Positions 1 to 64,000 of a stretch of DNA of 64,000 bases are shown here, piece by piece. Position numbers and translations under genes: made by a program. The notes below the pieces were generated by a model, which saw nothing but the letters and a program-made list of their open reading frames with translations, made no database searches and was not told the origin of the DNA. The DNA lies in the IMG/VR virus record IMGVR_UViG_3300045988_062257; one strand, given 5' to 3'. Each line of letters begins with the position of its first letter. Within the stretch, counting starts at the first letter, position 1. Origin of the DNA: a virus.

Positions 1-7745: not shown

Positions 7746-8216
7746 ATGGCGAATAAGTACATTTCCAATGTAGAACTCGGCAGTACCATTTACTCCCTTA
7801 AAGATAAAGAAGCAAGAGCCGCGGTCAATGCATTACAAACCGCGGTTTCTTCTTCTTTAGTCTTTAAAGGTGTCGTCTCTAGTGCTGCCGATCTTACTAG
7901 TCTAAAGAATTACAAAGTCGGTTGGACATATAAAGCTAATGCATCTTTCGAGATTGCTTCTCTGGGCAAGCTTGAAGTAGGTGATATGATTATATGTATC
8001 AGCAATTATAGTTCTAGCTATAAAGCAAGTGACTGGACAGTAGTTCAAAACAATGTAGATACTATGACTGGGGCTTCCTCTACGGCCGCGGGCACGAGAG
8101 GTTTAGTACCAGCACCTCAAGCTAATGATAACGAAAAATATCTTCGAGGCGATGGAACATGGGGTTCTCCCGCCGCTGATGTTGCTTGGGGAAGTTTCAA
8201 TGATTTAATAGGATAA
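7746..8216 (+). CDS. Putative structural protein (shares IYSLKDKEAR motif with previous gene)
   Basis: RBS AAGGATGG. Paralogous N-terminus to 6475-7692. Confidence 0.4.
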   Translation: MANKYISNVELGSTIYSLKDKEARAAVNALQTAVSSSLVFKGVVSSAADLTSLKNYKVGWTYKANASFEIASLGKLEVGDMIICISNYSSSYKASDWTVVQNNVDTMTGASSTAAGTRGLVPAPQANDNEKYLRGDGTWGSPAADVAWGSFNDLIG

Positions 8217-8241
8217 GCCATTTGGCTTATCCTATTTTTTT
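8209..8241 (+). terminator. Rho-independent terminator (AGGATAAGCCA-TTT-GGCTTATCCT plus T9)
   Basis: Perfect 10-bp stem and T-run. Confidence 0.65.
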
Positions 8242-8329
8242 TTGCATTTTTTCAAAATATATTGTATTATATGTATATAAGATAAAAGAGGAAAGACCTT
8301 TCCCCAAACAAAAGCACAGTTTGAAAATA

Positions 8330-8382
8330 ATTAAAAATTATATTATAATATATATAGTAAATGAGAAAAGGAGTTATAAGTT
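8330..8382 (+). promoter_or_regulatory. Promoter motif plus leader (ATTATATTATAATATATATAGTAAATGAGAAAAGGAG)
   Basis: Instance of the repeated promoter/leader motif before the gene at 8383. Confidence 0.4.
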
Positions 8383-8715
8383 ATGTATCCGATTGAGAAG
8401 TATAAGTTTTATACCAATGGTTCTCGCGTAATTGCAGTTTCTACCTATGCGGGCAAGACTGTGCGAGGTGTTGCCGTTTGCCACGCTGGTGATGCATTCT
8501 CTCTGGAGAAGGGCAAGAAGCTCGCTGCTCTGCGGTGTGCGGAGAAGATTGCCAAGAAGCGTGTTGCTCGTGCCAATCGAAAGGTGGATGAGGCCTATTG
8601 GGCGTATGTCGATGCGGAGGCTTATCTCGATAAGATGGTCGATTATAAGGACGATGCCCTCTATGAGTTGAACGAGGTCGTCGCTGCCAAGAACGATATG
8701 CTTGATAGCCTGTAA
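8383..8715 (+). CDS. Hypothetical protein (110 aa)
   Basis: Preceded by the promoter motif and RBS AAAGGAG. The antisense ORF 8374-8847 is judged spurious. Confidence 0.45.
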   Translation: MYPIEKYKFYTNGSRVIAVSTYAGKTVRGVAVCHAGDAFSLEKGKKLAALRCAEKIAKKRVARANRKVDEAYWAYVDAEAYLDKMVDYKDDALYELNEVVAAKNDMLDSL

Positions 8716-8752
8716 GGAAATATCCTGAGCAAGATATAAAACTGCTCTATTC

Positions 8753-8846
8753 GGAGGATTAACCCTAATTGGCAAGGGAGCGGTCCTGAAAACCGCCAGT
8801 AACCGTGAACAACGGCGTAAGAGTTCGAGTCTCTTATCCTCCGCCA
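8753..8846 (+). tRNA. tRNA-Ser (anticodon TGA), class II
   Basis: Acceptor GGAGGAT/ATCCTCC, anticodon arm GCGGT-CCTGAAA-ACCGC (C at position 33 is unusual), long variable arm CCGT-GAACA-ACGG, T-arm AAGAG-TTCGAGT-CTCTT, discriminator G, CCA. Confidence 0.65.
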
Positions 8847-8876
8847 ACGAATTAGACGAGAAATAGGAGGTAAAAG

Positions 8877-9230
8877 ATGGACGCTTTAGAATTTTTGAAA
8901 GAACGGAAAAGAATGTGCAACTTATACAGTCATTGCAAGGGCTGCCCGCTTGACGGAAGCAAATGCGTTATTGACAATGCTGTCTCCGATGAAGATTGCA
9001 AAAGATTCGCCGCTTCCGTTGAGCAATGGTCGAAGGAACACCCGCGCAAGACGCGGCAGAGCGTGTTTCTGGAGCAGTATCCGGAGGCACGCATCGGAGA
9101 TGACGGTGTGTTGCAAATATACCCCTGCTCAATTTCCCCGTCGCACAGGAACGCACGAGGTAACTGCGCAACTATGGGACGCGAATGCTCCGACTGCCGC
9201 CGCGAGTTCTGGTCGCAAGAGGTGGAGTGA
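8877..9230 (+). CDS. Hypothetical Cys-rich protein
   Basis: RBS AGGAGGTAAAAG. Multiple CxxC-like pairs. Confidence 0.45.
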   Translation: MDALEFLKERKRMCNLYSHCKGCPLDGSKCVIDNAVSDEDCKRFAASVEQWSKEHPRKTRQSVFLEQYPEARIGDDGVLQIYPCSISPSHRNARGNCATMGRECSDCRREFWSQEVE

Positions 9231-9254
9231 TGAAAGCAAATGAGAAATTTGCAA

Positions 9255-9300
9255 AAATATAAATATTATGATATAATATTTATATAAGGTAAGGGAAGAA
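9255..9300 (+). promoter_or_regulatory. Promoter motif (TATGATATAATATTTATATAAGGTAAGGGAAG) upstream of the tRNA/Y-RNA block
   Basis: Instance of the repeated promoter motif. Confidence 0.4.
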
Positions 9301-9315
9301 CTTCTTCCCTTGTAT

Positions 9316-9402
9316 GCCCAAGTAGAAGAACTGGTATATTCAGCAGGCTCAAACCCTGCCGTCGAAAGACATCTGTGGGTTCGAATCCCACCTTGGGTAC
9401 CA
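9316..9402 (+). tRNA. tRNA-Leu (anticodon CAA), class II
   Basis: Acceptor GCCCAAG/CTTGGGT, anticodon arm GCAGG-CTCAAAC-CCTGC, long variable arm (GTC-gaaa-GAC), T-arm GTGGG-TTCGAAT-CCCAC, discriminator A, CCA. Confidence 0.75.
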
Positions 9403-9495
9403 ATGGCGCCGGCTATCGCGTAATACCGGATAATCAAAGAGGTATCGGTTGAAGATGGTTCGAAACATCCAAATCTTATGGCCTCCGCCATGCCA
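9403..9495 (+). ncRNA. Candidate Y-RNA-like ncRNA (long terminal helix with internal loop plus two internal hairpins, one T-loop-like)
   Basis: 5' ATGGCG-CC-GGCTAT pairs with 3' ATAAGGCC-TC-CGCCAT (about 12 bp with a 2x2 internal loop), enclosing hairpins ATACCGGATA...TATCGGT and GATG-GTTCGAAA-CATC. Ends GCCA. Lies 250 nt upstream of a Ro60/TROVE gene. Confidence 0.35.
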
Positions 9496-9498
9496 AAT

Positions 9499-9585
9499 GC
9501 GAACGTAGTCAAGTGGTTTAAGACCCCGGCCTGCAAAGCCGTGTGACCCGTAAGGGCGTGAGTTCGAATCTCACCGTTCGCTCCA
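9499..9585 (+). tRNA. tRNA-Cys-like (anticodon GCA, discriminator U) with an atypical long variable arm
   Basis: Acceptor GCGAACG/CGTTCGC, D-arm GTC-AAGTGGTTTAA-GAC, anticodon arm CCGGC-CTGCAAA-GCCGT, 15-nt variable region GTGACCCGTAAGGGC, T-arm GTGAG-TTCGAAT-CTCAC, U73, CCA. Long variable arms are not expected for Cys. Confidence 0.5.
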
Positions 9586-9710
9586 TAAGACCTTAACAGC
9601 AATAAAAAATGGACTGTAAATCCGTCGCTTATGCTACGCAGGTTCGAATCCTGCCCTCCCCACCACTATATGGCGGAGGTAGGGAAGTGGTTAAACCCAA
9701 CGGAACCAAA
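9586..9710 (+). ncRNA. Circularly permuted tRNA-like module (3' half followed by 5' half); candidate YrlA-type Y RNA
   Basis: Order is anticodon-like arm ATGGA-CTGTAAA-TCCGT, T-arm GCAGG-TTCGAAT-CCTGC, acceptor 3' strand CCTCCCC-A-CCA, 6-nt loop, acceptor 5' strand GCGGAGG, TA, D-arm GGG-AAGTGGTTAAA-CCC, then ACGGA (complementary to TCCGT). This is a tRNA body closed at the acceptor end and open at the anticodon end, immediately upstream of rsr. Confidence 0.35.
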
Positions 9711-9779
9711 AAGAAAAGGTCTAGAATCTAATCTCCCTTGTCCAAGGGAGTAACTAAAAATCAAAAGGAGATTGATACG

Positions 9780-11270
9780 ATGAATACTTTTATGAACGCT
9801 ATGAAGCAAGATACCAACTTTACCTTGACTGAGAATGGTGCTATTACCCATAAGTCCACTCTGAATGGTCTTATGGATTTGTTTGCGCTTGGCGGAGCAT
9901 ATCGCACTCGCTCTGACGCAGATTGCATCACTTTGTTTAAGGCGGCTTTTGACGAGGATGAAGCTCATGCTTTGAAGTGCCTATTCTACCTGCGCGATGT
10001 GCGCGGCGGCCAGGGCGAGCGTCGTTTCTTCCGCGTTGTAACTAATTGGCTTGCTTCTCACGAAACTGAGGCTATGCGTCGTAATCTCCAGTTTGTGCCC
10101 GAGTACGGTCGCTGGGATGACCTGTATATCTTCGTTGGCACTCCTCTGGAGAAGGACGCCTTCAATCTGATGCGCCATCAGCTGGCTTTGGATGTTTCTT
10201 GCAAGACTCCTTCTCTGCTTGCTAAGTGGCTGAAGTCTGAGAATACCAGCTCTAAGGAATCTCGCCATCTGGCGGTGATTACTCGCAATCATTTCGGCAT
10301 GACCGCGAAGCAGTATCGTAAGACCCTTTCCACTTTGCGTGAGCGTATCCGCATTGTCGAGCGCCTCATGTCTGAGAATCGTTGGGACGAGATTGAGTTC
10401 GATAAGATTCCTTCTCGCGCCGGTGTAATTTATCGCAATGCGTTTGCTCGCCGCGATATGATTAAGGCTAAGTACGAGGCTTTCGCTAAGGACACTGAGA
10501 CTAAGGTTAATGCCAGTGCTCTCTATCCTCACGATATTGCACATCGTGCCTTTGAAGCCAATCGTAAGGGATTGGGCGATCCTGATCGTCTGATGCTTCA
10601 GAAGTATTGGGAGAACCTTCCTAACTACTACGGCGATAATATCGAGAATGGCATTGCTGTTGTCGATGTTTCTGGCTCTATGACCGGTGTTCCTATGGAG
10701 GCTGCGGTTTCTATGGGTGCGTACATCGCAGATAAGGCGCACGGTCCTTTTGCCAACCACTTCATTACCTTCTCTGGTAATCCTGAGTTGGTGAAGTTCG
10801 AGGGGGCAGACATTACCGATAAGTTGTGCCGTTGCATTGGTGCGGATTGGGGTATGAACACTAATATCGAAGCTGTCTTCGATATGCTGCTCAGCACCGC
10901 AATGAAGCAAAGTGTAAAGCCTGAGGATATGCCTACTCGCGTTTATATCTTCTCTGATATGGAGTTTGACAAGTGCGTTATCAGTAACTCTACTGGTCGG
11001 GGTGGCTGGGGATATGGTATGCACAGCGATGCCATCCAGACTCTCTTTGAGGCTATGAAGGCTAAGTGGGCACGCTACGGTTACAAGATGCCTAGCTGCA
11101 TTTTCTGGAACCTGAACGCCCGCAATAACAACATTCCCGCAATCGGTGACGGCTTTAGCTATGTAAGTGGCTTTAGCCCTGTCATGATTCAGCAGATTCT
11201 CAGCGGCAAGGACGGACTCGATCTGGTTCTTGAGAAGCTGGATAGCGAGCGTTACGCTCAGATCCACTAA
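9780..11270 (+). CDS. rsr: Ro60/TROVE-domain protein with C-terminal vWA domain (Rsr-like)
   Basis: About 500 aa, N-terminal TROVE-like region and a MIDAS-containing vWA segment (VVDVSGSM ... S..T). RBS AAAAGGAG before ATG 9780 (ORF table starts at an upstream in-frame codon, 9738). The antisense ORF 9981-11267 is judged a shadow ORF. Confidence 0.55.
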   Translation: MNTFMNAMKQDTNFTLTENGAITHKSTLNGLMDLFALGGAYRTRSDADCITLFKAAFDEDEAHALKCLFYLRDVRGGQGERRFFRVVTNWLASHETEAMRRNLQFVPEYGRWDDLYIFVGTPLEKDAFNLMRHQLALDVSCKTPSLLAKWLKSENTSSKESRHLAVITRNHFGMTAKQYRKTLSTLRERIRIVERLMSENRWDEIEFDKIPSRAGVIYRNAFARRDMIKAKYEAFAKDTETKVNASALYPHDIAHRAFEANRKGLGDPDRLMLQKYWENLPNYYGDNIENGIAVVDVSGSMTGVPMEAAVSMGAYIADKAHGPFANHFITFSGNPELVKFEGADITDKLCRCIGADWGMNTNIEAVFDMLLSTAMKQSVKPEDMPTRVYIFSDMEFDKCVISNSTGRGGWGYGMHSDAIQTLFEAMKAKWARYGYKMPSCIFWNLNARNNNIPAIGDGFSYVSGFSPVMIQQILSGKDGLDLVLEKLDSERYAQIH

Positions 11271-11278
11271 ACCCTTTC

Positions 11279-11326
11279 AAACGGGGAAATGGCAAGAAAA
11301 TTGCCATTTCCCCCGTCTTTTCTATT
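11279..11326 (+). terminator. Rho-independent terminator (AACGGGGAAATGGCAA-gaaaa-TTGCCATTTCCCCCGT plus T-run)
   Basis: 16-bp stem followed by CTTTTCT. Confidence 0.65.
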
Positions 11327-11390
11327 TATTGAAAAATAATTTAATTTATGATATAATAAATATATAAGGTAAGGAAAGGAAGTTACATAG

Positions 11391-12278
11391 ATGAATCCAT
11401 TTGAAATGCCATTCCCAAGTTTGTTTACATCTTCATTTGAACCACCAGCGCGATCTGCTTCTGATTATTCTCTATATCGAGAAGACTTTGGTAGTATTTA
11501 CAGTTTACTGAATACTATCAATAACCGTGAAAACAATAGCTTCATGCGTAACGAAGATTCGTCTCAGGAACGTGGAAATGAAGAGTGGAGTGGCACTTCT
11601 TCTTATGAAGAAGCTCAATCTCTCTTGATTCATGGCTATGAAGATCCGGTTAAAAGTATCAAGAGCAGTTTAGCTAAAAATAAGAAACTGACAAGTAAAA
11701 TCTACAATTCAATTCCTAAGCCCATAGTCCAAAATAGAGTGGTAGGATTTGTTCCAAATGTACCCAATGCTCTTAAAGGACTGCCGGAATCTATGATTAC
11801 ACTGGAAAAACTCCATAAGAAGAGAAAGACCATCTCTATTATCTATGCTACGGGCGGTAGCTGTGGCGTAGAAAGTGATGTTCTGGCATCCGCGGGCTCG
11901 GCGCTTGTATCCGCCATCAACCTCATTGAGTTGTCCGGTGTGCAAACTGAATTGTCGGTTGGTTTTATGCCTACGAAAGAAACTAAGCAGATTATTTTCC
12001 CGACTGTGAAGATTAAAGGCTATGGCGAACGCTTTAATTTGCAGAAAATCTGCTTCCCGATGATTCACCCTGCAATGTTTAGACGAATTGGCTTTAAGTA
12101 CCTTGAAACTTGTCCTGGTATGGTAGAAAATTTTTCTCATGGTTATGGCCGTCCGCCTGAGCTTGAAGTTTTGAAGACTCTTATCAAGGATAAAAATACC
12201 TATGTGATTAACCGTGCGTGGATTACTGAACATGAAAATGATATTGAAGAAATTCTTAAATATATGGAGGTCTGCTGA
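11391..12278 (+). CDS. Hypothetical protein (295 aa)
   Basis: Promoter motif plus RBS AAGGAAAGGAAG upstream. No recognisable domain by eye. Confidence 0.45.
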   Translation: MNPFEMPFPSLFTSSFEPPARSASDYSLYREDFGSIYSLLNTINNRENNSFMRNEDSSQERGNEEWSGTSSYEEAQSLLIHGYEDPVKSIKSSLAKNKKLTSKIYNSIPKPIVQNRVVGFVPNVPNALKGLPESMITLEKLHKKRKTISIIYATGGSCGVESDVLASAGSALVSAINLIELSGVQTELSVGFMPTKETKQIIFPTVKIKGYGERFNLQKICFPMIHPAMFRRIGFKYLETCPGMVENFSHGYGRPPELEVLKTLIKDKNTYVINRAWITEHENDIEEILKYMEVC

Positions 12279-12279
12279 T

Positions 12280-13239
12280 ATGAATAGAGATAAGATGCTC
12301 GAAGCAATGATGAAGGCGGTGACTGATGCGGTCGTCGACGTGAATGTGGAAGAAATTCTGGCAAAAGTGTATCCTCAGATTGATGAGAAAATTCACGAGA
12401 CTTATGGTTTCCTGCCGGAGGTTCATGAAGTGCGGACGCCGACTACGACTCATAAGATCTGCGGCACTACGCATGAGAAGTTTGACGAAGTTCTCAATAT
12501 CGTCAATCTGGATATCCCCGTTTATCTGACCGGCAAAGCGGGCACCGGCAAGAATGTCATTTGTCAGCAGGTCGCGGAATCTCTGGGTCTGGATTTTTAC
12601 TTCACAAACGCTGTTACGCAGGAGTACAAGCTGACTGGCTTCATTGATGCCAACGGCAATTATCAGGAAACCCAGTTTTATAAAGCTTTTACGAAGGGTG
12701 GTCTGTTCTTCTTGGACGAGATGGACGCGTCTATCCCTGAGACCCTGATTATTTTGAACGCGGCCATCGCGAATAGATACTTCGACTTCCCCAACGGCAA
12801 AGTTAGTGCGAACCCTAACTTTAGAGTCATCGCTGCTGGTAATACGGTTGGTACTGGTGCAGATAATAACTACACTGGTCGCTATTGCTTGGATAGAGCA
12901 AGTCTTGACCGTTTTGCTATGGTGAACATCGACTACTCTGAAAAGATTGAGATGGCTATGGCAGATAACAACAAGAGTCTAGTATCTTTCTGCCATCGTT
13001 TCAGAGAGATTACCGATAAGGCTGGCATTGAGTGCTTGTTTTCTTATCGTACTATTGATAGAATTGCAAAACTCGAAACGGTAATCAACAATCTATCCGA
13101 GGTTCTGTCTATCTCACTACTTAAGGGCATGGACGAAGATACTTTGTCTATTCTTAAGAACGAGCTGTCTGAAGCTAAGGATATGACAAATAACAAGTAT
13201 GCGAAAGCTATTATCAATGGTAATAGCTGGGATTTTTAA
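12280..13239 (+). CDS. MoxR-like AAA+ ATPase
   Basis: Walker A LTGKAGTGKN and Walker B LFFLDEMD. Size and motif spacing match MoxR/RavA-type ATPases. ATG 12280 with RBS TATGGAGG (ORF table start 12214 is in frame). Confidence 0.55.
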   Translation: MNRDKMLEAMMKAVTDAVVDVNVEEILAKVYPQIDEKIHETYGFLPEVHEVRTPTTTHKICGTTHEKFDEVLNIVNLDIPVYLTGKAGTGKNVICQQVAESLGLDFYFTNAVTQEYKLTGFIDANGNYQETQFYKAFTKGGLFFLDEMDASIPETLIILNAAIANRYFDFPNGKVSANPNFRVIAAGNTVGTGADNNYTGRYCLDRASLDRFAMVNIDYSEKIEMAMADNNKSLVSFCHRFREITDKAGIECLFSYRTIDRIAKLETVINNLSEVLSISLLKGMDEDTLSILKNELSEAKDMTNNKYAKAIINGNSWDF

Positions 13240-13254
13240 GGAGGTAAACCAATA

Positions 13255-13458
13255 ATGATGGAAGGTTGGCTTTGCCCTCGGTGTCATAAAGTAAATGCGC
13301 CTTGGGTGTCACAATGCTCCTGTGAAGATTTTTGGCGTGACAAGATTACTTGCAATCCATGTACTACAGGAGCGTATCCGAGAGATAACTGGTCTGTTAC
13401 TACAGCCACTAACACTGATGTGAACAGCGATTCTACGAAAACTGGGCCCTCGGTATAA
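13255..13458 (+). CDS. Small zinc-ribbon protein
   Basis: RBS AAGGAGG. CPRCH...CSC...C..C motifs. Confidence 0.4.
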   Translation: MMEGWLCPRCHKVNAPWVSQCSCEDFWRDKITCNPCTTGAYPRDNWSVTTATNTDVNSDSTKTGPSV

Positions 13459-13462
13459 GAAT

Positions 13463-13500
13463 AAGGGGAGCTATCTATATAGCTCCCCTTTATTTTTTTG
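13463..13500 (+). terminator. Rho-independent terminator (AAGGGGAGCTATCTATATAGCTCCCCTT plus T8)
   Basis: Palindromic stem and T-run, followed by the promoter motif. Confidence 0.65.
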
Positions 13501-13552
13501 AAAAATTATAATATAATATATATAGAAAGTTAAGAAAGAGGGTTTGCGATAA

Positions 13553-14131
13553 ATGTTTGTTATTCTGTGGATTAAAGAAAATAAATATTATGCTTATGCC
13601 AAGGAAAATCATTGGACTGATAATATTTACGCGGCTGGTAGGTTCAATACCTTAGAGGCAGCTCAGAAGTATGCAAAGAATAGTCTAAAAGATAAACTGC
13701 AAGAATTGCAGTATCTTACTCTTGATGGTAAGGGAGCAAGCGAAGACCCCATTCCTACTTTAACAAAAGAAGAAGCAGAGGCTGCTTATGAGGAATTGCG
13801 GCAGGCTGTAGAAATCTTCGGCAAAGCTGCTGAAAAGATTCCTGCTATCACGAAATATTATGCAACTGTACAGTCTGAGCAAGATAAATTGCAAGAAGAT
13901 TTGCTCCACAAGTTTGAGTTTACCTCTCCTGGAAACATCATTTTCGTCAAACTGGGCCGTATGCTTAAAACTTGTCGAATTAAGAGAAGAGAAGCTAAAG
14001 ATCATCTCGGTTATATGATTGCTATTGGCAATGCCAAGGGAAAGGATATTCTTAACGCACATAACAATCATAATCACCTGATTGAAACTCGTAACTATAG
14101 CCCACGAGTTGCTCCAGAATTATTTAATTAA
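13553..14131 (+). CDS. Hypothetical protein
   Basis: Promoter motif plus RBS AAGAAAGAGGG upstream. Confidence 0.45.
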   Translation: MFVILWIKENKYYAYAKENHWTDNIYAAGRFNTLEAAQKYAKNSLKDKLQELQYLTLDGKGASEDPIPTLTKEEAEAAYEELRQAVEIFGKAAEKIPAITKYYATVQSEQDKLQEDLLHKFEFTSPGNIIFVKLGRMLKTCRIKRREAKDHLGYMIAIGNAKGKDILNAHNNHNHLIETRNYSPRVAPELFN

Positions 14132-14146
14132 GAAAGAAGGTATATA

Positions 14147-14458
14147 ATGAAATTGTGGATTGATGATTTGCGGCCAGCACCGAAAGGATATATCTGGGTT
14201 AAAAGCGTAAAAGCCGCTAAGACCGCGATCTGGCAGTATGAACATAACATGACAGATGACAATATCTTGATTGACCTTGATCATGATGCTGGTGACTATG
14301 TATCTAAAGGTGGGGACTATATCAAGGTACTCGATTGGCTAGAAGCTAAAGGTATTGTAGATACTGGATATAGCTTTCATATACATAGTATGAATCCTGT
14401 CGGCGTCCAGAATATGAGAGTAATCATTGAGAAGAATGGATGGAGGGAAATTAGATAA
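14147..14458 (+). CDS. Hypothetical protein
   Basis: RBS AAGAAGG before the ATG. Confidence 0.45.
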   Translation: MKLWIDDLRPAPKGYIWVKSVKAAKTAIWQYEHNMTDDNILIDLDHDAGDYVSKGGDYIKVLDWLEAKGIVDTGYSFHIHSMNPVGVQNMRVIIEKNGWREIR

Positions 14459-14634
14459 TGGTTAAGACTTGGGCACAACTATATGACAGACTGGGGCGAC
14501 AACCATTGTCTAAAACAAAAGAGTCACGTATCGTTCTCAAAAATGAGGATGGAACTTTCACGCCTTTAATGCTCGTATTTGATGCTAACGGAGCAAATTG
14601 GTGGCTTGAGAAAAGAAAGGATGGAAAAGATTAA
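14458..14634 (+). CDS. Hypothetical small protein (58 aa)
   Basis: ATG overlaps the previous stop (TAATG). Below the ORF-table length cutoff. Confidence 0.3.
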   Translation: MVKTWAQLYDRLGRQPLSKTKESRIVLKNEDGTFTPLMLVFDANGANWWLEKRKDGKD

Positions 14635-14865
14635 ATGGGTAAGTTTTCAGAGCTTAATCTAAAGTGGTATGAAGAGGAAGATTTAGAAGACCTTGAGGGA
14701 GAATATCCGGGTCTTTTCGATAAGTCAAGAGAGGAACTAGATAAATTCGCTACTGCGTTATACTGGAAAGCACAGAACCTAATTGAGGAAGCAAATAGCC
14801 TTGAGAGTAAGGCTGATGTTATTCGAACCTATCTGGATGCGACAGAAAGAGAGGAAGTGTTGTAA
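14635..14865 (+). CDS. Hypothetical acidic protein
   Basis: Start coupled to the previous stop. Confidence 0.4.
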   Translation: MGKFSELNLKWYEEEDLEDLEGEYPGLFDKSREELDKFATALYWKAQNLIEEANSLESKADVIRTYLDATEREEVL

Positions 14866-14867
14866 TA

Positions 14868-15170
14868 ATGGGAAAAATTACTCGTCATAGCAAAGAGCGC
14901 ATTGTTCAGAGAACTGAGGGATGTGAGAGTTTCGCAGAAGCTAAGAAGTTGGCTAAACAAGCTAAGCGATCTGGCGCGACTATCAATCAGTTCCAGAAGT
15001 TCCCTAAGTTCTTCTCGTATCTTCAGAACAAAAGAGATCAGACCAATACCTGCTCTATTAGAGTGTACCGAGGTAACATTTATATCTGGCGTGGCAAAGA
15101 TACACTAATTACCGCACACCCTATCCCCGAAAGATATATTAAAGAAATGGAGGCTATTGGTGATGACTGA
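14868..15170 (+). CDS. Hypothetical basic protein
   Basis: Start 2 nt after the previous stop. Confidence 0.4.
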   Translation: MGKITRHSKERIVQRTEGCESFAEAKKLAKQAKRSGATINQFQKFPKFFSYLQNKRDQTNTCSIRVYRGNIYIWRGKDTLITAHPIPERYIKEMEAIGDD

Positions 15171-15960
15171 TGTTATGAGTAGAGTTTATGGCCATCTCGA
15201 TGAAAGTTTACAGAGATTCGACGAATCCAGAATCGTCGGTATCTTCCTGCAAGGTTCTCAGAACTATGGTCTTGAAACTCCTAAGAGTGATGTTGATACA
15301 AAGCTGATTGTTACTCCTACTTTTGATGAAGTAGTTCTCAACAAGAAACCTATCAGCACCACTCATGTAAGAGCAAATAACGAGCATACTGACTTAAAGG
15401 ATATTCGTTTAATGCTCGCCACCTTTCGCAAGCAAAACCTTAACTTCATCGAAATTCTGTTTACCCCTTATGCTTGGGTAAACCCTCTCTTTGAAAGTGA
15501 ATGGAGCCGCCTGACTACGGCGCGCGAAAAGATTGCCCATTATTCTCCATATAGCGCAGTTAAAACTATGAAGGGTATCGCTATGGAGAAGTATCATGCC
15601 ATGGAACACGAGTATCCTAGCAAGTTGGAAGTATTGGCTGAATATGGATACGACCCAAAACAGCTTCATCATCTCCTGCGAGTCCAGGAATACATCCATA
15701 GATACATCAGCGGTGAATCTTATGAAGCGTGCTTGCATCCTAAGCATCCAGAGTTTCTCGTGGCTGTTAAGCAGGGATACTTTAACCTTGAACAGGCTCG
15801 CACTTCCGCAGATGCAGCGATTGCTGATGTAATTAAAACTGCGGATGCTTTCTGCGAAAAGGTTGGTAAAACTTTTGATACCGCAGTTGATGAACTGCTG
15901 GATGACGTACAGTACAATATCGTAAAAAGTGCATTGAAAGGAGAGATTCTAAATGATTAA
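15157..15960 (+). CDS. Nucleotidyltransferase (Pol-beta superfamily)
   Basis: GS-x9-DxD-like motif LQGSQNYGLETPKSDVDTK. Confidence 0.45.
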   Translation: MVMTDVMSRVYGHLDESLQRFDESRIVGIFLQGSQNYGLETPKSDVDTKLIVTPTFDEVVLNKKPISTTHVRANNEHTDLKDIRLMLATFRKQNLNFIEILFTPYAWVNPLFESEWSRLTTAREKIAHYSPYSAVKTMKGIAMEKYHAMEHEYPSKLEVLAEYGYDPKQLHHLLRVQEYIHRYISGESYEACLHPKHPEFLVAVKQGYFNLEQARTSADAAIADVIKTADAFCEKVGKTFDTAVDELLDDVQYNIVKSALKGEILND

Positions 15961-16747
15961 GAACTGGCTTGTTACAGGAGACACTCATGGTCAAGTCCTT
16001 GAAAGACTTAGTCATATTGGATATTCTCCTGATGAAACTGCATTGATTATTCTTGGCGATATGGGGCTTAATTTCTATCTGAATAAGACCGATCGCAAGA
16101 ATAAAAAGAATGTTAATAATACAGGCTTCCGCATTTACGCGGTTCGCGGAAACCATGAAGAGCGTCCAGAAAACCTTTCCATGGAGCAAATGTATGACGA
16201 AGACGTCGATGGCGGCGTCTATTATGAGCCAGAATTTCCGAATATCAGATACCTTTTTGATGGAGAGAGCTACAACATTCATGACTACTCTGTCCTTGTT
16301 ATCGGCGGGGCATATTCCGTAGATAAGTGGTATCGACTTGGAGGCCGTCCAGAAGATACAAATAGCTGGACCGGTTGGTTCAAGGACGAACAGCTAACCA
16401 AAAAGGAAATGGATGAAATTGGCGCATGGGTTGAAGGTAAGCGTTATGATTTTGTCCTAACCCATACTTGTCCCATTTCTTGGGAGCCAAGAGATTTGTT
16501 TCTCTCTGGTCTTGACCAATCAAAAGTAGATAAGAGTATGGAACTTTGGCTTGAGGATATCAAAAGCAAAGTTGATTGGGAAGTATGGCTCTGCGGCCAC
16601 TACCATGACGATCGGTTAATCCGACCTGGCGCAGAAATGTATTTCCATGACATTGAATCTCTTGATACAATTTGGGAGCGCTGGCAAGACCCTGAGAACA
16701 TCGACTGGTGGTTGAAGAAGGATCCAAACTACTATATGGGTAGATAA
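15953..16747 (+). CDS. Calcineurin-like metallophosphoesterase
   Basis: Motifs GDTHG, GDMG, GNHE, and HYHDD-like C-terminal His. Confidence 0.55.
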   Translation: MIKNWLVTGDTHGQVLERLSHIGYSPDETALIILGDMGLNFYLNKTDRKNKKNVNNTGFRIYAVRGNHEERPENLSMEQMYDEDVDGGVYYEPEFPNIRYLFDGESYNIHDYSVLVIGGAYSVDKWYRLGGRPEDTNSWTGWFKDEQLTKKEMDEIGAWVEGKRYDFVLTHTCPISWEPRDLFLSGLDQSKVDKSMELWLEDIKSKVDWEVWLCGHYHDDRLIRPGAEMYFHDIESLDTIWERWQDPENIDWWLKKDPNYYMGR

Positions 16748-16795
16748 AAAAATAAAGGGTCGAAGTATTAAATACTTCGACCCTTTTTAATTAAA
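16748..16795. terminator. Bidirectional Rho-independent terminator (AAAGGGTCGAAGTATT-taaa-TACTTCGACCCTTT)
   Basis: Perfect palindrome flanked by A-run on one side and T-run on the other. Separates converging + and - strand genes. Confidence 0.65.
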
Positions 16796-17048
16796 AATCA
16801 TGCCATTCAATTTTCTGCGGACTTCCAGTTCCACCGATCTTTTGATAGCCATTTGCTGCGGTATATTGCAAGATGGCATCTTCTACAAAGTAGATTTTGC
16901 CTTCTTCGCCTACCGCAGGAAGCTCAGAACGCTGTGTTACTTCAATGCTTCCACCATTTTTAATCTGTTCCTTAACCCATTCTTTGAGTTTTGTATCATA
17001 ATGAGACAAAAGGTTAAGGTCAATAAGATTTTCTAATGCAACTGCCAT
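16791..17048 (-). CDS. Hypothetical protein (minus strand)
   Basis: RBS AAGGAGTG upstream on the minus strand. Converges on the bidirectional terminator. Confidence 0.45.
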   Translation of the reverse strand: MAVALENLIDLNLLSHYDTKLKEWVKEQIKNGGSIEVTQRSELPAVGEEGKIYFVEDAILQYTAANGYQKIGGTGSPQKIEWHDF

Positions 17049-17061
17049 TAGGAATCACTCC

Positions 17062-17331
17062 TTAACCAAATAATTTATCAATGTCTGCAATGTCGGCTAA
17101 GCTGCCTTCAACGACAACTGTCCCACCGCCTCCGCCGCCACTTGACTTTTGTTTAATCCATTGACCCTGGTTGTTCAATCTATAAATGCTAGAAGTTGCG
17201 ACAACCTCGCAAGTGCTGCCAGGGGTAAAGTGGGTAGGAAGGGTGGCAATTTCGTCTTCGGTATCAACTAGTAGACGAACTAGATAGGGAGTGATTTTCT
17301 CCCCACTCATCATCTGAGAATACATAGACAA
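17062..17331 (-). CDS. Hypothetical Gly-rich protein (minus strand)
   Basis: Co-oriented with 16791-17048. Contains a GGGGGG run. Confidence 0.4.
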   Translation of the reverse strand: MSMYSQMMSGEKITPYLVRLLVDTEDEIATLPTHFTPGSTCEVVATSSIYRLNNQGQWIKQKSSGGGGGGTVVVEGSLADIADIDKLFG

Positions 17332-17419
17332 TCTGCCCCTTTCATTATTTTCTCTATTGTTATCTAAAAAATGATAATGAGTGTATATCAGCTTTTGGCC
17401 AAAATAAATACCTATTTGA

Positions 17420-17471
17420 AAAATATCATAAAATATATTATAATATATATAGAAAGTTAAGGAAGAAAGAA
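17420..17471 (+). promoter_or_regulatory. Promoter motif plus leader (TATATTATAATATATATAGAAAGTTAAGGAAG)
   Basis: Instance of the repeated motif before the gene at 17472. Confidence 0.4.
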
Positions 17472-17876
17472 GTGATAACCATTCGTATCTGGCACCAAAA
17501 ACTTATTCCCTATCTTGATCGTCAGCGTCTCTTGGGTCAGCATCGAGAATGCGCGGCTCTAAGAGGAAAAGGTTGGGGCAAGAAGCACGCAACTGTAGAC
17601 TACGCTTTTACACATGACCCTGCTCTACTTGTCGCTTATCATTATCTGATTATGGACGAGATGGAGAAGCGTGGTTACCATCCAGATAAGATTTGGAAGA
17701 ATCCTAACTGGCGAGGAAGTACATTAGGTGAGGGTACATGGATTTCTGATTCTAAGTATGAAGAGATTTATGAATCTGCTAAGCAGGGTAATATGATTTA
17801 CCCTGAACACGACGATGCTTATTTGCAGGAGTGTATCAATATTCTGCATGAAAAAGGTGTCGACATTACGATGTAA
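17472..17876 (+). CDS. Pyrimidine-dimer DNA glycosylase-like (T4 endonuclease V family?)
   Basis: N-terminal pattern IRIWHQKLIPYLDRQRLLGQHRECAAL resembles the endoV N-terminus (L..L.DQHL..EYRE). Non-ATG start in the ORF table. Confidence 0.35.
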   Translation: MITIRIWHQKLIPYLDRQRLLGQHRECAALRGKGWGKKHATVDYAFTHDPALLVAYHYLIMDEMEKRGYHPDKIWKNPNWRGSTLGEGTWISDSKYEEIYESAKQGNMIYPEHDDAYLQECINILHEKGVDITM

Positions 17877-17896
17877 CAAGAGAGGAGATAACTATA

Positions 17897-18066
17897 TGAT
17901 GCCCTATGTTTGTGATGGAACTATCGTAAGAGTGAGAGACGGTCGCACTGGTAAAGTCATCTGCGTTGATAGAAACACCAAGATTGCAGTAGTCTATACT
18001 GGTAAGGCATCTATCTCCACAAAGATTGAAAATCTTGAGGTCATTTCCTACAAGGAGGTTAAGTAA
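17897..18066 (+). CDS. Hypothetical small protein
   Basis: RBS AGAGGAG before ATG 17897. Listed within ORF 17815-18066. Confidence 0.35.
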
Positions 18067-18123
18067 ATGCCCGGAAGAGTAAGAGTTCATCGCCCTTCTC
18101 CCGAAAGAGAGGGAGAATATAAG

Positions 18124-18360
18124 ATGCGTATTCTTAGCATCTTGAATGAGTCCGAGGAAGCCATGACGATTGATGAAATCAAAAGCCAAGATATGATTCT
18201 TCAGCCGTTGACTTCTCAGAAAATGGCAAGACTTATCGGCAATCTGATTGAAATGGGACTTGTGCGGAAGGGCAAGTCTAAGAGCCTTGGACGCATGGTT
18301 TATAAGGCTGTAGCAGTCATGATTAGTCAAGGCTACGATGTGAATGAAGAGGAGGAATAA
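18124..18360 (+). CDS. Winged-helix-like small protein
   Basis: RBS GAGAGGGAG before ATG 18124 (ORF table starts upstream at 18067). C-terminal wHTH-like pattern. Confidence 0.35.
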   Translation: MRILSILNESEEAMTIDEIKSQDMILQPLTSQKMARLIGNLIEMGLVRKGKSKSLGRMVYKAVAVMISQGYDVNEEEE

Positions 18361-18363
18361 GAT

Positions 18364-19632
18364 ATGGCATATTTTGGTTTGGTAACTAAGTTGCAGAACT
18401 GCCGTAAGGACGAGAACTCTGATCGTCTGTATCTGGCAGATTGCTTCAATGAGGGCGTTATCGTCGGCCCCGATATGAAGACCGGTGATCTGGTTCTGTA
18501 CCTGCCGACCGATGGTCAGGTAGATCATTGGTTTGGCGATAAGTTTACCTTGTTCCGTAAGAATGAGGATGGTACTGAGCAGGGCGGTTATCTGGAGAAT
18601 AACGGTCATGTGCGGGCTATCAAGCTTCGTGGCAACGAGAGTTCTGGCATCGTCATCTCTCTTGAGCGTGTCTATGAGACTTTCGGCAATCAGCATTGGA
18701 AGAACGGAGATAAGATAAATACTATCAATGGTAAGGAGTTCTGCCGTAAGTATATCCCTAAGCGTAAGACTCCGAGCACCACTCCTAAGACTTCCTACAA
18801 GGGTCGTAAGGCAGAGGGTATTACCTATCCTGAGTTTGCAATGCATACTGACACCGAGCAGCTTGCATACAATCTGGATAAGTTCCGTCCCGGCGATGAG
18901 CTGAATATGACTCTTAAGATGCATGGCACTTCTCAGCGTTCCATGAACACCTTTGCTGAGCTACCCAATGGCTTCTTCCGTCGTCTATTCCATATGAAGA
19001 AGCGTCTGAAGCAGGCTTATGTTCTCGGTACGCGCCGTTGTGTTGTAACTGAGAACTCTCAGGGCTACTACGGCAATGATCTATTCCGTATGTCTCACCA
19101 TGAGGCATTGAAACCCCATCTTGATCCTGGTATGGAGGTCTTTTACGAGGTAGTAGGGTACTACGGTCCCTCTGAGAATGATACCATCATGCCTATCGGC
19201 GATAACTCCAAGCTAAAAGATAAGGCTTTCCAAAAGCTGTTCGGTAAAAAGTCTATCTTCTCCTACGGCTGCAAGCCCGGTGAGTCCCATATGTGGATTT
19301 ATCGCATCACTTCCGAGAATGGTCAGCGTGAGTGGACTCCTGACGAGATTACTGCTTGGTGCGAGAAGCATGGCTTTAATCGTGTCCCGGTGATTGAGAA
19401 CTTCAAGTTCACTACTGCCGAGGACCTGCAGGACCGCATTAACAAGTATTTCGAGGACTTGGTCGATCCTATCGGTAAAACTCATGTTAAAGAGGGCGTT
19501 GTAGTTCGTATCGTCAACCGCCGCGCCTTTACTGCTTTCAAGTCTAAGACTTACGAGTTCAAGGTGCTTGAGGGTATTATCAAAGAGACTGAGACTGCTC
19601 CAGATATGGAGGAGGCACAGGACGAAGTATGA
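18364..19632 (+). CDS. ATP-dependent RNA ligase, Rnl2-like
   Basis: Nucleotidyltransferase motif I KMHGTS (Rnl2 KIHGTN-like), motif IV EGVVVR, motif V FKSK. Confidence 0.5.
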   Translation: MAYFGLVTKLQNCRKDENSDRLYLADCFNEGVIVGPDMKTGDLVLYLPTDGQVDHWFGDKFTLFRKNEDGTEQGGYLENNGHVRAIKLRGNESSGIVISLERVYETFGNQHWKNGDKINTINGKEFCRKYIPKRKTPSTTPKTSYKGRKAEGITYPEFAMHTDTEQLAYNLDKFRPGDELNMTLKMHGTSQRSMNTFAELPNGFFRRLFHMKKRLKQAYVLGTRRCVVTENSQGYYGNDLFRMSHHEALKPHLDPGMEVFYEVVGYYGPSENDTIMPIGDNSKLKDKAFQKLFGKKSIFSYGCKPGESHMWIYRITSENGQREWTPDEITAWCEKHGFNRVPVIENFKFTTAEDLQDRINKYFEDLVDPIGKTHVKEGVVVRIVNRRAFTAFKSKTYEFKVLEGIIKETETAPDMEEAQDEV

Positions 19633-19792
19633 GAATTATCTTCTACGGTCTGTGGCTGACTACTATTGTTGTTGGTTCTATTCTAGGAACAATAGTTCCT
19701 CCTTCAGCCGTCTATCTTACCGGTTTTACGACAGGAACTCTCTCTTTAATACTCTTACACTTTGCCTCTCAATTTAAGGATTTAGGAGTATA
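19630..19792 (+). CDS. Small membrane protein (about 54 aa)
   Basis: ATG overlaps the previous stop. Two hydrophobic helices. Ends at TAG just before the next gene. Coordinates approximate. Confidence 0.3.
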
Positions 19793-19796
19793 GATT

Positions 19797-20153
19797 ATGC
19801 TTTATTGGGGTATTATCCTTTTTATTTGTATCATCGTTTTTGTTGTTTTATTTAAGGCACTCAATAATAGCTGTTGGTACTGGGGAATGGCAGCATTTGT
19901 TATTGCATTGGCAATGCTTTTAAGTACCTGCAAGTATAGAAGCTTTTTAGCTTCTTTTGAAATTCAACGCACAATTATTACGCAAATGTCACAGTCATAC
20001 CATTTTAACGACAATACACTTATCTATATAGCGGATATGATTGACGCTAATCAAGAGTTAGCGGAAATTCAAGGTAGTAAGAAAGCTTGGGGCGGATGGA
20101 GTATGTACCCCGATAGTGTCATGGATGTCATTCCCATCGGATTAGAAAACTAA
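19797..20153 (+). CDS. Membrane protein
   Basis: Two N-terminal TM helices. Confidence 0.4.
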   Translation: MLYWGIILFICIIVFVVLFKALNNSCWYWGMAAFVIALAMLLSTCKYRSFLASFEIQRTIITQMSQSYHFNDNTLIYIADMIDANQELAEIQGSKKAWGGWSMYPDSVMDVIPIGLEN

Positions 20154-20156
20154 ATG

Positions 20157-20198
20157 CAAGAGACTCTTACCTAGCCAGTAAGAGTCTCTTTATTTTTA
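20157..20198 (+). terminator. Rho-independent terminator (CAAGAGACTCTTAC-ctagcca-GTAAGAGTCTCTT plus T-run)
   Basis: 13-bp stem and TTATTTTTAT. Followed by the promoter motif. Confidence 0.65.
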
Positions 20199-20251
20199 TA
20201 ATAATATATTATATAATATATATAAAGAATGAGGAAAGGAGTTTTCTATAT

Positions 20252-20776
20252 ATGCAGAAAATTCTAATTGTAATTGATATGCAGAATGATTTCGTAACAG
20301 GGCCTCTCGGCTCTAAAGCCGCGCAAGTAGCTGCGAAGAATATTGCTGCGCATATCAATGAATATGACACGGTAATTTTCACCCGCGATACCCATGGCCC
20401 AGATTATCTGGATACATTGGAAGGAAAGTTCCTACCGATTCCGCATTGTATCAAGGATACTGAAGGATGGGAGATTATCCCTGAACTCGTTAATGGAGTT
20501 TCCAAGGTGAAGAATCTCTACGTCGTCGATAAGGATACCTTTGGCACTTTCATTTGGGGAAGTATGTCTGTAAATATGTCAGTAGATGAAGATACTACCA
20601 TTGAAATTTGCGGCGTATGCACCGACATTTGTGTGGTATCCAATGCTCTTATCATGCGGGCTTTTCGTCCTAATCAGAAGATCAAGTGTCACAAAGACTG
20701 GTGCGCTGGTACGAGTGTTGCAGCACATGAAGCAGCTCTTAAAGTTATGGAATCTTGCCAGATTGAAGTTATTTAA
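20252..20776 (+). CDS. Isochorismatase-family hydrolase (nicotinamidase PncA-like)
   Basis: N-terminal ILIVIDMQNDF and catalytic Cys region CGVCTDICV. Confidence 0.55.
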   Translation: MQKILIVIDMQNDFVTGPLGSKAAQVAAKNIAAHINEYDTVIFTRDTHGPDYLDTLEGKFLPIPHCIKDTEGWEIIPELVNGVSKVKNLYVVDKDTFGTFIWGSMSVNMSVDEDTTIEICGVCTDICVVSNALIMRAFRPNQKIKCHKDWCAGTSVAAHEAALKVMESCQIEVI

Positions 20777-20787
20777 GGAGGCTTAAT

Positions 20788-21621
20788 ATGCTATTTGTTC
20801 GCTCTAGAATGGGTTTTGAGGATAAAACCTGGATGCCAGTTAGTCAAGATCGATTTCCAGATGGAACGCTGCACATGACTGCTCCTAAAGATTCCTTATT
20901 TAAGAACTCTAATGTCGATATCTACTGGAAGTATAACAATGATGCAGAATTGTTCTCGCTAATTTGCTTGCGGAAACACTATGCCGATTGTAAAAATGTC
21001 ACACTTTATATGCCCTATTGTCCGCACGCCCGCATGGATAGAGTTAAGGGCACAACCGATGTATTCACTCTCAAGAGTTTTGCAGATGTTATCAACTCTC
21101 TTGATTTCACCAAGGTGGTTATCTATGATGCCCATAGTAATGTAACACCTGCGCTAATTGATAGAGTGGAAAATCGTCCGAATACTATGTTCGTTGAACG
21201 CACTTTACTCGATATCGGAGACGATAATCTTGTCATGTATTATCCCGACGAAGGGGCTATGAAGAGATATTCTGAGAATTGCCAGCGCCCTTATAGCTTT
21301 GGCATGAAGCGCAGAAATTGGGAGACTGGTAAAATTCTCGGTGTAGATATTATCAATAGAGAGATTGTAAAAGACAAGAATATCCTCATTGTTGATGATA
21401 TTTGTTCTAAGGGCGGTACATTCTACCATTCAGCGCAGGCTCTGAAAGATGCGGGCGCCGCAGATATTTATCTCTTCATCACTCATTGCGAAGATTCTAT
21501 TTTCAAAGGCAGCTTACTCGAAAGTGGCTTGATTAAGCACATCTACACCACTGATTCGTTGGGCCATGACATTCTCTTTAACAAACAGATTACGGTTTAC
21601 AACCTGCGAGAAATCATTTAA
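20788..21621 (+). CDS. PRPP-synthetase-like phosphoribosyl pyrophosphokinase (Prs or ADPR-PP synthetase-like)
   Basis: PRPP-binding signature ILIVDDICSKGGT. About 277 aa. Sits next to a NAMPT-family gene. Confidence 0.5.
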   Translation: MLFVRSRMGFEDKTWMPVSQDRFPDGTLHMTAPKDSLFKNSNVDIYWKYNNDAELFSLICLRKHYADCKNVTLYMPYCPHARMDRVKGTTDVFTLKSFADVINSLDFTKVVIYDAHSNVTPALIDRVENRPNTMFVERTLLDIGDDNLVMYYPDEGAMKRYSENCQRPYSFGMKRRNWETGKILGVDIINREIVKDKNILIVDDICSKGGTFYHSAQALKDAGAADIYLFITHCEDSIFKGSLLESGLIKHIYTTDSLGHDILFNKQITVYNLREII

Positions 21622-21630
21622 GGAAAGGAA

Positions 21631-23361
21631 TTGTATACAATGTTTAATCCTCTTTTAATGATTGACTTTTATAAGAGTACCCATCATGAACAGTACCCCG
21701 TTGGACTAACTAAGATGGTTAGCTACTACACTCCTCGTATGAGCCGCCTTAAGGATGTAGACAAGGTAACTTTGTTTGGTCTACAGGCATTTATTAAGGA
21801 GTATCTCATTGAGGGTTTTAACGATAACTTCTTTAATCGTCCAGAAGAGGAAGTTGTCGCAGAGTACGAGCGAGTTCTCAACGCTACTCTCGGTCCAGGT
21901 GCATTTCAGTCTGAGAAAATTAGAGATTTGCATCGACTGGGCTATCTTCCTCTAGAAATCTCTGCTGTCCCTGAAGGCACCAGAACCGCGATCGGCGTCC
22001 CGCAGATCGAGATTACCAACACTCACCCCAACTTCGTTTGGTTGGTGAATACTATTGAGACCCTTCTGTCTGCCACCATGTGGCATACGCAGGTATCCGC
22101 GGAAGTTGGCTATCGGTATCGCCAGATTGTGCAGAAATACCGTGACATGAGTTGCGACGACAATGTTCCTGTAGCTCGACTGCTTGGTGATTTCTCTATG
22201 CGCGGTCAGCAATCCGCGGAATCCGCAATTAAGAGTTCTGCTGGCTGGTGTCTATCTTTCCTGAACACCGCTACTGTACCTGCAATTATGTGGCTTGAGA
22301 AGAACTATAATTGCGACTGCACTAAGGAACCTGTTGCTTACGGCGCAATCTCTACCGAGCATAGTGTTATGTGCTCTAACTACGCGATTGATGGTAATGA
22401 AATTACCCACATCCGCAGACTTCTGACAGAGATTTATCCTCACCACAATTTTTCTATGGTGTCTGATAGTTACGACTATTGGAATCTCGTAGAGAAAATT
22501 CTCCCGCACTTGAAAAATGAAATCATGGCACATGATGGGTGTCTTTCTATTCGTGGCGATAGTGGCGACCCAGTTGAGATTATCGCGGGTAAGGAAATCA
22601 TCTATCTCAATGAGCAGGAGTGGGAGAACCTAAAAGACGATCCAAGTGAGTTCATTGCTGAGTTCTTTGAACGAGACTTAGAGAAAGACACTCAGCAGAT
22701 TTTCTCTTACAATGGAGAGTATGCTCTTGCTGACATTACAGTCGAATGGACTAATGAGCGCGGTGCTTGGACTGATTGCAAATATTGGTACATTGAGGGT
22801 TATAATGTCAAACTGATTGAAAATTATGAGCTTACTTCTGAGGATAAGGGAACTGTCTGGTGTTTGTGGGATATTTTCGGTGGAACTATCAATAGCAAGG
22901 GCTATAAGGTCCTTGATCCTCACATTAAAGCTATCTATGGTGATAGCATTACTCCTCAGCGGTGCACTCGCATTTATCAGCGCCTTGTGAATAATGGATT
23001 TGCCATTAACAATGTTTCTCTTGGCGTTGGCTCTTTCTCCTTTATGTGTCTTGAAGAAGATGGCAGCTTCAATCCTTACACTCGTGATACCTTTGGTATC
23101 GCTGTTAAGGCAACTTACGCGGAAAATGCAAATGGTAAGCCTATTATGATTTACAAGCAGCCCAAGGCTCTCAGTTGGAAGAAGTCTCAGAAAGGCTGCT
23201 GTCGGATAGCTCTTGATGGTCAGAGCTATGAAGATGAACTGACTTGGGCAGATCATCTTGGTGAAGACAATCTACTCCAGCCTGTGTTCCGTGATGGTAG
23301 TATGATTAAGGAGGACAGTCTGCACGATATTCGCGCACGGCTATATAAGGAGGGCTTTTAA
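21631..23361 (+). CDS. Nicotinamide phosphoribosyltransferase family protein (NadV/NAMPT-like)
   Basis: 576 aa. NAMPT/NAPRT-family architecture with conserved GDS and DSYD-like motifs. Confidence 0.55.
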   Translation: MYTMFNPLLMIDFYKSTHHEQYPVGLTKMVSYYTPRMSRLKDVDKVTLFGLQAFIKEYLIEGFNDNFFNRPEEEVVAEYERVLNATLGPGAFQSEKIRDLHRLGYLPLEISAVPEGTRTAIGVPQIEITNTHPNFVWLVNTIETLLSATMWHTQVSAEVGYRYRQIVQKYRDMSCDDNVPVARLLGDFSMRGQQSAESAIKSSAGWCLSFLNTATVPAIMWLEKNYNCDCTKEPVAYGAISTEHSVMCSNYAIDGNEITHIRRLLTEIYPHHNFSMVSDSYDYWNLVEKILPHLKNEIMAHDGCLSIRGDSGDPVEIIAGKEIIYLNEQEWENLKDDPSEFIAEFFERDLEKDTQQIFSYNGEYALADITVEWTNERGAWTDCKYWYIEGYNVKLIENYELTSEDKGTVWCLWDIFGGTINSKGYKVLDPHIKAIYGDSITPQRCTRIYQRLVNNGFAINNVSLGVGSFSFMCLEEDGSFNPYTRDTFGIAVKATYAENANGKPIMIYKQPKALSWKKSQKGCCRIALDGQSYEDELTWADHLGEDNLLQPVFRDGSMIKEDSLHDIRARLYKEGF

Positions 23362-23786
23362 TGAACGATCCATTCCTTGACATCAATAGAGTAGTTGATA
23401 GACTCTATAATGAATATAAGCGGTATGGTGATATTATTATCGCCTTCGACTTTGATTACACGGTTCATAATTTCCGTGACGAAGATTATACTTACGAGTG
23501 TGTGAGTGAAATGTTGCGGAAATGGCAACCCTATGCTAAGCTCGTGGTATTTAGTGCTTCTCAAGAAGAGCGATATCCCTATATTGCAGATTATCTCAAT
23601 CAGAATAACATTCCTTTTGATGCAATCAATGAGGATGTTCTGACTGAAAAACGTAAGCCAACGAGAAAACTGTATTATAATATCTTGCTTGATGATAGAG
23701 CAGGACTTGGTAGCGCTTACACGGCATTAGATATGCTATATAGTAAACTAGAAGCAGAAGGAGAACTGAAAACATGGAGAATGTAA
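23361..23786 (+). CDS. HAD-like hydrolase (possible nucleotidase)
   Basis: DxDxT motif FDFDYTV near the N-terminus. Confidence 0.35.
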   Translation: MNDPFLDINRVVDRLYNEYKRYGDIIIAFDFDYTVHNFRDEDYTYECVSEMLRKWQPYAKLVVFSASQEERYPYIADYLNQNNIPFDAINEDVLTEKRKPTRKLYYNILLDDRAGLGSAYTALDMLYSKLEAEGELKTWRM

Positions 23787-24514
23787 TTACCAATATCACC
23801 AATTGGATTAAGGATTACTTCGTAAATAATGGTCCAGATTGCAAAGCTATCATTGGTATTTCTGGTGGCAAAGATAGCACTGTAACTGCGGCTCTGCTTG
23901 TTAAAGCACTCGGAAAGAATAGGGTTATTGGTGTAAAAATGCCACAGGGCAATCAGCATGACATTAATGTTGCCAATAAAGTAATTGACTATCTCGGTAT
24001 ACGGAGTTACGAAATCAATATTGGCGATGTCTGTGAATCCTTATATCATGCTATTGATGAGGGGTATGATTTTGATAGTACAGTTAAAAACAATCCCCAA
24101 GTTACTTCTAACTCTCCTGCCCGCGTCCGCATGACAGTGCTTTATGCTATTGCTGCGCTTGAACATGGTAGAGTAGCAAACACTTGTAATAGGAGCGAGG
24201 ATTTTATTGGCTATTCCACTAAATTCGGAGACGCTGCTGGCGATTTCTCCGTGCTGTCTGAATATACAGTTTCAGAAGTGCGGCAGATTGGTAAAGCACT
24301 TGGTATCCCTAATGAGTTTATCTTTAAAGCGCCAGAAGACGGTCTTAGTGGCAAGACAGATGAAGATAATCTTGGATTTACCTATGGTGAACTCGATCAC
24401 TTCCTACTGCGAGGACATTATCCATCTTATGATGTTTATAAAAACATTGAAGAGCGGCACAAGCGCAATCTTCATAAGATAAATCCAATGCCTTCTTGTC
24501 CTAGATATTACTAA
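23774..24514 (+). CDS. nadE: NH3-dependent NAD+ synthetase
   Basis: PP-loop GISGGKDST plus NadE-like length and motif arrangement. Confidence 0.6.
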   Translation: MENVITNITNWIKDYFVNNGPDCKAIIGISGGKDSTVTAALLVKALGKNRVIGVKMPQGNQHDINVANKVIDYLGIRSYEINIGDVCESLYHAIDEGYDFDSTVKNNPQVTSNSPARVRMTVLYAIAALEHGRVANTCNRSEDFIGYSTKFGDAAGDFSVLSEYTVSEVRQIGKALGIPNEFIFKAPEDGLSGKTDEDNLGFTYGELDHFLLRGHYPSYDVYKNIEERHKRNLHKINPMPSCPRYY

Positions 24515-24534
24515 ACTCGCAATTACACTGTTAT

Positions 24535-24566
24535 AAAGAGAGCCTTACGGCTCTCTTTATTTTTTA
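24535..24566 (+). terminator. Rho-independent terminator (AAGAGAGCC-ttac-GGCTCTCTT plus T-run)
   Basis: Stem-loop plus TATTTTTTAT, then the promoter motif. Confidence 0.6.
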
Positions 24567-24611
24567 TAAAATATATTATATAATATATGTATAAGAGAGG
24601 GGAGAAAGAGT

Positions 24612-24857
24612 ATGAAAGAAATGTTCCATACTATTAAGAATGGTGAATTGCCTGTGCCTGGCAGTAAGGTGTTTATCCGTCTCAATGAAGAGGCTACTCG
24701 TGGGTATGCTTATCCTGAAGCCTCCATTGTTTCTGTGCAGACTTGGCGTGATGGACATATCCATTTTATCGAAGACTCTGGCGAGCAGTACATGGAGTTT
24801 TTCCCTCAGTATATCAAAGATTGGTGCTATCTTTCTGATCTGATGAAGTTACACTAA
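24612..24857 (+). CDS. Hypothetical protein
   Basis: Promoter motif plus RBS GAGGGGAG upstream. Confidence 0.4.
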   Translation: MKEMFHTIKNGELPVPGSKVFIRLNEEATRGYAYPEASIVSVQTWRDGHIHFIEDSGEQYMEFFPQYIKDWCYLSDLMKLH

Positions 24858-25006
24858 AGGACGGATATAATGGATTTATTTTCACTACTTGAGAATCTCA
24901 AGCTTGATCTTGAATGGGCAGAAGCTAATGAGTGGGAAGCTCCAATTTGTCTTGCTGACGATTTGCGAGAAGCTATTGAAATCATTGAAAAGGAGATGGA
25001 AGAATA

Positions 25007-25750
25007 ATGGCTACATATGCGTGCTCTGATTTGCACGGTAGATTGGATCTACTGAAGCAGATTCAGGATTTCTTACAACCCGATGATACGGTTTATTTTC
25101 TCGGCGATGCCGGAGATAGAGGTCCAAATCCTTGGGAGACTATCAAGGCAGTTGCTCAAGATAAGCGTTTTATCTATCTTAAAGGCAACCATGAAGATAT
25201 GCTGGTAAAAGCCATGGAAGATGAAGTGCGGAGAGAAGGATGCGGAGTACTTGGGAAAAACTTTGCTTTACTTTCTCAAAATGGGGGTGGAGAAACTTTC
25301 CTTGACTGGCTTTTAGAACCAATGAAAACTGGCTGGTGGAATTATCTCAAGAAACTACCAATCTATAAGAAATATGTAAATGAACAGGGAATCACTATTC
25401 ATCTCTGTCATGCTGGCTTTAATCCAATGCAGGATGATGCTATCCCTAATGACGACGATTTACTTTGGGATAGATGCCATTGGCACTCTAAGGAGCCTAT
25501 TTTTGGTGATAAAGAAATTTGCGTGCACGGCCATACTCCTATTCCATATCTGTTAAAACGAAATAACTGGAGCGATGAAATTCCAGATTGGGATGGTGGA
25601 GCTTGGTGGTATGCACAAGACCACAAAGTTGATTTGGATTGTGCAAGTTGGTATACTGGTTATACTGTATTGTTAGACTTAGACAGCTTTGATGAACATA
25701 TCTTTAATGCTGCCGACGCAATTGACCTTTCTAAGAAGGAGGAATGGTGA
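25007..25750 (+). CDS. Calcineurin-like metallophosphoesterase (Ser/Thr phosphatase-like)
   Basis: Motifs SDLHGR, GDAGDRG, GNHE. Confidence 0.55.
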   Translation: MATYACSDLHGRLDLLKQIQDFLQPDDTVYFLGDAGDRGPNPWETIKAVAQDKRFIYLKGNHEDMLVKAMEDEVRREGCGVLGKNFALLSQNGGGETFLDWLLEPMKTGWWNYLKKLPIYKKYVNEQGITIHLCHAGFNPMQDDAIPNDDDLLWDRCHWHSKEPIFGDKEICVHGHTPIPYLLKRNNWSDEIPDWDGGAWWYAQDHKVDLDCASWYTGYTVLLDLDSFDEHIFNAADAIDLSKKEEW

Positions 25751-26475
25751 TGATTCCCGGACTGTATAAAGTCTTTAACGAAAGATGGAATGGACAGACA
25801 ACTTGGGTATATTCAGATCCTCATTTTGGTGATAAAGAACTCGCCGCTGGAACTCCAGATCGTCCTTCCGATGAAGAGCAGGTTAAACTTATCAATAGCA
25901 AAGTTGGTAAGAAAGATGTTCTGATTATCTTGGGAGACTGCGGCGACCCGGCTATGTGCGCTAAACTTCGTGGTTATAAGGTACTTATTATGGGGAACCA
26001 TGACGCCGGCCGCAGTAATTATGAGCGCAAAAAGATTTCTCGCAAGTTCCCCAAAGAAGTCTTTCAAAAATCTGAGGCTCTTGATGAAATGAAACGCGTC
26101 TACCCCGGTTGTCAGTATTCTATTACCGAGGGGTATGACTTCCATTCCCCTTTTGAGTATTGGGAAGTCTTTGCGGACAATAATCTATTTGACGAGATCT
26201 ATGAGGGACCTCTCATGATTGGGGAAAAACTCATTCTCTCCCATGAGCCTCTTCCTATGATGCCTTGGGTGTTTAATATTCATGGTCATGTCCATGATCG
26301 TCGTCACAAAAATGATGACAGACATCTAAATGTTTGCTCTGACGCAATTAACTACAGCCCAGTCAATCTAAATAAGTTGATGAAGAATGGGCTTACCTCA
26401 AAAATCTACTCTGTACATCGACAGACTATTGATGTAGCTACGAAAAAGAAGGAAAAGAGGAAACGCAATGGATAA
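25744..26475 (+). CDS. Calcineurin-like metallophosphoesterase (second, adjacent)
   Basis: Motifs SDPHFGD, GDCGD, GNHD, HGHVH. Confidence 0.5.
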   Translation: MVMIPGLYKVFNERWNGQTTWVYSDPHFGDKELAAGTPDRPSDEEQVKLINSKVGKKDVLIILGDCGDPAMCAKLRGYKVLIMGNHDAGRSNYERKKISRKFPKEVFQKSEALDEMKRVYPGCQYSITEGYDFHSPFEYWEVFADNNLFDEIYEGPLMIGEKLILSHEPLPMMPWVFNIHGHVHDRRHKNDDRHLNVCSDAINYSPVNLNKLMKNGLTSKIYSVHRQTIDVATKKKEKRKRNG

Positions 26476-26749
26476 TCTTATGGATTTAATATTTGGTATT
26501 GTTTACAACAATCACGATTCCGATCTCATTGGGCGCGATCAGGTTGATGATTATACTATTGACACTTGTCTGACCGCAGACCAAGGTTATGAAACCGCGG
26601 TTTGGCGAGGAAACCATAATATGGTTATTGTGGCACGTTATGCCACTAGAGAAGAAGCTGTATTGGGGCATTATGAGTGGGTTGATAGATGTAAAAGTCA
26701 TCCTCGTTCTGCCTATAGCGTTCAGTTTGAGTGCGATGTTTTATTTTAA
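26468..26749 (+). CDS. Hypothetical protein
   Basis: Start overlaps the previous stop. Confidence 0.4.
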   Translation: MDNLMDLIFGIVYNNHDSDLIGRDQVDDYTIDTCLTADQGYETAVWRGNHNMVIVARYATREEAVLGHYEWVDRCKSHPRSAYSVQFECDVLF

Positions 26750-26767
26750 TATAAGGAGTTTATTATT

Positions 26768-27031
26768 ATGATGGATGATTTTCTGGCTATTCTGGGAGCT
26801 ATTGCTTTGATAATCGCAACAGTACTCGTTCTTCCCTTTATCTCTTTTTGGCTGTGCTATTTCGGAGGATGGGTGGCTTCTATTACCATTGGTAATATTC
26901 TCACTGATGGTCTAAATACTTTGTTCCAGACAACTTGGTTTACCAAGGATATGATTCCACTTTGCGCCGGTACGCTCGGTTGGATTGGTAGCTATTTTAG
27001 GACCAGTAATCTCGGAAAGAGCAAGGATTAA
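26768..27031 (+). CDS. Small membrane protein
   Basis: Two TM helices. Confidence 0.4.
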   Translation: MMDDFLAILGAIALIIATVLVLPFISFWLCYFGGWVASITIGNILTDGLNTLFQTTWFTKDMIPLCAGTLGWIGSYFRTSNLGKSKD

Positions 27032-27037
27032 AAGAAG

Positions 27038-27073
27038 AATCAAGGGAGTAAAAAGCTCCCTTGATTTTTTTAT
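27038..27073 (+). terminator. Rho-independent terminator (AATCAAGGGAG-taaaaa-GCTCCCTTGATT plus T-run)
   Basis: Stem-loop and T7. The promoter motif follows. Confidence 0.65.
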
Positions 27074-27111
27074 TATTTTATTATATAATATATGTATAAG
27101 AAAGGAGAAGA

Positions 27112-27948
27112 TTGAAAATGCCTATTCATGATGAACTTGGAACTCGGATGAAAGAGTTCTATGAAAGCGTTCCTAAGACTAAGTTAATGCGCCGTACCCC
27201 AGTTGCAATTCGCATTGACGGTAAAGCTTTCCACACCTTTACCCGTGGTTTCAGTAAGCCTTTTGACGATGTGCTGATTAGTGCGATGCAGGATACCATG
27301 AAATATCTCTGTGAAAACATTCAAGGGTGCGTATTAGGGTATACCCAAAGTGATGAAATCACTCTTATCCTTGTTGATTACAAGCGGCTCAACAGCTCTG
27401 CTTGGTTTGATTATGAAGTGCAGAAGATGTGTTCTATTGCCGCTTCTATGGCGACGATGGCTTTCAACAAAGCATTTAATGAAGGAGTTCGGCATAGGAA
27501 TCTAGATTATTATGCCGCTCATGCGACTATGGATAACCCTTACCCACAAGATGATTTGGGCCAGACTTATGCAGTAAAAGCACAAATGGGCGCCATGTTT
27601 GATGCTCGTTGTTTCAATATCCCCAAGGAAGAGGTCACCAACCTTGTCTATTGGCGTCAGCTAGATGCAACCCGCAATTCTATTCAGATGGTAGGTCAGG
27701 CTAATTTCTCTCACAAAGAACTCCAAGGTAAATCTTGTGAGAAAATCAAAGAGATGTTAATCACGGAGAAAGGGATTTCTTGGGAAGACTTTCATCCTAT
27801 GTATAAGCATGGCTCTTGTTGCATCAAGGTTACAACTGAGACCGATGGTGTAACTCGCTCTAGCTGGGAAATTGATAAAAATATTCCGCTATTTGTCGGA
27901 GAGGGACGTGAGTATATCGAATCTCTAATCCAATGTCAGGAGGAATAA
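27112..27948 (+). CDS. Thg1-like protein (tRNA-His guanylyltransferase family, 3'-5' polymerase)
   Basis: N-terminal RIDGKAFHTFTRG signature. About 278 aa. Confidence 0.5.
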   Translation: MKMPIHDELGTRMKEFYESVPKTKLMRRTPVAIRIDGKAFHTFTRGFSKPFDDVLISAMQDTMKYLCENIQGCVLGYTQSDEITLILVDYKRLNSSAWFDYEVQKMCSIAASMATMAFNKAFNEGVRHRNLDYYAAHATMDNPYPQDDLGQTYAVKAQMGAMFDARCFNIPKEEVTNLVYWRQLDATRNSIQMVGQANFSHKELQGKSCEKIKEMLITEKGISWEDFHPMYKHGSCCIKVTTETDGVTRSSWEIDKNIPLFVGEGREYIESLIQCQEE

Positions 27949-28430
27949 CAATGGCTGAATGGCAAAAAGGAACAGGATGGAAAGAATGGTTTGAAATTAC
28001 CGGCGCGGATGGAGTAGATTTCCACCCAATTGGTCAAGATCCGCGTAAAAACCCAGCCATTGTGTTGCAGTCTAATACCAAGGAAGATATTCTAGAAAGA
28101 AAAGTCGGCTATCCAAAGAGTAATTATTCATTTTGGAAAAAAATCAATGGCAAAAAATATTATATCTCTCTTGACAATCCAATTGAGGTAACTCATAAAG
28201 TTACTATAGATGCAGAAGTAGATTGGGTTACTGGTTATTTACGAGGCGGATATTACCATGGAGAACTTGAACTATCTGAGGAAGATTATAAAACTTTTAA
28301 GAAAGATCCATTAAATTTTTTAGAAAATCATATTGATTTATGGGTAGATTGGCCATTTGAAATAAACGATTGCGAGATTGAGGACATTGGTGAACTTTCA
28401 CAAGTCTATTTTACTGATCAAACTAATTAA
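27933..28430 (+). CDS. Hypothetical protein
   Basis: Overlaps upstream gene end. Confidence 0.4.
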   Translation: MSGGITMAEWQKGTGWKEWFEITGADGVDFHPIGQDPRKNPAIVLQSNTKEDILERKVGYPKSNYSFWKKINGKKYYISLDNPIEVTHKVTIDAEVDWVTGYLRGGYYHGELELSEEDYKTFKKDPLNFLENHIDLWVDWPFEINDCEIEDIGELSQVYFTDQTN

Positions 28431-28435
28431 ATAAA

Positions 28436-28477
28436 AATCAAAAGGTTCTAATTCTTAGAACCTTTTGATTTTTTTAT
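28436..28477 (+). terminator. Rho-independent terminator (AATCAAAAGGTTCTAA-ttc-TTAGAACCTTTTGATT plus T7)
   Basis: 16-bp stem and T-run. Confidence 0.65.
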
Positions 28478-28527
28478 AAATATATATTATAATATATATA
28501 GAAAGTTAAGAAAGGAAGTTATGAAGT
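28478..28527 (+). promoter_or_regulatory. Promoter motif plus leader (ATATATATTATAATATATATAGAAAGTTAAGAAAGGAAG), consensus-like copy
   Basis: Best match to the motif repeated about 17 times in the window. Confidence 0.45.
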
Positions 28528-28683
28528 ATGGTCACTAAAAATGACGCTGTTAAAGCGTTGGAAACCCTTGATGGTATTATTGATAGTCTGGATTGGAGCG
28601 GCGTATTCATTGATGACGAGCTAAATGACATTGAAAAATCAATGGCTATCATTCAGCAGTTTATTGAACAGGAGGAAAAGTAA
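28528..28683 (+). CDS. Hypothetical small acidic protein (51 aa)
   Basis: Follows the promoter/RBS motif. Below the ORF-table cutoff. Confidence 0.25.
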   Translation: MVTKNDAVKALETLDGIIDSLDWSGVFIDDELNDIEKSMAIIQQFIEQEEK

Positions 28684-28961
28684 TGACTCATTCGCATGGT
28701 ATGTTAGGTTATCACGATAGTCCAAGATGCAAGTCCGACCTTTGGTCTCCTGTCCCATGTTCTTGTGCTCAAGAGAATCGAGCTTTTTCTCCTTTTATAG
28801 AGCATCAGCAGGACCTTGAAGATGCTGTTAATTTGCTCATTGAAGCAAGAGTAAAAGGTGAGAACTGCTCTATTCAGTTTGAAACCGAGGTATCTGATGA
28901 AGATATTGCTTGGGTGATGGCTGAAGTTGAACGGAGGTTAGCTAATGCCAGAATACCTTGA
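28683..28961 (+). CDS. Hypothetical protein
   Basis: Start coupled to the previous stop. Confidence 0.4.
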   Translation: MTHSHGMLGYHDSPRCKSDLWSPVPCSCAQENRAFSPFIEHQQDLEDAVNLLIEARVKGENCSIQFETEVSDEDIAWVMAEVERRLANARIP

Positions 28962-29712
28962 CCGTGCTGTGGCTGTATCGCAAGCCAATTTCATACATGG
29001 TCATTGGGACGATGTGTACGTGAGTGCTGCTGCACTGATGGCAATACCAGCTGCAGATGTTATTCCAGTAACTCACAGTAAGTGGGATATTGAAGTTGGC
29101 ATGAATTATCATACGGAACGAATTTGTCCGGTATGTAAGAAAGTAATCAAGAGTAACTTCTGGGAGTATTGTTCACATTGTGGGGCAAAAATGGATGGAG
29201 GCGAAAAAATGACGACTGAACTGAAAGTAATGGTTGGCATCCCCGGTAGTGGTAAATCTACTTGGGTTAAGCAAGAGGTAGCTCGAATCGAGGAAGAACA
29301 TCGTACCACTTGTGTAGTTTCCAGAGATTTCGCGCGGCAGTCCATTTTGACCGATCGTGATAGCTACTTTGACAAAGAAGTTGAAGTATTCGACGAATTT
29401 GTCCGGCAGATTAACGAAGCTATGGAACTTGGTATTGATGTTGTGTTTGCGGATGCGACTCATATTAGCCCCGCTTCTCGTGCAAAGCTCCTTGGTCGGT
29501 TGATCGCAGATCCGCATACCAAATTGACCTTTGAAGTCATTGATGTCCCTGTTGAAACCGCTCTTGAGCGTAATGCTCAGCGGACTGGCGTTGCCAGAAT
29601 CCCCGATTCCGCAATTAAGAAGATGAAGAAGGGATTTTCTATTCCTACTGAAAAAGAGTTTCCTAAAACCAATTGGGGATTTTCTAATATCGAGGTGCGT
29701 GTGCATCATTAA
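28945..29712 (+). CDS. Polynucleotide-kinase-like P-loop kinase with N-terminal zinc ribbon
   Basis: CPVCKK...CSHCG zinc ribbon, then Walker A GIPGSGKST and PNK-kinase-like downstream region. Confidence 0.45.
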   Translation: MPEYLDRAVAVSQANFIHGHWDDVYVSAAALMAIPAADVIPVTHSKWDIEVGMNYHTERICPVCKKVIKSNFWEYCSHCGAKMDGGEKMTTELKVMVGIPGSGKSTWVKQEVARIEEEHRTTCVVSRDFARQSILTDRDSYFDKEVEVFDEFVRQINEAMELGIDVVFADATHISPASRAKLLGRLIADPHTKLTFEVIDVPVETALERNAQRTGVARIPDSAIKKMKKGFSIPTEKEFPKTNWGFSNIEVRVHH

Positions 29713-29801
29713 GAATAAGTTTTTCAATGACTATCAAAGATGAGGTCAGAAGTAATAAAAGAGTATGTAAGAATTTCCATTTATAAATGGAAGATGATAA
29801 A

Positions 29802-30506
29802 ATGTATTTCATTTATAAAATCGAAAATCTGATTAACCATAAAATCTATATTGGTTCCAGTGACTAGTCACGAGGATTTACAACAAGGTGGTATGAACAT
29901 TAGCAAAATGCTCGTCTCGAATCTCGCGCAGGATATGAATATCCATTATATCGAGCCATAAGAAAATATGGTATAGAGAATTTTGATTTTCAAATCTTAA
30001 TAAAAGATATTCAAACTCCAGAAGAAAGATATAAATTAGAGCATGATGCAATCATTGAATATAATAGCTTAACCTCTTAGCATGGATATAATCAAACTCT
30101 AAACACAGAATATCCGTTTGATGATCCAGAAGTACGAGCTAAATTGGCAACACCCATTTGTGCCATTTCAGAAACAAGTGGAGAAAAGAAATTTTTTCCT
30201 ACAATAACTGCCGCAGCTCATGAGTTAGGATCTGATAGAGCTAGTATTAGAAAATGCGCATCCGGTAGTACCAGATATAAAACAGTAAAGGGATTTATAT
30301 TTAGGGAATATAATCCAGAAACACTGGAAATCATTCCAAATAACATCCCCATAGAAGAAGCCAGCAAGTTAATTGAAATCAATGGAGAATTTCACAATTT
30401 CAAAGATTGGTGTTCCATTTATAATATTTCAAAAAATTCGGTATACAAGCGTATGAAAAATGGAATGTCGAGAATTGAAGCCATTACAACACCCAAAAGG
30501 AAGTGA
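29802..30506 (+). CDS. GIY-YIG homing endonuclease with NUMOD-like C-terminal DNA-binding domain; three in-frame TAG
   Basis: YFIYKIENLINHKIYIGSSD*SRGFTTRWYEH*QNAR (GIY...YIG...R..H) and C-terminal AAAHELGSDRASIRKC (NUMOD1-like). The ORF table lists only the C-terminal part (30144-30506), in frame with ATG 29802. Confidence 0.6.
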
Positions 30507-30512
30507 CTTATA

Positions 30513-31199
30513 TTGAAAATTTGGCTATCATCAGATTACCATTATAATCACGATAAGGAGTTCATCTGGAAAGCCCGTGGTTTTGAAAGCGTTGAAGAGA
30601 TGAATGAAACTATCGTAAAGAAGAATAATGAGTGTGTGGCACCGGAAGATACACTTATTATCTGCGGCGACCTCATGCTTGGTGGGGCTGATAAGCTCGA
30701 AGAAGGACTTGCTTTGCTCAATCGCATGAATGGTCTTAAGCTCGTGGTTGGTGGTAACCATGATACCCCTAATCGTAGAGAAGCCTATCTTAAGGCTGGT
30801 ATTCCTGTATTTGATGCTTATGCTTTTACCTACCGCAAGTATCATTTCTATGCTTCTCATTATCCTACTTTGACCGGCAACCTTGAGAAAGAGTCCCTCA
30901 AGCAGGTGACTTGTAATCTTTTTGGTCATACCCATCAGACCTCCAACTTCTACAATGAAATTCCATTTATGTACCATGTAGGAGTTGACTCTCATGAATG
31001 TTATCCTGTTCTTCTTGATGATGTTATCAAGGAAATGAATGAGAAGGTTGAGGAGTGTAAGGCGCAGCTGTAGATTGAAGAGTCAAGCCCTATCATAAGA
31101 TGTAATAAATGTATATATACCTATCCTAATTGTGGCTGTATCCCTGGGTTTTGTAAATCTTATAAGCGAGATCCTCCCGATGGAGGCTACTATGGATAA
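30513..31199 (+). CDS. Calcineurin-like metallophosphoesterase; TAG at 31071-31073 followed in frame by a 42-codon Cys-rich extension
   Basis: Motifs SDYHYNHD, GDLMLGG, GNHD, GHTH. After the TAG the frame stays open to TAA ~31197, encoding CNKCIYTYPNCGCIPGFC, a zinc-ribbon-like tail. Confidence 0.45.
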
Positions 31200-31255
31200 A
31201 CAATGCTAACGCATTGATTTATGAATAAACAATTTAATATATTAAGGAGTAACAC

Positions 31256-32752
31256 ATGGAAATTTTGATGACTATTCTTCCTTTTGTTCCTGCGGTGATT
31301 ATTGCTATTGCTCTTATCGCCCTCTTGGCTTCTGGTTATGTAAAGGCTCCACCTGATGTTGCCTATATCATTTCTGGTCTGCACAAGAAACCTCGTATTT
31401 TGGTCGGTAAGGCTGGCATCAAGATTCCCTTCTTGGAGCGACTGGATAAGCTGGCACTAGGAGCCATTCAGATTGATGTTAAGACTGGCTCTGCCGTGCC
31501 GACTGCTGAATACATCAATGTGCGAGTCGATTCTACCGTTTCTGTACGCGTGGGTCAGAGCGAAGAGATGATTGCTCTTGCTGCTCAGAACTTCCTAAAT
31601 GTCTCTCGCGATCAGATCGCACAGAAGATTAACGATCTTTTGGAAGGCAATATTCGTGAGATTGTGGGCCAGATGAAGCTAACTGAAATGGTCGGCGACC
31701 GCAAGGCCTTCTCCGAAAAGGTACAGGAAAATGCTGTACCTGACCTGGCTCGTTTTGGTCTGGAGTTGGTTTCTTTCAATGTCCAGAACTTCTCTGATGA
31801 TAATGATGTTATCACCAACCTCGGTATTGATAACGTCGAGCAGATCCGCAAGGACGCCGCAATTGCTAAGTCTAACGCCCAGCGCGAGATCGCGGTGGCC
31901 GAGGCTGAAAACGCTAAGGCTTCTAATGATGCCCGCGTGAAGGCTGAGGAAGAGATTGCCAAGCGTAATAACAGTCTGGCTATTCAGAAGGCTCAGTTGA
32001 AGCAGGAGGCGGATACCAAGCAGGCTCAGGCTAACGCTGCTATGGAAATCGAATCTGAGAACCAGCGTAAACTGCGCGATGTGGCCGCGGCAGATGCTGA
32101 CATTGCTCGTCAGGAAAAGGAGATTGACCTGAAGGAACGCGAAGTCGCCATTAAAGAGCGTGCTTTGGAGGCTGAGGTTAAGAAGACTGCGGAAGCCAAG
32201 AAGTATGCGGCTCAGCAGGAAGCTGATGCTAAGCTATACGCTACTCAGAAGCAGTCTGAAGCAGACCTGTATGAGCGTCAGAAAACCGCTGAAGCCGAGC
32301 GTTTTGAAGCAGAGCAGAGAGCTGAAGCCCAGCGTGCTACAGCTGAGGCTGTTCGTGTTCAGGGCGAAGCAGAAGCTGCGGCTACTAAGGCTCGTGGTGA
32401 AGCTGAGGCTGCCGCGATTCAGGCTAAGGCTGAGGCAGAAGCTGAAGGCCTTATGAAGAAGGCAGAAGCCATGAAGCAGTATGGCGAAGCTGCCAAGATG
32501 GATATGCAGATGGAAGCCCTCAAGCTGTACTTCCAGCAGTTGCCTGCTATTGCTCAGGCTACCGGTCAGGCGTACACCAATGTTGACAAGATTGTAATGT
32601 TTGGTGATGACACCAGCAAACTGTCTGGCAACATTATCAAGAATGTCGCTCAGGTTTCTGAGGGACTGAGTGAATCCCTCGGTATTGATGTGAAAACCTT
32701 GCTCACCGGTTTTCTCGGTGGCAAGTTGGCAGACTCCTCTAATAAGGAGTAA
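31256..32752 (+). CDS. SPFH/band-7 (flotillin-like) membrane protein with long A/E/K-rich coiled coil
   Basis: N-terminal TM helix, SPFH core, then about 200 aa EA-rich repeats (AEAEAAA...). Confidence 0.55.
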   Translation: MEILMTILPFVPAVIIAIALIALLASGYVKAPPDVAYIISGLHKKPRILVGKAGIKIPFLERLDKLALGAIQIDVKTGSAVPTAEYINVRVDSTVSVRVGQSEEMIALAAQNFLNVSRDQIAQKINDLLEGNIREIVGQMKLTEMVGDRKAFSEKVQENAVPDLARFGLELVSFNVQNFSDDNDVITNLGIDNVEQIRKDAAIAKSNAQREIAVAEAENAKASNDARVKAEEEIAKRNNSLAIQKAQLKQEADTKQAQANAAMEIESENQRKLRDVAAADADIARQEKEIDLKEREVAIKERALEAEVKKTAEAKKYAAQQEADAKLYATQKQSEADLYERQKTAEAERFEAEQRAEAQRATAEAVRVQGEAEAAATKARGEAEAAAIQAKAEAEAEGLMKKAEAMKQYGEAAKMDMQMEALKLYFQQLPAIAQATGQAYTNVDKIVMFGDDTSKLSGNIIKNVAQVSEGLSESLGIDVKTLLTGFLGGKLADSSNKE

Positions 32753-32755
32753 TTT

Positions 32756-32793
32756 TAAAGAACCGCGTTCGTAAGAGCGCGGTTCTTTTTTTT
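32756..32793 (+). terminator. Rho-independent terminator (AAAGAACCGCG-ttcgtaaga-GCGCGGTTCTTT plus T8)
   Basis: GC-rich stem and T-run. Confidence 0.65.
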
Positions 32794-32930
32794 GTCGCTA
32801 GTATCGTCGATCTCCGAGTTTCCGCACGCATAGGCCCAGCAAATTTTTCGGAGAAATAGGGCAAATTTGATTTATCTATAAAATTTTGCTATCATATAGG
32901 TAAAGAATTAAATAAGGAGAATAAAACTAT

Positions 32931-33395
32931 ATGAATTTGGTTAAAGCTATATATAAGGCTCCTGTGACTGTGAAAGAATATTGGGAAGAAAAAGGTGCTA
33001 CTGTTGTAATAATTCGTTACAATGGCAAAAGTTTTTGTGGTACAGCTAATTTAAGCAAGCGGGATGAGGGCTTCTACTCTAAAAAAGTTGGATATAACAT
33101 TGCTCTATCTAGAGCGAGAATCCAAGCTCTTACACATTTTTATAAACAAGAGAAAGATAAGTTTAATGTCCGTAATCAGTTTTATCAAGAGGTATTAGGT
33201 CTTGGGGTTAAAACTCCTGCGGAAGTGGATCCATTGGGCGCTTTTAATCGAAATATGATGCGCTGTAAATATAGAGCCGACGCACTTAAAGAGGCTCTTG
33301 ATAAAGAGAAAAATATGCTACATAAATATATTCTTGGTCAAGATAAAGCTATTGAGTCTGTCAAACGCTTTAGACAGAAGGCCGAGAATAATTAA
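32931..33395 (+). CDS. Hypothetical protein
   Basis: RBS AAGGAGAATAAAACTATATG. Confidence 0.4.
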   Translation: MNLVKAIYKAPVTVKEYWEEKGATVVIIRYNGKSFCGTANLSKRDEGFYSKKVGYNIALSRARIQALTHFYKQEKDKFNVRNQFYQEVLGLGVKTPAEVDPLGAFNRNMMRCKYRADALKEALDKEKNMLHKYILGQDKAIESVKRFRQKAENN

Positions 33396-33429
33396 CAAAC
33401 TTCTCTTATTTATTATAATAATATAAGAG

Positions 33430-33660
33430 GTGGTTTTATTGGTAAATATTTTAATTGGAGTTCTCCTTATCACAGTAGGTGCCACCTTACTCAATAGTAT
33501 TAGCGAAATTATAAGTGCTATTACAGAACTTATTAAAGCTAATATAAATGAAAGGATTGTTCGTCATAATGTTGCGATTAATAAACTTAGTGAAGGAGAA
33601 ACTCATTTCGGGGCAATCGGATTTGCCACTATATTCGAAGAGGAAGATGACCATGAATAA
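33430..33660 (+). CDS. Small membrane protein
   Basis: Single N-terminal TM helix. Non-ATG start. Confidence 0.3.
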   Translation: MVLLVNILIGVLLITVGATLLNSISEIISAITELIKANINERIVRHNVAINKLSEGETHFGAIGFATIFEEEDDHE

Positions 33661-34921
33661 TGATGTACGGTTTCCAACAGATAGATACTTCTACGATACT
33701 TGCTCCCTTTTGTTAGCCGGAGAAAGTCTATTTGAGCAAGATAGGGATCCTTTCTTAGTTTCCTCAATTACCCTAAAAGAATTAGAGAGAATTAAGACAG
33801 CTTCAAATAAGGATGCTGACATCAAGTATTCGGCGCGTCTATTACTCCATTTATTTGAAGAATATCCAGATAAATATGAAGTAATTCCACATAAAGTATA
33901 TAACGAGCTTGTAATTAAAGAAGCTGATTTCGATATTACTGATGATACCCGTATTTTGTCTGACGCTATCGCGTGCGATAAAGAAAAAGATATTGTCTTT
34001 GTAACTAACGATTTAAGTCTAAAGCATATCGCTAATTGCTTCTTTGGTAATGGAATGATTGAAAGCGTTCCAGAAGAAGTAGACGATTATACTGGCTATC
34101 TTGAAGTTACTTATAGCGACGAAGCTCTAGCAGAGTTCTACCAGAACCCAAACGATAATTCCTTTAATCTATTACCAGGGCAGTATCTTATCCTAAAAAA
34201 TAGTAATGGAGAGATTGTTGATTTGCGGGTTTGGACAGGCGAAGAGTTTAGATATCTTTCTTCTAAGACTATTAACTCTAAATGGTTTGGTAAAATTTCT
34301 CCATACTCTGGAGATATTTATCAGAAGATGCTATTCGATAGTTTGCGTAATAACAAGCTAACTCTTGTTAAAGGTCCAGCTGGTAGCGGCAAGACTTTCG
34401 TTTCTCTTGCTTACTTAATGGCAAAACTGGAAGCCCATGAACTAGATAAGATTATTATCTTCTGCAACACTGTTGCTACTGCTAATTCTGCTCGTCTCGG
34501 ATATTATCCTGGAACAAAAGATGAAAAACTACTTGACTCTCAGATTGGCAACTTGCTAAGTAGTAAGTTTGGCGGTCGAGAGGAAGTTGAGAGACTAATC
34601 GCAGAAGGTAAACTAGTTTTACTACCATTCTCTGATATTCGTGGTTATGATACATCTGGTATGAACGCAGGTATCTATATTTCTGAAGCTCAAAACCTTG
34701 ATCGTACACTAATGAAACTCGCTTTACAGCGCGTTGGTGAAGATTGTATTTGCATTATTGATGGTGATGAAAAAACTCAGGTTGATGATATTCACTTCTC
34801 TGGTGCAAATAATGGTATGCGGAGGGTATCAAAAGTATTCAGAGGTAAGAATATTTATGGAGAGGTAACTCTTAAGAATATCTATCGTAGTGAGATTGCG
34901 TCTATCGCTGATAAAATTTAA
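33653..34921 (+). CDS. phoH: PIN-domain plus PhoH-like ATPase
   Basis: N-terminal PIN-like FYDTCSLL...D, Walker A GPAGSGKT, PhoH-like C-terminus. ATG 33653 overlaps the end of the previous ORF (ORF table start 33548 is in frame). Confidence 0.55.
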   Translation: MNNDVRFPTDRYFYDTCSLLLAGESLFEQDRDPFLVSSITLKELERIKTASNKDADIKYSARLLLHLFEEYPDKYEVIPHKVYNELVIKEADFDITDDTRILSDAIACDKEKDIVFVTNDLSLKHIANCFFGNGMIESVPEEVDDYTGYLEVTYSDEALAEFYQNPNDNSFNLLPGQYLILKNSNGEIVDLRVWTGEEFRYLSSKTINSKWFGKISPYSGDIYQKMLFDSLRNNKLTLVKGPAGSGKTFVSLAYLMAKLEAHELDKIIIFCNTVATANSARLGYYPGTKDEKLLDSQIGNLLSSKFGGREEVERLIAEGKLVLLPFSDIRGYDTSGMNAGIYISEAQNLDRTLMKLALQRVGEDCICIIDGDEKTQVDDIHFSGANNGMRRVSKVFRGKNIYGEVTLKNIYRSEIASIADKI

Positions 34922-34926
34922 TAATA

Positions 34927-34958
34927 AGGTCGAGGGAGAAATCCCTCGACCTATTTTT
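34927..34958 (+). terminator. Rho-independent terminator (AGGTCGAGGGA-gaaa-TCCCTCGACCT plus T-run)
   Basis: 11-bp stem followed by ATTTTTAT. Confidence 0.6.
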
Positions 34959-34982
34959 ATACCCTAATTGGAGGTGAGGTCA

Positions 34983-36389
34983 TTGGCGGATAATGCTCAA
35001 GTTATTTGGGATTATCTCAAATCAAAAGGATTAAGTAACTGCGGCGCCGCAGGTCTAATGGGGAATCTATTCGCGGAAAGTGGACTTATTCCAACTAACT
35101 TATAGAACTCATATGAGAGCAAGTTAGGAATGAACGATGCCTCGTATACTGCGGCTGTTGATAATGGCTCCTATACCAATTTCATGCATGATTCTGCAGG
35201 ATATGGTTTAGCTCAATGGACATATTGGAGCCGCAAGCAAGGTCTGTTTTAGCTGTGCAAAAGTCGAGGAAAGTCTATTGGTGACTTGAACACTCAACTA
35301 GATTTTTTATATCAGGAACTAACTACAAGTTATTCCTAGCTATTAAAAATCTTGAAGACTACCTCATCTGTTGAAGAAGCATCTAATTTAGTGGTCACTC
35401 AATTTGAAAGACCGGCAGACCAAAGCTTTGATACACTAAAACAACGTGCTTTGTATAGTCAACGTTACTTCAATACTTATTCAACGCAAAAGGAGGAAAT
35501 GGCTAAGATGAAATATTCAAACGCCAATCAACCATTGGTTTGCATGATGACTAATAGTACCTGTTATAAGCAAACCCGTAAGATGGATATTAAAGGTGTA
35601 CTCTGGCATAGTACAGGCGCAAATAATAAAACTATTAAACGCTATGTCCAACCATCTGAGAGTGATAAAAATTATCAATCTCTGATTGCTAAAATTGGTA
35701 AAAATACCAGTAGAACCGATTGGAATCATAGCTCGTAGCAAGCTGGTGTAAACGCTTGGATTGGTACTCTTGCTGATGGAAGCGTAGCCGCGGTACAAAC
35801 GTTGCCTTGGAATTATAGACCTTGGGGCTGCGGCTCAGGTCCTAAAGGTAGTTGTAATACCGGATGGATTCAATTTGAAATTTGCGAAGACAATCTAAGT
35901 GATCCTAACTACTTCGCTAAAGTCTACAAAGAAGCTTGTGAATTGACAGCTTATTTATGTAAAACATATAATATCAATCCAAATGGTTTTGTAAATGTAA
36001 ATGGCGTAACCGTCCCAACTATTCTCTGCCATCAAGATAGTTATCAGCTGGGCCTCGGCAGTAATCATGCCGATGTATACCACTGGTTCAAGAAATATGG
36101 CAAAGATATGGCAACTGTCCGCAAAGATGTTGCTGCTTTAATGCAGTCTAAAGTTATCGAGGAGGATGATGAAGACATGACTCAAGAGAAATTCAACGAA
36201 ATGATGAATGTATATTTAAGCCAGCTCGCTGCTCAACCAGTTACTTGGGAACAAGATGCGATGACTTGGGCACAAGCTAATGGCTTAATCAATGGCAATG
36301 AAAAAGGCCAATTAATGCCAAAGCGTTTTATGACTCGCGGCGAATTTGCAGCCGTTCTAAAACGTTATGCTGAAAAGAGTGGTCAATAA
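34983..36389 (+). CDS. Endolysin: phage tail-lysozyme-like N-terminal domain plus amidase-like C-terminal domain; four in-frame TAG
   Basis: RBS GGAGGTGAGG then TTG 34983. GLMGNLFAESGLIPTNL*NSYE...GYGLAQWTYWSRKQGLF*LC matches the phage lysozyme-like family motif. Two further TAGs join ORFs 35352-35738 and 35802-36389 (same frame, offset 450 nt). Confidence 0.6.
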
Positions 36390-36712
36390 TGACTCGTCAA
36401 ACAAGAGGAAAAAGAAGACACAATTAGAAGAGAGAATTTTCTAAACAACTTATTTGCGATATTCGCTCTTTATTGTGGATTGTAACTATCTCTGGTATTG
36501 CTCTTGCTTTCTATTGCGTACATCTTGGCTATTTAGGCACTCTTCCATGGATTAGTGCATTAGTAGGATTACCCTGGTCTGCGCATGGTATTGTTTGTTC
36601 TTTTTACTTAAATATGAGTAAATCTGATCACCGCAAGGGTGGAATTACCTATGATTTAGCTATGTGTGAACAACAATAGCAACAAATAATCGAGGATGAA
36701 GCAACCATCTAA
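36389..36712 (+). CDS. Holin-like two-TM membrane protein; two in-frame TAG
   Basis: ATG overlaps the lysin stop (TAATG). Basic N-terminus MTRQTRGKRRHN*KRE then two TM helices. ORF table shows only 36473-36679. Reading through the terminal TAG extends it 11 codons to TAA. Confidence 0.4.
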
Positions 36713-36716
36713 TATT

Positions 36717-36760
36717 AAAGGCTTAGTAGATTTAATAATCTACTAAGCCTTTTTCTTATT
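36717..36760 (+). terminator. Rho-independent terminator (AAAGGCTTAGTAGATT-taataa-TCTACTAAGCCTTT)
   Basis: Long stem followed by TTCTTATTT. The promoter motif follows. Confidence 0.55.
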
Positions 36761-36852
36761 TAAGCTTGATTTTTTATAAAATATATGGTATTATATATTC
36801 AGAAATAAAAAAGGAGAACTTAAAAATAAATGAAGTATTTGAGGTATAGCGA

Positions 36853-37356
36853 ATGATAGTGATATACACAGACGGCTCAACCTTAAAGAATGGCGCGAAA
36901 GACGCAAAAGGTGGTTTTGGAGTTGTAGTTTGCGAAGCGGAACCGCATCAAGATCCGTCAACCTATAAAGTTATCGCTGCATATTCTGAACGCGCAGATG
37001 GGACAACAAACAATAGAATGGAAATGTCTGCAATTTTGTGGGCATTAACTCATTATGGTGCAAAAGACGGCGATTTCTTTACTCCTATTGTTTATAGTGA
37101 TTCTATGTATTGTGTCAACAGTTTCACTAATTGGATTAAGAATTGGAAGGCGAATGGCTGGGTCCGTGCCGGCAATAAACCTTTAGAGAATAAGGACTTA
37201 ATTCTCGAATACGATAGATTAACAACTAAAGAAGGATTACGGGTTGATTTAAGATATGTAAAAGGACATAATGGAACGCTGTTTAATGAGCTTGCTGACC
37301 AATTAGCAACAGGCAAGATTACAGGACAGCAAGTATTAGATATGTATGGAGGTTAA
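36853..37356 (+). CDS. rnhA: Ribonuclease H
   Basis: RNase HI signatures IYTDGS, TNNRMEM, YSDS, KGHNG. Confidence 0.6.
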   Translation: MIVIYTDGSTLKNGAKDAKGGFGVVVCEAEPHQDPSTYKVIAAYSERADGTTNNRMEMSAILWALTHYGAKDGDFFTPIVYSDSMYCVNSFTNWIKNWKANGWVRAGNKPLENKDLILEYDRLTTKEGLRVDLRYVKGHNGTLFNELADQLATGKITGQQVLDMYGG

Positions 37357-37358
37357 AT

Positions 37359-39257
37359 ATGGGAAAACTATATGACGAGAAATCAATCGAGTCACTTTCT
37401 CCATTAGAGTTTACAAGACTGCGGCCGGGCGTTTACGTCGGTAGTACTGAGTATTCTACTCAGCTATTGATTGAAATTGTATCTAACGCGGTCGATGAAT
37501 TTAAAGCAGGCCATGGTAATAAGATTATTGTTACCATTAAGAATGATAATACGATTATCGTAGAAGATAATGGTCAGGGATTTATTCCTAATGCTAAACG
37601 CGACGATGGTAAGACTGTACTTGAAGCATCCTTTAGCGTGTTGAATACTTCTGGTAAGTATTCTGACGATGGCGTTTATGAGGGTACGGCTCTTGGCTTG
37701 AATGGTATTGGTAGTAAGTTGACCACTTATCTGTCTCATTGGCTTGAGGTAATTACTCATCGAGATGGTAAGTACGAGCATATCTGGTTTAAGGAAGGTG
37801 TCTTTGATAAACGAGATACTGGCACATGGGATAACAAGAATAGTCCCTCTGGCACTTTGGTTCAGTGGCAGCCTAATGAAGAGTTCTTCACACATCCAGA
37901 GGTAGATATGCCTGTCATTACCAATCTTTTTAAGGTAATTGCGTGCTTGTGCCCAGGCCTGACTATCGAGTTGAATAGAGAAGGACAACCGCAGGTTATC
38001 TTCGCTTCTAAGAATGGTCTTATGGACTTAGTAGATGAAGCAGTTAAAGGTAAGGAAATCTTGAAGAACCGCTTAAACTTCAATTTTTCTGATGGCAAGA
38101 ACAAGTTGGATTTAGTTCTGACCTATACAAATGCTTATTCTGCAACCATTGTTCCTTATGTAAATACCGGTCTTACAGATTCAGGTCCGCATATTACGCA
38201 AATTAAAACCATCCTCACGAGAGAGATGAATAAGTTCTTCCGTGAAAAAGGGTGGCTAAAAGATAAGGACGAAAATCTCACCGGTGAAGATTGTCAGGAA
38301 GGTATGTATATTGCCTTCAATGTGACCGCTCCTGGTGTTGCATATGACGCTCAGACTAAAAGCAGAGTAGTTAAACTCGATATGAAGCCCTTTACCGCGG
38401 CAATTGCAGAGGAACTTCAATACTGGTTTGCTGCAAACGAGAAAGATATTAAGGGAATCGCAGATAAGGCACTTAATGCCCGTAAAGCGAGAGAAGCTGC
38501 TCGTAAGGCAAGAGACGCGGCTCGTGGAGTAAAAGCGAAAAAGGAAACTGGCCTTAAGGCAAAAATGCAAATCAGTAACAAGTTTATTGATTGCACGAAT
38601 AAGAATCCTAAAAACCGTAATCTTCTTCTCGTAGAGGGCTTGTCAGCAGGCGCGTCTGCGGTGGAGGCCCGCAATCCTAAAACAGACTGCATTTATATGT
38701 TACGAGGAAAAATTGTCTCTCCGCTAAAAACTGCGGTAGACAAGATTCTTGCGAATCAAGAGATGTCAGATATTGTGCGTGTAATTGGCGCTGGATTTGA
38801 TTCTTCTTTTGATGTCAACAAGATGAATTTTGACAAGATTGTCATTACTTCCGATGCAGATAGTGATGGCGCGGACATTGAGCTTCTGCTTATCACTTTC
38901 TTCTATACCTATATGCGGCCTCTTGTGGAAGCTGGTAAGTTATACAGAGCTGTAACTCCGTTGTATATTATTCGTCAAAAGGGAAAAGAGTATTATTGCT
39001 ATTCTGAAGATGAATTAACAGAGTGGAAGAACAGCCATAGTGGTTCGTATGACTTACTGCGTGCTAAGGGTCTTGGTGAGTTAAACCCCGAAGATCTGCA
39101 GAAGGTTTGTTTTATGAATGAGAGATATAAGCGTATCTCTATCTCTGACGCAGAGAAAACCACAGAATTACTCAATATTCTGATGGGTAGTGCAGTTGAA
39201 CCTCGCAAGCAGTATATCTACGATAATGCTAACGAACTCGGTTTCAATTTTGAGTAA
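37359..39257 (+). CDS. Type II DNA topoisomerase, ATPase/Toprim subunit (GyrB / T4 gp39-gp60-like)
   Basis: GHKL ATPase motifs (EIVSNAVDE, NGQGF, GLNGIGSK), Toprim EGLSAGAS, DADSDG. Confidence 0.65.
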   Translation: MGKLYDEKSIESLSPLEFTRLRPGVYVGSTEYSTQLLIEIVSNAVDEFKAGHGNKIIVTIKNDNTIIVEDNGQGFIPNAKRDDGKTVLEASFSVLNTSGKYSDDGVYEGTALGLNGIGSKLTTYLSHWLEVITHRDGKYEHIWFKEGVFDKRDTGTWDNKNSPSGTLVQWQPNEEFFTHPEVDMPVITNLFKVIACLCPGLTIELNREGQPQVIFASKNGLMDLVDEAVKGKEILKNRLNFNFSDGKNKLDLVLTYTNAYSATIVPYVNTGLTDSGPHITQIKTILTREMNKFFREKGWLKDKDENLTGEDCQEGMYIAFNVTAPGVAYDAQTKSRVVKLDMKPFTAAIAEELQYWFAANEKDIKGIADKALNARKAREAARKARDAARGVKAKKETGLKAKMQISNKFIDCTNKNPKNRNLLLVEGLSAGASAVEARNPKTDCIYMLRGKIVSPLKTAVDKILANQEMSDIVRVIGAGFDSSFDVNKMNFDKIVITSDADSDGADIELLLITFFYTYMRPLVEAGKLYRAVTPLYIIRQKGKEYYCYSEDELTEWKNSHSGSYDLLRAKGLGELNPEDLQKVCFMNERYKRISISDAEKTTELLNILMGSAVEPRKQYIYDNANELGFNFE

Positions 39258-39271
39258 TAAGGAGTGATTTT

Positions 39272-41635
39272 ATGAGTTTGATTACAGAAGTTGATATTCT
39301 TGATGAAGCTAAAGATAACTTTCTAACTTATGCAGAAGAAGTTCTAACCGATCGTGCAATTCCTGCCGCGGAAGATGGTCTCCTTAGTGCTCAGCGAAAA
39401 ATTCTTTGGACTATGGAAAGTTATCTAAAGATGGATAACAAGAGCAAGACTAAAAAGTGTAATGCCATTATTGGTTCTACTCTGGCAACCTCTTACTTCC
39501 ATGGTGATATTGCCTGCTATGGTGTTCTGCGGAAGATGGCACAGGAGTTCCTCATGCGCTATCCTCTTGTGACTGGACAGGGACAGTTGGGCACGCAGGA
39601 AAATAATGATATGTTCTCGTCTTCCCGTTATACTGAGGCTAAGCCTTCTAAGTTTACCGATTTGATGATGAATGACTTTAGTAAGAATGTCGTTCCTACT
39701 AAAGAGACTTATAATGGTGAGTTCCAGGAACCTATCATTCTTCCTTCACTATTCCCTAACGCAATCTGCAACGGTCGTCAGGCAATTGGCATTTCTATGG
39801 CACATAACTCTGCTCCGCATAATCTGACAGAGGTATGCAATGCTGCTATTGCTTTGATTGAAAAGGGTGACCTAACTATTGATGAAGTGCTATCTTACAT
39901 CCCTGGTCCAGACTTTCCTCTCGGCGGTACAGTTCTTAATATTAAAGATGTGCGGGCGGCTTTTGCGTCCGGTAAGTCTAACGTCTCTCTAAAAATCCAG
40001 GGTGATTATGAGATTGATGGGCAAGACATTATTTTTACCAGTATCCCTTATCGCACCTACCGCAATAAGATTAAGGAACAGATTGAGAAGAATATAGATG
40101 TTTTGAGTGAGTTGATTGATGACTTCGACGATGAGTCTAATATCGGCCAGAATAAGCTGGTATTCCATGTAAAAGATGGAGTATCTGTATCTAAAGCATT
40201 GAATAAATTATTCTTGCTGACAGATTTACAGTCCACTTTATCCTATAACATGAATTATATCGTCAATGGCACTCCTAAGCTATGCTCTATGGTTGACTTA
40301 CTTCATGCTTATATCAACCATCAAGAAGATGTTCTTGTCAATGCCACAACTTTTGATAAAGAGAAAGCCGAAGCAAGAGCGCATATCCTTGAGGGTCTGA
40401 TTGCCGCAGTTGATAAGATTGATGAAGTAATTGCATTGATTAAGCAGTCCGCAGGACGGACTGATGCGAGAACTAAGTTAATAGATTTCCTCTCTGTTGA
40501 CGAGGTGCAAGCAAATGCAATTCTCGATATGAAGCTCGGTAAATTAACTCGTATTGATAAAGAAGAATTAGTCAATGAGTTAAAAGAAAAGAAAGAGTTT
40601 ATTGCTAAGTGTATTGAAATCCTAACTGATAAAGAAGTAAGAAATAAAGTCTTAATCTCTAAGATTACTCAGCTAAGAGACACTTATGGCGATGCTCGCA
40701 GAACTAAGCTACTTAATACAGACATTCCTAAGCAAGAGAAAGAAGTAGTCGTTGTTGAGCCGAAAGATTGTGTAGTTGTAGTGACTAAAAAGAATACTAT
40801 TAAGCGTATTGATGCTAAGAACTTCAAAGCTCAAAAGCGTAATACTACTGGTATTAAAACCGGTGATATTGTTCTCTTCTCGCAAAAAACTAATACACAA
40901 GATACCTTGATGGTATTCTCCTCTAAGGGCAAGATGTATCGTGTATTAGTGGATAATATTCCAGAAGGTACAAATGCGTCTAACGGAACGCCTATCTCCA
41001 CCCTAATTGAGTTTGAGAATGGCGAGAAACCTATGGCATTTACAACAATGACCAGAGATACAGATAAGAAGTTTATCTTCTTTGCCACGAAGAATGGTAC
41101 TATCAAGAAGGTTCCTCTTGATGAATATGATAAGATGAAGCGTACGGGTATTATCGCTATCAGTTTTAAAGATGGCGATGAACTTGCAGATGTTACATTT
41201 ATCAATCAAGAGCAAATGTTATTGGTAACAAAGAATGGTATGGCTATTCGATTTGGAACCGCAGAAATGCCTATCTCTTCTCGCACAGCGCAAGGTGTCA
41301 AGGGCATGAAACTAAATGATGGCGACAGTGTAATCGCGGCATTGCCGATCGTGGATCCCGCAGATTATCTCGCTATTGTTTCCAAGAATGGCTTAGGTAA
41401 GAAAATGCAGATTGATGGACTTACTTTGCAGAACCGTGGAGGCAAGGGATTACTCTGCTATAAGGAAGAAATCGCCGGAGCGGAGATTATCAAAGAAAAT
41501 GATAATCTCCTTATCAATGGTGACAAGTCTTCTATCGTTATTAGCGGTAAAGACATTCCCACTCTTGGTCGAATTTCCATGGGCAATATCATGCTGAAGA
41601 ACAACGAACAAGTGATTTCTATTACGCAAGTATAA
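39272..41635 (+). CDS. Type II DNA topoisomerase, DNA-cleavage subunit (GyrA / T4 gp52-like)
   Basis: Breakage-reunion region with catalytic Tyr context (SSRYTEAK) and GyrA-like C-terminal repeats. Confidence 0.6.
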   Translation: MSLITEVDILDEAKDNFLTYAEEVLTDRAIPAAEDGLLSAQRKILWTMESYLKMDNKSKTKKCNAIIGSTLATSYFHGDIACYGVLRKMAQEFLMRYPLVTGQGQLGTQENNDMFSSSRYTEAKPSKFTDLMMNDFSKNVVPTKETYNGEFQEPIILPSLFPNAICNGRQAIGISMAHNSAPHNLTEVCNAAIALIEKGDLTIDEVLSYIPGPDFPLGGTVLNIKDVRAAFASGKSNVSLKIQGDYEIDGQDIIFTSIPYRTYRNKIKEQIEKNIDVLSELIDDFDDESNIGQNKLVFHVKDGVSVSKALNKLFLLTDLQSTLSYNMNYIVNGTPKLCSMVDLLHAYINHQEDVLVNATTFDKEKAEARAHILEGLIAAVDKIDEVIALIKQSAGRTDARTKLIDFLSVDEVQANAILDMKLGKLTRIDKEELVNELKEKKEFIAKCIEILTDKEVRNKVLISKITQLRDTYGDARRTKLLNTDIPKQEKEVVVVEPKDCVVVVTKKNTIKRIDAKNFKAQKRNTTGIKTGDIVLFSQKTNTQDTLMVFSSKGKMYRVLVDNIPEGTNASNGTPISTLIEFENGEKPMAFTTMTRDTDKKFIFFATKNGTIKKVPLDEYDKMKRTGIIAISFKDGDELADVTFINQEQMLLVTKNGMAIRFGTAEMPISSRTAQGVKGMKLNDGDSVIAALPIVDPADYLAIVSKNGLGKKMQIDGLTLQNRGGKGLLCYKEEIAGAEIIKENDNLLINGDKSSIVISGKDIPTLGRISMGNIMLKNNEQVISITQV

Positions 41636-41670
41636 GAGAAAGAATGGGTACACCCATTCTTTCTCTTAGT
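41636..41670 (+). terminator. Rho-independent terminator (AGAGAAAGAATGGGT-ac-ACCCATTCTTTCTCT)
   Basis: 15-bp palindrome followed by T-rich sequence. Confidence 0.55.
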
Positions 41671-41727
41671 TGACTTTTCTTTTTAATTATTATAATATAT
41701 TTATATAAAGAAAGGGAATAACAATAA

Positions 41728-42876
41728 ATGAGTTTTGATAAAGATAAGATACATGAGTTGTATCCTGAAGCAGAAAATTTAATGATTGAGCCAATGCTCA
41801 TTTGGAAGTTACCAGCGGGAAAAGAATCTATGCTCTCTGAAGTATGCTCTAATGGGGAATATTTTCTTGAAGAGAAGATTGACGGAGCATTTTATCAGTT
41901 TGTAAAAACTGAAAATCATTCTTATCTTTTTGGTCGCACAGTAAGTAAACTATCTGGTATCCTTACAGAAAAAAGTGACAATGTACCTCACTTAAAAGAG
42001 GCGTTGAACTGCCTTCCCGCAGGAACAATTCTCATTGGAGAAATTTATGTTCCAGGTGGTACATCGAAAGATACTGTAAGTATTATGGGATGTTTACCTG
42101 CTCTTGCTATCAAGAGACAAGAGAAAGAACCAATTCATTATTATGTGCATGATATTATTGCATATGATACAGTCAATCTTATTGACTCACCCGCAGATTT
42201 GCGCTATAAAATTCTTGCGGCAATCTGGAAGAAACATGATCTTAACCAATACAGTTTCTTGAGACTTGCTACTCGTGTTGACGAAGATATGGAAGCTGAA
42301 ATCTCCCGTATCTTGAAATCTGGTGGCGAAGGTGCAGTTCTAAAGAAGAAAGACTATCCATATACCCCTGGTAAAAGACCCGCCTGGTCTACTATTAAAG
42401 TTAAACAGATGGATTCTATTGATTTAATTTGTACTGGTTTTTGCGATGCTACAAAGGAGTATACCGGTAAGGAATTGGCCACTTGGGAATATTGGGAAGA
42501 GCGCGGTGAGCGAAGTCAAGATGGTGAATATACTTGGCTATTAAGTGAAGGTCAATATTATGAAGATTATTTTCATAATCCTCATATTTACAGACCCGTA
42601 ACTAAGCCTTATTTTCTTGGCTGGAAAACCGCAATTAGGATTGGTGCGTACAATGATAATGGGGAACTTGTTGACTTAGGTACAGTTAGTTCTGGATTAA
42701 CTGACGATAATAAGAGAGAGATGACTGAGAATCCCGATTTGTGGCTTGGTCATGTTATTGCTCTTGATTGTATGCAAATTGATAAGAAAGAGCATACTTT
42801 GCGACATCCTGTCTTCAAGTGTAAAAGAGACGATAAGGATGCAAAAGATTGCGTAATATCAGAAATTTTTTGTTGA
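41728..42876 (+). CDS. ATP-dependent polynucleotide ligase (KxDG nucleotidyltransferase; DNA ligase-like)
   Basis: Motif I EEKIDGAF plus downstream ligase-like motifs (EGAVLKK). Confidence 0.5.
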   Translation: MSFDKDKIHELYPEAENLMIEPMLIWKLPAGKESMLSEVCSNGEYFLEEKIDGAFYQFVKTENHSYLFGRTVSKLSGILTEKSDNVPHLKEALNCLPAGTILIGEIYVPGGTSKDTVSIMGCLPALAIKRQEKEPIHYYVHDIIAYDTVNLIDSPADLRYKILAAIWKKHDLNQYSFLRLATRVDEDMEAEISRILKSGGEGAVLKKKDYPYTPGKRPAWSTIKVKQMDSIDLICTGFCDATKEYTGKELATWEYWEERGERSQDGEYTWLLSEGQYYEDYFHNPHIYRPVTKPYFLGWKTAIRIGAYNDNGELVDLGTVSSGLTDDNKREMTENPDLWLGHVIALDCMQIDKKEHTLRHPVFKCKRDDKDAKDCVISEIFC

Positions 42877-42943
42877 CTTAAAAAATATTTTCTGATATAA
42901 TATATATGTAATTCAGAAAAGCAATAGTAAAAGGACAGATTGT

Positions 42944-43144
42944 ATGACCCGTAAACAGATGAAGCGGTTCGCAGATGAAATCTACAAATGTGAGCTTATT
43001 CACCAAGATGAAAATTCCTCAAAAGAGGAAAAAGCCCATGCAGAAGACCGAATTATGCAGTTAACTAACTAGATTATGGCTCTTCCTGATGGGATAAATG
43101 CTTTACTGGAAATTGATGCTTTAATTGCATCGAAAATTAAATAA
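42944..43144 (+). CDS. Hypothetical small protein, one in-frame TAG
   Basis: RBS AAAAGGACAG before ATG. TAG at codon 42 then continues to TAA. Confidence 0.3.
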
Positions 43145-43168
43145 TACATTTTAGAGGAGATTATTACA

Positions 43169-43432
43169 ATGGCTATGAAGGAAAATACTCGTAAGGTTTT
43201 TGATTATCTAAAGGACAATACTGACAAGGATTTAACTGCCGCTGATGTGGCTGAAGCTCTTGGTCTTGAGAAGCGCCAGGTTGATGGTATTTTTACCTCT
43301 GCTCTGCAGCGTAAGGACTATGGTACGCGTGAGCCCGCTGAGGTTGAGCTTGCCGATGGCTCCCATCAGAAAGTTAAGTATCTTCGCTTGACTGACAAGG
43401 GCTTGGCTTTCGATCCTGATGCTCAGGAGTAA
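43169..43432 (+). CDS. Hypothetical protein
   Basis: RBS AGAGGAG. Confidence 0.4.
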   Translation: MAMKENTRKVFDYLKDNTDKDLTAADVAEALGLEKRQVDGIFTSALQRKDYGTREPAEVELADGSHQKVKYLRLTDKGLAFDPDAQE

Positions 43433-43439
43433 TAAATTA

Positions 43440-43478
43440 GATCGGTAAGAGGATATACCTCTTACCGATTTCTTTTAC
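43440..43478 (+). terminator. Rho-independent terminator (AATCGGTAAGAGG-atata-CCTCTTACCGATT plus T-rich)
   Basis: 13-bp stem and TCTTTTAC. Confidence 0.6.
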
Positions 43479-43480
43479 TT

Positions 43481-44398
43481 ATGATTTATTATATATTATC
43501 AGGCTTGGTTATTCTTGCGTTAATAGGATATGTTTTATATCTCCGCAATAATCGGCTTTAGGTAGTATTGATAAATAAAGAAAGACAAGAAGAAAATAAA
43601 CGTATTGAACAAGATATTGCATTGAAATAGAGAGAATTAGCAAAAGTAAAAGAAGATATTGTATCACATAATGAAATTGTCAATTCTTTAAACGATACTG
43701 CGAATAAGTTGCGGGAAAGCGCTGAATAGCGAGCAGAAGAGAGCGCTAAAGCTCAATTTGAAAAGAAAAGTAAAGAGCTTGATGAAACATATCAAGCTAA
43801 AGAAAAATATCATTTAGCAGAACTTCAATAGATAACTAATCAAATTTCACATTAGCAAGATAAACTCCATGAATTGGAAGCTAAATAGTTATCTTATATC
43901 TAGGCTCAATAGCGCCAAGAAGCGATTGCCGCAGATTAGGATTACTACCGTCTTGCTATTGATGAATTTAGTTTGAATGATATTACTTTATTACGTGATT
44001 TGCAAATTCACTTTGTGAAAAAGGAAATCATTGATAAAGTAATATGGGAGACCTATTATCGTCCTGCGTATGATATTCTTATGACGCATCTATTTGCCAC
44101 TAATAAAGGTAAAGTATGCGGTATCTATAAGATTACCGATCTAATAACTGGTTAGGCTTATATTGGTTAGTCTGTTGATATTAAAGAGCGTTTTAGACAG
44201 CACATTAAAACCTCTTTAGCATACGGACCTGCGACTAATAAGTTATATTAGGCGATGCAAAAATCTGGTCAATATAATTTTATATTTGAGATTTTGGAAG
44301 AAGTGCCTAGAGATTAGTTAAATGAACGAGAGACTTATTGGATTGAGTTCTATAAGACTAAAGAACTAGGTATGAATGGAACTCGTGGAGGTTCATAA
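43481..44398 (+). CDS. TM helix plus Gln-rich coiled coil plus GIY-YIG nuclease domain; 16 in-frame TAG
   Basis: With TAG read as Gln: N-terminal TM (IYYILSGLVILALIGYVLYL), coiled coil AELQQITNQISHQQDKLHELEAKQ, C-terminal GIYKITDLITGQAYIGQSVDIKERFRQH...YWIEFYKTKELGMN. The ORF table captures only 43973-44155. Confidence 0.5.
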
Positions 44399-44709
44399 TG
44401 TTTAAAGTGATTGCGAGTCGTGGCGCAGGCAAGACAACCAGCTTAATGCGCTATGCAAATGATTTAGCAGATAAATATCCTGATAAGATGGTGCTCTTTG
44501 TTACTCAACATCCTCAACTGATGGTTAAAAAGTTCTTAGAGTTAACAAAAAAGCGTAATCTACCGCAGAATTTAGGATTTATTAGCTATGGATATTTTCT
44601 AACAAAAGCGAGAGGTATGAAATGTATTGCTGTTATTGATGAACTAGATTGCTGGCTCGATCAATTCAACATTGTAGGATACACAAATACTGTGGGAGAC
44701 GATAACTGA
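44398..44709 (+). CDS. Small P-loop protein
   Basis: Walker A-like RGAGKTTS. Confidence 0.35.
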   Translation: MFKVIASRGAGKTTSLMRYANDLADKYPDKMVLFVTQHPQLMVKKFLELTKKRNLPQNLGFISYGYFLTKARGMKCIAVIDELDCWLDQFNIVGYTNTVGDDN

Positions 44710-45561
44710 ATGAATAAAGCAGACAATTATATGGTTGAAACAATCAACCTTATTCTTGACAATGGATATAAGGACATTAATCCAAGACCACATTACGCCG
44801 ATGGCACTCCCGCGCATACACTCTCTGTAAATCATAATTTCCGTACTTATGATTTGTCTAAAGGAGAGTTTCCTATCTGCACCCTACGGCCAATGGCTTG
44901 GAAAACTGGTATCAAGGAAATCTTCACTATCTATCAAAAGCCCACAAATGAGATTGCTAAGATGGAAGAAATGGGAGTTAATTGGTGGGGCGACTGGGAT
45001 ATTGGTGATGGCACGATTGGTCAACGTTATGGAGCAACAGTAAGTCGATATGATTTAATCAATAACTTGATTAAGGATATTGAGAATGACCCATATGGTC
45101 GCCGCAAGGTAGTTTCTTTATGGCAGGAAGCTGATCTTCGTGAAACTGCGGGATTGGCACCTTGCGCGTTTCTAACCATCTGGAATGTTCGTGGAGAATA
45201 TCTTGATATGATGCTGGTTCAGCGTAGCGGCGATATGCTTACTGCTTCTGGTCCCGGTGGTATCAATGAAATCCAGTATGCAGCGCTCTTGATGATGATT
45301 GCTCGTCATACTGGTTATAAACCTGGAGTATTTAGTCATGTAGTGGCTAATGAACAGATTTATGACCGTCATATGGATGCTGCACATGAAATGATTTCAA
45401 GATTTTTCAATAGTATGTTCTTTGGCGATGATGCTTGCAAGAATCCTGTATTGCATCTAAATCCTGAGAAAACTAATTTCTATGACATGACCATTGATGA
45501 CTTTACGATGGAGAATTACTCTCCCATGAAGCCGCAGTTAAAGTTGGAGTTGGGTATATGA
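44710..45561 (+). CDS. thyA: Thymidylate synthase
   Basis: Conserved ThyA segments RRKVVSLWQEADL, LAPCAFLTIWNV (catalytic Cys), LVQRSGDM. Confidence 0.7.
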   Translation: MNKADNYMVETINLILDNGYKDINPRPHYADGTPAHTLSVNHNFRTYDLSKGEFPICTLRPMAWKTGIKEIFTIYQKPTNEIAKMEEMGVNWWGDWDIGDGTIGQRYGATVSRYDLINNLIKDIENDPYGRRKVVSLWQEADLRETAGLAPCAFLTIWNVRGEYLDMMLVQRSGDMLTASGPGGINEIQYAALLMMIARHTGYKPGVFSHVVANEQIYDRHMDAAHEMISRFFNSMFFGDDACKNPVLHLNPEKTNFYDMTIDDFTMENYSPMKPQLKLELGI

Positions 45562-46076
45562 TTTCTGCTATTGTTGCGGTAGACGAGCATTGGGGAATTG
45601 GTTATCAAGGTCAACTATTAGAACATATCCCTGCTGATCTAAAACATTTCAAAGAGTTGACTAAATATAATGTTGTGGTAATGGGACGCAATACTTGGGA
45701 GAGTCTTCCTAAAAAGGATGCTCTGCCAAGGCTTCCAGACCGTATCAATATTATTGTTTCTAACTCAATGGTTTCAAATGGGGTGATTTCTATTCTTGGA
45801 GATCTAACTGTTGCAATGCCATTAGAGGGAACTCTTGATTACATTAAGGTTTGTGATATGGATATTTTTGTTATTGGTGGAGGACAGATTTACAATGCTC
45901 TTCTCCCCTATTGCGATAGAGTTTATGTAACAAAAATCTATGCAAGTCATGATAATATTGATACCTTTTTCCCTAATCTCGATGAATCAAAAGAATGGAA
46001 TGCTATTGAGGAAGACTCAATGGCCTCATATAACGACATCAAATATCAATTTTGGCGGTATGATAGGGTCAGTTGA
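45558..46076 (+). CDS. folA: Dihydrofolate reductase
   Basis: MISAIVAVDEHWGIG...VVMGRNTWESLP (DHFR N-terminal motif) and GGGQIY. Confidence 0.6.
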   Translation: MISAIVAVDEHWGIGYQGQLLEHIPADLKHFKELTKYNVVVMGRNTWESLPKKDALPRLPDRINIIVSNSMVSNGVISILGDLTVAMPLEGTLDYIKVCDMDIFVIGGGQIYNALLPYCDRVYVTKIYASHDNIDTFFPNLDESKEWNAIEEDSMASYNDIKYQFWRYDRVS

Positions 46077-46084
46077 TTTTTCTT

Positions 46085-46131
46085 TAATTTTATGTTATTA
46101 TATATGTATAAAAGGTAAGGAAATGGATTAA
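46085..46131 (+). promoter_or_regulatory. Promoter motif (TTATATATGTATAAAAGGTAAGGAAATG)
   Basis: Instance of the repeated motif. Confidence 0.35.
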
Positions 46132-46512
46132 ATGAATAATAAGTACAAAGCATTTACTGATTACTTCGACTGGCTAGTGCAGAATTGCAAGGAGCCAGTT
46201 GTACTTCCCGATGAAGTACAAGATGTCTATAATCTCCTCCTTGCGCAGCAAGGTATGGAGAAACCCATGTTCACAGAAAGTGGACTTTCAATCCTTGAAT
46301 ATTTACAGACTTGTGATGCTACGAGTTTGAAAGCAAAAGATATCGCAGACGGAATGGTTATTTCATCTCGCAAAGTATCTGGAGCTATTCGTAAACTCGT
46401 ATCTGATGGGTTTGTAGATAAATATGGCCAGAATCCTGTCATTTATAGCTTGACGGAAAAGGGCAAAAATTTTGATATTAACGCTTATAAGGAGAATTTG
46501 AACAATGAGTAA
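46132..46512 (+). CDS. Winged-helix DNA-binding protein (MarR-like fold?)
   Basis: SLKAKDIADGMVISSRKVSGAIRKLVSDGFV resembles a wHTH recognition helix and wing. Confidence 0.35.
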   Translation: MNNKYKAFTDYFDWLVQNCKEPVVLPDEVQDVYNLLLAQQGMEKPMFTESGLSILEYLQTCDATSLKAKDIADGMVISSRKVSGAIRKLVSDGFVDKYGQNPVIYSLTEKGKNFDINAYKENLNNE

Positions 46513-47461
46513 GAAAATGAAGAATGAATCCCATGTTGAAGGTTATGTTTACGAGCACAAGCTGGAAATGAAGGAGAGCGGTCCAAACTCTAAGAATCCC
46601 GGTACTGAGTTTATTAGTGGTACTCTTAGCGTGGCAACTGATGACGAGATGCTCAATGTGGTACAGGTGCATTTCACCTATGTAACTGCGGTGACCGCTA
46701 AGGGTAAGCCTAACAATACCTTTAATGTTCTCCAGTCCATCATTGACAACAAGATTGGTTCTGTGATGGAACATGGTAAGGAGAACGCAGGTAAGGTTCG
46801 TATTGATACTGCCATTGGTCTAAATGAGTGGTATGATAAAGATGGTAATCTGGTATCTGTTCGCCGCAACGAGGGTGGCTTTGTACATCAGGTACAAGAG
46901 CTGTGCGAGCCTAAGAGCCGTGCAACTTTCAACACCGATATGGTAATTACTAACGTTCGTCGTGTTGAGGCTGATGAAGAGAAAGAAACACCCGAAAAGG
47001 TAATTGTTAAGGGCTGCGTGTTTGATTTCCGTAATGCTCTACTCCCTGTTGAGTTTAGCGTTTATGAGCCATACGCTCCCGCAAAAGCTCTCGATTATTT
47101 CGAAAATCTCGGCGCTTCCTCTAGTTCTCCTGTCTTTACCAGAGTTCAGGGTATTCAGGTATCCAAAACTATTGTGCGTAAGACTGAGGAAGAGAGTGCA
47201 TTTGGTGAAGCTGTTGTAAAGGAAACTCGTACTTCTCAGCGTGATTTTGTGATTAATTGGGCACAGCCTGAGACTTATGAGTGGGACAGCGAGGATACTC
47301 TGTTGGCTTCTGAATTGGGTGAGATGATGACCGCTCGTGAGGTTCATCTTGCTGAGATTAAGAAGCGCCAGGACGAGTATCAAGCTTCTCGTGGTAACGC
47401 GGCTGCGGGTGGTGCTTCTAAGGCAACTGCGGCTCCTGCGAAGGGCGACTACAACTTTTAA
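46505..47461 (+). CDS. Putative ssDNA-binding protein
   Basis: Position in the replication block. Gly/Ala-rich tail ending with acidic/aromatic GDYNF reminiscent of SSB C-terminal tips. No firm motif. Confidence 0.3.
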   Translation: MSKKMKNESHVEGYVYEHKLEMKESGPNSKNPGTEFISGTLSVATDDEMLNVVQVHFTYVTAVTAKGKPNNTFNVLQSIIDNKIGSVMEHGKENAGKVRIDTAIGLNEWYDKDGNLVSVRRNEGGFVHQVQELCEPKSRATFNTDMVITNVRRVEADEEKETPEKVIVKGCVFDFRNALLPVEFSVYEPYAPAKALDYFENLGASSSSPVFTRVQGIQVSKTIVRKTEEESAFGEAVVKETRTSQRDFVINWAQPETYEWDSEDTLLASELGEMMTAREVHLAEIKKRQDEYQASRGNAAAGGASKATAAPAKGDYNF

Positions 47462-47467
47462 TTAAAT

Positions 47468-47500
47468 AAGGGGCAGTTATCTACCCCTTTCATTTCCTCA
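47468..47500 (+). terminator. Rho-independent terminator (AAGGGGCAG-ttat-CTACCCCTT)
   Basis: Stem-loop plus TCATTTCC. Confidence 0.5.
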
Positions 47501-47534
47501 TTATAAATAAAATAATTAAAGGAGAAAAATAATT

Positions 47535-48509
47535 ATGAGTTTGCTTGACCTTAAACCACATGAAGTATCAAGAGATTTAAGAGGATATTCCGTTTTATTC
47601 TATGGCACTCCTAAATCTGGTAAGACTACAATTGCCAGTGAATTTCCCGGCGCACTTCTTCTCGCTTTCGAGAAAGGTTATAACGCATTGCCGGGTGTAT
47701 ATGCCCAGCCTATCAATAGCTGGGGTGAATTTAAGAAGCTCTTTACAGAGTTAAAGACTCCAGAAGTACAAGAAAAGTTCCAGACTATTGTTATCGACAC
47801 CGCGGATATTGCTTACAGTTATTGTGAAAAATATATTTGTAATCGTGAGGGTGTTGATACCATCGCAGACCTTGCTTATGGTAAGGGTTACTCCATGGTT
47901 GGCACCGAATTTGACGAGGCAATCCGCAAGATTCTTCAGTTGAATTATGGTCTGATTTTGATTTCCCACTCTACTGACAAGGTATTTAAGGATGAAGAGG
48001 GCAACGAATATAATCAAATCGTTCCCACTCTTGATAAGAGAGGCCGTCTGATTTGCGAAAGAACTTGCGACATTATCGGTTATTCCACTTCTGTGAATAC
48101 TGATGAAGGTGTTCAAACTCGCCTCTTTATGAGAGGTACTCCTCGTTACGTAGCAGGTTCTCGTTTTAAGTATATTCCCAATTCTATTGAATTTACTTAT
48201 GATAACTTAGTAAGTGCGATCGCGGAAGCTATCGACAAGCAGGCAGAGGAAACTGGCGGTAAGTTTATTTCTGATGAAGCTACTCAGGTAGTTACAGAAG
48301 ATGTAATTTATGATTTTGATCGACTAAATGCTCGTTTCCAAGAACTGGTTGGTGAGTTGATGTCTGCTAATCAGTCTAATGCCGGTAAGATTACTGCTAT
48401 TGTTGACAAGTATCTTGGTAAGGGAAAGAAAGTCGGAGAATGTACTCCTGAGCAAGCTGAACAAATTGACCTTATTGTTCATGACTTGGAGCTTCTAATT
48501 AAGGGCTAA
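47535..48509 (+). CDS. RecA-superfamily ATPase (Sak4-like recombination protein)
   Basis: Walker A YGTPKSGKTT, Walker B VIDTAD, overall AAA_24-like layout. Confidence 0.5.
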   Translation: MSLLDLKPHEVSRDLRGYSVLFYGTPKSGKTTIASEFPGALLLAFEKGYNALPGVYAQPINSWGEFKKLFTELKTPEVQEKFQTIVIDTADIAYSYCEKYICNREGVDTIADLAYGKGYSMVGTEFDEAIRKILQLNYGLILISHSTDKVFKDEEGNEYNQIVPTLDKRGRLICERTCDIIGYSTSVNTDEGVQTRLFMRGTPRYVAGSRFKYIPNSIEFTYDNLVSAIAEAIDKQAEETGGKFISDEATQVVTEDVIYDFDRLNARFQELVGELMSANQSNAGKITAIVDKYLGKGKKVGECTPEQAEQIDLIVHDLELLIKG

Positions 48510-48605
48510 GATTAAAGGAGGGTATTCTTGTATGAATACTCTCCTTTTGATTTTTTATCATAATTATGGTATAATAGTTATAGAAAATGTAAAGAAAGGA
48601 GCGTA

Positions 48606-49142
48606 ATGATTATGGCAAAACATATGGTGAAGTGCTTGTACTGCGGCCAGATGTTTGATGCTAATACCGAGCCTTTCGTAAAACCAAACGCAAGACGATA
48701 TGCTCATGTAGCTTGTGCGAGGACAGAAGAAGAAAATCAAACTCAAGAAGAAAAAGACAAGCGTGAATTAGAAGAATATATCAAGGAATTATTTGGAGTT
48801 AGCACTATCCCAGTCAAAATTAGGAAACAGATGGATACCTTTAGAAAAGAAAAAAATTATAGCTATTCTGGAATGAGAAAAACGCTAAAATTTTTCTTTG
48901 AAGTTAAGGGTAATCCGATCGAAAAAGCTAACGGTGGTATCGGTATTATTCCTTGGGTATATGATAAAGCATTTGATTATTGGAGAGCTTTATGGGAAGC
49001 TCAAGAGCGCAATAAGGGAGTAGAAATTCAGAAGTATAATTTGCCTGTGCGAGAAATTCACATTGTTCCTCCTGAGAGAGAGCCAATGAAGCATACGCGG
49101 CAATTATTTACATTCTTAGATGAAGGAGAGGAAGATACATGA
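48606..49142 (+). CDS. Zinc-finger protein, hypothetical
   Basis: CLYCG...HVAC four-ligand motif near the N-terminus. Confidence 0.4.
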   Translation: MIMAKHMVKCLYCGQMFDANTEPFVKPNARRYAHVACARTEEENQTQEEKDKRELEEYIKELFGVSTIPVKIRKQMDTFRKEKNYSYSGMRKTLKFFFEVKGNPIEKANGGIGIIPWVYDKAFDYWRALWEAQERNKGVEIQKYNLPVREIHIVPPEREPMKHTRQLFTFLDEGEEDT

Positions 49143-50680
49143 ATAGTAGTTATGTTGATACTGCTGCTATCACACAGATTATCGGTTGTGTCTTCAATAA
49201 TGCCGCAATTCTCGACGACACAGACAAATATATTATCCACGAAGAAGACTTCGTAGAAGATTTCCACAAGATTGTATTCGGTAGTATGTATAATATTCAT
49301 CTGACAGGTAGCCAGGTTAATATTGATGCTATTATCGACTATTTAGCTAATCGACCTAAATTTGATGCAATCTTTAAGAAGAATAAGGGTGTTGAGTATC
49401 TATTAGAAGCTTCTCAAAATGCTCGTCAAGACACTTTTAATTATTATTATGGTAGGTTGAAAAAGTTTACTCTGTTGAGAGCTTATGATAGCTATGGAGT
49501 AGACGTAAGTGGATTGTATGATCCTGATAATCTACTCGATACCAAAAAGCGCCAACAACAGGAAGATTGGTTGGATGCAACTTCACTGGTTGATATTGCA
49601 AATACAATTGATACTAAGATTGATGAAATCAAGAGCAAGTATATTGATGATGATTTAGGTCTTGGATATCAAGCCGGTGACGGTATCATGGAGTTGATCG
49701 AAGACCTTGAGAAACATCCAGAGGTCGGTATTCCTCTCTATGGACCTCTCATCAATACAGTAACAAGAGGAGCAAGATTGCGAAAATATTACTTGCGATC
49801 TGCAGCTACTGGTATCGGTAAAACGAGAAGTATGATTGCTGATGCTTGCAATTTTGCGTGTAATCGCATCTACCATGAGCAGTTTGGTTGGATTAAAAAT
49901 GGCGCATCTCAACCGACACTCTTTATTGCTACAGAGCAAGATAAAGGAGAAGTTCAAACAATGATGTTGGCTTTTTTATCTTGTGTAAATGAGGAGCATA
50001 TCCTTAATGGTCAATATCTCGAAGGGGAAAGAGAGCGAGTTGTTGAAGCTGCAAAGATAATTAAAGATAGTCCAATTTGGATTGAAGAATTGCCAGATTT
50101 CTCTTTGCAGGATGTAGAGAATAAGATTAAGAAGAATATCCGTGAGCATGATGTTAAGTATGTTTTGTTTGATTACATTCAGACTTCTCTTAAAATCTTG
50201 GAAGAGATCACCAAGAAAACTGGTGGTATTCGTTTGAGAGAAGATAATATTTTGTTCATGCTTTCTGCGAGACTAAAGGATTTGGCAAATAAATATGGCG
50301 TCTTTATTATGTCTGCTACTCAGTTAAATGGTGATTATAAAGATAGCGAAACGCCTGACCAAAACTTATTGCGCGGTGCAAAAAGTATTGCAGACCGAGC
50401 TGACGTAGGTATGATTTTATTAGGCGTTTCAGAAGAAGATTTAGCAAAGCTAGAACCAATTCTTGAAGCAAACCCCAATCTTCAAAGACCGAACATTAAA
50501 CTCTCTGTCTATAAGAACAGACGAGGCTCTTATAAGGGCGTGTTCTTATGGTGTACCGCGGATTTAGGTACTTGTCGTATTCACCCTCAGTTTTGTACCA
50601 CTTGGCACCATGAGATGGTTGGTATTGAAGATATTAAAGTTATTGTAGATGATGAACCCAGTGCATGGGATAATAATTAA
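49139..50680 (+). CDS. dnaB: DnaB-like replicative DNA helicase
   Basis: Walker A AATGIGKT, H2/H3/H4-like motifs, N-terminal DnaB-like domain. Confidence 0.65.
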   Translation: MNSSYVDTAAITQIIGCVFNNAAILDDTDKYIIHEEDFVEDFHKIVFGSMYNIHLTGSQVNIDAIIDYLANRPKFDAIFKKNKGVEYLLEASQNARQDTFNYYYGRLKKFTLLRAYDSYGVDVSGLYDPDNLLDTKKRQQQEDWLDATSLVDIANTIDTKIDEIKSKYIDDDLGLGYQAGDGIMELIEDLEKHPEVGIPLYGPLINTVTRGARLRKYYLRSAATGIGKTRSMIADACNFACNRIYHEQFGWIKNGASQPTLFIATEQDKGEVQTMMLAFLSCVNEEHILNGQYLEGERERVVEAAKIIKDSPIWIEELPDFSLQDVENKIKKNIREHDVKYVLFDYIQTSLKILEEITKKTGGIRLREDNILFMLSARLKDLANKYGVFIMSATQLNGDYKDSETPDQNLLRGAKSIADRADVGMILLGVSEEDLAKLEPILEANPNLQRPNIKLSVYKNRRGSYKGVFLWCTADLGTCRIHPQFCTTWHHEMVGIEDIKVIVDDEPSAWDNN

Positions 50681-50693
50681 GGAGAAGATAATA

Positions 50694-50867
50694 TGAAGAA
50701 CTCTAAGGCTATTGATTATCAGATTACTAAGAAGCAGTTTGATGGTATCCTTTCTACTCGTAAGGATGATGAAGCAAAAAAGAACCCTTATCAGTATGTA
50801 ATGGGGATTATCAATGAGAGTTATGGTCTGCGTGGTACAGTAACTCATCTCGTTATTATTGAGTAAT
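50694..50867 (+). CDS. Hypothetical small protein
   Basis: RBS AAGGAGAAG. Stop overlaps the next start (TAATG). Confidence 0.3.
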
Positions 50868-51969
50868 GTCTCGTTATTATGATAAAGACGAGCTAAAGGA
50901 GAAACTAGAACTAGAGCAGATTTATGACTTGGTAGAAGCTTGGGGAGGCGAGCCTGAGTACACAGATGGAGGGCTTATCTCTCAGACCATTTGTCACAAT
51001 CTACCTGGCGAGGGTTCCCGCAAGCTTTATTATTACACTAATACTCGATTGTTTAGATGCTATACTGGCTGTATTGATCCTACTTTTGATATCTTTGACC
51101 TATGTATCAAGGTAATGAAAAATCAAAAGCAACTGAAATGGGAAATGTACGATGCTATGGATTATATAGCATCGTACTTTGGTTTTGATGGTATCGAAAA
51201 ACAAGAGGAACAATCGGAGTTAAAAGACTGGGACATATTTAAGAAACACAATTTGCGGCTTCCAGAAAAGAAACCTATGGTTCAATTAAAAGAATATGAT
51301 CCAGTTATTCTTACTCGCTTTGCTTATCCACGAATCTCTCGTTGGGAACAAGAGGGAATTAGTGATGAAGTAAGTAAAAAGAATCTTATTGGCTACTATC
51401 CAGGCGGCGAGCAAATCACAATTCCGCATTTTGATATTGATAATCGTTTGATTGGTATTAGAGGTCGCTCTTTAGCGGCAGATGAAGCTGAGAGATATGG
51501 TAAATATAGACCTCTATTGATTGGTAAGCAATTATACAATCATCCATTAAGTATGAATCTGTATAACTTAAACAATAGCAAAGATAATATCGCTAAAATT
51601 CATGCCGCGATTATTTTTGAGAGCGAAAAGTCTTGTTTGATGTATCAATCATACTATGGGCATGAGAATGATATTTCTGTCGCTATTTGCGGAAGTAGCT
51701 TATCGAGCTATCAGGTTGATTTATTGAAACAAGTTGGCGCGAGAGAAATTGTGATTGCTCTTGATAGGCAATTCCAAGAAATTAGCGATGATGAGTTTAA
51801 GCGATTAAAAGCCAAACTTATTCATTTTTATAATAAATATAATAACTCTATAAGAGTAACAGCTATATTCGACAAAGCTATGATTTCACCTTATAAAGCT
51901 AGTCCTATTGATCAAGGACCGCAAGTTTTTGAGAAATTATTAGCCGAACGAATTATTCCAAAAGATTAA
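50866..51969 (+). CDS. DNA primase (zinc-binding plus Toprim)
   Basis: Zinc-ribbon CHNLPGE...CYTGC and a downstream Toprim-like acidic cluster. Sits between helicase and DHH genes. Confidence 0.5.
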   Translation: MSRYYDKDELKEKLELEQIYDLVEAWGGEPEYTDGGLISQTICHNLPGEGSRKLYYYTNTRLFRCYTGCIDPTFDIFDLCIKVMKNQKQLKWEMYDAMDYIASYFGFDGIEKQEEQSELKDWDIFKKHNLRLPEKKPMVQLKEYDPVILTRFAYPRISRWEQEGISDEVSKKNLIGYYPGGEQITIPHFDIDNRLIGIRGRSLAADEAERYGKYRPLLIGKQLYNHPLSMNLYNLNNSKDNIAKIHAAIIFESEKSCLMYQSYYGHENDISVAICGSSLSSYQVDLLKQVGAREIVIALDRQFQEISDDEFKRLKAKLIHFYNKYNNSIRVTAIFDKAMISPYKASPIDQGPQVFEKLLAERIIPKD

Positions 51970-51980
51970 GGAGGTAAATC

Positions 51981-53690
51981 ATGGATTATTAGCTGATTAA
52001 GCCTATTCATGACGGTTACTCCGCTATTGAACAGGTGCTGACAAATAGAGGGATTAAATTTGAAGATATTGATCATTATCTTAATGTATCAGAATCAGAT
52101 AATTTATCACCCCTTTTGCTCAAAAATATTGAGAGTGCAGCTAAGATGATTTTTAATCAACTTAGTAAAGATAGTTTTCATATTCATGTGCAAGTGGATA
52201 GCGACTGCGATGGATATACTTCAGCAGCTTTATTATTGAATTATATCCATGCTATATTCCCATCTGCTATATCGCATATTTCATATAGTTTTCACGATGG
52301 TAAGATTCATGGTATTAACCCTGAGTTGATTCCACCAGAGACAACATTAGTCATTGCTCCAGATTCAAGCTCTAATGACTATGATATTCACAAGGCTCTC
52401 CATGATAAGGGTATTGAAGTTCTTGTATTGGATCACCACTAGGCTGAGAGAATTTCAGAATATGCTTGTATCGTGAATAATCAACTTTGTGATTATCCTA
52501 CTAAATCGCTTTCTGGTGTTGGTGTAGTTTATAAGCTATGTCAATTTATTGATTCTCTGCTTCCCGCAGATCAACAGAAAGCGGATCAATTCTTGGATAT
52601 AGTAGCTATTGGCTTGGTTGGAGATATGATGGATTTAAGAGATTTTGAAACACACTATCTAGTTCAGACTGGATTAAATCAAATTCAAAATCCATTTATC
52701 AAAGGTATGGCAGAAAAGAATCATTACCAGTTAGGCGATCACCCTACTCCTATCGGGGTTGCTTTCTACATTGTACCACTTATTAACTCAATTACAAGAG
52801 TTGGAACAATGGCTGAAAAGATTTTATTATTTGAGTCTATGCTTAACTGGAAAGCCTTTGATTTAGTTCCTTCAACTAAGAGAGGATGCTCTGGTCAGCA
52901 AGAGACAAGATTGGAACAAAGCTTGCGGACTTGCACTAATGTCAAGAATCGGCAAACGAGAAATCAGGATGCCGCGGTTGAACAGGTTAAAACAATCATC
53001 GAGGATAATAAACTTCTCGATCATAAGATTTTGTTAATTAAATTAGAACACCCTTCTTTTGATAGAGGTATCACTGGTTTAATTGCTAACAAACTTATGG
53101 CAGAATACCAGCGGCCTGTGGCATTGTTAGTGGAAGTAGAAGAAGATGGGAAAATCGCTTGGAGCGGTTCGGCACGTGGATATGAGAAATCTAAGCTAAA
53201 TGATTTCAGAGGCTTTTGTCGAGATAGCGGTTTAGTTTATCTTGCTGAAGGCCATCCTAATGCATTTGGTTTCGGTATCTTGGACGAGAATTTTGATGCC
53301 TTTCTCGAATATGCCGATAATGCACTCAAGGATATAGAATTTTCACCAAGTTATAAAGTGGATTTTATTCATTCCATAAACAACTTTAATCCTAAAGAAA
53401 TTCTTGAACTAGGTAACATGAAAAATCTTTGGGGTCAAAATGTTGATGAACCACTTATCGCGGTGGAAAATGTTGCAGTAACAAAAGACATGATTACACT
53501 CATGGCAAGAGATAGGAACCCCACGTTGAAGATCCAATTACCCAACGGAGTTACTTGCATCAAGTTTAAATCAAGCGAAGAGGAGCTGGATAGTTTGTTC
53601 AGCGAAAACGGTTGCGTGACTATTAATCTTGTGGGTAAGGCCGAAGTAAATAAATACTTCAATAGTGTAACACCACAACTTATTATCTAG
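51981..53690 (+). CDS. DHH-family phosphoesterase (RecJ-like exonuclease); two in-frame TAG (codon 4 and after the DHH motif)
   Basis: Perfect SD AAGGAGGT 7 nt before ATG 51981, then MDY*LIKP. DHH motifs DCDGYTS, VLDHH*, and DHHA1-like GHP. ORFs 52035-52442 and 52473-53690 are in the same frame (offset 438 nt). Confidence 0.6.
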
Positions 53691-53766
53691 AATTATGAGA
53701 TTATAAATCGTCAGGAATATTATTTTTAATGATTGCGCGACCTCTTACTAAAGGAGGAACAATCAA

Positions 53767-54492
53767 ATGAGTCGTTTTATTAAAGTTATCACAAGTTTAA
53801 TCATTATATTATCTTTATGCGGATGTGGCTATGGCCTAGCGGTCACTGCTCAAGCTTATTCCGTGCCGTATAACGAAACTGTTAGTTATACTCTTGATGA
53901 TATGGATACATTGATTGAGCTTATTGCGGAACAAATCTCGAATATGAACGCCGCACATCAAATGGCTGAAGCTGCTAGATAGCTAGGCTATAGTGAAGAC
54001 CATGACGTCATTGTATTAGCAAAACAAGAACACGCTGATGCAAATGCTTTGAGAATGAAATATCAAAGCGTATATGACCAACTCATGGAACATTGGCATC
54101 AAAAGGAAGAAGAGTACCCAACAGCTACTTATATATGGACCTACTTCAAAGATCTGGGCTACAGTAACCAAGTTTGCGCTGGCATTCTTGGTAATATAAT
54201 GGCTGAAACTGGAGGTAACACATTAGACATTCAAGCCACGATTTCTGGTAACGGATATTATGGTATATGTCAATGGAATAAAGCCTACTCAAATGTATGG
54301 GGAGCCTCGTTAGAAGAGCAATGCGACTATCTGCGAGATACTATTGAGTACGAGTTCGATACATTCGGTTATGTTTATAAGAGAAACTTTGATTACAATA
54401 GTTTCTTAGATTTAACCGACATTAAAAGCGCCGCTCTAGCATTTGCTAAATGCTATGAGAGATGCGGTTCTGGGAGCTATTATACGCGATAG
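53767..54492 (+). CDS. Lipoprotein with phage lysozyme-like (tail-lysozyme family) domain; one in-frame TAG
   Basis: Signal peptide plus lipobox LSLCGC. After TAG 53980-53982 the frame continues (54049 in frame, offset 282 nt) into ICAGILGNIMAETGG...GYYGICQWN, paralogous to the endolysin N-domain. Confidence 0.45.
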
Positions 54493-54540
54493 CAAAATGC
54501 TATTGCTGCATATAATTACTTCATAAGTTAAAATAAAGAA

Positions 54541-54578
54541 TTGACGAACTGGCCGGAACCTAGACGGCCGTTCGTCAA
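54541..54578. terminator. Strong hairpin (TTGACGAACTGGCCG...CGGCCGTTCGTCAA), terminator-like
   Basis: About 15-bp composite stem. T-run on the reverse-complement side only. Confidence 0.35.
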
Positions 54579-54812
54579 AACTAAAACAGGGTTTACTATT
54601 TTTGGAAAGGAAAAGTGGTATGAATATTTTATATGTAGATTTAACTAGCATGAATATTTCAGAAGCAGTCTCGCTATATGAGCAACTCTCCTATAAATTA
54701 GATGATGATTTAATTATGCTACCGATGAATACTAGACTACTTTATGATGTAAAGCTAGAAGATTTATATGACTTGAAAGCTAAAGTAGATGCAGTAATTA
54801 AGGAGAAGGAAA

Positions 54813-55973
54813 ATGGAACTAACACGTAAGCAAGAGGAAGGATTGAGAATCGCAGTAGAGCGATATCACCAGAATGAACCTTATACCGTGATTTCAGGCT
54901 ACGCTGGAACAGGTAAATCAACTCTTATTAAGTTCATTATTTCTGCTCTAGATGTCAACCCCGAACGAGTAGCCTATATTGCTTATACTGGCAAAGCCGC
55001 GCAAGTATTAAGAAATAAAGGTTGTCCGACTGCGATGACTGCACATCGACTACTCTATAAATCCTTACAGCGAGCTGATGGCACTTTTATTCATATTCCG
55101 AGAGAATCACTTAACTCTGATTGTGATATTGTCGTCGTAGATGAGGTATCTATGCTACCAAAACAGATGTGGGAGCTATTACTATCGCATAATGTTTATG
55201 TAATTGCTTGCGGCGACCCAGGCCAGTTGCCTCCTATTGGCGAGGAGAATGGCATCCTCGACCATCCGCATATCTTCCTTGACGAAATTATGCGCCAGGC
55301 CGCAGAAAGCGAAATTATCCGCCTGTCCGCAGATATTCGTGCTGGTAAGATTATTAAACCTTACAAGGGTTCAGAAATCAACGTCGTTCGACAGAGAGAC
55401 CTTTGCGATGGTATGTTCACATGGGCTGATCAAATTCTTTGTGGTAAGAATGCTACTCGTCATACTATGAATAATTATTACCGTAATATGCGATATGGCG
55501 AAGATATTCCTGCTCCTATTGTTGGAGATAAAGTTATTTGTCTCAAGAATAACTGGGATAAGATTACTGCCACAGGTGATGCTCTTGTTAATGGGACCAT
55601 CGGCACGATCGAAGAGATTGCTACTTATCCTAACCCATGGCTTAATCCCATGTGTATCATTGATTTTGCGCCAGAGACTATTGATGAAACAGATCCTCGT
55701 GATCAAGTATTCCATGAACTCTTGATGGACTATAAGCTTATTACTACAAAAGAAGCAACTGTCAATAAAGAAAACTTCCGAATGTTTCCTAAGCAGTTAC
55801 GACCAGAGCAATTTGATTATGGCTACTGTATTACAGTACATAAGAGTCAGGGTAGCGAGTATGATAAAGTTCTGGTGCTTGAAGAAGTTCTTAAAAGAGC
55901 AGATCACGCAAGATGGCTATACACAGCTGTAACAAGGGCTTCGCAGAAATTAACCTTAGTATTAAAAGATTAA
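54813..55973 (+). CDS. SF1B helicase (Dda/RecD-like)
   Basis: Walker A GYAGTGKST, Walker B VVVDEVSM, motif VI-like TVHKSQGSEYD. Confidence 0.6.
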   Translation: MELTRKQEEGLRIAVERYHQNEPYTVISGYAGTGKSTLIKFIISALDVNPERVAYIAYTGKAAQVLRNKGCPTAMTAHRLLYKSLQRADGTFIHIPRESLNSDCDIVVVDEVSMLPKQMWELLLSHNVYVIACGDPGQLPPIGEENGILDHPHIFLDEIMRQAAESEIIRLSADIRAGKIIKPYKGSEINVVRQRDLCDGMFTWADQILCGKNATRHTMNNYYRNMRYGEDIPAPIVGDKVICLKNNWDKITATGDALVNGTIGTIEEIATYPNPWLNPMCIIDFAPETIDETDPRDQVFHELLMDYKLITTKEATVNKENFRMFPKQLRPEQFDYGYCITVHKSQGSEYDKVLVLEEVLKRADHARWLYTAVTRASQKLTLVLKD

Positions 55974-55984
55974 TAACTTGCTTT

Positions 55985-56035
55985 TTGTATTTAATTATGC
56001 TATAATATTTATATAAAAGGTAAAGGAGATAGTTT
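55985..56035 (+). promoter_or_regulatory. Promoter motif (TATGCTATAATATTTATATAAAAGGTAAAGGAG)
   Basis: Instance of the repeated motif preceding the polymerase gene. Confidence 0.4.
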
Positions 56036-59000
56036 ATGAGTTATTTCAACAATCATGCTCATACAGAATATAGCAATCTCCGTCTTCTCGACTGCATAAA
56101 TCATCCGGAAGAGTTGATTGACAAGGCTATCGAGCTTGGATTGACAGGAATCGCAATTACAGACCACGAATCGTTGAGCGCTCATATGAGAGTCAACAAG
56201 TATGCTAAAAAACTACAGAAAACTCATCCTGAGTTTACTATTGCATTGGGTAACGAAATCTATCTGACCGATACGCGAGAAATGGGTCAGAAGTATTATC
56301 ACTTTATTCTTCTCGCAAAGAATGAACATGGCTATAGAGGTCTGAAAGAGTTGTCCTCTATTGCATGGACAAACGGTTATTATGACCGTCGAATGGAAAG
56401 AGTGCCGCTCCTTAAATCTGAACTCAAAGAGATCATGCAAAGATTTAAGGGAGATATTATTGGCACAACTGCTTGTATCGGTGGAGAATTGGGACAGTCT
56501 ATTCTAAACCTTGATGCTTGCGAAAAAGCTAACGATGAAAATAATGCACGTCGTTACCATGAACAGATTATCGACTTTATGGAGTTTGGTATTGATGTCT
56601 TTGGTAAAGATGATTTTTATATAGAGTGTGCGCCAGCGAATAACGAGGAGCAGATTATTGCAAATAAGAGAATGCTTAGTATCGCTAAAGCATTTGATGT
56701 AAAGGTATGCGTTGGCACTGACGCTCACTATCTCACCAAGGAAGATAGATATGTGCATAAATCCTATCTTAATTCCAAAGGTGGAGAAAGAGAAGTTGAT
56801 TCATTTTATGAGTTTACTTATCTTATGTCTGAGCAAGAGGCAACAGATTTACTTTTGTCTAGCTACGACTTAAATACAATTTATTGGATCTACGACAATT
56901 CTAATGAAATCAAGGATAAGATTGAGTTTTACTCTCTTGAGAAACATCAGTCTATTCCAGAAGTAGAAGTAACTCATTATAATAAGTATGATTGGTCACG
57001 AGTTCCAGAAGATATGATGGATACTTTCCGTGATGATTATAAAGTATTAACTTCCTTGATTGAATCTGATAACGAGCAAGAGAAATATTGGATTCAGGAA
57101 TGCATCATTGCAATGCAGGAGAAAGGTCTTATCCATAAGAAAGAGTATTGGGAAAGACTTGAAGAAGAAGCAAGAGTAAAGAGAGTTATTGGCGAGAAGT
57201 TACAAACCTGTATGTTCGCATACCCTAATACATTGAAACACTATGTAGATTTGTTCTGGAATTGCGGAAGTACAGTCGGTGCAGGCCGAGGTTCTGCGTG
57301 TGCAGCTTTAAACCATTATCTCCTTGGTATTACTCAGCTTGACCCCATCGAGTGGGACTTACCTTTCTGGCGTTATATTAACGATGAACGTGTTGAGTTA
57401 GGCGATATCGATCTTGACTTGGCACCGTCTAAAATTCAGAAGATTTTTGCCGAAATCCGCAAGGAAAGAGGAGAACTTGGTCTAGTCCAGGTTTGCACTT
57501 TTGGTACAGAAGGTACGAAGTCTGCAATCTTGACTGCGTGTAGAGGTTATCGTTCTGAGGAATATCCCGATGGTATTGATGTTGATGAAGCACAATATTT
57601 GAGTTCTTTGATTCCTCAAGAGCGTGGTTTCCTGTGGCCAATTGAAGATGTTGTCAATGGTAATCAAGAGAAGGGCAGAAAACCTGTTAAAGCATTTGTA
57701 ACCGCGGTTTCGCAGTATGACGGACTATTAGACATTATTGTTCGTATTCAGGGCATGGTGAATAAGAGAAGTAGTCACGCATCTGGTGTTATTCTCTTTG
57801 ATGAAAATATCTATGATTCCGCCGCAGTTATGCGTACTCCAAAAGGCGCATTGATTACTCAGTGGGATCTGCATGACCAGGAAGCCGCAGGTTCTGTGAA
57901 ATATGACTTCCTGCTAACAAGTGTGCAGGATATTATTATTCAAACTATTGAACTTCTTCAAGCCGATGACGTTATTGAAAAAGATTTAACTCTTAGAGAG
58001 GCTTATGATAAGTATTTACACCCATCTGTTCTTCCGCAGGATGATGAAGCAATGTGGACTGCTCTGGCAAATGGTGATGTAATCGGCTGTTTCCAGTTTG
58101 ATAGCGCGGTTGGCGCACAGGCAGCCAAGAAAATCCGTCCGCATAACCCTCTCGAAATGGCGGATGCCAATGGTTTGATGCGTCTTATGGCTTCTGAGCC
58201 TGGCGCAGAAACTCCGATGGAAAAGTATGTTAGATATAAGAATAATATCTCTTTGTGGTATCAAGAGATGGATAAGAATGGTCTGACGAAACAAGAGCAG
58301 AAAACTTTGGAGCCTTACTTCTTATCTTCTTATGGTGTACCTCCCTCTCAAGAGCAGTTGATGAAGATGTTGCGGGATCCCGATATCTGCAACTTTAGTC
58401 TGGCTGAAGCCAACGCCGCAAGAAAGATTGTTGGTAAGAAACTGATGGATAAGATTCCAGAACTTCATCAGAAGGTTCTGGATACAGCAAAGTCAGAAAT
58501 GTTAGGCAAGTATGTTTGGAAATTTGGACTCGGTCCGCAGATGGGCTACTCATTCTCTGTAATCCATGCTCTTGCTTATAGCTTCGTTGGTATGCAGACT
58601 CTTTATCTCGCTACACATTTCAATCCTGTGTATTGGAATACCGCGTACCTAATCGTTAATAGTGGGGCTATTGATGAAGATGAGGGCGAGCAATCTGACT
58701 ATACAAAGTTAGCAAAGGCTATTGGTGAAATTCGTAACAAAGGTATTAAGGTATCTCTTGTTGATATTAACCATTCTGCACTTGGATTTAAGCCCGATGC
58801 AGAAAACAATCAAATCTTGTTTGGTCTAAAGGGTTTAACTAATGTCAACAATGATTTGATTAAAGAGATTATCGCAAACCGTCCATATGTATCTATGGTT
58901 GATTTTTATTATAGAGTAACACCTAATAAGCAAGCTATGATTGCTCTTATTAAGGGTGGTGCTTTTGATCAATTCTGTAATCGTAAAGAAGCTATGGTAC

Positions 59001-59932
59001 AATATTTATGGATGACCTGTGATAGAAAAAAGCGTTTAACTCTACAAAATATGCCAGGTCTTATCCGCTACGGTCTTCTGCCTGAAAATACAGAAGAGCA
59101 AGTTCTTGCGCGCAGGATCTATGAGTTCAATCGGTATCTAAAAGCAGAATGTAAGTACGATGGGACTTATTATAAGTTGGATGAACGAGCGGTTGACTTC
59201 ATTTATGAGCTTAGTACGCAAGTCGGGGGCATCGAGGAGAATATCGTGAATGAGAATGATATGTTCCTCTTTAATGTAAAAGATTGGGATAACTTCTATC
59301 AAAAGGAAATGGATATATTCAGAGATTGGATTAAAGAAAATAAAGATAGTATTCTTGATGAACTGAATACTCGAATCTTCATGCAAGATTGGGAAAAGTA
59401 TGCTAAAGGAAATATTTCCTCTTGGGAAATGGAAGTTCTGTGCTTCTATTACCATGACCACGAATTAAGCAATGTGAACACTCAAAAGTATGGTTTAGTA
59501 GATTTCTTCTCTCTACCTGAAGATCCAATCATTGAAAAAACTTTCAAAAAAGGTGCATCTATTATTCCAATTTATAAGCTCAATAGAATCTGCGGAACTT
59601 GCATTGCAAAAAATAAAACTAAGAGTGTTGTGTATCTACTTACAACAACAGGCGTAGTATCTGTTAAATTCAGACAGGAGTATTTCGCTTTGTTTGATAA
59701 GCAGACCTTCCGCAAGAATAATGATGGAACTAAAACTGTCATTGAAAAGTCTTGGTTCAACCGTGGCAATATGATTATGGTACAAGGTATCCGTAGGGGT
59801 GATGAATTTGTAACTAAGAAGTATGCAAGTTCCAATGGTCACCAACTGTATCATATTGATGAAGTAACTGCTGATGGTTCTCTCGTTCTAAGAAGTGAGA
59901 GAGCGACAGGAGAGGAAGAAGAAGATGAATAA
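56036..59932 (+). CDS. dnaE: DNA polymerase III alpha subunit (DnaE/PolC family, N-terminal PHP domain)
   Basis: PHP motifs HTEYSNLRLLD...DHES, polymerase core (GSAC...DIDLDL), 1298 aa, uninterrupted by TAG. Confidence 0.7.
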   Translation: MSYFNNHAHTEYSNLRLLDCINHPEELIDKAIELGLTGIAITDHESLSAHMRVNKYAKKLQKTHPEFTIALGNEIYLTDTREMGQKYYHFILLAKNEHGYRGLKELSSIAWTNGYYDRRMERVPLLKSELKEIMQRFKGDIIGTTACIGGELGQSILNLDACEKANDENNARRYHEQIIDFMEFGIDVFGKDDFYIECAPANNEEQIIANKRMLSIAKAFDVKVCVGTDAHYLTKEDRYVHKSYLNSKGGEREVDSFYEFTYLMSEQEATDLLLSSYDLNTIYWIYDNSNEIKDKIEFYSLEKHQSIPEVEVTHYNKYDWSRVPEDMMDTFRDDYKVLTSLIESDNEQEKYWIQECIIAMQEKGLIHKKEYWERLEEEARVKRVIGEKLQTCMFAYPNTLKHYVDLFWNCGSTVGAGRGSACAALNHYLLGITQLDPIEWDLPFWRYINDERVELGDIDLDLAPSKIQKIFAEIRKERGELGLVQVCTFGTEGTKSAILTACRGYRSEEYPDGIDVDEAQYLSSLIPQERGFLWPIEDVVNGNQEKGRKPVKAFVTAVSQYDGLLDIIVRIQGMVNKRSSHASGVILFDENIYDSAAVMRTPKGALITQWDLHDQEAAGSVKYDFLLTSVQDIIIQTIELLQADDVIEKDLTLREAYDKYLHPSVLPQDDEAMWTALANGDVIGCFQFDSAVGAQAAKKIRPHNPLEMADANGLMRLMASEPGAETPMEKYVRYKNNISLWYQEMDKNGLTKQEQKTLEPYFLSSYGVPPSQEQLMKMLRDPDICNFSLAEANAARKIVGKKLMDKIPELHQKVLDTAKSEMLGKYVWKFGLGPQMGYSFSVIHALAYSFVGMQTLYLATHFNPVYWNTAYLIVNSGAIDEDEGEQSDYTKLAKAIGEIRNKGIKVSLVDINHSALGFKPDAENNQILFGLKGLTNVNNDLIKEIIANRPYVSMVDFYYRVTPNKQAMIALIKGGAFDQFCNRKEAMVQYLWMTCDRKKRLTLQNMPGLIRYGLLPENTEEQVLARRIYEFNRYLKAECKYDGTYYKLDERAVDFIYELSTQVGGIEENIVNENDMFLFNVKDWDNFYQKEMDIFRDWIKENKDSILDELNTRIFMQDWEKYAKGNISSWEMEVLCFYYHDHELSNVNTQKYGLVDFFSLPEDPIIEKTFKKGASIIPIYKLNRICGTCIAKNKTKSVVYLLTTTGVVSVKFRQEYFALFDKQTFRKNNDGTKTVIEKSWFNRGNMIMVQGIRRGDEFVTKKYASSNGHQLYHIDEVTADGSLVLRSERATGEEEEDE

Positions 59933-60479
59933 AGTCAAAGTCATTGCTTTATTTGGTAAAGCCGGGAGCGGGAAGGATACAATCCTTCGCGCTCTCGTTA
60001 AAGTAGATCCTGATAAATTTAATGAGATTGTGAGTTGTACTACTCGTCCTCCTCGCGGAGGAGAACAAGAGGGAGTAAATTATCACTTCTTAACAATTGA
60101 CCAGTTCACAGAGAAAGTCCTTAATGGCGATATGCTAGAAGCAACTGAATTTAATGACTGGCATTATGGGACTGCTTTATCTAGTTTATCAAAAGATAAA
60201 ATCAATGTGGGCGTCTTTAATCCTCAAGGTATTAGATGCCTAATGGAAGATAATTTCGTAGATTTAACTGTGTATTATGTGCAGACTAGTGATAAAGAAC
60301 GTCTAATCAGACAGTTAAATAGAGAAGAGAATCCTGATATTCAAGAAATTATTAGACGTTTCTCAACTGACGAACAAGATTTTGAAGATTTAGAGGATAT
60401 TGATTATCAAGTAATTAAAAATCAAGATGCAGGCGATTTACTTCGTGCTGTCGATCTTATAGCTGGGCAATTTTGTTAA
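59925..60479 (+). CDS. Guanylate kinase-like nucleoside-monophosphate kinase
   Basis: P-loop GKAGSGKDT and Gmk-like CTTRPPRGGE. ATG 59925 with RBS GGAGAGGAAG (ORF table starts at an upstream in-frame codon, 59895). Confidence 0.5.
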   Translation: MNKVKVIALFGKAGSGKDTILRALVKVDPDKFNEIVSCTTRPPRGGEQEGVNYHFLTIDQFTEKVLNGDMLEATEFNDWHYGTALSSLSKDKINVGVFNPQGIRCLMEDNFVDLTVYYVQTSDKERLIRQLNREENPDIQEIIRRFSTDEQDFEDLEDIDYQVIKNQDAGDLLRAVDLIAGQFC

Positions 60480-60530
60480 ATTTGCTTATCAAAAACACCA
60501 GATAAAATATAATCAGCTTGGGAGGTTAAT

Positions 60531-60962
60531 ATGTATTGTATATATTTACACCGTAATTTAATAAATGGCAAGGTGTATATCGGATAGACTAAGTTTGGCG
60601 ATAATCCAAATAAACGGTGGTAGGGTGGAGAAGGTTATAAAAGATAGATAAATTTTTATGAAGATATTTCTAAATATGGATGGGATAATTTTGACCATAT
60701 TATATTAGCTTCAAATCTAACTTTAGAAAGAGCTAATGCTTTAGAAATAAAATTCATAGAAGATTATCAGTCTACCGATCCTCAATATGGCTATAATATC
60801 ATGTCTGGTGGAGGAAATGCGCTATCCAATAATTCTAACCTCCTTTCAACTTTATACTTTAATGATGAAAAGGGAATCCTAAGAAGCAAGAAAGTAAAAA
60901 GTGTTTTAGAAGCTGAAAAGATTAGATATAATGAAAAATATCAAAGATATTTTGGAAAATAA
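60531..60962 (+). CDS. GIY-YIG homing endonuclease (free-standing, between gmk-like and nrdD); three in-frame TAG
   Basis: RBS GGGAGG. YCIYLHRNLINGKVYIG*TKFGDNPNKRW*GGEGYKR*INFYE: the canonical GIY-YIG motif is YIGQT..R...H. Confidence 0.6.
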
Positions 60963-60981
60963 ATACAAGGGAGTGTTTTGA

Positions 60982-63234
60982 TTGCTACAAGTGAAAAAGA
61001 GAAATGGTATCCTTGTACCATTTGATAAGCAAAGAATCGTTAACGCTATCAATAAGGCTTTCATCGAAGTTGATGGCACTTTATATGAAGAAGATACAGC
61101 AAATGATATTGCTGATGAAATTAAGTATAGTGTAAAGACCACAGATAAAATTATCTCTGTCGAGGAAATTCAAGACATGGTTGAAGACTTCCTCATGCGA
61201 TCTGAACGCAAAGATGTAGCTAAAACCTATATTCGTTATCGTTATAAACGAGAGGTCGCGCGTTCAGGCAGAGACGATTTTATTAAGGCTTTCTCTGAGA
61301 AGATTAACGGTACAGCCATTGAGAATTAGAACGCTAATGTTGATGAAATGTCATTCGGCGGTCGAGTTGGCGCAGGGTCTGACTTGCAAATGAAGAGATA
61401 CGCTCTAGATTACTGCGTTTCTGATATGGCTCGCTGCAATCACGAGAACAATGAAATTTATATCCATGACCTATCTGCTTATGCAGTTGGTATGCATAAC
61501 TGTCTCTCCATTCCTTTTGATGATCTACTCGCGAAAGGTTTCAATACTAGACAGACTGACGTGCGGCCCGCAGGTTCTGTGAATACTGCTTTCCAGTTGG
61601 TTGCTGTTATTTTCCAGCTTCAATCCTTACAGCAATTTGGTGGAGTAAGTGCTACCCATCTTGACTGGACTATGGTTCCTTATGTAAGAAAAAGTTTTAG
61701 AAAACATTATATTGAAGGTTTAAAGTATATTGAGAATATCTCCGATAAAGAGCTTTTTGACCATATCCCAGATACTGCTGGAATTGAAGATAATGAATAT
61801 ATGATTTATGATAAAGCATATCAATATGCTCTTGATATGACTGTTAAAGAAGTGCATCAAGCTGTAGAAGGTATGTATCATAATCTTAATACTCTTCAAT
61901 CTCGTTCTGGTAATCAATTACCATTCACTTCTATCAACTATGGTACTTGCACTCTACCAGAAGGTAGAATGGTTACAAAAGCATTGCTTGATGTTTCTAT
62001 CGAGGGACTCGGTAGACTGCATAAAACTTCTATCTTCCCTTGCGGTATCTTCCAATGCATGAAAGGTATCAATCAAAAGCCAGGCGATCCAAACTATGAT
62101 TTGTTCAGACTGGCCCTAAGATCTACTGCAACTAGACTCTATCCTAATTATGCTAATGTTGATTGGTCTGGTAATGCAGGATATGATCGAAACGATCCAC
62201 GCACATACTTTAGTACGATGGGTTGTAGAACCGCGAATGGTTGGGATATAAATCACGATGATGGAGTTAACGGTCAAACAAAAGATGGACGCGGCAATAT
62301 TTGTCCTGTAACTATTATCATGCCTACTCTTGCTATGGAGTGTAAGATTAACTTTGATGCAGATGTAAAAGGCCATCATTCTTTTGATGATAGACAAATT
62401 CTAATTGACAGATTCCTCTATAAACTTGACCAGAAGATCCATGAAGCAAAAGATATGCTAATTGAACGTTTTGATTATATCTGCTCCCAACCTGCGGCAT
62501 CCGCCAAATTCATGTATGAGAACGGCTTAATGATAGGCTATGACGGTAAGAATACTCGTAGTGCTCTTAAGCATGGTACTCTTGCTCTTGGTCAATTGGG
62601 TCTAGCTGAAACTCTGCAAATCCTTATTGGTCAAGATCATACTACTCCAGAAGGTATGAAGTTAGCAAAGCAGATTGAGCAGCTTTTTAAAGATAGATGC
62701 GCAGAGTTTAAGGAGCAATACAGCTTAAACTTTGGTGTATATTATACTCCTGCTGAGAATCTTTGCTACACAGCTATGACAAAGTTCAAAGAGAAGTACG
62801 GAGAAATTCCTAATGTAAGTGATAGAGATTATTTCACTAACTCTATTCATGTCCCTGTATGGAAAGAAATGTCTCCATTTGATAAGATTGACATTGAGAG
62901 TCAATTAACTGGATATTCTTCCGCTGGGTGTATCACTTATGTCGAACTTGATAGTGGCGTCAAGAATAATATTGATGCTTTAGAAACTCTAGTGCATTAC
63001 GCCATGGAACATGATATTCCCTACTTTGCTATCAATGTTCCTAATGATACTTGTCTTGACTGTGGTTTCATGGACGAATTTAACGATCATTGTCCTGTTT
63101 GCGGAAGCCATCATATCCAACAACTTAGACGAGTAACCGGCTATCTAACTGGTAACTATACAACCGCATTTAATGCAGGTAAAATTGCAGAAACAAATGA
63201 TAGAGTAAAACACGCTGGTCGATTGGAGGAATGA
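60982..63234 (+). CDS. nrdD: Anaerobic ribonucleoside-triphosphate reductase (NrdD) with N-terminal ATP-cone; TAG joins cone and catalytic body
   Basis: ATP-cone VKKRNGILVPFDKQRI. ORFs 60982-61329 and 61348-63234 are in the same frame (offset 366 nt) across TAG 61327-61329. C-terminal zinc site CLDCG...CPVCG and glycyl-radical motif RVTGYL. Confidence 0.65.
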
Positions 63235-63237
63235 CCT

Positions 63238-63720
63238 ATTCGTTACGCAGGAATTATTTATAATGACTTTTCTTCAGCACCTGGTGTGTGTCTATCATTC
63301 TTTACTCAGGGGTGCCCCTTCCATTGTGAGGGGTGCCACAATCCTGAGACTTGGGATTTTGATGGCGGAAGAGAGTTTACACAAGATACTTTGCAATCAA
63401 TCATTACTGGATTGAAAGCTAATGGAATACATAGAAATCTATGTATCATGGGTGGAGAACCTTTATGCCAAGATAATTCATTCCTTACTCGCTTGATTGT
63501 AACGGCAGTAAAGAAAGAGCTACCGGATACTAAAATCTACATTTGGACAGGTAATAAATATGAAGAACTTCTTCATTCTTCTGATACCAATATGCGGGAA
63601 ATTCTTAAGACTGCGGATGTCTTGATTGATGGCCCCTATATTCAAGCTGAACGAGATATTACCTTGCCTATGCGTGGTAGCCGCAATCAGCGCATCATTA
63701 ACTTACATGATGCTAATTAA
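63238..63720 (+). CDS. nrdG: Anaerobic RNR activating enzyme (NrdG); non-ATG start unresolved
   Basis: Conserved N-terminal IRYAGIIYNDFSSAPGV and radical-SAM CxxxCxxC (GCPFHCEGCHN) lie upstream of the first in-frame ATG/GTG (ORF table start 63286). The frame opens right after the nrdD TGA. Confidence 0.5.
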   Translation: MRYAGIIYNDFSSAPGVCLSFFTQGCPFHCEGCHNPETWDFDGGREFTQDTLQSIITGLKANGIHRNLCIMGGEPLCQDNSFLTRLIVTAVKKELPDTKIYIWTGNKYEELLHSSDTNMREILKTADVLIDGPYIQAERDITLPMRGSRNQRIINLHDAN

Positions 63721-63736
63721 TTCCATTTTTGGTGGC

Positions 63737-64000
63737 ATGATGATTGCCATAGCTAGTTATATTTATCTTCAAGTCGGCGGAATAGTAGGAGCCTTTCTCT
63801 TTTCTATAGGGCTTCTAACCATTCTTAATATGAACTTTAAGCTATATACTGGTGCAATAGGATTTATACATCTAAATCCCGCAGATATGCAAAACATTAC
63901 TACGATTCTTACTGGTAATTTAATCGGAGTATGCTTACTCTTGTTCTTCCCGCACTCTGCGGCCATTCCTTTGGTCGCTACCAAGCTAGCTCTTCCACTT
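63737..64000 (+). CDS. Membrane protein, 5' part (runs off the window end)
   Basis: Open + strand frame from ATG 63737 to the window end encodes hydrophobic helices. Absent from the ORF table because no stop is reached. Preferred over antisense ORF 63769-63984. Confidence 0.35.
   Translation, partial: MMIAIASYIYLQVGGIVGAFLFSIGLLTILNMNFKLYTGAIGFIHLNPADMQNITTILTGNLIGVCLLLFFPHSAAIPLVATKLALPL

Follow-up and report, generated by a model that had tools for sequence, protein, structure and literature searches.

Several phage-encoded systems for the restoration of NAD+ have been described. NARP1 comprises Adps and Namat (Osterman et al., bioRxiv 10.1101/2024.02.11.579819), with structures of Namat available as 9w5x/9w5w (PMC12774641), and in NARP1-AP these are joined by the Macro-domain ADPR-1''-phosphate phosphatase Adpp (bioRxiv 10.64898/2026.01.28.702374). 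NARP2 pairs Nampt with Nmnat in Vibrio phage KVP40, while NARP3 combines PnuC and NadR (PMC13464706). An example of a Preiss-Handler salvage operon is nrtR-pncA-pncB-nadD-nadE of Clostridium acetobutylicum, NrtR being an ADP-ribose-responsive repressor (PMC2330246). Phage phAss-1 (OQ749652) carries, in order, genes for a nicotinamidase, 'Prs', 'NAMPT', a 139-aa HAD-like protein and NadE, which are listed without interpretation in the corresponding paper (PMC10607447). Five genes in the same order occupy positions 20252-24514 of the gut phage DNA analysed here (64 kb, hereafter the window). No description of a nicotinate-type NARP1 variant was found in the literature searched, and, judged from its sequence, the operon seems to represent a form of the phage NAD+ reconstitution pathway that has not been described before.

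The five consecutive genes called in the first-pass annotation were all confirmed as ORFs on the + strand, and the gene calls stand. Immediately flanking the block are two terminator-like hairpins on the same strand, the first (20158-20190; 13-bp stem and T-run) ending the upstream unit and followed by an AT-rich stretch with the RBS AAAGGAG ahead of the first gene, and the second (24533-24560; 12-bp stem, TTTTTT) lying 19 nt past the NadE stop codon. Successive genes are separated by 11 nt and 9 nt (the latter between the kinase and transferase genes), the last two junctions being overlaps of 1 nt (TAATG) and 13 nt, and the five genes are best explained as one transcription unit. The identical gene set was found at over 150 loci in metagenomes of independent origin, and chance juxtaposition can therefore be rejected. 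Gene identities and operon structure, like the clade membership, residue states and gene co-occurrence given below, can be regarded as shown.

The first gene (20252-20776, + strand) encodes a 174-aa PncA-type cysteine hydrolase, which matches the Isochorismatase family (PF00857, E 2e-22) and has the nicotinamidases 5zn8, 1ilw/1im5, 3s2s, 3pl1 and 2h0r as its closest solved relatives. When the protein is aligned with nicotinamidases such as 5zn8, both the Asp/Lys/Cys triad (D9, K93, and Cys in GVCTDICV) and the metal ligands Asp/His/His (D46/H48/H65) prove to be kept. This nicotinamidase would convert the nicotinamide freed by NAD+ cleavage into nicotinic acid. The adjacent gene (20788-21621, + strand) codes for a 277-aa pyrophosphokinase of the Prs superfamily (phrog_619, E 5e-72), with 33 % identity over its full length to FADO Adps (128 bits, E 4e-40), likewise a protein of 277 aa. 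Against a canonical-Adps HMM the window kinase scores 225 bits vs 123 bits for E. coli Prs, a single true Prs serving as outgroup in this comparison. The best match among solved Prs structures reaches 51 bits, the protein falls under all NCBIfam Prs cut-offs, and a KRR catalytic loop is found. These comparisons support its membership of the Adps (NARP1) lineage rather than that of housekeeping Prs, and its predicted reaction is that of ADP-ribose with ATP to ADPR-pyrophosphate (ADPR-PP).

The third gene (21631-23361, + strand) encodes a 576-aa transferase with NAMPT_N and NAPRTase domains (NF006629, 438 bits) and an insertion of ~84 aa at residues about 322-405. Its TTG start at 21631 is doubtful; the RBS GGAAAGGA at 21621-21628 suits an ATG at 21640, which is the probable start and would give a protein of 573 aa. 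The solved SPbetaL1 Namat (9w5x/9w5w) is matched at 407 bits and 9ke8 at 338 bits, vs 148 bits for the bacterial Xcc Nampt and ~130 bits for human NAMPT. The transferase falls in its own sub-clade beside canonical Namat (bootstrap 100/100), supporting its placement as a separate, Ala-type clade of the Namat (NARP1) lineage. Identification as Nampt was rejected on the above scores, and the transferase is far nearer Namat, unlike in NARP2, with which, as with NARP3, the phage shares the encoding of NAD+ restoration. An ordinary NAPRT or PncB-type identity was also rejected, the protein being of the NAMPT/Namat family. When checked, the transferase did not group with ordinary NAPRT, nor the kinase with housekeeping Prs, and the Adps/Namat alternative offered in the first-pass annotation is borne out by the scores of both proteins.

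Relative to SPbetaL1 Namat, 18 of the 21 ligand-contact residues are kept in the window transferase. Those retained in both this protein and its clade (SPbetaL1 numbering) include D13', Y15', R40', F189, R192, H245, R306, D308, G360-D361, G390-S391, F392 and T398-R399-D400, with R39 the conserved window counterpart of Arg40, and H244, R308 and D310 those of the catalytic His245/Arg306/Asp308. The three changes are clade-wide and comprise D215 (A214 in the window), A242 (S241) and Y396 (C473), with H187G accompanying the D215 and A242 changes. Ala replaces D215 in 78/79 unique clade members, while Ser replaces A242 in 79/79. Both positions line the nicotinamide site in SPbetaL1 Namat (PMC12774641 section 17), and the human counterpart of the former, Asp219, forms a hydrogen bond to the amide and determines nicotinamide specificity (PMC7096376, PMC12143786). 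The Asp215 plus Ala242 pocket feature of NARP1 is absent from the window transferase (Ala214, Ser241), and the earlier expectation of nicotinamide as its substrate sits poorly with a clade that lacks the amide-binding Asp. The SPbetaL1 D215A mutant shows an 8.1-fold activity loss with nicotinamide (PMC12774641 section 21) and keeps ~12 % activity (PMC12774641); nicotinamide use by the window enzyme is therefore still conceivable. The best 150 cluster representatives out of 1.84 billion proteins show two combinations at positions 187/215/242, H-D/E-A and non-His/Ala-Ser-Val/Ser-Gly, and mixed states are absent.

The main adenine-clamp residues (R39, F469 and TRD) are retained in the window transferase, and R40 is Arg in 100 % of the clade. 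In SPbetaL1, double mutation of the R40 and F392 clamp pair lowers ADPR-PP activity 16.6-fold (PMC12774641 section 21). The NARP1 clamp signature GS-X-phi-X-phi-X-phi-TRD, in which positions 3 and 7 are aromatic, is not matched by the window clamp helix (GSFSFMC-LEEDGSFNPY-TRD), which keeps Phe at position 3, has Cys at position 7 and contains a 9-aa insertion; the sister lineages in Clostridium and phAss-1 show an unbroken signature. With the second adenine-stacking residue (Y396) replaced by Cys and the clamp interrupted by this insertion, the preference for ADPR-PP could therefore be weaker.

In a sample of 153 unique transferase homologues (79 Ala/Ser-type and 74 Asp/Glu-type), NadE adjoins 78/79 and PncA 72/79 of the Ala/Ser-type transferase genes, while each adjoins 0/74 of the Asp/Glu-type genes (unique loci), canonical NARP1 loci in the sample having neither. 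Among genomes and MAGs, NadE occurs at 68/75 Ala-type and 0/4 Asp-type loci. Divergent metagenomic representatives likewise adjoin isochorismatase, Pribosyltran and NAD_synthase genes, and the pattern is found again in Clostridia genomes and phage phAss-1. The Clostridium sister lineage has the pocket changes, yet the canonical clamp GIGSYTYQYNTRD, with PncA and NadE still present; the linkage therefore tracks the pyridine pocket. The same combination occurs in phAss-1, which shares the Ala215, Ser242 and Gly187 states with the window transferase, but is only ~37 % identical and differs in its canonical clamp helix and recoded (code 15) genome. As the Ala-type proteins belong to a single clade, with phAss-1 as a possible addition, this co-occurrence reflects one or few events in evolution that selection has maintained, not many independent origins. 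The first-pass annotation is upheld in its general notion that the phage carries a module for restoring NAD+, while its treatment of the nicotinamidase, HAD-like and NadE genes as loose additions is at odds with the almost perfect co-occurrence of the Asp-less state with NadE and PncA. A single pathway through nicotinic acid and deamido-NAD is the better reading of the five genes.

The fourth gene (23361-23786, + strand) encodes a 141-aa protein without a Pfam match, in which the HAD motifs DxDxT (D30, D32, T34), S/T, K103 and D111-D112 are invariant in 39 homologues. Foldseek comparison of its AF2 model (pLDDT 91.3) gave BT_0820 (2obb) as top match, followed by capless HAD phosphatases, and motifs I-IV together with the modelled Rossmannoid fold place it in the HAD phosphatase superfamily. 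In most relatives a Macro-domain (Adpp-like) gene lies inside the operon (for example PF01661 in relative L001) and fills this slot, the two being nearly mutually exclusive there, with HAD also present in canonical NARP1 loci. As in NARP1-AP, a small phosphatase-type gene adjoins the transferase within the operon, and close relatives have Macro in the exact slot; unlike NARP1-AP, the window gene encodes a BT0820-like capless HAD phosphatase, and no Macro domain was found among the 51 window ORFs scanned. With four phosphatase motifs and the Macro slot, the protein is therefore, going by gene position, a candidate alternative ADPR-1''-phosphate phosphatase or a related phosphatase. As the counterpart of Adpp in relatives, it would return phosphorylated ADP-ribose, such as ADPR-1''-phosphate from RES-type NAD+ phosphorylases, to ADP-ribose.

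The last gene (23774-24514, + strand) encodes an NH3-dependent, single-domain NAD synthetase of 246 aa (PF02540, E 2e-47; TIGR00552, 161 bits where the cut-off is 64) with a single PP-loop synthetase domain and 44 % identity to NadE in the Clostridium intestinale operon. The closest solved structure is 3fiu (114 bits), the Francisella NMN synthetase, which prefers NaMN, and a route through NaMN is therefore also conceivable. The predicted reaction of the window enzyme is that of NaAD, ATP and NH3 to NAD+.

It appears probable, if only slightly so, that the operon rebuilds NAD+ from its cleavage products via a deamidated NARP1, passing through nicotinic acid, ADPR-PP and NaAD, with every substrate and product in this pathway a predicted one. 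The transferase, in which a conserved catalytic core and a largely conserved adenine clamp are combined with a pyridine pocket without the amide-binding Asp, would join nicotinic acid and ADPR-PP directly into deamido-NAD (NaAD). The locus resembles NARP1 in its phage setting, its Adps-like kinase beside a Namat-family transferase, the catalytic His/Arg/Asp core, the ribose-phosphate contacts and the clamp residues R40, F392 and TRD, and differs in the changes at D215, A242, H187 and Y396, the clamp-helix insertion, the linked NadE and PncA, and a predicted transferase product of NaAD rather than NAD+. With the Preiss-Handler operon it shares PncA at entry, NadE at exit, NaAD as expected penultimate intermediate and an NrtR-linked bacterial sister lineage; unlike that operon, an Adps-like kinase and Namat-family transferase take the place of PncB and NadD, ADPR-PP is the predicted ribosyl donor and NaMN would be bypassed. 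Neither a PncB-type NAPRT and NadD nor CTP_transf_like/NadM/NadR domains and PnuC were found within the 64-kb window, and its 46 further ORFs include no NMN/NaMN adenylyltransferase, Nudix or Macro. The proposed route would cost the phage one extra ATP and its own PncA gene, which counts against it.

The missing amide-binding Asp and the linkage to PncA and NadE suit nicotinate use equally in a boosted Preiss-Handler route, where the Prs-like kinase makes PRPP, the transferase converts nicotinic acid and PRPP to NaMN, host NadD forms NaAD and the phage NadE acts last; in a sub-variant, an NMN-synthetase-type NadE would turn NaMN into NMN for a host NMN adenylyltransferase. The nearest NadE structure (3fiu, an NMN synthetase), the Y396C change and the remodelled clamp helix fit this route, as does the chromosomal location of the Clostridium sister operon, where NadD is at hand, and SPbetaL1 Namat is still able to use PRPP (PMC12774641 section 21). 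However, the kinase groups with Adps rather than Prs, the adenine contacts R40, F392 and T398/D400 are strictly retained, and the full Namat clamp motif of the Clostridium and phAss-1 lineages would be pointless in a PRPP enzyme. Furthermore, the Macro-domain gene of most relatives' operons belongs to a type that acts on ADP-ribose derivatives (10.64898/2026.01.28.702374), and the window has no adenylyltransferase gene, making such a booster unlikely. An ordinary NARP1, forming NAD+ from nicotinamide and ADPR-PP, with the Asp-to-Ala change neutral or compensated and with PncA and NadE as two independent helpers raising the host's own nicotinate salvage, would agree with the clear Namat family membership, the intact catalytic core, the partial activity of the D215A mutant (PMC12774641) and the accessory genes known to join NARP1 operons (10.64898/2026.01.28.702374). 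It is nevertheless quite unlikely, considering that the co-occurrence is almost perfect in both directions over 153 unique sequences and extends to further divergent lineages, that three pocket positions shift in concert and that a phage nicotinamidase would deplete the very substrate of a nicotinamide-using Namat.

By analogy with NARP1, the deamidated pathway may serve in anti-defence. A general auxiliary metabolic module, supplying more NAD+ for phage replication in anaerobic Clostridia and unrelated to defence, would accord with the housekeeping context of the NrtR-controlled Clostridium operon and with the NrdD/G, ThyA, DHFR and guanylate kinase genes of the phage. This is improbable, since NAD+ cleavage is the sole source of ADP-ribose, canonical NARP1 has been shown by experiment to act as a counter-defence (10.1101/2024.02.11.579819), and the Macro and HAD phosphatase accessories fit an arms race with RES-type NAD+ phosphorylases; it concerns selective purpose rather than chemistry, and is therefore compatible with the deamidated pathway. 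The sister operon of C. intestinale is chromosomal and followed by NrtR, and parallels nrtR-pncA-pncB-nadD-nadE with Adps and the transferase swapped in for pncB and nadD; the module is therefore not solely a phage weapon.

The five-gene NAD+ module proposed in the first-pass annotation was confirmed as five co-directional open reading frames (ORFs) on the plus strand (20252-24514). These encode a nicotinamidase (PncA; 20252-20776), an Adps-like kinase (20788-21621), a Namat-family transferase (21631-23361), a small HAD-like protein (23361-23786) and NadE (23774-24514), with successive junctions of 11 nt, 9 nt, a TAATG stop/start overlap and a 13-nt overlap. On either side the module is bordered by a terminator-like hairpin (20158-20190 upstream and 24533-24560 downstream), these two being the best in the region, and a ribosome-binding site (RBS) precedes the first gene. 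As only 2 nt separate the TTG start called for the transferase from its RBS, translation more likely begins at the ATG at 21640, giving a protein of 573 aa; residue numbers for this protein follow the 576-aa ORF. Domain searches assigned the first protein to the isochorismatase family, the transferase to the NAMPT family (NF006629; 438 bits) and NadE to a single-domain form, while the Prs-like protein matched phrog_619 (E 5e-72) and scored under every curated Prs cut-off, and the small fourth protein gave solely a weak BT0820-HAD match. A megablast search with the module matched none of 50,697 phage records at the nucleotide level, and relatives were thus identified by protein-level searches.

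In the NARP1 pathway, Adps converts ADP-ribose to ADPR-pyrophosphate (ADPR-PP), which Namat joins to nicotinamide to form NAD+. The initial annotation had left open whether the Prs-like and NAMPT-like pair represents this route or the Prs and Nampt of phage NadV/Prs systems, and the bit scores favour the former. Bit scores of the transferase were 407 for the solved SPbetaL1 Namat (9w5x/9w5w) and 338 for 9ke8, compared to 148 for Xanthomonas Nampt and approximately 130 for human NAMPT. It shares 46 % identity with the Namat of FADO, a Bacillus phage with a genetically validated NARP1 operon (10.1101/2024.02.11.579819). The kinase is equal in length to the FADO Adps (33 % identity, E 4e-40), retains the KRR catalytic loop and exceeded 51 bits on no solved Prs, while a hidden Markov model (HMM) made solely from canonical NARP1 Adps proteins gave it 225 bits, versus 123 bits for Escherichia coli Prs. 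On these scores, identities and HMM values both proteins are placed in the Adps/Namat lineage, rather than with Prs/Nampt or with ordinary NAPRT, a grouping that would have spoken against the annotation. The Adps proteins of the loci carrying the altered transferase described below formed no single well-supported split (43/100), and co-divergence of the kinase with the transferase is therefore not claimed.

The window transferase was aligned with 173 homologues (from two IMG/VR scans and phage records), and twenty-one ligand-contact residues were mapped from the SPbetaL1 Namat-NAD+ structure (PMC12774641). Pocket states were called from alignment columns, as motif-pattern matching overlooked many sequences. 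Eighteen of the twenty-one contacts are conserved in the window transferase, including the nicotinamide stackers Y14' and F188, D12' and R191, the catalytic H244, R308 and D310, the ribose-phosphate contacts G437, D438, S439, G467 and S468, and the adenine-clamp residues R39', F469, T484', R485' and D486'. The remaining three are altered throughout its clade: Asp215 to Ala214 (78/79 unique clade sequences), Ala242 to Ser241 (79/79) and Tyr396 to Cys473 (77/79), the last followed by 9-29 inserted residues and a conserved P[YF]TRD motif. Three further positions separate transferases with Ala or Ser at SPbetaL1 position 215 (Ala-type) from those with Asp or Glu (Asp-type), namely His187 to Gly, Gly213 to Asn and Pro307 to Gly. 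Asp215 hydrogen-bonds the amide of nicotinamide in SPbetaL1 Namat (PMC12774641), and its human equivalent, Asp219, is the recognised determinant of nicotinamide specificity (PMC7096376, PMC12143786). In SPbetaL1 Namat, the D215A mutation lowers NAD+ formation from nicotinamide 8.1-fold, single clamp mutations cost just 1.3-1.7-fold and R40A/F392G costs 16.6-fold (PMC12774641). Read against these mutants, the residue states indicate that the window transferase naturally carries the damaging pocket substitution and retains the most important clamp pair. It also contains an insertion of approximately 84 aa (residues ~322-405, between the IRGDSGDP strand and the LWDIFGG helix), without a sequence match in the PDB, which occurs in some Ala-type relatives (e.g. 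locus L011) and in the canonical Namat of Bacillus phages Kirov and Tsamsa, and is missing from FADO, SPbetaL1 and the relatives L001 and L012.

The state of the pocket is closely associated with the neighbouring genes. After removal of identical sequences, seventy-nine transferases with Ala or Ser and seventy-four with Asp or Glu at position 215 could be distinguished. NadE is encoded within 6-7 kb of 78/79 of the former and 0/74 of the latter, and PncA of 72/79 and 0/74, respectively, with the Ala/Ser-type loci lacking PncA mostly on incomplete contigs. Since the two groups split at 100/100 bootstrap in a neighbour-joining tree, the strength of this association (Fisher p ~1e-43) reflects one maintained ancestral state and not many independent events. 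With a median identity of 62 % and a minimum of 35 % within the Ala clade, the gene set has been maintained over considerable divergence, in the orders PncA-Adps-Namat-[HAD or Macro]-NadE and Adps-Namat-Macro-NadE-PncA. Some relatives contain additional inserted genes, which lie between Adps and Namat in L022 and downstream of Namat in L046. The Ala-type branch comprises at least ~50 clusters at 50 % identity and is abundant in human and animal gut viromes.

A scan of one prokaryotic genome per species yielded seventy-five further Ala-type loci, mainly in metagenome-assembled genomes and isolates of gut Clostridia (Lachnospiraceae, Oscillospiraceae, Ruminococcus, Acetatifactor, Dysosmobacter), with NadE and PncA each present in 68/75, as opposed to 0/4 for both among the Asp-type loci of the same scan. 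Eleven Clostridium loci, namely L245 (C. intestinale DSM 6191; 4645-9135), L181, L201, L215, L227, L233, L237, L242, L244, L247 and L254, group as sister to the clade of the window (bootstrap 100). They combine an altered pocket (Gly187, Ala215, Ser242, Gly307) with the clamp of canonical Namat (GIGSYTYQYNTRD) in the order Adps-PncA-Namat-NadE. The linkage to NadE and PncA thus tracks the pyridine pocket and not the clamp insertion, and the clamp predicted to be specific for ADPR-PP is intact in this lineage. The C. intestinale operon has iscS/thiI and hisS as neighbours and an NrtR regulator (Nudix and winged-helix domains) after it, and is apparently a bacterial, chromosomal, housekeeping version of the module. 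The strongest anti-repressor of NrtR is ADP-ribose, and compared to the classical clostridial NrtR operon, pncA-pncB-nadD-nadE (PMC2330246), pncB and nadD look to have been swapped for Adps and the transferase.

The published recoded gut phage phAss-1 likewise encodes all five module genes, including a HAD-like protein of 139 aa, which are not discussed in its publication. Its transferase has Ala215, Ser242 and Gly187 with a canonical clamp, and its placement is ambiguous, as it joins the Ala clade at 81/100 yet shares slightly higher identity with canonical Namat. A phmmer search of 1.84 billion cluster representatives produced 1052 matches at E <= 1e-30. Of the best 150, ninety-six carry H-D/E-A at positions 187/215/242 and approximately fifty-two carry non-His/Ala-Ser-Val/Ser-Gly, without any mixed states. 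Four divergent representatives with usable contigs have isochorismatase, Pribosyltran and/or NAD_synthase genes alongside. On the contig of one divergent Ala-type representative, P0129 (L261; 183-8168), isochorismatase, Pribosyltran, the transferase and a 131-aa gene were observed, with NadE absent within 5 kb, ABC-transporter genes present and, at the edge, a CinA gene (PncC-type NMN deamidase family). Around two dozen Namat-family representatives (P0125, P0138, P0161, P0170, P0206 and others) are 720-1114 aa long and match in two to five separate stretches, which suggests inteins, homing-endonuclease insertions or fusions.

The simplest scheme using all five genes and no host enzyme, with each substrate a prediction, would run via deamido-NAD (NaAD). 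PncA would convert nicotinamide to nicotinic acid, Adps would form ADPR-PP from ADP-ribose and ATP, the transferase would join nicotinic acid and ADPR-PP to yield NaAD, and NadE would convert NaAD, ATP and NH3 to NAD+. Such a route would explain why NadE, with NaAD as its predicted substrate, and PncA occur only with the Asp-less pocket. Use of nicotinate would explain the pocket change, in that a pocket with Ser241 and without a negative charge at position 215 would accommodate a carboxylate, and use of ADPR-PP would explain the retained adenine contacts. No adenylyltransferase, Nudix or Macro domains were found in the forty-six other ORFs of the window. Plausibly, clostridial hosts salvage via nicotinate and deamidate nicotinamide fast, so that a nicotinate-using pathway would be independent of the free nicotinamide pool. 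We consider the chances evenly balanced that the Ala-type Namat homologue is a new enzyme, a nicotinate ADP-ribose transferase forming NaAD directly. In that case, its combination with PncA, Adps, NadE and a phosphatase (HAD or Macro) would amount to an additional route of NAD+ reconstitution, on which numerous uncultured phages infecting gut Clostridia would rely and which Clostridium species would employ, from an operon on the chromosome linked to NrtR, to recycle ADP-ribose.

Alternatively, the kinase could make PRPP and the transferase could phosphoribosylate nicotinate, supplying either host NadD or a NadE of the NMN-synthetase type. The remodelled clamp of the window lineage and the residual PRPP activity of Namat are in line with this, as is the nearest solved relative of the window NadE, 3fiu, the Francisella NMN synthetase. 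However, the affinity of the kinase to Adps, the conserved adenine contacts, the clamp left intact in sister lineages and the Macro genes of relatives render it unlikely. Were the module an ordinary NARP1 accompanied by unrelated helper genes, its nicotinamidase would destroy its substrate; the two-way co-occurrence of pocket state with NadE and PncA and the concerted change of three residues also argue against this reading, which we consider distinctly unlikely. The chromosomal Clostridium operon raises the notion of a general metabolic booster rather than a counter-defence, which is compatible with the chemistry proposed here via NaAD, but is judged highly improbable.

The HAD-like protein, for which no Pfam match was obtained, has 231 homologues, and in an alignment of thirty-nine of these the DxDxT and S/T motifs, Lys103 and Asp111-Asp112 are invariant. 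Its AF2 model (pLDDT 91.3) best matches the HAD phosphatase BT_0820, itself uncharacterised, followed by capless HAD phosphatases (SCP/CTD phosphatases, lipin and the phosphatase domains of Pnkp1 and T4 PNKP). Relatives of the window operon carry a Macro-domain gene (PF01661) at this position, between the transferase and NadE. Among unique Ala-type loci, fifty-one have Macro only, twelve HAD only, one both and fifteen neither, while in canonical NARP1 loci a HAD-like gene occurs between Adps and Namat in twelve and Macro in four others. The Macro-domain phosphatase Adpp of NARP1 operons converts ADPR-1''-phosphate, made by the RES-type NAD+ phosphorylase defence aRES, to ADP-ribose (10.64898/2026.01.28.702374). 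This positional exchange suggests, somewhat tentatively given that gene position is its basis, that the HAD protein is a non-homologous substitute for Adpp. Such a swap would point to a second, non-homologous phosphatase family in the arms race with RES-type NAD+ phosphorylases.

Depletion of NAD+ ranks among the most frequent bacterial defences against phages, and NARP1 is the most frequent phage response known. Nicotinamidase, NadE, nicotinic acid and NaAD are unmentioned in this context in the descriptions of NARP1 and NARP2 (10.1101/2024.02.11.579819), NARP1-AP (10.64898/2026.01.28.702374), NARP3 (PnuC and NadR; PMC13464706) and the Namat structure and bacterial NARP1 (PMC12774641), and literature searches found no connection of NadE, NaAD or nicotinamidase to NARP1, Namat or ADPR-PP. 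NARP3 was weighed as a relative of the module and dismissed as unrelated. NadE is rare in phage records (49/50,697), among which cultured phages provided no Ala-type transferase closer than that of phAss-1 or of the uncultured record MT835544. The module can thus be described as a variant of NARP1 which may involve a new enzymatic reaction, within a large, previously unnoticed branch. If the nicotinic acid/NaAD route holds true, it would add a reaction to NAD biochemistry, producing NaAD without NaMN or NadD, and account for the nicotinamidase and NAD synthetase genes of some phages. It would also entail sensitivities and resistances unlike those of NARP1, such as a need for ammonia and extra ATP but not for free nicotinamide, and suggest ADP-ribose recycling by Clostridia under NrtR control.

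The window belongs to a large phage whose host is anaerobic and Gram-positive, and encodes an anaerobic ribonucleotide reductase (NrdD/NrdG), a PolIII alpha subunit and gyrase. Near-identical contigs of up to 144 kb occur in IMG/VR, with transferase identities of 92-98 %. The NAD operon lies within a set of RNA-repair-like genes (14147-19632 and 25007-31073), including cREC_REC (14147-14458), an RlaP nucleotidyltransferase (15157-15960), four calcineurin-like phosphoesterases (at 15953, 25007, 25744 and 30513), an RNA ligase (18364-19632), a Thg1-like tRNA-His guanylyltransferase (27112-27948) and an AAA_33 kinase (28945-29712); a Thg1 gene is similarly located near the NARP1 operon of FADO. 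Elsewhere, twelve tRNA genes (363-9585) include a tRNA-Cys with an ACA anticodon (363-432) and an ARAGORN call with a four-base anticodon (taaa; 4166-4239), and a DUF7788/DUF2828 protein (510 aa) precedes an AAA_5 (MoxR/dynein-type) ATPase (9738-13239). An SPFH/flotillin-like protein (498 aa), a PIN and PhoH fusion (457 aa) and an endolysin are encoded at 31256-34921 and 35802-36389, the endolysin combining Amidase_2 with an S-layer-homology (SLH) domain, which fits a Clostridia-type host. A RecJ-like exonuclease is apparently divided over two adjacent ORFs (52035-53690), DHH (135 aa) and DHHA1 with RecJ_OB (405 aa), which could be due to a frameshift or a misassembly, or be a truly split gene. 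Homing-endonuclease genes of HNH and I-HmuI-like type occur at dispersed sites in the window (2675-3004 and 30144-30506).

Follow-up and report, generated by a model that had tools for sequence, protein, structure and literature searches.

In-Frame TAG Codons in the Lysis Cassette of a Human-Gut Phage: Decoding as Glutamine and a Probable Translational Lock on the Endolysin

Introduction

How lysis proteins can be made from genes that are interrupted by in-frame TAG codons, and whether the decoding of these codons determines when the host is lysed, are the questions raised by the locus described here. It lies in a 64,000-nucleotide stretch of viral DNA (IMG/VR record IMGVR_UViG_3300045988_062257; hereafter, the window), in which an endolysin gene and an overlapping gene for a small membrane protein both carry such codons, six in all.

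That amber decoding times lysis is a published hypothesis of Borges et al. (bioRxiv 10.1101/2021.08.26.457843), who found that recoding in crAss-like and Agate phages falls preferentially on lysis genes and also on intron endonucleases. The most recoded families included a lysozyme/amidase, a GIY-YIG endonuclease of the group-I-intron type, and a transmembrane protein of the lysis cassette. In crAss-like phages, the use of code 15 (TAG-to-Gln) in late genes has been confirmed by metaproteomics (Peters et al. 2022, PMC9523058). A further recoded group is comprised of phAss-1/proposed Phassvirus (Babkin et al. 2023, PMC10607447) and the NCBI 'Caudoviricetes code 15 clade', which are human-gut siphovirus-type phages of ~133-138 kb with ~28-36 tRNA genes. 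This group has tRNA-Sup(CTA) genes and shows TAG-to-Gln recoding in ~28% of its ORFs, among them the holin gene of some members.

Organization of the Lysis Cassette

The features of the cassette are listed in Table 1; the coordinates of both genes, which had been called in the initial annotation, hold on recheck.

Table 1. Features of the lysis cassette and its flanks (positions are those of the window).
Feature	Position (nt)	Strand	Remarks
Intrinsic-terminator-like hairpin + T-run	34927..34952	+	11 bp, 7 GC; between PhoH-like stop (34921) and lysin Shine-Dalgarno (SD) motif
SD motif GGAGG of lysin	34970..34974	+	8 nt 5' of TTG start
Endolysin gene	34983..36389	+	468 codons; TTG start; TAA stop at 36387-36389
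Phage_lysozyme2 (PF18013)	34989-35477	+	aa 3-165; 109.5 bits vs cut-off 28.2 (Pfam)
TAG, lysin codon 41	35103..35105	+	every standard-code homologue and every other recoded lineage has Gln
TAG, lysin codon 90	35250..35252	+	TAG common to L005/L019 lineage
TAG, lysin codon 119	35337..35339	+	TAG also in L006, L007
Internal SD AGGAGG (35491-35496) + 11 nt + ATG of Met176 (35508-35510)	35491..35510	+	
Amidase_2 (PF01510)	35580-36035	+	aa 200-351; 46.8 bits vs cut-off 26 (Pfam)
TAG, lysin codon 252	35736..35738	+	within amidase domain
SLH (PF00395)	36237-36350	+	aa 419-456; single copy; 29.9 bits vs cut-off 20.8
Holin-like gene	36389..36712	+	107 codons; ATG overlaps lysin TAA (TAATG); TAA stop
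TAG, holin-like codon 13	36425..36427	+	5' of both hydrophobic segments; this lineage only
TAG, holin-like codon 97	36677..36679	+	C-terminal tail; ten further codons, then TAA
Intrinsic-terminator-like hairpin + T-run	36717..36752	+	16 bp; directly 3' of holin-like stop
Promoter-like site TTGATT-17-TATTAT, upstream TG	36766..36794	+	next unit: RNase H, gyrB, gyrA, ligase

The lysin frame contains no in-frame TAA or TGA, and its product matches PHROG endolysin families (best E=7e-63). It had been described as a two-domain enzyme; the lysozyme-like N-terminal domain and the amidase domain were both recovered, but SLH, a cell-wall-binding module, is a third Pfam domain, although this match is graded weak in the precomputed annotation of relatives. 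The Pfam domains extend across the TAG codons. In the N-terminal domain, GNLFAES aligns with GNMQSES of phi29 gp13 (3csr), and E32 in this GN(L/M)xxES motif, presumably the catalytic residue as in the gp13 literature, is invariant among homologues. The amidase domain, of the PGRP-type N-acetylmuramoyl-L-alanine (Zn) class, can be aligned to PlyL (1yb0), and five residues (H209, E299, H350, H362, and D364), invariant in 13 homologues, are putative metal-binding or catalytic residues.

More than 100 full-length lysin homologues, called with code 15, are found on contigs of 141-149 kb, and the protein is strongly conserved, with relatives at 64-98% identity and hundreds of metagenomic contigs. 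A megablast search with the lysis region as query gave no match among 50,697 phage records, so that a close relative, cultured or deposited, is missing from this collection; nor did any lysin there match above 60% identity.

The holin-like gene starts on the lysin stop and bears a TAG at codon 13, both as initially annotated, and the tail gained through the second TAG is indeed 11 codons long when the TAG itself is counted. Its product has a basic N-terminus, hydrophobic segments at approximately aa 26-48 and 52-74, and an acidic tail. The hydropathy profile has a clear peak at aa 20-50 and a weaker second segment at aa 52-74, and thus only the first of the two transmembrane segments proposed earlier is clear, the second being weakly hydrophobic. 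Tails of similar length occur without the codon-97 TAG in L006, Dulem virus 33, and L021. Homologues lie directly 3' of amidase-type lysins in the recoded relatives, in Dulem virus 33, and in the Oscillospiraceae genome L021, that is, the adjacency recurs in three independent genomic contexts, with genes that overlap or nearly abut. No holin family was matched in Pfam, PHROGs, or NCBIfam, and homologues in the phage collection carry the label 'hypothetical protein'. The designation as a lysis cassette is therefore upheld by the endolysin families and the recurrent adjacency, but not by a known holin family; position and topology are what suggest a putative holin role for this small membrane protein.

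With regard to translation signals, the aligned lysin start in L005 and L006 is an ATG in the same GGAGG context. Met176 is probably an in-frame internal start, from which an amidase-SLH product would be made. The internal SD motif and ATG are conserved at the nucleotide level in four lineages despite differing residues (KEEMAK, EGGNR, GGISG, and KEEITK), and the stand-alone amidase of Dulem virus 33 starts at the position aligned to Met176. In-frame internal translation starts are known in endolysins, such as Enterococcus phage Lys170 and Clostridium phage CD27L/CTP1L, where the short product is the wall-binding domain alone. The likeness to these systems lies in a conserved SD motif plus ATG at a domain boundary inside the endolysin ORF, whereas the putative short product here would comprise the amidase plus SLH and would still be blocked by a TAG.

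In four lineages, the cassette is flanked by terminator-like hairpins: a hairpin of other sequence occupies the same upstream place in L005, L006, and L007, and the downstream hairpin is kept in all three. No sigma-70-like promoter was found between the upstream hairpin and the lysin start. The promoter-like site beyond the downstream hairpin, with the motif GCTTGATTTTT...AAAATAT common to the four lineages, appears to mark the downstream edge of an insulated cassette. A 12/12 sigma-70 consensus inside the lysin gene (35943-35972) was considered as a separate holin promoter; it is confined to this one lineage and is therefore taken as chance or lineage-specific. Since the cassette lies between terminators and no sigma-70 promoter belonging to it can be recognised, it looks transcriptionally insulated, which would separate it from its co-oriented early-type neighbours (PhoH, RNase H, gyrase, and ligase).

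Decoding of TAG as Glutamine

In the 76 window genes of at least 60 aa, the stops are TAA (60) or TGA (16) and never TAG, while in-frame counts are zero for TAA, zero for TGA, and 44 for TAG; under code 15, the coding density of the window is 93%. At the 17 TAG columns of the recoded lysins, Gln fills 27 of the 74 cells of standard-code homologues, compared with a background of 4.4%. Every standard-code homologue aligned at lysin columns 41, 78, and 272 has Gln, as do all but one of the five at column 297 and all but one of the four at column 86. Column 90 is occupied by K/N in other recoded lineages and D/N/A in standard-code homologues, and column 119 otherwise by N/S in recoded relatives and S/G/A in standard-code homologues. 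That TAG is read as glutamine follows from the alignment of TAG positions with Gln residues of relatives and of standard-code homologues. The proposal that the TAG codons of the lysis pair are sense codons for Gln (genetic code 15) is thus supported at the level of sequence comparison, and Gln-bearing peptides are predicted across the TAG sites, e.g., ...GLIPTNLQNSYESK.

Cassette homologues in standard-code genomes (Oscillospiraceae L020, L021, and L023, and Dulem virus 33) carry no TAG; likewise, no in-frame TAG occurs in the lysins of the Oscillospiraceae genomes that encode full-length homologues. Genes for RF2, GlnRS, or other code-change functions, which are optional accessories known from some recoded clades only, were found neither among the scanned window proteins, a set that excludes nine replication-region proteins, nor in the annotations of relatives, and a YqeY-domain gene of the relative L005 has no counterpart in the window.

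None of the 12 tRNAs detected by ARAGORN and Rfam in the 64-kb window is a tRNA(CUA). An odd tRNA at 4166-4239 was considered as an amber suppressor and ruled out by its 8-nt anticodon loop (GUUAAAAG). Seven relatives, with 92-95% nucleotide identity, reach beyond the upstream end of the window, and all of them encode the same tRNA(CUA), without a sequence difference, 3.9-4.0 kb ahead of the point that corresponds to window position 1; in L008, it occupies 4173-4263, and window position 1 maps to L008 8188. These relatives suggest that it is present in the window's own genome as well. The tRNA is 91 nt long and belongs to a big tRNA array; its U1 faces a weak or mismatched partner at 72, position 73 is G, and the D-arm is similar to that of phage tRNA-Gln(CUG).

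A covarying extra arm was also observed in the suppressor tRNA family. Derivation from a Ser, Leu, or Tyr tRNA, as a long extra arm might indicate, was considered and rejected in view of U1, G73, the D-arm, and the TAG-Gln alignment.

A Probable Translational Lock on the Endolysin

The four in-frame TAG codons reported for the lysin (41, 90, 119, and 252) were all seen again. If they were decoded by the host alone, translation from the lysin start would end after 40 residues, that of the holin-like protein after 12, and that from Met176 after 76, before the presumed catalytic residues, since the TAG at codon 252 lies 5' of the conserved FEICE and ILCH motifs. With such early stops, host-only decoding cannot yield an active lysis protein, and lysin synthesis therefore hangs on the suppressor. 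Full-length products would be made only once the phage amber-suppressor tRNA (Gln-like, CUA) outcompetes release factor 1 and, because four read-throughs are needed for the lysin, its yield should climb steeply with the suppressor level. The net effect would be a translational lock that holds the endolysin off until the code switch. It appears likely, with good though not full confidence, that the window is a piece of a tailed phage genome of ~147 kb, that the phage infects human-gut Clostridia and reads TAG as Gln in a subset of its genes, and that it keeps such a lock on its endolysin. The host is probably a member of the Oscillospiraceae; the Firmicutes-type host suggested in the initial annotation agrees with the SD motifs and with the full-length lysin homologues in Oscillospiraceae genomes.

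The lock would either set the time of lysis or merely prevent leaky or premature lysin synthesis. In canonical holin-endolysin lysis, the holin is the usual clock, and the endolysin is not rate-limiting. The holin-like gene has no TAG in L231 and a single TAG in the C-terminal tail, after both membrane segments, in L006, L232, and L233; therefore, the lock is constant only for the lysin. The earlier idea that amber decoding times lysis has thus been retained in part: lysin synthesis is suppressor-dependent, but the holin-like gene is TAG-free or has only a tail TAG in four of seven lineages, and endonuclease genes are more heavily recoded.

Distribution of TAG Codons and Alternative Explanations

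Four close relatives (L001-L004) keep all four lysin TAGs and share one identical lysin protein (P0053); over the stretches compared, L001 and L004 are ~94-95% identical to the window in nucleotide sequence. In the gut phage clade of ~147 kb, seven diverged lineages have 4, 7, 6, 4, 9, 12, and 6 TAGs in the lysin, which alone is constantly recoded, whereas the holin-like gene often is not. With regard to the window as a whole, the share of TAG among Gln codons is 40% for HNH and GIY-YIG genes, 15% for the lysis pair, and 2.8% for other genes, and the lysis pair differs from other non-endonuclease genes (Fisher p=0.0017).

It is possible, though less likely than not, that the TAGs are a neutral by-product of recoding. 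With an efficient Gln suppressor, changes from CAG or GAG to TAG would be near-neutral in genes translated after it, and the cassette would have acquired TAGs as a late, low-demand unit without selection to gate or time lysis. In line with this explanation, TAG positions in the lysin mostly differ between the seven lineages, few being common, which points to rapid turnover; TAG counts in the holin-like gene vary from 0 to 4; and the lysis pair is modestly enriched, without significance in L007 (p=0.40). TAGs are also found in many unrelated genes, namely, homing-endonuclease types, a RecJ-like gene, NrdD, and a metallophosphatase in the window, and many more within 10 kb beyond it, including a RuvC-like gene and a recombinase. 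The heavier use of TAG in HNH and GIY-YIG genes and its frequency beyond the window therefore indicate that the lysis genes are not special. On the other hand, neutrality does not readily account for at least four lysin TAGs in seven of seven lineages when the neighbouring RNase H, gyrB, gyrA, and ligase genes lack them altogether (PhoH is free of them except in L005, where it has six), or for at least one TAG on each side of the internal start in all four lineages checked. Moreover, preferential recoding of lysis genes was statistically supported in two unrelated clades by Borges et al.

A more elaborate form of the lock, a two-layer late switch mechanistically unlike holin-clock timing, would combine a multi-TAG lysin threshold, an atypical Gln-type suppressor tRNA, and terminator insulation. 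As a threshold device, it would make lysin yield scale as read-through efficiency to the power of the TAG number; its constant target would be the endolysin, a cytoplasmic protein whose gene carries 4-12 TAGs, one or more of them in each separately translatable half, and charging of the suppressor tRNA might have to follow an unusual route should GlnRS be missing from the Clostridial host. We consider such a switch unlikely.

It is very improbable that the genes are used under the standard code, either as useful separate fragments or through low-level reading of TAG by near-cognate host tRNAs. The conserved internal start at Met176 makes sub-products plausible, and the base after sense TAGs is more often C and less often T than after CAA/CAG, while true stops prefer T (p=0.018); this contrast between sense TAGs and stops also speaks for the recoding model. 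C at +4 is generally held to make a weak terminator in E. coli. However, the first TAG would confine the N-terminal product to 40 aa, the 76-aa product from Met176 would lack the FEICE and ILCH motifs, and the later TAGs are not followed by an SD-preceded start codon, so the earlier statement that only lysin fragments would arise under the standard code is confirmed, and these fragments would be useless. Read-through without the suppressor tRNA would have to occur four times in succession in this lysin, with negligible yield, and relatives have up to 12 TAGs.

Decay of the lysis genes by true nonsense mutations in a defective phage or prophage remnant, which the fragmentation of both genes by table 11 calling might suggest, is effectively refuted by 468+107 codons without TAA, TGA, or frameshift, the strong protein conservation, the TAG-Gln alignment, the absence of TAG as a terminal stop in the window, and the cognate suppressor tRNA in relatives.

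Comparison with Known Systems

The phage resembles those of Borges et al. in several respects. The same three kinds of genes carry TAGs, TAG is read as Gln with a phage-encoded suppressor tRNA (here known from relatives), and recoding is concentrated in lysis and structural genes, with the replication machinery largely spared. Its size of ~147 kb fits that of the Agate clade, apparently 154 +/- 27 kb (the list gives four sizes for five clades), and the likeness to this clade rests on genome size, Firmicutes host, and the kinds of recoded genes, the large-terminase gene lying outside the window; however, the Agate lineage described in detail by Borges et al. is TGA-recoded, while the present one is TAG-recoded. 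Two other differences are that the cassette here is terminator-bracketed amid early-type genes and that constant recoding is seen in its lysin gene rather than in that of the membrane protein.

Among cultured phages, Enterococcus phage EF1 is the nearest to the window in its DnaE-type polymerase (40% identity), and the phAss-1 group is distantly related to EF1 as well. The relationship to phAss-1 is nevertheless not close, as the lysis region of the window gave no nucleotide match and no phage-collection lysin matched above 60% identity, and three suppressor genes occur in phAss-1 versus one in the window's relatives (10 kb examined). The code change with a suppressor tRNA is of the same kind as that of code-15 crAss-like phages (PMC9523058), but the latter have Bacteroidota hosts, belong to a podovirus lineage, use a Gram-negative lysis set with spanin, and have no sequence relationship to this phage.

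The standard-code counterparts are more similar at the gene level. Oscillospiraceae L020, L021, and L023 encode the same three-domain lysin (55-64% identity) with no TAG. Dulem virus 33 (PP511792) has the amidase-SLH module followed, with overlapping stop and start, by a 107-aa membrane protein (65% identical), but its genes carry no TAG, and the pair lies 5' of an integrase gene in a 40-kb phage.

Implications

Since recoded gut phages are already known to read TAG in lysis genes, the locus is a clean example rather than a new phenomenon. It provides a well-resolved natural case of stop-codon recoding in a Gram-positive-type lysis cassette, and its counterparts in Oscillospiraceae and Dulem virus 33 differ essentially by the TAGs, which makes the idea that recoding locks lysis genes testable with cloned genes. 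For annotation, table 15 is needed; otherwise, the lysin, NrdD, the RecJ-like gene, and several endonucleases look broken. In addition, the hypothesis itself is refined with respect to its target: across seven lineages, it is the endolysin that is always recoded, and often not the holin-like gene.

Organization of the lysis cassette

The lysis cassette is comprised of two overlapping genes that fill positions 34983-36712 of the window. The initial annotation held that they are interrupted by six TAG codons, four in the lysin and two in the holin-like gene, and that only fragments would be made under the standard code; the sequence bears out both claims with coordinates unchanged, host decoding yielding 40 residues from the lysin start and 12 from the holin-like gene. 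The lysin start lies 8 nt 3′ of a GGAGG Shine-Dalgarno (SD) sequence and is TTG, whereas the aligned start is ATG in L005 and L006, two diverged lineages of the same ~147-kb gut phage clade. The lysozyme-like N-domain and the amidase-like domain previously assigned to the lysin were both recovered, but the count of two did not stand, since an SLH domain forms a third. In addition, the lysin matched PHROG endolysin families (best E=7e-63) and aligned weakly with the solved PlyL amidase structure and with the lysozyme-like domain of phi29 gp13, the GNxxxES motif included.

As first described, the holin-like gene starts on the lysin stop codon and carries one TAG early and one near its end. The 107-aa product is basic at its N-terminus and acidic in its tail; of its two hydrophobic segments, one is clear and the other weaker. 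It matched no described holin family in Pfam, PHROGs, or NCBIfam. In L231 (644-1498) and L232 (645-1499), two diverged lineages, an additional NAGPA+SPOR gene with 2-5 TAGs is located between PhoH and the lysin, and the recoded cassette consists of three genes.

An AGGAGG followed by ATG (Met176) is found at the lysozyme/amidase boundary of the lysin. These nucleotides are kept in four lineages though the encoded amino acids differ, which suggests that a second, amidase-SLH product may be made from this start. Under host decoding, the Met176 product has 76 residues and ends 5′ of the conserved FEICE and ILCH motifs. A perfect TTGACA-18-TATAAT consensus also occurs inside the lysin coding sequence, in the window lineage only and not in L005-L007.

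Features of the lysis cassette and other genes in the window
Feature	Position	Strand	Details
Lysin gene	34983-36389	+	TTG start at 34983; 468 codons; TAA at 36387-36389
Lysin in-frame TAGs	codons 41, 90, 119, 252	+	window reading frame
Phage_lysozyme2	lysin aa 3-165		109.5 bits, TAG translated as Gln
Amidase_2	lysin aa 200-351		46.8 bits, TAG translated as Gln
SLH	lysin aa 419-456		29.9 bits, TAG translated as Gln
Internal SD and ATG (Met176)	35491-35510	+	AGGAGG
Promoter-like consensus	35943-35972	+	TTGACA-18-TATAAT
Holin-like gene	36389-36712	+	ATG overlaps lysin TAA (TAATG); TAGs at codons 13 and 97; TAA at 36710-36712
tRNA genes (12)	363-9585		
tRNA-like gene	4166-4239	+	Rfam tRNA, 36 bits
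HNH/His-Me-finger-like and GIY-YIG homing-endonuclease-type genes	2477-3004, 3293-3733, 29787-30506, 60531-60962	+	1-3 TAGs each
GIY-YIG gene	43481-44398	+	13 TAGs
Second Phage_lysozyme2 gene	53767-54531	+	two TAGs
RNA-repair-type set	14147-19632, 27112-29712	+	TAG-free
NAD salvage/synthesis set	20252-24514	+	TAG-free

TAG as a glutamine codon

More than 100 full-length lysins, called at source with translation table 15 (TAG read as Gln), came out of a search across 5.8 billion proteins; they sit on human-gut metagenome contigs of about 141-149 kb. DNA was retrieved from relatives. All six TAGs are kept in four close relatives (L001-L004) whose lysin protein (P0053) is identical among them; over the stretches compared, L001 and L004 are about 94-95% identical to the window at the nucleotide level. 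Six further lineages, with lysins 64-73% identical, contain 7, 6, 4, 9, 12, and 6 lysin TAGs, mostly elsewhere in the sequence.

Standard-code homologues were taken from three Oscillospiraceae genomes, an Acutalibacteraceae MAG, and Dulem virus 33 (PP511792, a 40-kb phage). At the 17 columns with TAG in any recoded lysin, Gln occupies 27 of 74 standard-code cells, against a background of 4.4%, and Glu is the second commonest residue. At columns 41, 78, and 272, all aligned standard-code homologues carry Gln; the proportion is four of five at column 297 and three of four at column 86. The 76 window genes of at least 60 aa end exclusively in TAA (60) or TGA (16) and contain 44 in-frame TAGs versus zero in-frame TAA and TGA; under code 15, 93% of the sequence is coding, all of it on the plus strand. 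Given the TAG-Gln alignment, the retention of TAGs in relatives, and this stop usage, models of decay, sequencing error, or gene fragments are rejected. On codon-level comparison, the TAGs of the lysis pair are sense codons for Gln.

Oscillospiraceae isolates and MAGs encode full-length lysin homologues without TAGs, that of L021 having a holin-like gene downstream, and in Dulem virus 33 a pair of amidase-SLH and holin-like genes lies 5′ of an integrase gene. As judged from sequence, these TAG-free homologues point to an Oscillospiraceae-type host and show the TAGs of the cassette to be a derived feature.

Suppressor tRNA and tRNA array

ARAGORN and Rfam found no CUA anticodon among the 12 tRNA genes of the window. 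IMG/VR loci that share its first sizeable ORF and reach 10 kb upstream were retrieved, and a 91-nt tRNA(CUA) of identical sequence was present in all seven that extend far enough, including L008 (4173-4263), in which position 8188 corresponds to window position 1. These loci are 92-95% identical to the window at the nucleotide level, and we infer that its own genome carries this tRNA.

The tRNA(CUA) has U1 opposite U72, a G2-C71 pair, G73, and a D-arm near that of phage tRNA-Gln(CUG). An anticodon-arm scan of IMG/VR yielded a family of similar tRNAs on 140-197-kb contigs (L008 4173-4263, L182-L230), in which U1 is constant, position 72 is U, C, or A, G73 prevails, and a 20-nt extra arm contains a covarying 3-bp stem (UCC/GGA, GCC/GGC, ACC/GGU, CCA/UGG, UCA/UGA). 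With regard to established GlnRS and GatCAB identity elements, these features appear compatible with Gln identity; the mismatched or weak 1-72 pair and the covarying extra arm are unusual for a Gln-type tRNA.

Only the final 12 tRNAs of a ~35-gene array fall in the window; a phage tmRNA (L008 6955-7300; Rfam 100 bits; tag peptide DNNYFDSHMAA) is embedded in this array ~1 kb upstream of the window start. The tRNA-like gene, kept in most close relatives (L008, L010, L012-L014, L017), has an 8-nt anticodon loop (GUUAAAAG) to which ARAGORN assigns the four-base anticodon 'taaa'; it may act as a quadruplet or frameshift reader, or else represent a degenerate tRNA.

Distribution of TAG codons

Among window genes of at least 60 aa, TAG accounts for 6 of 39 Gln-type codons in the lysis pair (15%; Fisher p=0.0017 versus other genes), 22 of 55 in five HNH/GIY-YIG genes (40%; p=7.5e-16), and 16 of 564 in all other genes (2.8%, the reference). 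The product of the most recoded gene, in which TAG makes up 50% of the Gln codons, combines a TM segment at the N-terminus with a long coiled coil and, at the C-terminus, a GIY-YIG domain (TIGR01453 group I intron endonuclease, 71.5 bits). This gene is unlike a freely mobile homing endonuclease in appearance, because its position is unchanged in all lineages, where it carries 5-16 TAGs. The other four are dispersed among tRNA and early-type genes, with one HNH match over the Pfam cut-off and the other His-Me-finger match weak. The second Phage_lysozyme2 gene (C-terminal domain, 66 bits; lipoprotein-type signal …LSLCGCG) lies between RecJ-like and helicase-like genes, distant from the cassette.

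No TAG was found in the window copies of the cassette neighbours PhoH, RNase H, gyrB, gyrA, and ligase. The RNA-repair-type set (cREC_REC, RlaP nucleotidyltransferase, metallophosphatase, RNA ligase, Thg1-like, AAA_33 kinase) and the NAD set (isochorismatase-type nicotinamidase, PRPP-synthetase-like, NAPRTase, NAD synthase) are also TAG-free. Directly past the window end, relatives have many TAG-bearing genes on both strands. L099, a relative with 98% identity, carries a RuvC-like gene (14939-15418; 9 TAGs) and a serine-recombinase-like gene (19407-20012; 7 TAGs) just past this point, followed by minus-strand genes with TAGs; the recombinase hints at a temperate, SPbeta-like lifestyle. Sense TAGs are followed more often by C and less often by T than CAA/CAG, and true stops favour T (p=0.018), which weakly suggests that the context of sense TAGs may favour read-through.

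A proposed lock on lysis

In four lineages, a strong hairpin with a T-run lies directly 5′ of the lysin SD and another 3′ of the holin-like stop, the upstream hairpin differing in sequence in each; no sigma-70-like promoter was found in the window from this hairpin to the SD. The cassette would be transcriptionally insulated from the co-oriented early-type units around it, and its products would arise only after RF1 meets effective competition from the suppressor tRNA. Lysin yield would be steeply tied to suppressor level, because four read-throughs are required. Such a suppressor-dependent lock on lysis genes was proposed by Borges et al. (bioRxiv 10.1101/2021.08.26.457843).

Across seven lineages, the holin-like gene has 2, 4, 1, 2, 0, 1, and 1 TAGs. 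Since in four of them it has no TAG, or one confined to the C-terminal tail past both hydrophobic segments, a functional membrane protein could be produced there without suppression. In canonical lambda-type holin-endolysin lysis, timing is set by the holin and not by the cytoplasmic lysin. Given both points, the constant feature across the lineages would be a lock on the lysin rather than on the holin-like gene. Such a lock may be adaptive, as a timer or a safety device. A neutral reading, in which the TAGs of the pair follow simply from being expressed late by a recoded genome, is less likely than not but carries appreciable weight. Overall, the initial annotation's interpretation that amber decoding times lysis is partly supported.

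Comparison with known recoded phages

Lysozyme/amidase, a lysis-cassette membrane protein, and an intron-type endonuclease were reported to be preferentially recoded (Borges et al. 2021/22, bioRxiv 10.1101/2021.08.26.457843), and the recoding phenomenon itself was described in that work. In crAss-like phages, proteomic data confirmed code 15 (PMC9523058). The Agate clade of Borges et al. agrees with the window phage in size, host phylum, and kinds of recoded genes. phAss-1, a TAG-recoded ~136-kb gut siphovirus group with ~36 tRNAs described in 2023 (PMC10607447), is not a close relative. Enterococcus phage EF1 and SPbeta-like phages have DnaE-type polymerases ~40% identical to that of the window. 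This picture is usefully extended by counterparts of the cassette in standard-code genomes, by the lysin rather than the holin as the constant target, by the terminator bracketing and the internal lysin start, and by the unusual suppressor tRNA family.

Follow-up and report, generated by a model that had tools for sequence, protein, structure and literature searches.

A conserved family of predicted membrane-anchored GIY-YIG nucleases in TAG-recoded gut phages

Introduction

SNIPE (PD-lambda-1) is a membrane-bound anti-phage nuclease of E. coli that cuts injected phage DNA and uses its place in the membrane to tell self from non-self (Saxton et al., bioRxiv 10.1101/2025.11.03.685801; Vassallo et al. 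2022, PMC9519451). Its central DUF4041 binds both DNA and the tape-measure protein, and its C-terminal GIY-YIG domain is required for function. Deletion of the transmembrane (TM) segment is toxic; phage DNA that is already replicating is spared, and membrane-localised host DNA is left uncut (bioRxiv 10.1101/2025.11.03.685801; PMC9519451). Beyond the SNIPE papers, a literature search on the architecture of UzuA or on phage proteins combining a TM helix, a coiled coil and a GIY-YIG domain returned nothing specific.

In phages that read a stop codon as sense, recoded stops mark late genes, and they were proposed to delay a homing (intron) endonuclease (Borges et al., bioRxiv 10.1101/2021.08.26.457843). 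The same early/late TAG pattern is seen genome-wide in phAss-1 (PMC10607447). Here, we analyzed a 64,000-nucleotide (nt) stretch of viral DNA (the window; IMG/VR record IMGVR_UViG_3300045988_062257), in which an earlier note had singled out a TAG-rich nuclease gene starting at position 43481. Its features are collected in Table 1.

Table 1. Coordinates of features in the window (aa, amino acids)
Feature	Coordinates	Strand	Remarks
HNH endonuclease	2477..3004	+	1 TAG
His-Me finger/HNH-like endonuclease	3323..3733	+	2 TAG; weak Pfam match
Free-standing canonical GIY-YIG homing endonuclease	29802..30506	+	3 TAG; N-terminal GIY-YIG plus NUMOD-like DNA-binding domain
Lysis genes: endolysin and holin-like membrane protein	34968..36712	+	endolysin (lysozyme2 + amidase_2 + SLH), 4 TAG; holin-like protein, 2 TAG
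Near-consensus sigma-70-like promoter, TTGACT-17-TATAAT, extended TG	42873..42901	+	consensus match only; ahead of the 66-aa and 87-aa genes
p87	43169..43432	+	87 aa, TAG-free; immediate upstream neighbour of the nuclease gene
Terminator-like hairpin, 14 bp, GC-rich, plus T-rich run	43439..43471	+	ends 10 nt before the ATG; consensus-type prediction
TM-coiled-coil-GIY-YIG gene	43481..44398	+	305 codons plus TAA; 13 in-frame TAG read as Gln
N-terminal TM helix, aa 1-21	43481..43543	+	hydrophobicity kept in orthologues; predicted N-out/C-in
Long helical stalk/coiled coil, aa 22-152	43544..43936	+	AF2: single helix, residues 2-151
Small helical middle domain, aa 153-212	43937..44116	+	conserved; AF2 helices 162-175 and 182-204
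C-terminal GIY-YIG catalytic domain, aa 213-305, I-TevI type	44117..44395	+	Pfam, invariant residues
p103, 103-aa P-loop-like protein	44398..44709	+	ATG overlaps nuclease stop (TAATG); strong Shine-Dalgarno
Second Phage_lysozyme2 protein	53767..54531	+	signal/lipoprotein-like N-terminus; 2 TAG
GIY-YIG homing endonuclease, N-terminal catalytic domain	60531..60962	+	3 TAG; sporadic insertion

Results

The nuclease gene is a single reading frame in which TAG is read as glutamine

The plus strand of 43481-44398 contains one frame of 305 sense codons that ends at TAA and is otherwise free of TAA and TGA; the remaining five frames contain 11 to 40 of these stops each (frame statistics). Recoded orthologues likewise lack TAA and TGA in frame. 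Thirteen TAG codons lie in frame (codons 27, 50, 83, 117, 125, 136, 141, 144, 153, 225, 230, 257 and 279), instead of the 16 that had been claimed. Glutamine makes up 8.5% of the residues and is encoded by 13 TAG, 12 CAA and one CAG; GC is 0.32, GC3 is 0.25, CAA far outnumbers CAG and codon adaptation is absent. Half of the eight Gln codons of the GIY-YIG domain are TAG, among them the Q of YIGQS, and TAG interchanges with CAA and CAG in orthologues. At conserved Gln columns in 25 lineages, the TAG/CAA/CAG counts were 9/10/5 (column 230), 6/11/1 (column 240) and 9/4/1 (column 136). Thus, judged from these alignments, TAG is a sense codon for Gln in this phage.

Standard-code annotation fragments such genes. 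Under the standard code, the frame falls into 14 pieces, and the phAss-1 homologue is split in its GenBank record into two "hypothetical proteins." Such fragmentation would be consistent with a pseudogene or with two open reading frames (ORFs) that are not co-translated, one for a short membrane peptide and an unrelated one for a nuclease. However, 305 codons without TAA or TGA, in the gene as in its orthologues, argue against this reading, as do homologues with no TAG at all, which encode the same TM-coil-GIY-YIG protein as one uninterrupted ORF. The catalytic residues are invariant, and the AF2 model is one chain that is confident over its entire length (pLDDT 86.8). These comparisons already refute an artefact, including the case of two unrelated ORFs for which the earlier note had allowed, and we give this explanation practically no weight.

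An amber-suppressor tRNA(CUA) homologous to a phAss-1 suppressor tRNA was found at L092:4182-4272, about 3.9 kb upstream of where the window begins. L092 is a contig of 148,364 bp on which one of the window proteins occurs as an exact copy. The window is part of an approximately 148-kb SPbeta/EF1-like gut phage that uses its own amber-suppressor tRNA to read TAG as Gln. Inside the window there is no suppressor tRNA; an unusual tRNA at 4166-4239 was rejected, its anticodon loop being 8 nt long and lacking CUA. When 50,697 phage records were searched by megablast with 20 kb of sequence, no near-identical genome was returned, only a 51-bp thymidylate-synthase match.

Predicted architecture of the protein

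The layout proposed from the letters of the DNA, an N-terminal TM helix, a long helix and a C-terminal GIY-YIG domain, was recovered by Pfam and by the AF2 model. The hydrophobic helix starts at residue 1 in 102 of 105 family members. Over the 105 members, the mean number of Lys plus Arg was 0.08 before the helix and 3.2 in the 15 residues after it, which predicts an N-out/C-in orientation. The stalk (aa 22-152) is poorly conserved and variable in sequence between lineages, and it holds most of the TAG columns of the family. Only 9 of the 18 Gln codons in aa 22-153 are TAG; a coiled coil made almost entirely of TAG-encoded Gln, as described earlier, is not what the codons show. Conservation leading into the middle domain begins at about aa 129, with the invariant columns KQLAYIQAQQRQE...DYYRL...LLRELQ..F.KKE.IDKLIWE.YYKPAYD. 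The middle domain had no Pfam match. When the stalk and middle domain were compared with Pfam, PHROGs and PADLOC, only non-specific coiled-coil matches or spanin-like ones with E about 0.005 were obtained, and the domain searches gave no T5orf172 match for this part.

The catalytic domain matched Pfam PF01541 (GIY-YIG) at aa 213-293 with 33 bits against a cut-off of 22.6, and it shows the alpha/beta GIY-YIG fold. The GIY and YIG motifs are about 10 residues apart. In an alignment headed by P0001, which is 98% identical to the window protein with Q substituted, residues G214-I215-Y216, Y227-I228-G229, R237, H241, E284 and N299 were invariant in 48 close-to-moderate homologues. Among 58 representatives at 25-48% identity, the catalytic Arg R237, the metal-binding Glu E284 and H241 were still invariant; I215, I228 and N299 vary in the most distant family members. 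From these invariant residues, we infer a catalytically intact GIY-YIG DNA endonuclease. Pfam scans of the window protein and 58 relatives, together with the AF2 model, detected no DNA-binding module (NUMOD, IENR1, zinc finger or helix-turn-helix [HTH]).

A large family held at one locus

The first search returned 427 homologues, and 748 clusters at 50% identity were obtained at E <= 1e-30. Nearly all members are 300-360 aa long and carry 0 to 25 TAGs; full-length homologues are 53-98% identical to the window protein. Among the relatives examined down to 30% identity, standard-code phages included, the gene is held at one locus and always has the same architecture; standard-code members with no TAG retain the TM-stalk-GIY-YIG arrangement. 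The slot order ligase, p66, p87, nuclease is kept even where ThyX replaces ThyA/DHFR. These comparisons indicate that the gene is vertically inherited.

A homologue of the nuclease adjoins p87 in most relatives at 30-98% identity. Of 76 loci, about 60 had a match to p87 (36-98% identical), and almost all of these matches end 37-134 nt ahead of the nuclease gene. p87 has 2760 homologues, one of them named "putative transcriptional regulator," and a weak Cas9_a Pfam match; neither p87 nor p66 matched PHROGs. On the downstream side, p103 is conserved only where nuclease identity is at least about 56%. It was considered as an obligatory partner and ruled out, being conserved only in closer relatives.

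Neither the best 120 of the 427 homologues nor three clusters that were looked up carry a name. When cultured phages were searched by tblastn with the window protein and a 0-TAG member, the full architecture was found only in phAss-1, and the other matches covered the GIY-YIG domain alone. One of these, in Enterococcus VRE9_3, turned out to be an ordinary homing endonuclease with an N-terminal GIY-YIG domain. The hosts of the family are gut phages of roughly 100-150 kb that co-bin with Clostridia. This is a large conserved phage family that is unannotated; the late-gene TAG pattern was already known, and the enzyme family had not been described before.

TAG codons follow the late-gene pattern

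We measured the TAG share of Gln codons per gene class. For the tail, RuvC-like and recombinase genes, codons were taken from a contig that is 94-98% identical, not from the window's own genome, and the counts omit about 46 kb of the approximately 148-kb genome (head and packaging genes). The share was 0.50 in the nuclease gene (13/26), 0.31 in the four ordinary homing endonucleases (9/29), 0.29 in the tail genes of the related contig, 0.15 in the lysis genes and 0.01 in 35 core genes (5/442). Both the nuclease gene (Fisher p = 1e-14) and the homing endonucleases (p = 6e-9) differed from the core genes. The homing endonucleases were level with the tail genes (p = 0.83), and the nuclease gene stood marginally above them (p = 0.044).

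The earlier note had placed about 25 of about 40 TAGs in five endonuclease genes. The skew held, and the figures had to be corrected: these genes contain 1+2+3+13+3 = 22 TAGs, and the window contains 37 in well-supported genes and up to 46 with doubtful small ORFs. The genes for Pol III alpha, both topoisomerase subunits, DnaB and the NAMPT-like protein contain none, just as had been stated. Further TAG carriers in the window, passed over in that note as were the lysis genes, are RecJ (3), NrdD (1) and a metallophosphatase (1); outside it, 9 TAGs were counted in a RuvC-like resolvase of 159 aa and 6 in a serine recombinase of 204 aa. Since tail genes share the TAG level and lysis genes carry TAGs, the skew is not specific to nucleases; it is the published late-gene recoding signature. 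The proposal that TAG decoding gates selfish or toxic nucleases therefore stands in part: dependence on suppression is supported by TAG being read as Gln and by the phage's own suppressor tRNA, and the nuclease-specific skew is not.

In most recoded lineages, the nuclease gene has the highest TAG density within 10 kb on either side (25-75 per 1000 codons vs about 1-5 in neighbours). TAG occurs in 134 columns of the family alignment, 76 of them in one lineage only, and CAA/TAG swaps are seen even between 95%-identical sequences. Among 17 sequences from lineages with at most six TAGs, 13 (about 8 of 11 independent lineages) have a TAG in the first 25 residues that follow the helix, where 5.7 would be expected. 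This position hints at a selected "gate" codon.

Features that would keep expression low or late

The hairpin that precedes the gene (Table 1) has equivalents in most of the 23 orthologue lineages that were folded (18 by inspection), recoded or not: a hairpin and T-run of different sequence, 8-12 nt before the ATG. It is thus kept as a structure rather than as a sequence. Between the hairpin and the ATG there is no Shine-Dalgarno sequence, and anti-Shine-Dalgarno pairing came out at +0.3 kcal/mol, where 64 window genes have a median of -8.2. A promoter-like site (pattern match only) lies inside the nuclease gene at 44031-44059. ThyA and DHFR, encoded downstream of the hairpin, must still be transcribed somehow.

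Together, the upstream terminator hairpin, the missing Shine-Dalgarno sequence and the 13 TAGs would keep expression low or late. Until the code is switched, translation would end at codon 27, just past the membrane helix, and the yield of full-length protein would scale roughly with the 13th power of suppression efficiency. With 13 TAGs, no full-length protein is therefore expected until suppression is efficient; the TAG-free core genes would be translatable in the host's standard code. Given a TAG usage at or above that of tail genes, the gene behaves as a late-class gene inside an otherwise TAG-free replication module. Judged from its codon content, the protein is probably made only once the phage has changed the genetic code of the cell.

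Discussion

The codon skew by itself adds little: it is the published late-gene rule again, in SPbeta/EF1-like gut phages that co-bin with Clostridia. The more useful result is the gene family, which has the layout of SNIPE. We lean towards a vertically inherited GIY-YIG nuclease that is tethered to the membrane, on its cytoplasmic side, by an anchor and a stalk of about 130 residues, is expressed at a low level or late, and may be used in a SNIPE-like manner. By analogy, the tether would keep the nuclease off the phage's own replicating DNA while letting DNA at the membrane be cut, and the most plausible target would be DNA injected by competing phages. What counts against a SNIPE-like role is that superinfection exclusion normally operates early, and the TAG content points to late synthesis. 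A wider proposal is tentative and rather doubtful: that the 748 clusters form a widespread, undescribed family of SNIPE-like phage nucleases that cleave DNA entering infected cells (superinfection exclusion at the injection site), and that in TAG-recoded lineages they are locked to the code switch by a post-helix "gate" TAG and many others, and hence are inexpressible without the phage suppressor tRNA. If the phage version works like SNIPE, phages would deploy a spatial strategy against competitors. Since members carry from 0 to 25 TAGs, the family is also a natural experiment on code switching as an expression lock for a dangerous enzyme.

The earlier note had counted the gene among homing endonucleases, which would make it a selfish element with an odd membrane anchor, its TAGs selected, as in other homing or toxic nucleases, as a hold until suppression. 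Its GIY-YIG domain is indeed closest to those of I-TevI-type homing endonucleases, its low GC and CAA bias are common to the four true homing endonucleases, and thymidylate synthase, a classic neighbourhood for such genes, lies only one small gene (p103) downstream. The RuvC-like resolvase and serine recombinase outside the window are likewise TAG-rich, and Borges et al. proposed such gating for an intron endonuclease. However, the locus is kept among relatives down to 30% identity, whereas none of 20 close relatives has the homing endonuclease of 60531 at the corresponding junction. The protein ends with its catalytic domain, NUMOD, IENR1, zinc finger and HTH modules are absent from the scanned proteins, the anchor is kept across nearly the whole family, and tail genes equal homing endonucleases in TAG share. 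With a fixed locus, no DNA-binding domain and a conserved membrane anchor, the gene is in all likelihood not a homing endonuclease, and TAGs selected for holding back such an element are very unlikely.

The TAG load may also have no regulatory purpose. Once a suppressor is present, TAG would drift to equilibrium in weakly expressed or late genes and be purged only where early or efficient translation is needed, and the nuclease gene would merely be rich in Gln and weakly selected. A crude expectation model based on Leu and Lys/Glu codon bias, with small counts, gave TAG shares of 0.58-0.80 for the nuclease gene (observed 0.50), 0.20-0.36 for homing endonucleases (0.31), 0.38-0.52 for the codon-bias pool of tail genes (0.28) and 0.41-0.44 for core genes (0.00). 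TAG in the nuclease gene, homing endonucleases and tail genes is thus near its expected share, and only the core genes depart strongly from theirs; this suggests that TAG in the nuclease gene is near mutational equilibrium. Selection may thus have acted against TAG in early genes, and not in favour of TAG in nucleases, and the "gating" may be a by-product instead of a selected feature. The fast turnover of TAG positions, the low GC3 and the lack of codon adaptation fit this simple null model, in which late genes keep TAG near equilibrium and early genes lose it. Against it stand the excess of TAGs soon after the helix in low-TAG sequences and the marginal excess over tail genes, and the model itself is crude; the mechanistic consequence would be unchanged in any case, as the protein would still be unmakeable before suppression. 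We consider the neutral account possible but, on balance, less likely. A late clean-up nuclease that degrades host or unpackaged DNA near the membrane, like T4 EndoII or lysis-associated DNases, would share the late-class codon signature of lysis and tail genes. The TM helix and coiled coil weakly resemble spanin and ATP-synthase-b type proteins, which Borges et al. noted among strongly recoded lysis-cassette genes, but these matches are not significant (E 0.005-0.25). Moreover, the gene lies in the replication module, outside the lysis cassette, a membrane tether would restrict access to the nucleoid, and SNIPE leaves host DNA at the membrane uncut. A clean-up role is thus unlikely, and we retain the tethered nuclease with a possible SNIPE-like use as the preferred reading.

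This tethered nuclease and SNIPE both have a single N-terminal TM segment with the N terminus outside and the rest cytoplasmic (predicted for the phage protein). In both there is an elongated helical region, the N-terminal part varies, and the GIY-YIG domain at the C terminus is conserved. The logic of SNIPE, in which the tether prevents cutting of resident DNA, would fit this layout by analogy. The two differ in that SNIPE has about 500 aa, contains DUF4041 and belongs to a bacterial defence island, whereas the phage protein has about 305 aa and is encoded, TAG-recoded, in a phage genome with lytic modules; among known types, its nuclease domain comes closest to those of I-TevI and UzuA. DUF4041 gave no Pfam match for the window protein (E <= 0.1) and was not among the 25 most-hit families listed for 58 members (E <= 0.01), and the PADLOC PD-Lambda-1 model matched neither the window protein (E <= 0.1) nor its closest homologue. 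Any relationship to SNIPE is therefore architectural and possibly convergent.

For 47 of 58 family members, the GIY-YIG domain was matched (best E 1.6e-10) by the PADLOC model for UzuA, which makes up the single-gene defence system Uzume. In this 278-position model the GIY-YIG domain is likewise C-terminal, and the match is limited to the nuclease domain: only positions 182-276 align (E 8e-8). T4 endonuclease II (DenA) is a soluble, early enzyme that cuts cytosine-containing host DNA and has neither membrane anchor nor stalk. The I-TevI-type homing endonucleases, including those at 29802 and 60531, are alike in sequence, fold and catalytic residues of the catalytic domain and in AT-rich, CAA-biased, TAG-containing codon usage. 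In contrast, their catalytic domain is N-terminal and joined to a DNA-binding module, and they occur sporadically; the gene described here is fixed and syntenic, and its product has a C-terminal catalytic domain without such a module, a membrane anchor and a stalk. The code-15 phages (Borges et al.; phAss-1, PMC10607447) resemble the window phage in reading TAG as Gln, in carrying a phage suppressor tRNA, in their TAG-free replication machinery and in the TAGs of structural and lysis genes. Unlike in those reports, a strongly recoded gene here lies inside the replication module, and it belongs to a family that was unnamed there.

Reading frame and TAG assignment

The nuclease gene (transmembrane helix, coiled coil and C-terminal GIY-YIG domain) is a frame of 305 sense codons followed by TAA. 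It contains no internal TAA or TGA and 13 TAG codons (27, 50, 83, 117, 125, 136, 141, 144, 153, 225, 230, 257 and 279), not the 16 given in the earlier note; each of the five alternative frames over these 918 bases has 11 to 40 TAA or TGA codons. In the canonical GIY...YIG-Q-S motif, TAG encodes the Q, and TAG, CAA and CAG are mixed at conserved Gln columns in 25 lineages of the family (9/10/5, 6/11/1 and 9/4/1). A TAG terminator is required by none of the window's genes. These patterns indicate that the phage reads TAG as Gln.

No tRNA(CUA) was present in the window. An amber-suppressor tRNA(CUA) lies ~3.9 kb ahead of the window on its upstream side, on L092 (ENA ERZ28568211 scaffold_71), a 148,364-bp metagenomic contig bearing an exact copy of one window protein. 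This 91-nt tRNA has a long variable arm, CCCUCUGAAGGAG, and is a homologue of one of the suppressor tRNAs of phAss-1, a distant relative for which code 15 and 41 recoded ORFs have been reported (PMC10607447). The long arm, a U1-U72 mismatch and G73 are together unusual for a Gln-read tRNA; phAss-1 has the same type, its 88-nt Sup tRNA. The tRNA array on L092 also includes a phage-encoded tmRNA (tag peptide DNNYFDSHMAA*) and, nearby, a 50-aa ORF with a faint Pfam match to the ribosome-rescue factor ArfA, a pair noteworthy for a stop-reassigning phage. Within the window, a tRNA-like gene that matches Rfam tRNA at 36 bits carries an anticodon loop of 8 nt, GUUAAAAG, which ARAGORN read as a 4-base anticodon, 'taaa'.

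A conserved family in a fixed position

Homologues of the nuclease numbered 427 in a large protein collection, nearly all full length (300-310 aa) and on contigs of 100-150 kb. An exhaustive profile search yielded 748 clusters at 50% identity (E <= 1e-30), typically of 300-360 aa. Phage-sized contigs bearing members were binned with Clostridia MAGs. A hydrophobic helix at the N-terminus is near-universal in 80 IMG/VR loci (30-95% identity), and the order ligase, 66-aa gene, 87-aa gene (p87), nuclease is kept. The slot is retained even in a 59%-identical relative with ThyX in place of the downstream ThyA/DHFR, and p87 is the upstream neighbour in most loci (matches in ~60/76, 36-98% identity).

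The earlier note had grouped the gene with the homing endonuclease genes (HEGs). Its constant slot across relatives argues against this; the true HEG at 60531, by contrast, is absent from the same junction in 20/20 close relatives. The other GIY-YIG genes of the window (29802 and 60531) have a canonical N-terminal catalytic domain, with a NUMOD-like domain added in 29802. HEG 60531 is inserted between a 194-aa gene and nrdD in the window's genome only, where the 20/20 relatives have a ~69-nt gap; because it already carries 3 TAGs, an origin in another TAG-recoded phage is suggested.

An AF2 model (mean pLDDT 86.8) was built from 48 homologues, P0001 (98% identical) serving as query. It predicts that residues 2-151 form a single helix, followed by a small domain with helices at 162-175 and 182-204 and by the GIY-YIG domain at 214-292. 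Catalytic residues G214, I215, Y216, Y227, I228, G229, R237, H241, E284 and N299 are invariant in the 48 homologues; among 58 representatives at 25-48% identity, ten columns are invariant, including G214, Y216, Y227, G229, R237, H241 and E284. Residues 129-212 are strongly conserved and matched none of the Pfam families searched. In 102/105 members a hydrophobic helix starts at about residue 1, preceded by 0.08 Lys+Arg on average and followed by 3.2 within 15 residues (105 members). By the positive-inside rule, this asymmetry predicts a cytoplasmic nuclease. As judged from sequence and model, the gene represents an uncharacterised family of SNIPE-like, membrane-tethered GIY-YIG proteins whose presence is fixed. 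This family, not TAG gating, is what is new here.

Several neighbours deserve mention. TAG-free p87 is better conserved than the nuclease gene that follows it (up to 98% identical); one of its 2760 homologues is named 'putative transcriptional regulator'. In one lineage (L018 and L019), the nuclease and p103, the 103-aa product of the next gene, are only 58-64% identical to those of the window, and the flanking ligase and p87 89-93%; the pair may be an exchanged or fast-evolving cassette. The phAss-1 homologue, with transmembrane helix, TAG-bearing coiled coil and GIY-YIG domain, is broken in the GenBank record into two 'hypothetical proteins', a gap being left, and two Sup-CTA tRNA genes lie ~300 nt downstream.

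TAG load by gene class

At 40% GC and with all its credible genes on the plus strand, the window is a portion of a phage genome. It carries a tRNA array and genes for NAD salvage, tRNA repair, lysis, topoisomerase subunits, ligase, ThyA/DHFR, DnaB, RecJ, Pol III alpha (39-40% identical to that of SPbeta and Enterococcus EF1-like phages) and NrdDG. The endolysin bears an SLH domain. An RNA-ligase-like gene and a Thg1-like tRNA-His guanylyltransferase suggest tRNA repair, and the NAD-salvage set comprises isochorismatase-domain (nicotinamidase-like), PRPP-synthetase-like and NAMPT-like proteins.

Features and in-frame TAG codons (window counts are for well-supported genes; single numbers are gene starts)
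Feature	Position	TAG	Remark
HNH	2477	1	
His-Me	3323	2	
tRNA-like gene	4166-4239		
Unknown	5939	1	
tRNA-repair-type and NAD-salvage genes	18364-19632, 20087-23361, 27112-27948	0	over-extended starts discounted
GIY-YIG	29802	3	
Metallophosphatase	30513	1	
SPFH/flotillin-like membrane-scaffold protein	31256-32752	0	498 aa; Gln codons 33/33 CAG, CAA 0
Endolysin	34968	4	
Holin-like	36389	2	
66-aa gene	42944	1	
p87	43169-43432	0	
Nuclease gene	43481-44398 (+)	13	
p103	44398-44709		
RecJ	51981	3	
Lysozyme (second Phage_lysozyme2-domain protein)	53767-54531	2	lipoprotein-like N-terminus (LSLCGCG); between recJ and helicase gene, distant from endolysin/holin pair
GIY-YIG (HEG)	60531-60962	3	
NrdD	60982	1	
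tRNA(CUA)	L092:4182-4272		
tmRNA and ORF sites	L092:6955-7298, 6404-6556		
RuvC-like Holliday-junction resolvase	L108:13042-13521	9	159 aa; downstream of window end
Serine recombinase	L108:17543-18157 (-)	6	204 aa; downstream of window end
phAss-1 homologue	OQ749652.1:63005-63985 (minus strand); L006:7410-8414	9	TAGs in coiled coil

The window has 37 TAGs in well-supported genes, and at most 46 if doubtful small ORFs are included. The five nuclease genes carry 22 of these, rather than the ~25 of ~40 given in the earlier note; as it stated, no TAG occurs in Pol III alpha, either topoisomerase subunit, DnaB or the NAMPT-like gene. The observation was thus partly borne out, with corrected counts, and the lysis and other TAG-bearing genes had been overlooked. 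TAG makes up 13/26 Gln codons in the nuclease gene (0.50), 9/29 in the four ordinary HEGs (0.31), 8/53 in the lysis genes (0.15) and 5/442 in 35 core genes (0.011). The skew against core genes is real (Fisher p = 1e-14, 6e-9 and 9e-6 for nuclease gene, HEGs and lysis genes). The codon usage of the SPFH/flotillin-like gene is the extreme opposite to that of the nuclease gene.

Genes beyond the window were read on a 94-98% identical IMG/VR contig, not on the window's own genome. There, 11 pooled tail/structural genes have 61 TAGs in 5485 codons, a share of Gln (0.29) indistinguishable from that of the HEGs (p = 0.83) and marginally below that of the nuclease gene (p = 0.044). On L108, from related contig IMGVR_UViG_3300045988_053065, the RuvC-like resolvase is denser in TAG than the nuclease gene; its load and that of the serine recombinase show that DNA-cutting enzymes beyond the window are heavily recoded too. 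In the complete phAss-1 genome, giant tail proteins are TAG-densest (110 TAGs in 3150 codons), and only two genes of the replication module are TAG-prominent, one being the nuclease-gene homologue. Recoded phages have been described as keeping the standard code in replication genes and recoding structural and lysis genes; in-frame recoded stops have been proposed to delay a group I intron endonuclease until late (Borges et al., bioRxiv 10.1101/2021.08.26.457843). The skew here is this published pattern.

An expected TAG share was derived from each gene set's synonymous bias (T vs C in position 1 of Leu codons, A vs G in position 3 of Lys and Glu codons). Expected and observed shares were ~0.6-0.8 and 0.50 for the nuclease gene, 0.20-0.36 and 0.31 for HEGs, 0.38-0.52 and 0.28 for the tail-gene pool, and 0.41-0.44 and 0.00 for large core genes. 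In this model, crude because counts are small, what stands out strongly is that core genes are under purifying selection against TAG, and TAG-rich genes are near mutational equilibrium. No positive selection for TAG has to be assumed; the high absolute count in the nuclease gene reflects a Gln-rich protein (8.5%). TAG gating of nucleases, as the earlier note proposed, is partly supported: it is plausible, although already published, not nuclease-specific and maybe a by-product of neutral codon drift in late genes.

Expression signals and family-wide TAG load

Upstream of the nuclease ATG is a 14-bp GC-rich hairpin; the T-rich run behind it stops 10 nt short of the start codon. In most of 23 folded orthologue lineages, standard-code ones included, a hairpin of unrelated stem sequence with a T-run lies 8-12 nt before the ATG; it is always between p87 and the nuclease gene. 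The start codon is without a Shine-Dalgarno (SD) sequence (anti-SD pairing +0.3 kcal/mol, compared with -8.2 as the median of 64 window genes); the remaining weak SD sites in the window are mostly mis-called starts. Upstream, a promoter-like site close to consensus precedes the 66-aa and 87-aa genes, and p103 overlaps the nuclease stop (TAATG) with a strong SD. Judged from these pattern matches, the nuclease gene looks transcriptionally insulated and poorly initiated, besides its TAG load.

In recoded lineages, the nuclease gene is TAG-densest within 10 kb on either side in most loci, with 25-75 TAGs per 1000 codons vs ~1-5 in neighbours and counts up to 23-25. Positions vary: 76 of 134 TAG-bearing alignment columns (25 lineages) have TAG in one lineage only, CAA/TAG swaps occur between sequences 95% identical, and many distant members have no TAG and an unchanged architecture. 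In lineages with six or fewer, a TAG lies within 25 residues past the membrane helix in 13/17 sequences vs 5.7 expected (~8/11 after collapsing obvious clades, a comparison not phylogenetically controlled), which is suggestive of a 'gate' position.

Possible function and comparison with SNIPE

Unsuppressed translation would halt at codon 27 and yield only the membrane helix. With suppression efficiency s, full-length yield would be s^13, or ~1e-4 at s = 0.5, 0.25 at 0.9 and 0.88 at 0.99. Full-length protein would appear only once suppression is efficient, alongside the resolvase, tail proteins and lysis proteins. This late codon signature fits an exclusion role less well, and a late host-DNA or clean-up role of the EndoII type therefore remains a rival to exclusion of competing phages.

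The exclusion role is modelled on the closest described system, SNIPE (PD-lambda-1). This E. coli defence protein begins with a transmembrane helix of N-out orientation; its elongated helical part includes DUF4041, and its C-terminal portion is a GIY-YIG nuclease (bioRxiv 10.1101/2025.11.03.685801; PMC9519451). It cuts phage DNA during injection, is highly toxic without its membrane helix and leaves lambda DNA already replicating after prophage induction unaffected (bioRxiv 10.1101/2025.11.03.685801). By analogy, a phage-borne enzyme could cut competitors' injected DNA and spare its own cytoplasmic replication. Layout and predicted topology are common to SNIPE and the family, whereas DUF4041 was not detected in the window protein (E <= 0.1) or among the 25 most-hit Pfam families of 58 members (E <= 0.01), and the PADLOC model PD-Lambda-1 matched neither the window protein (E <= 0.1) nor its closest homologue; we therefore class the family not as a member of SNIPE, only as putatively working like it.
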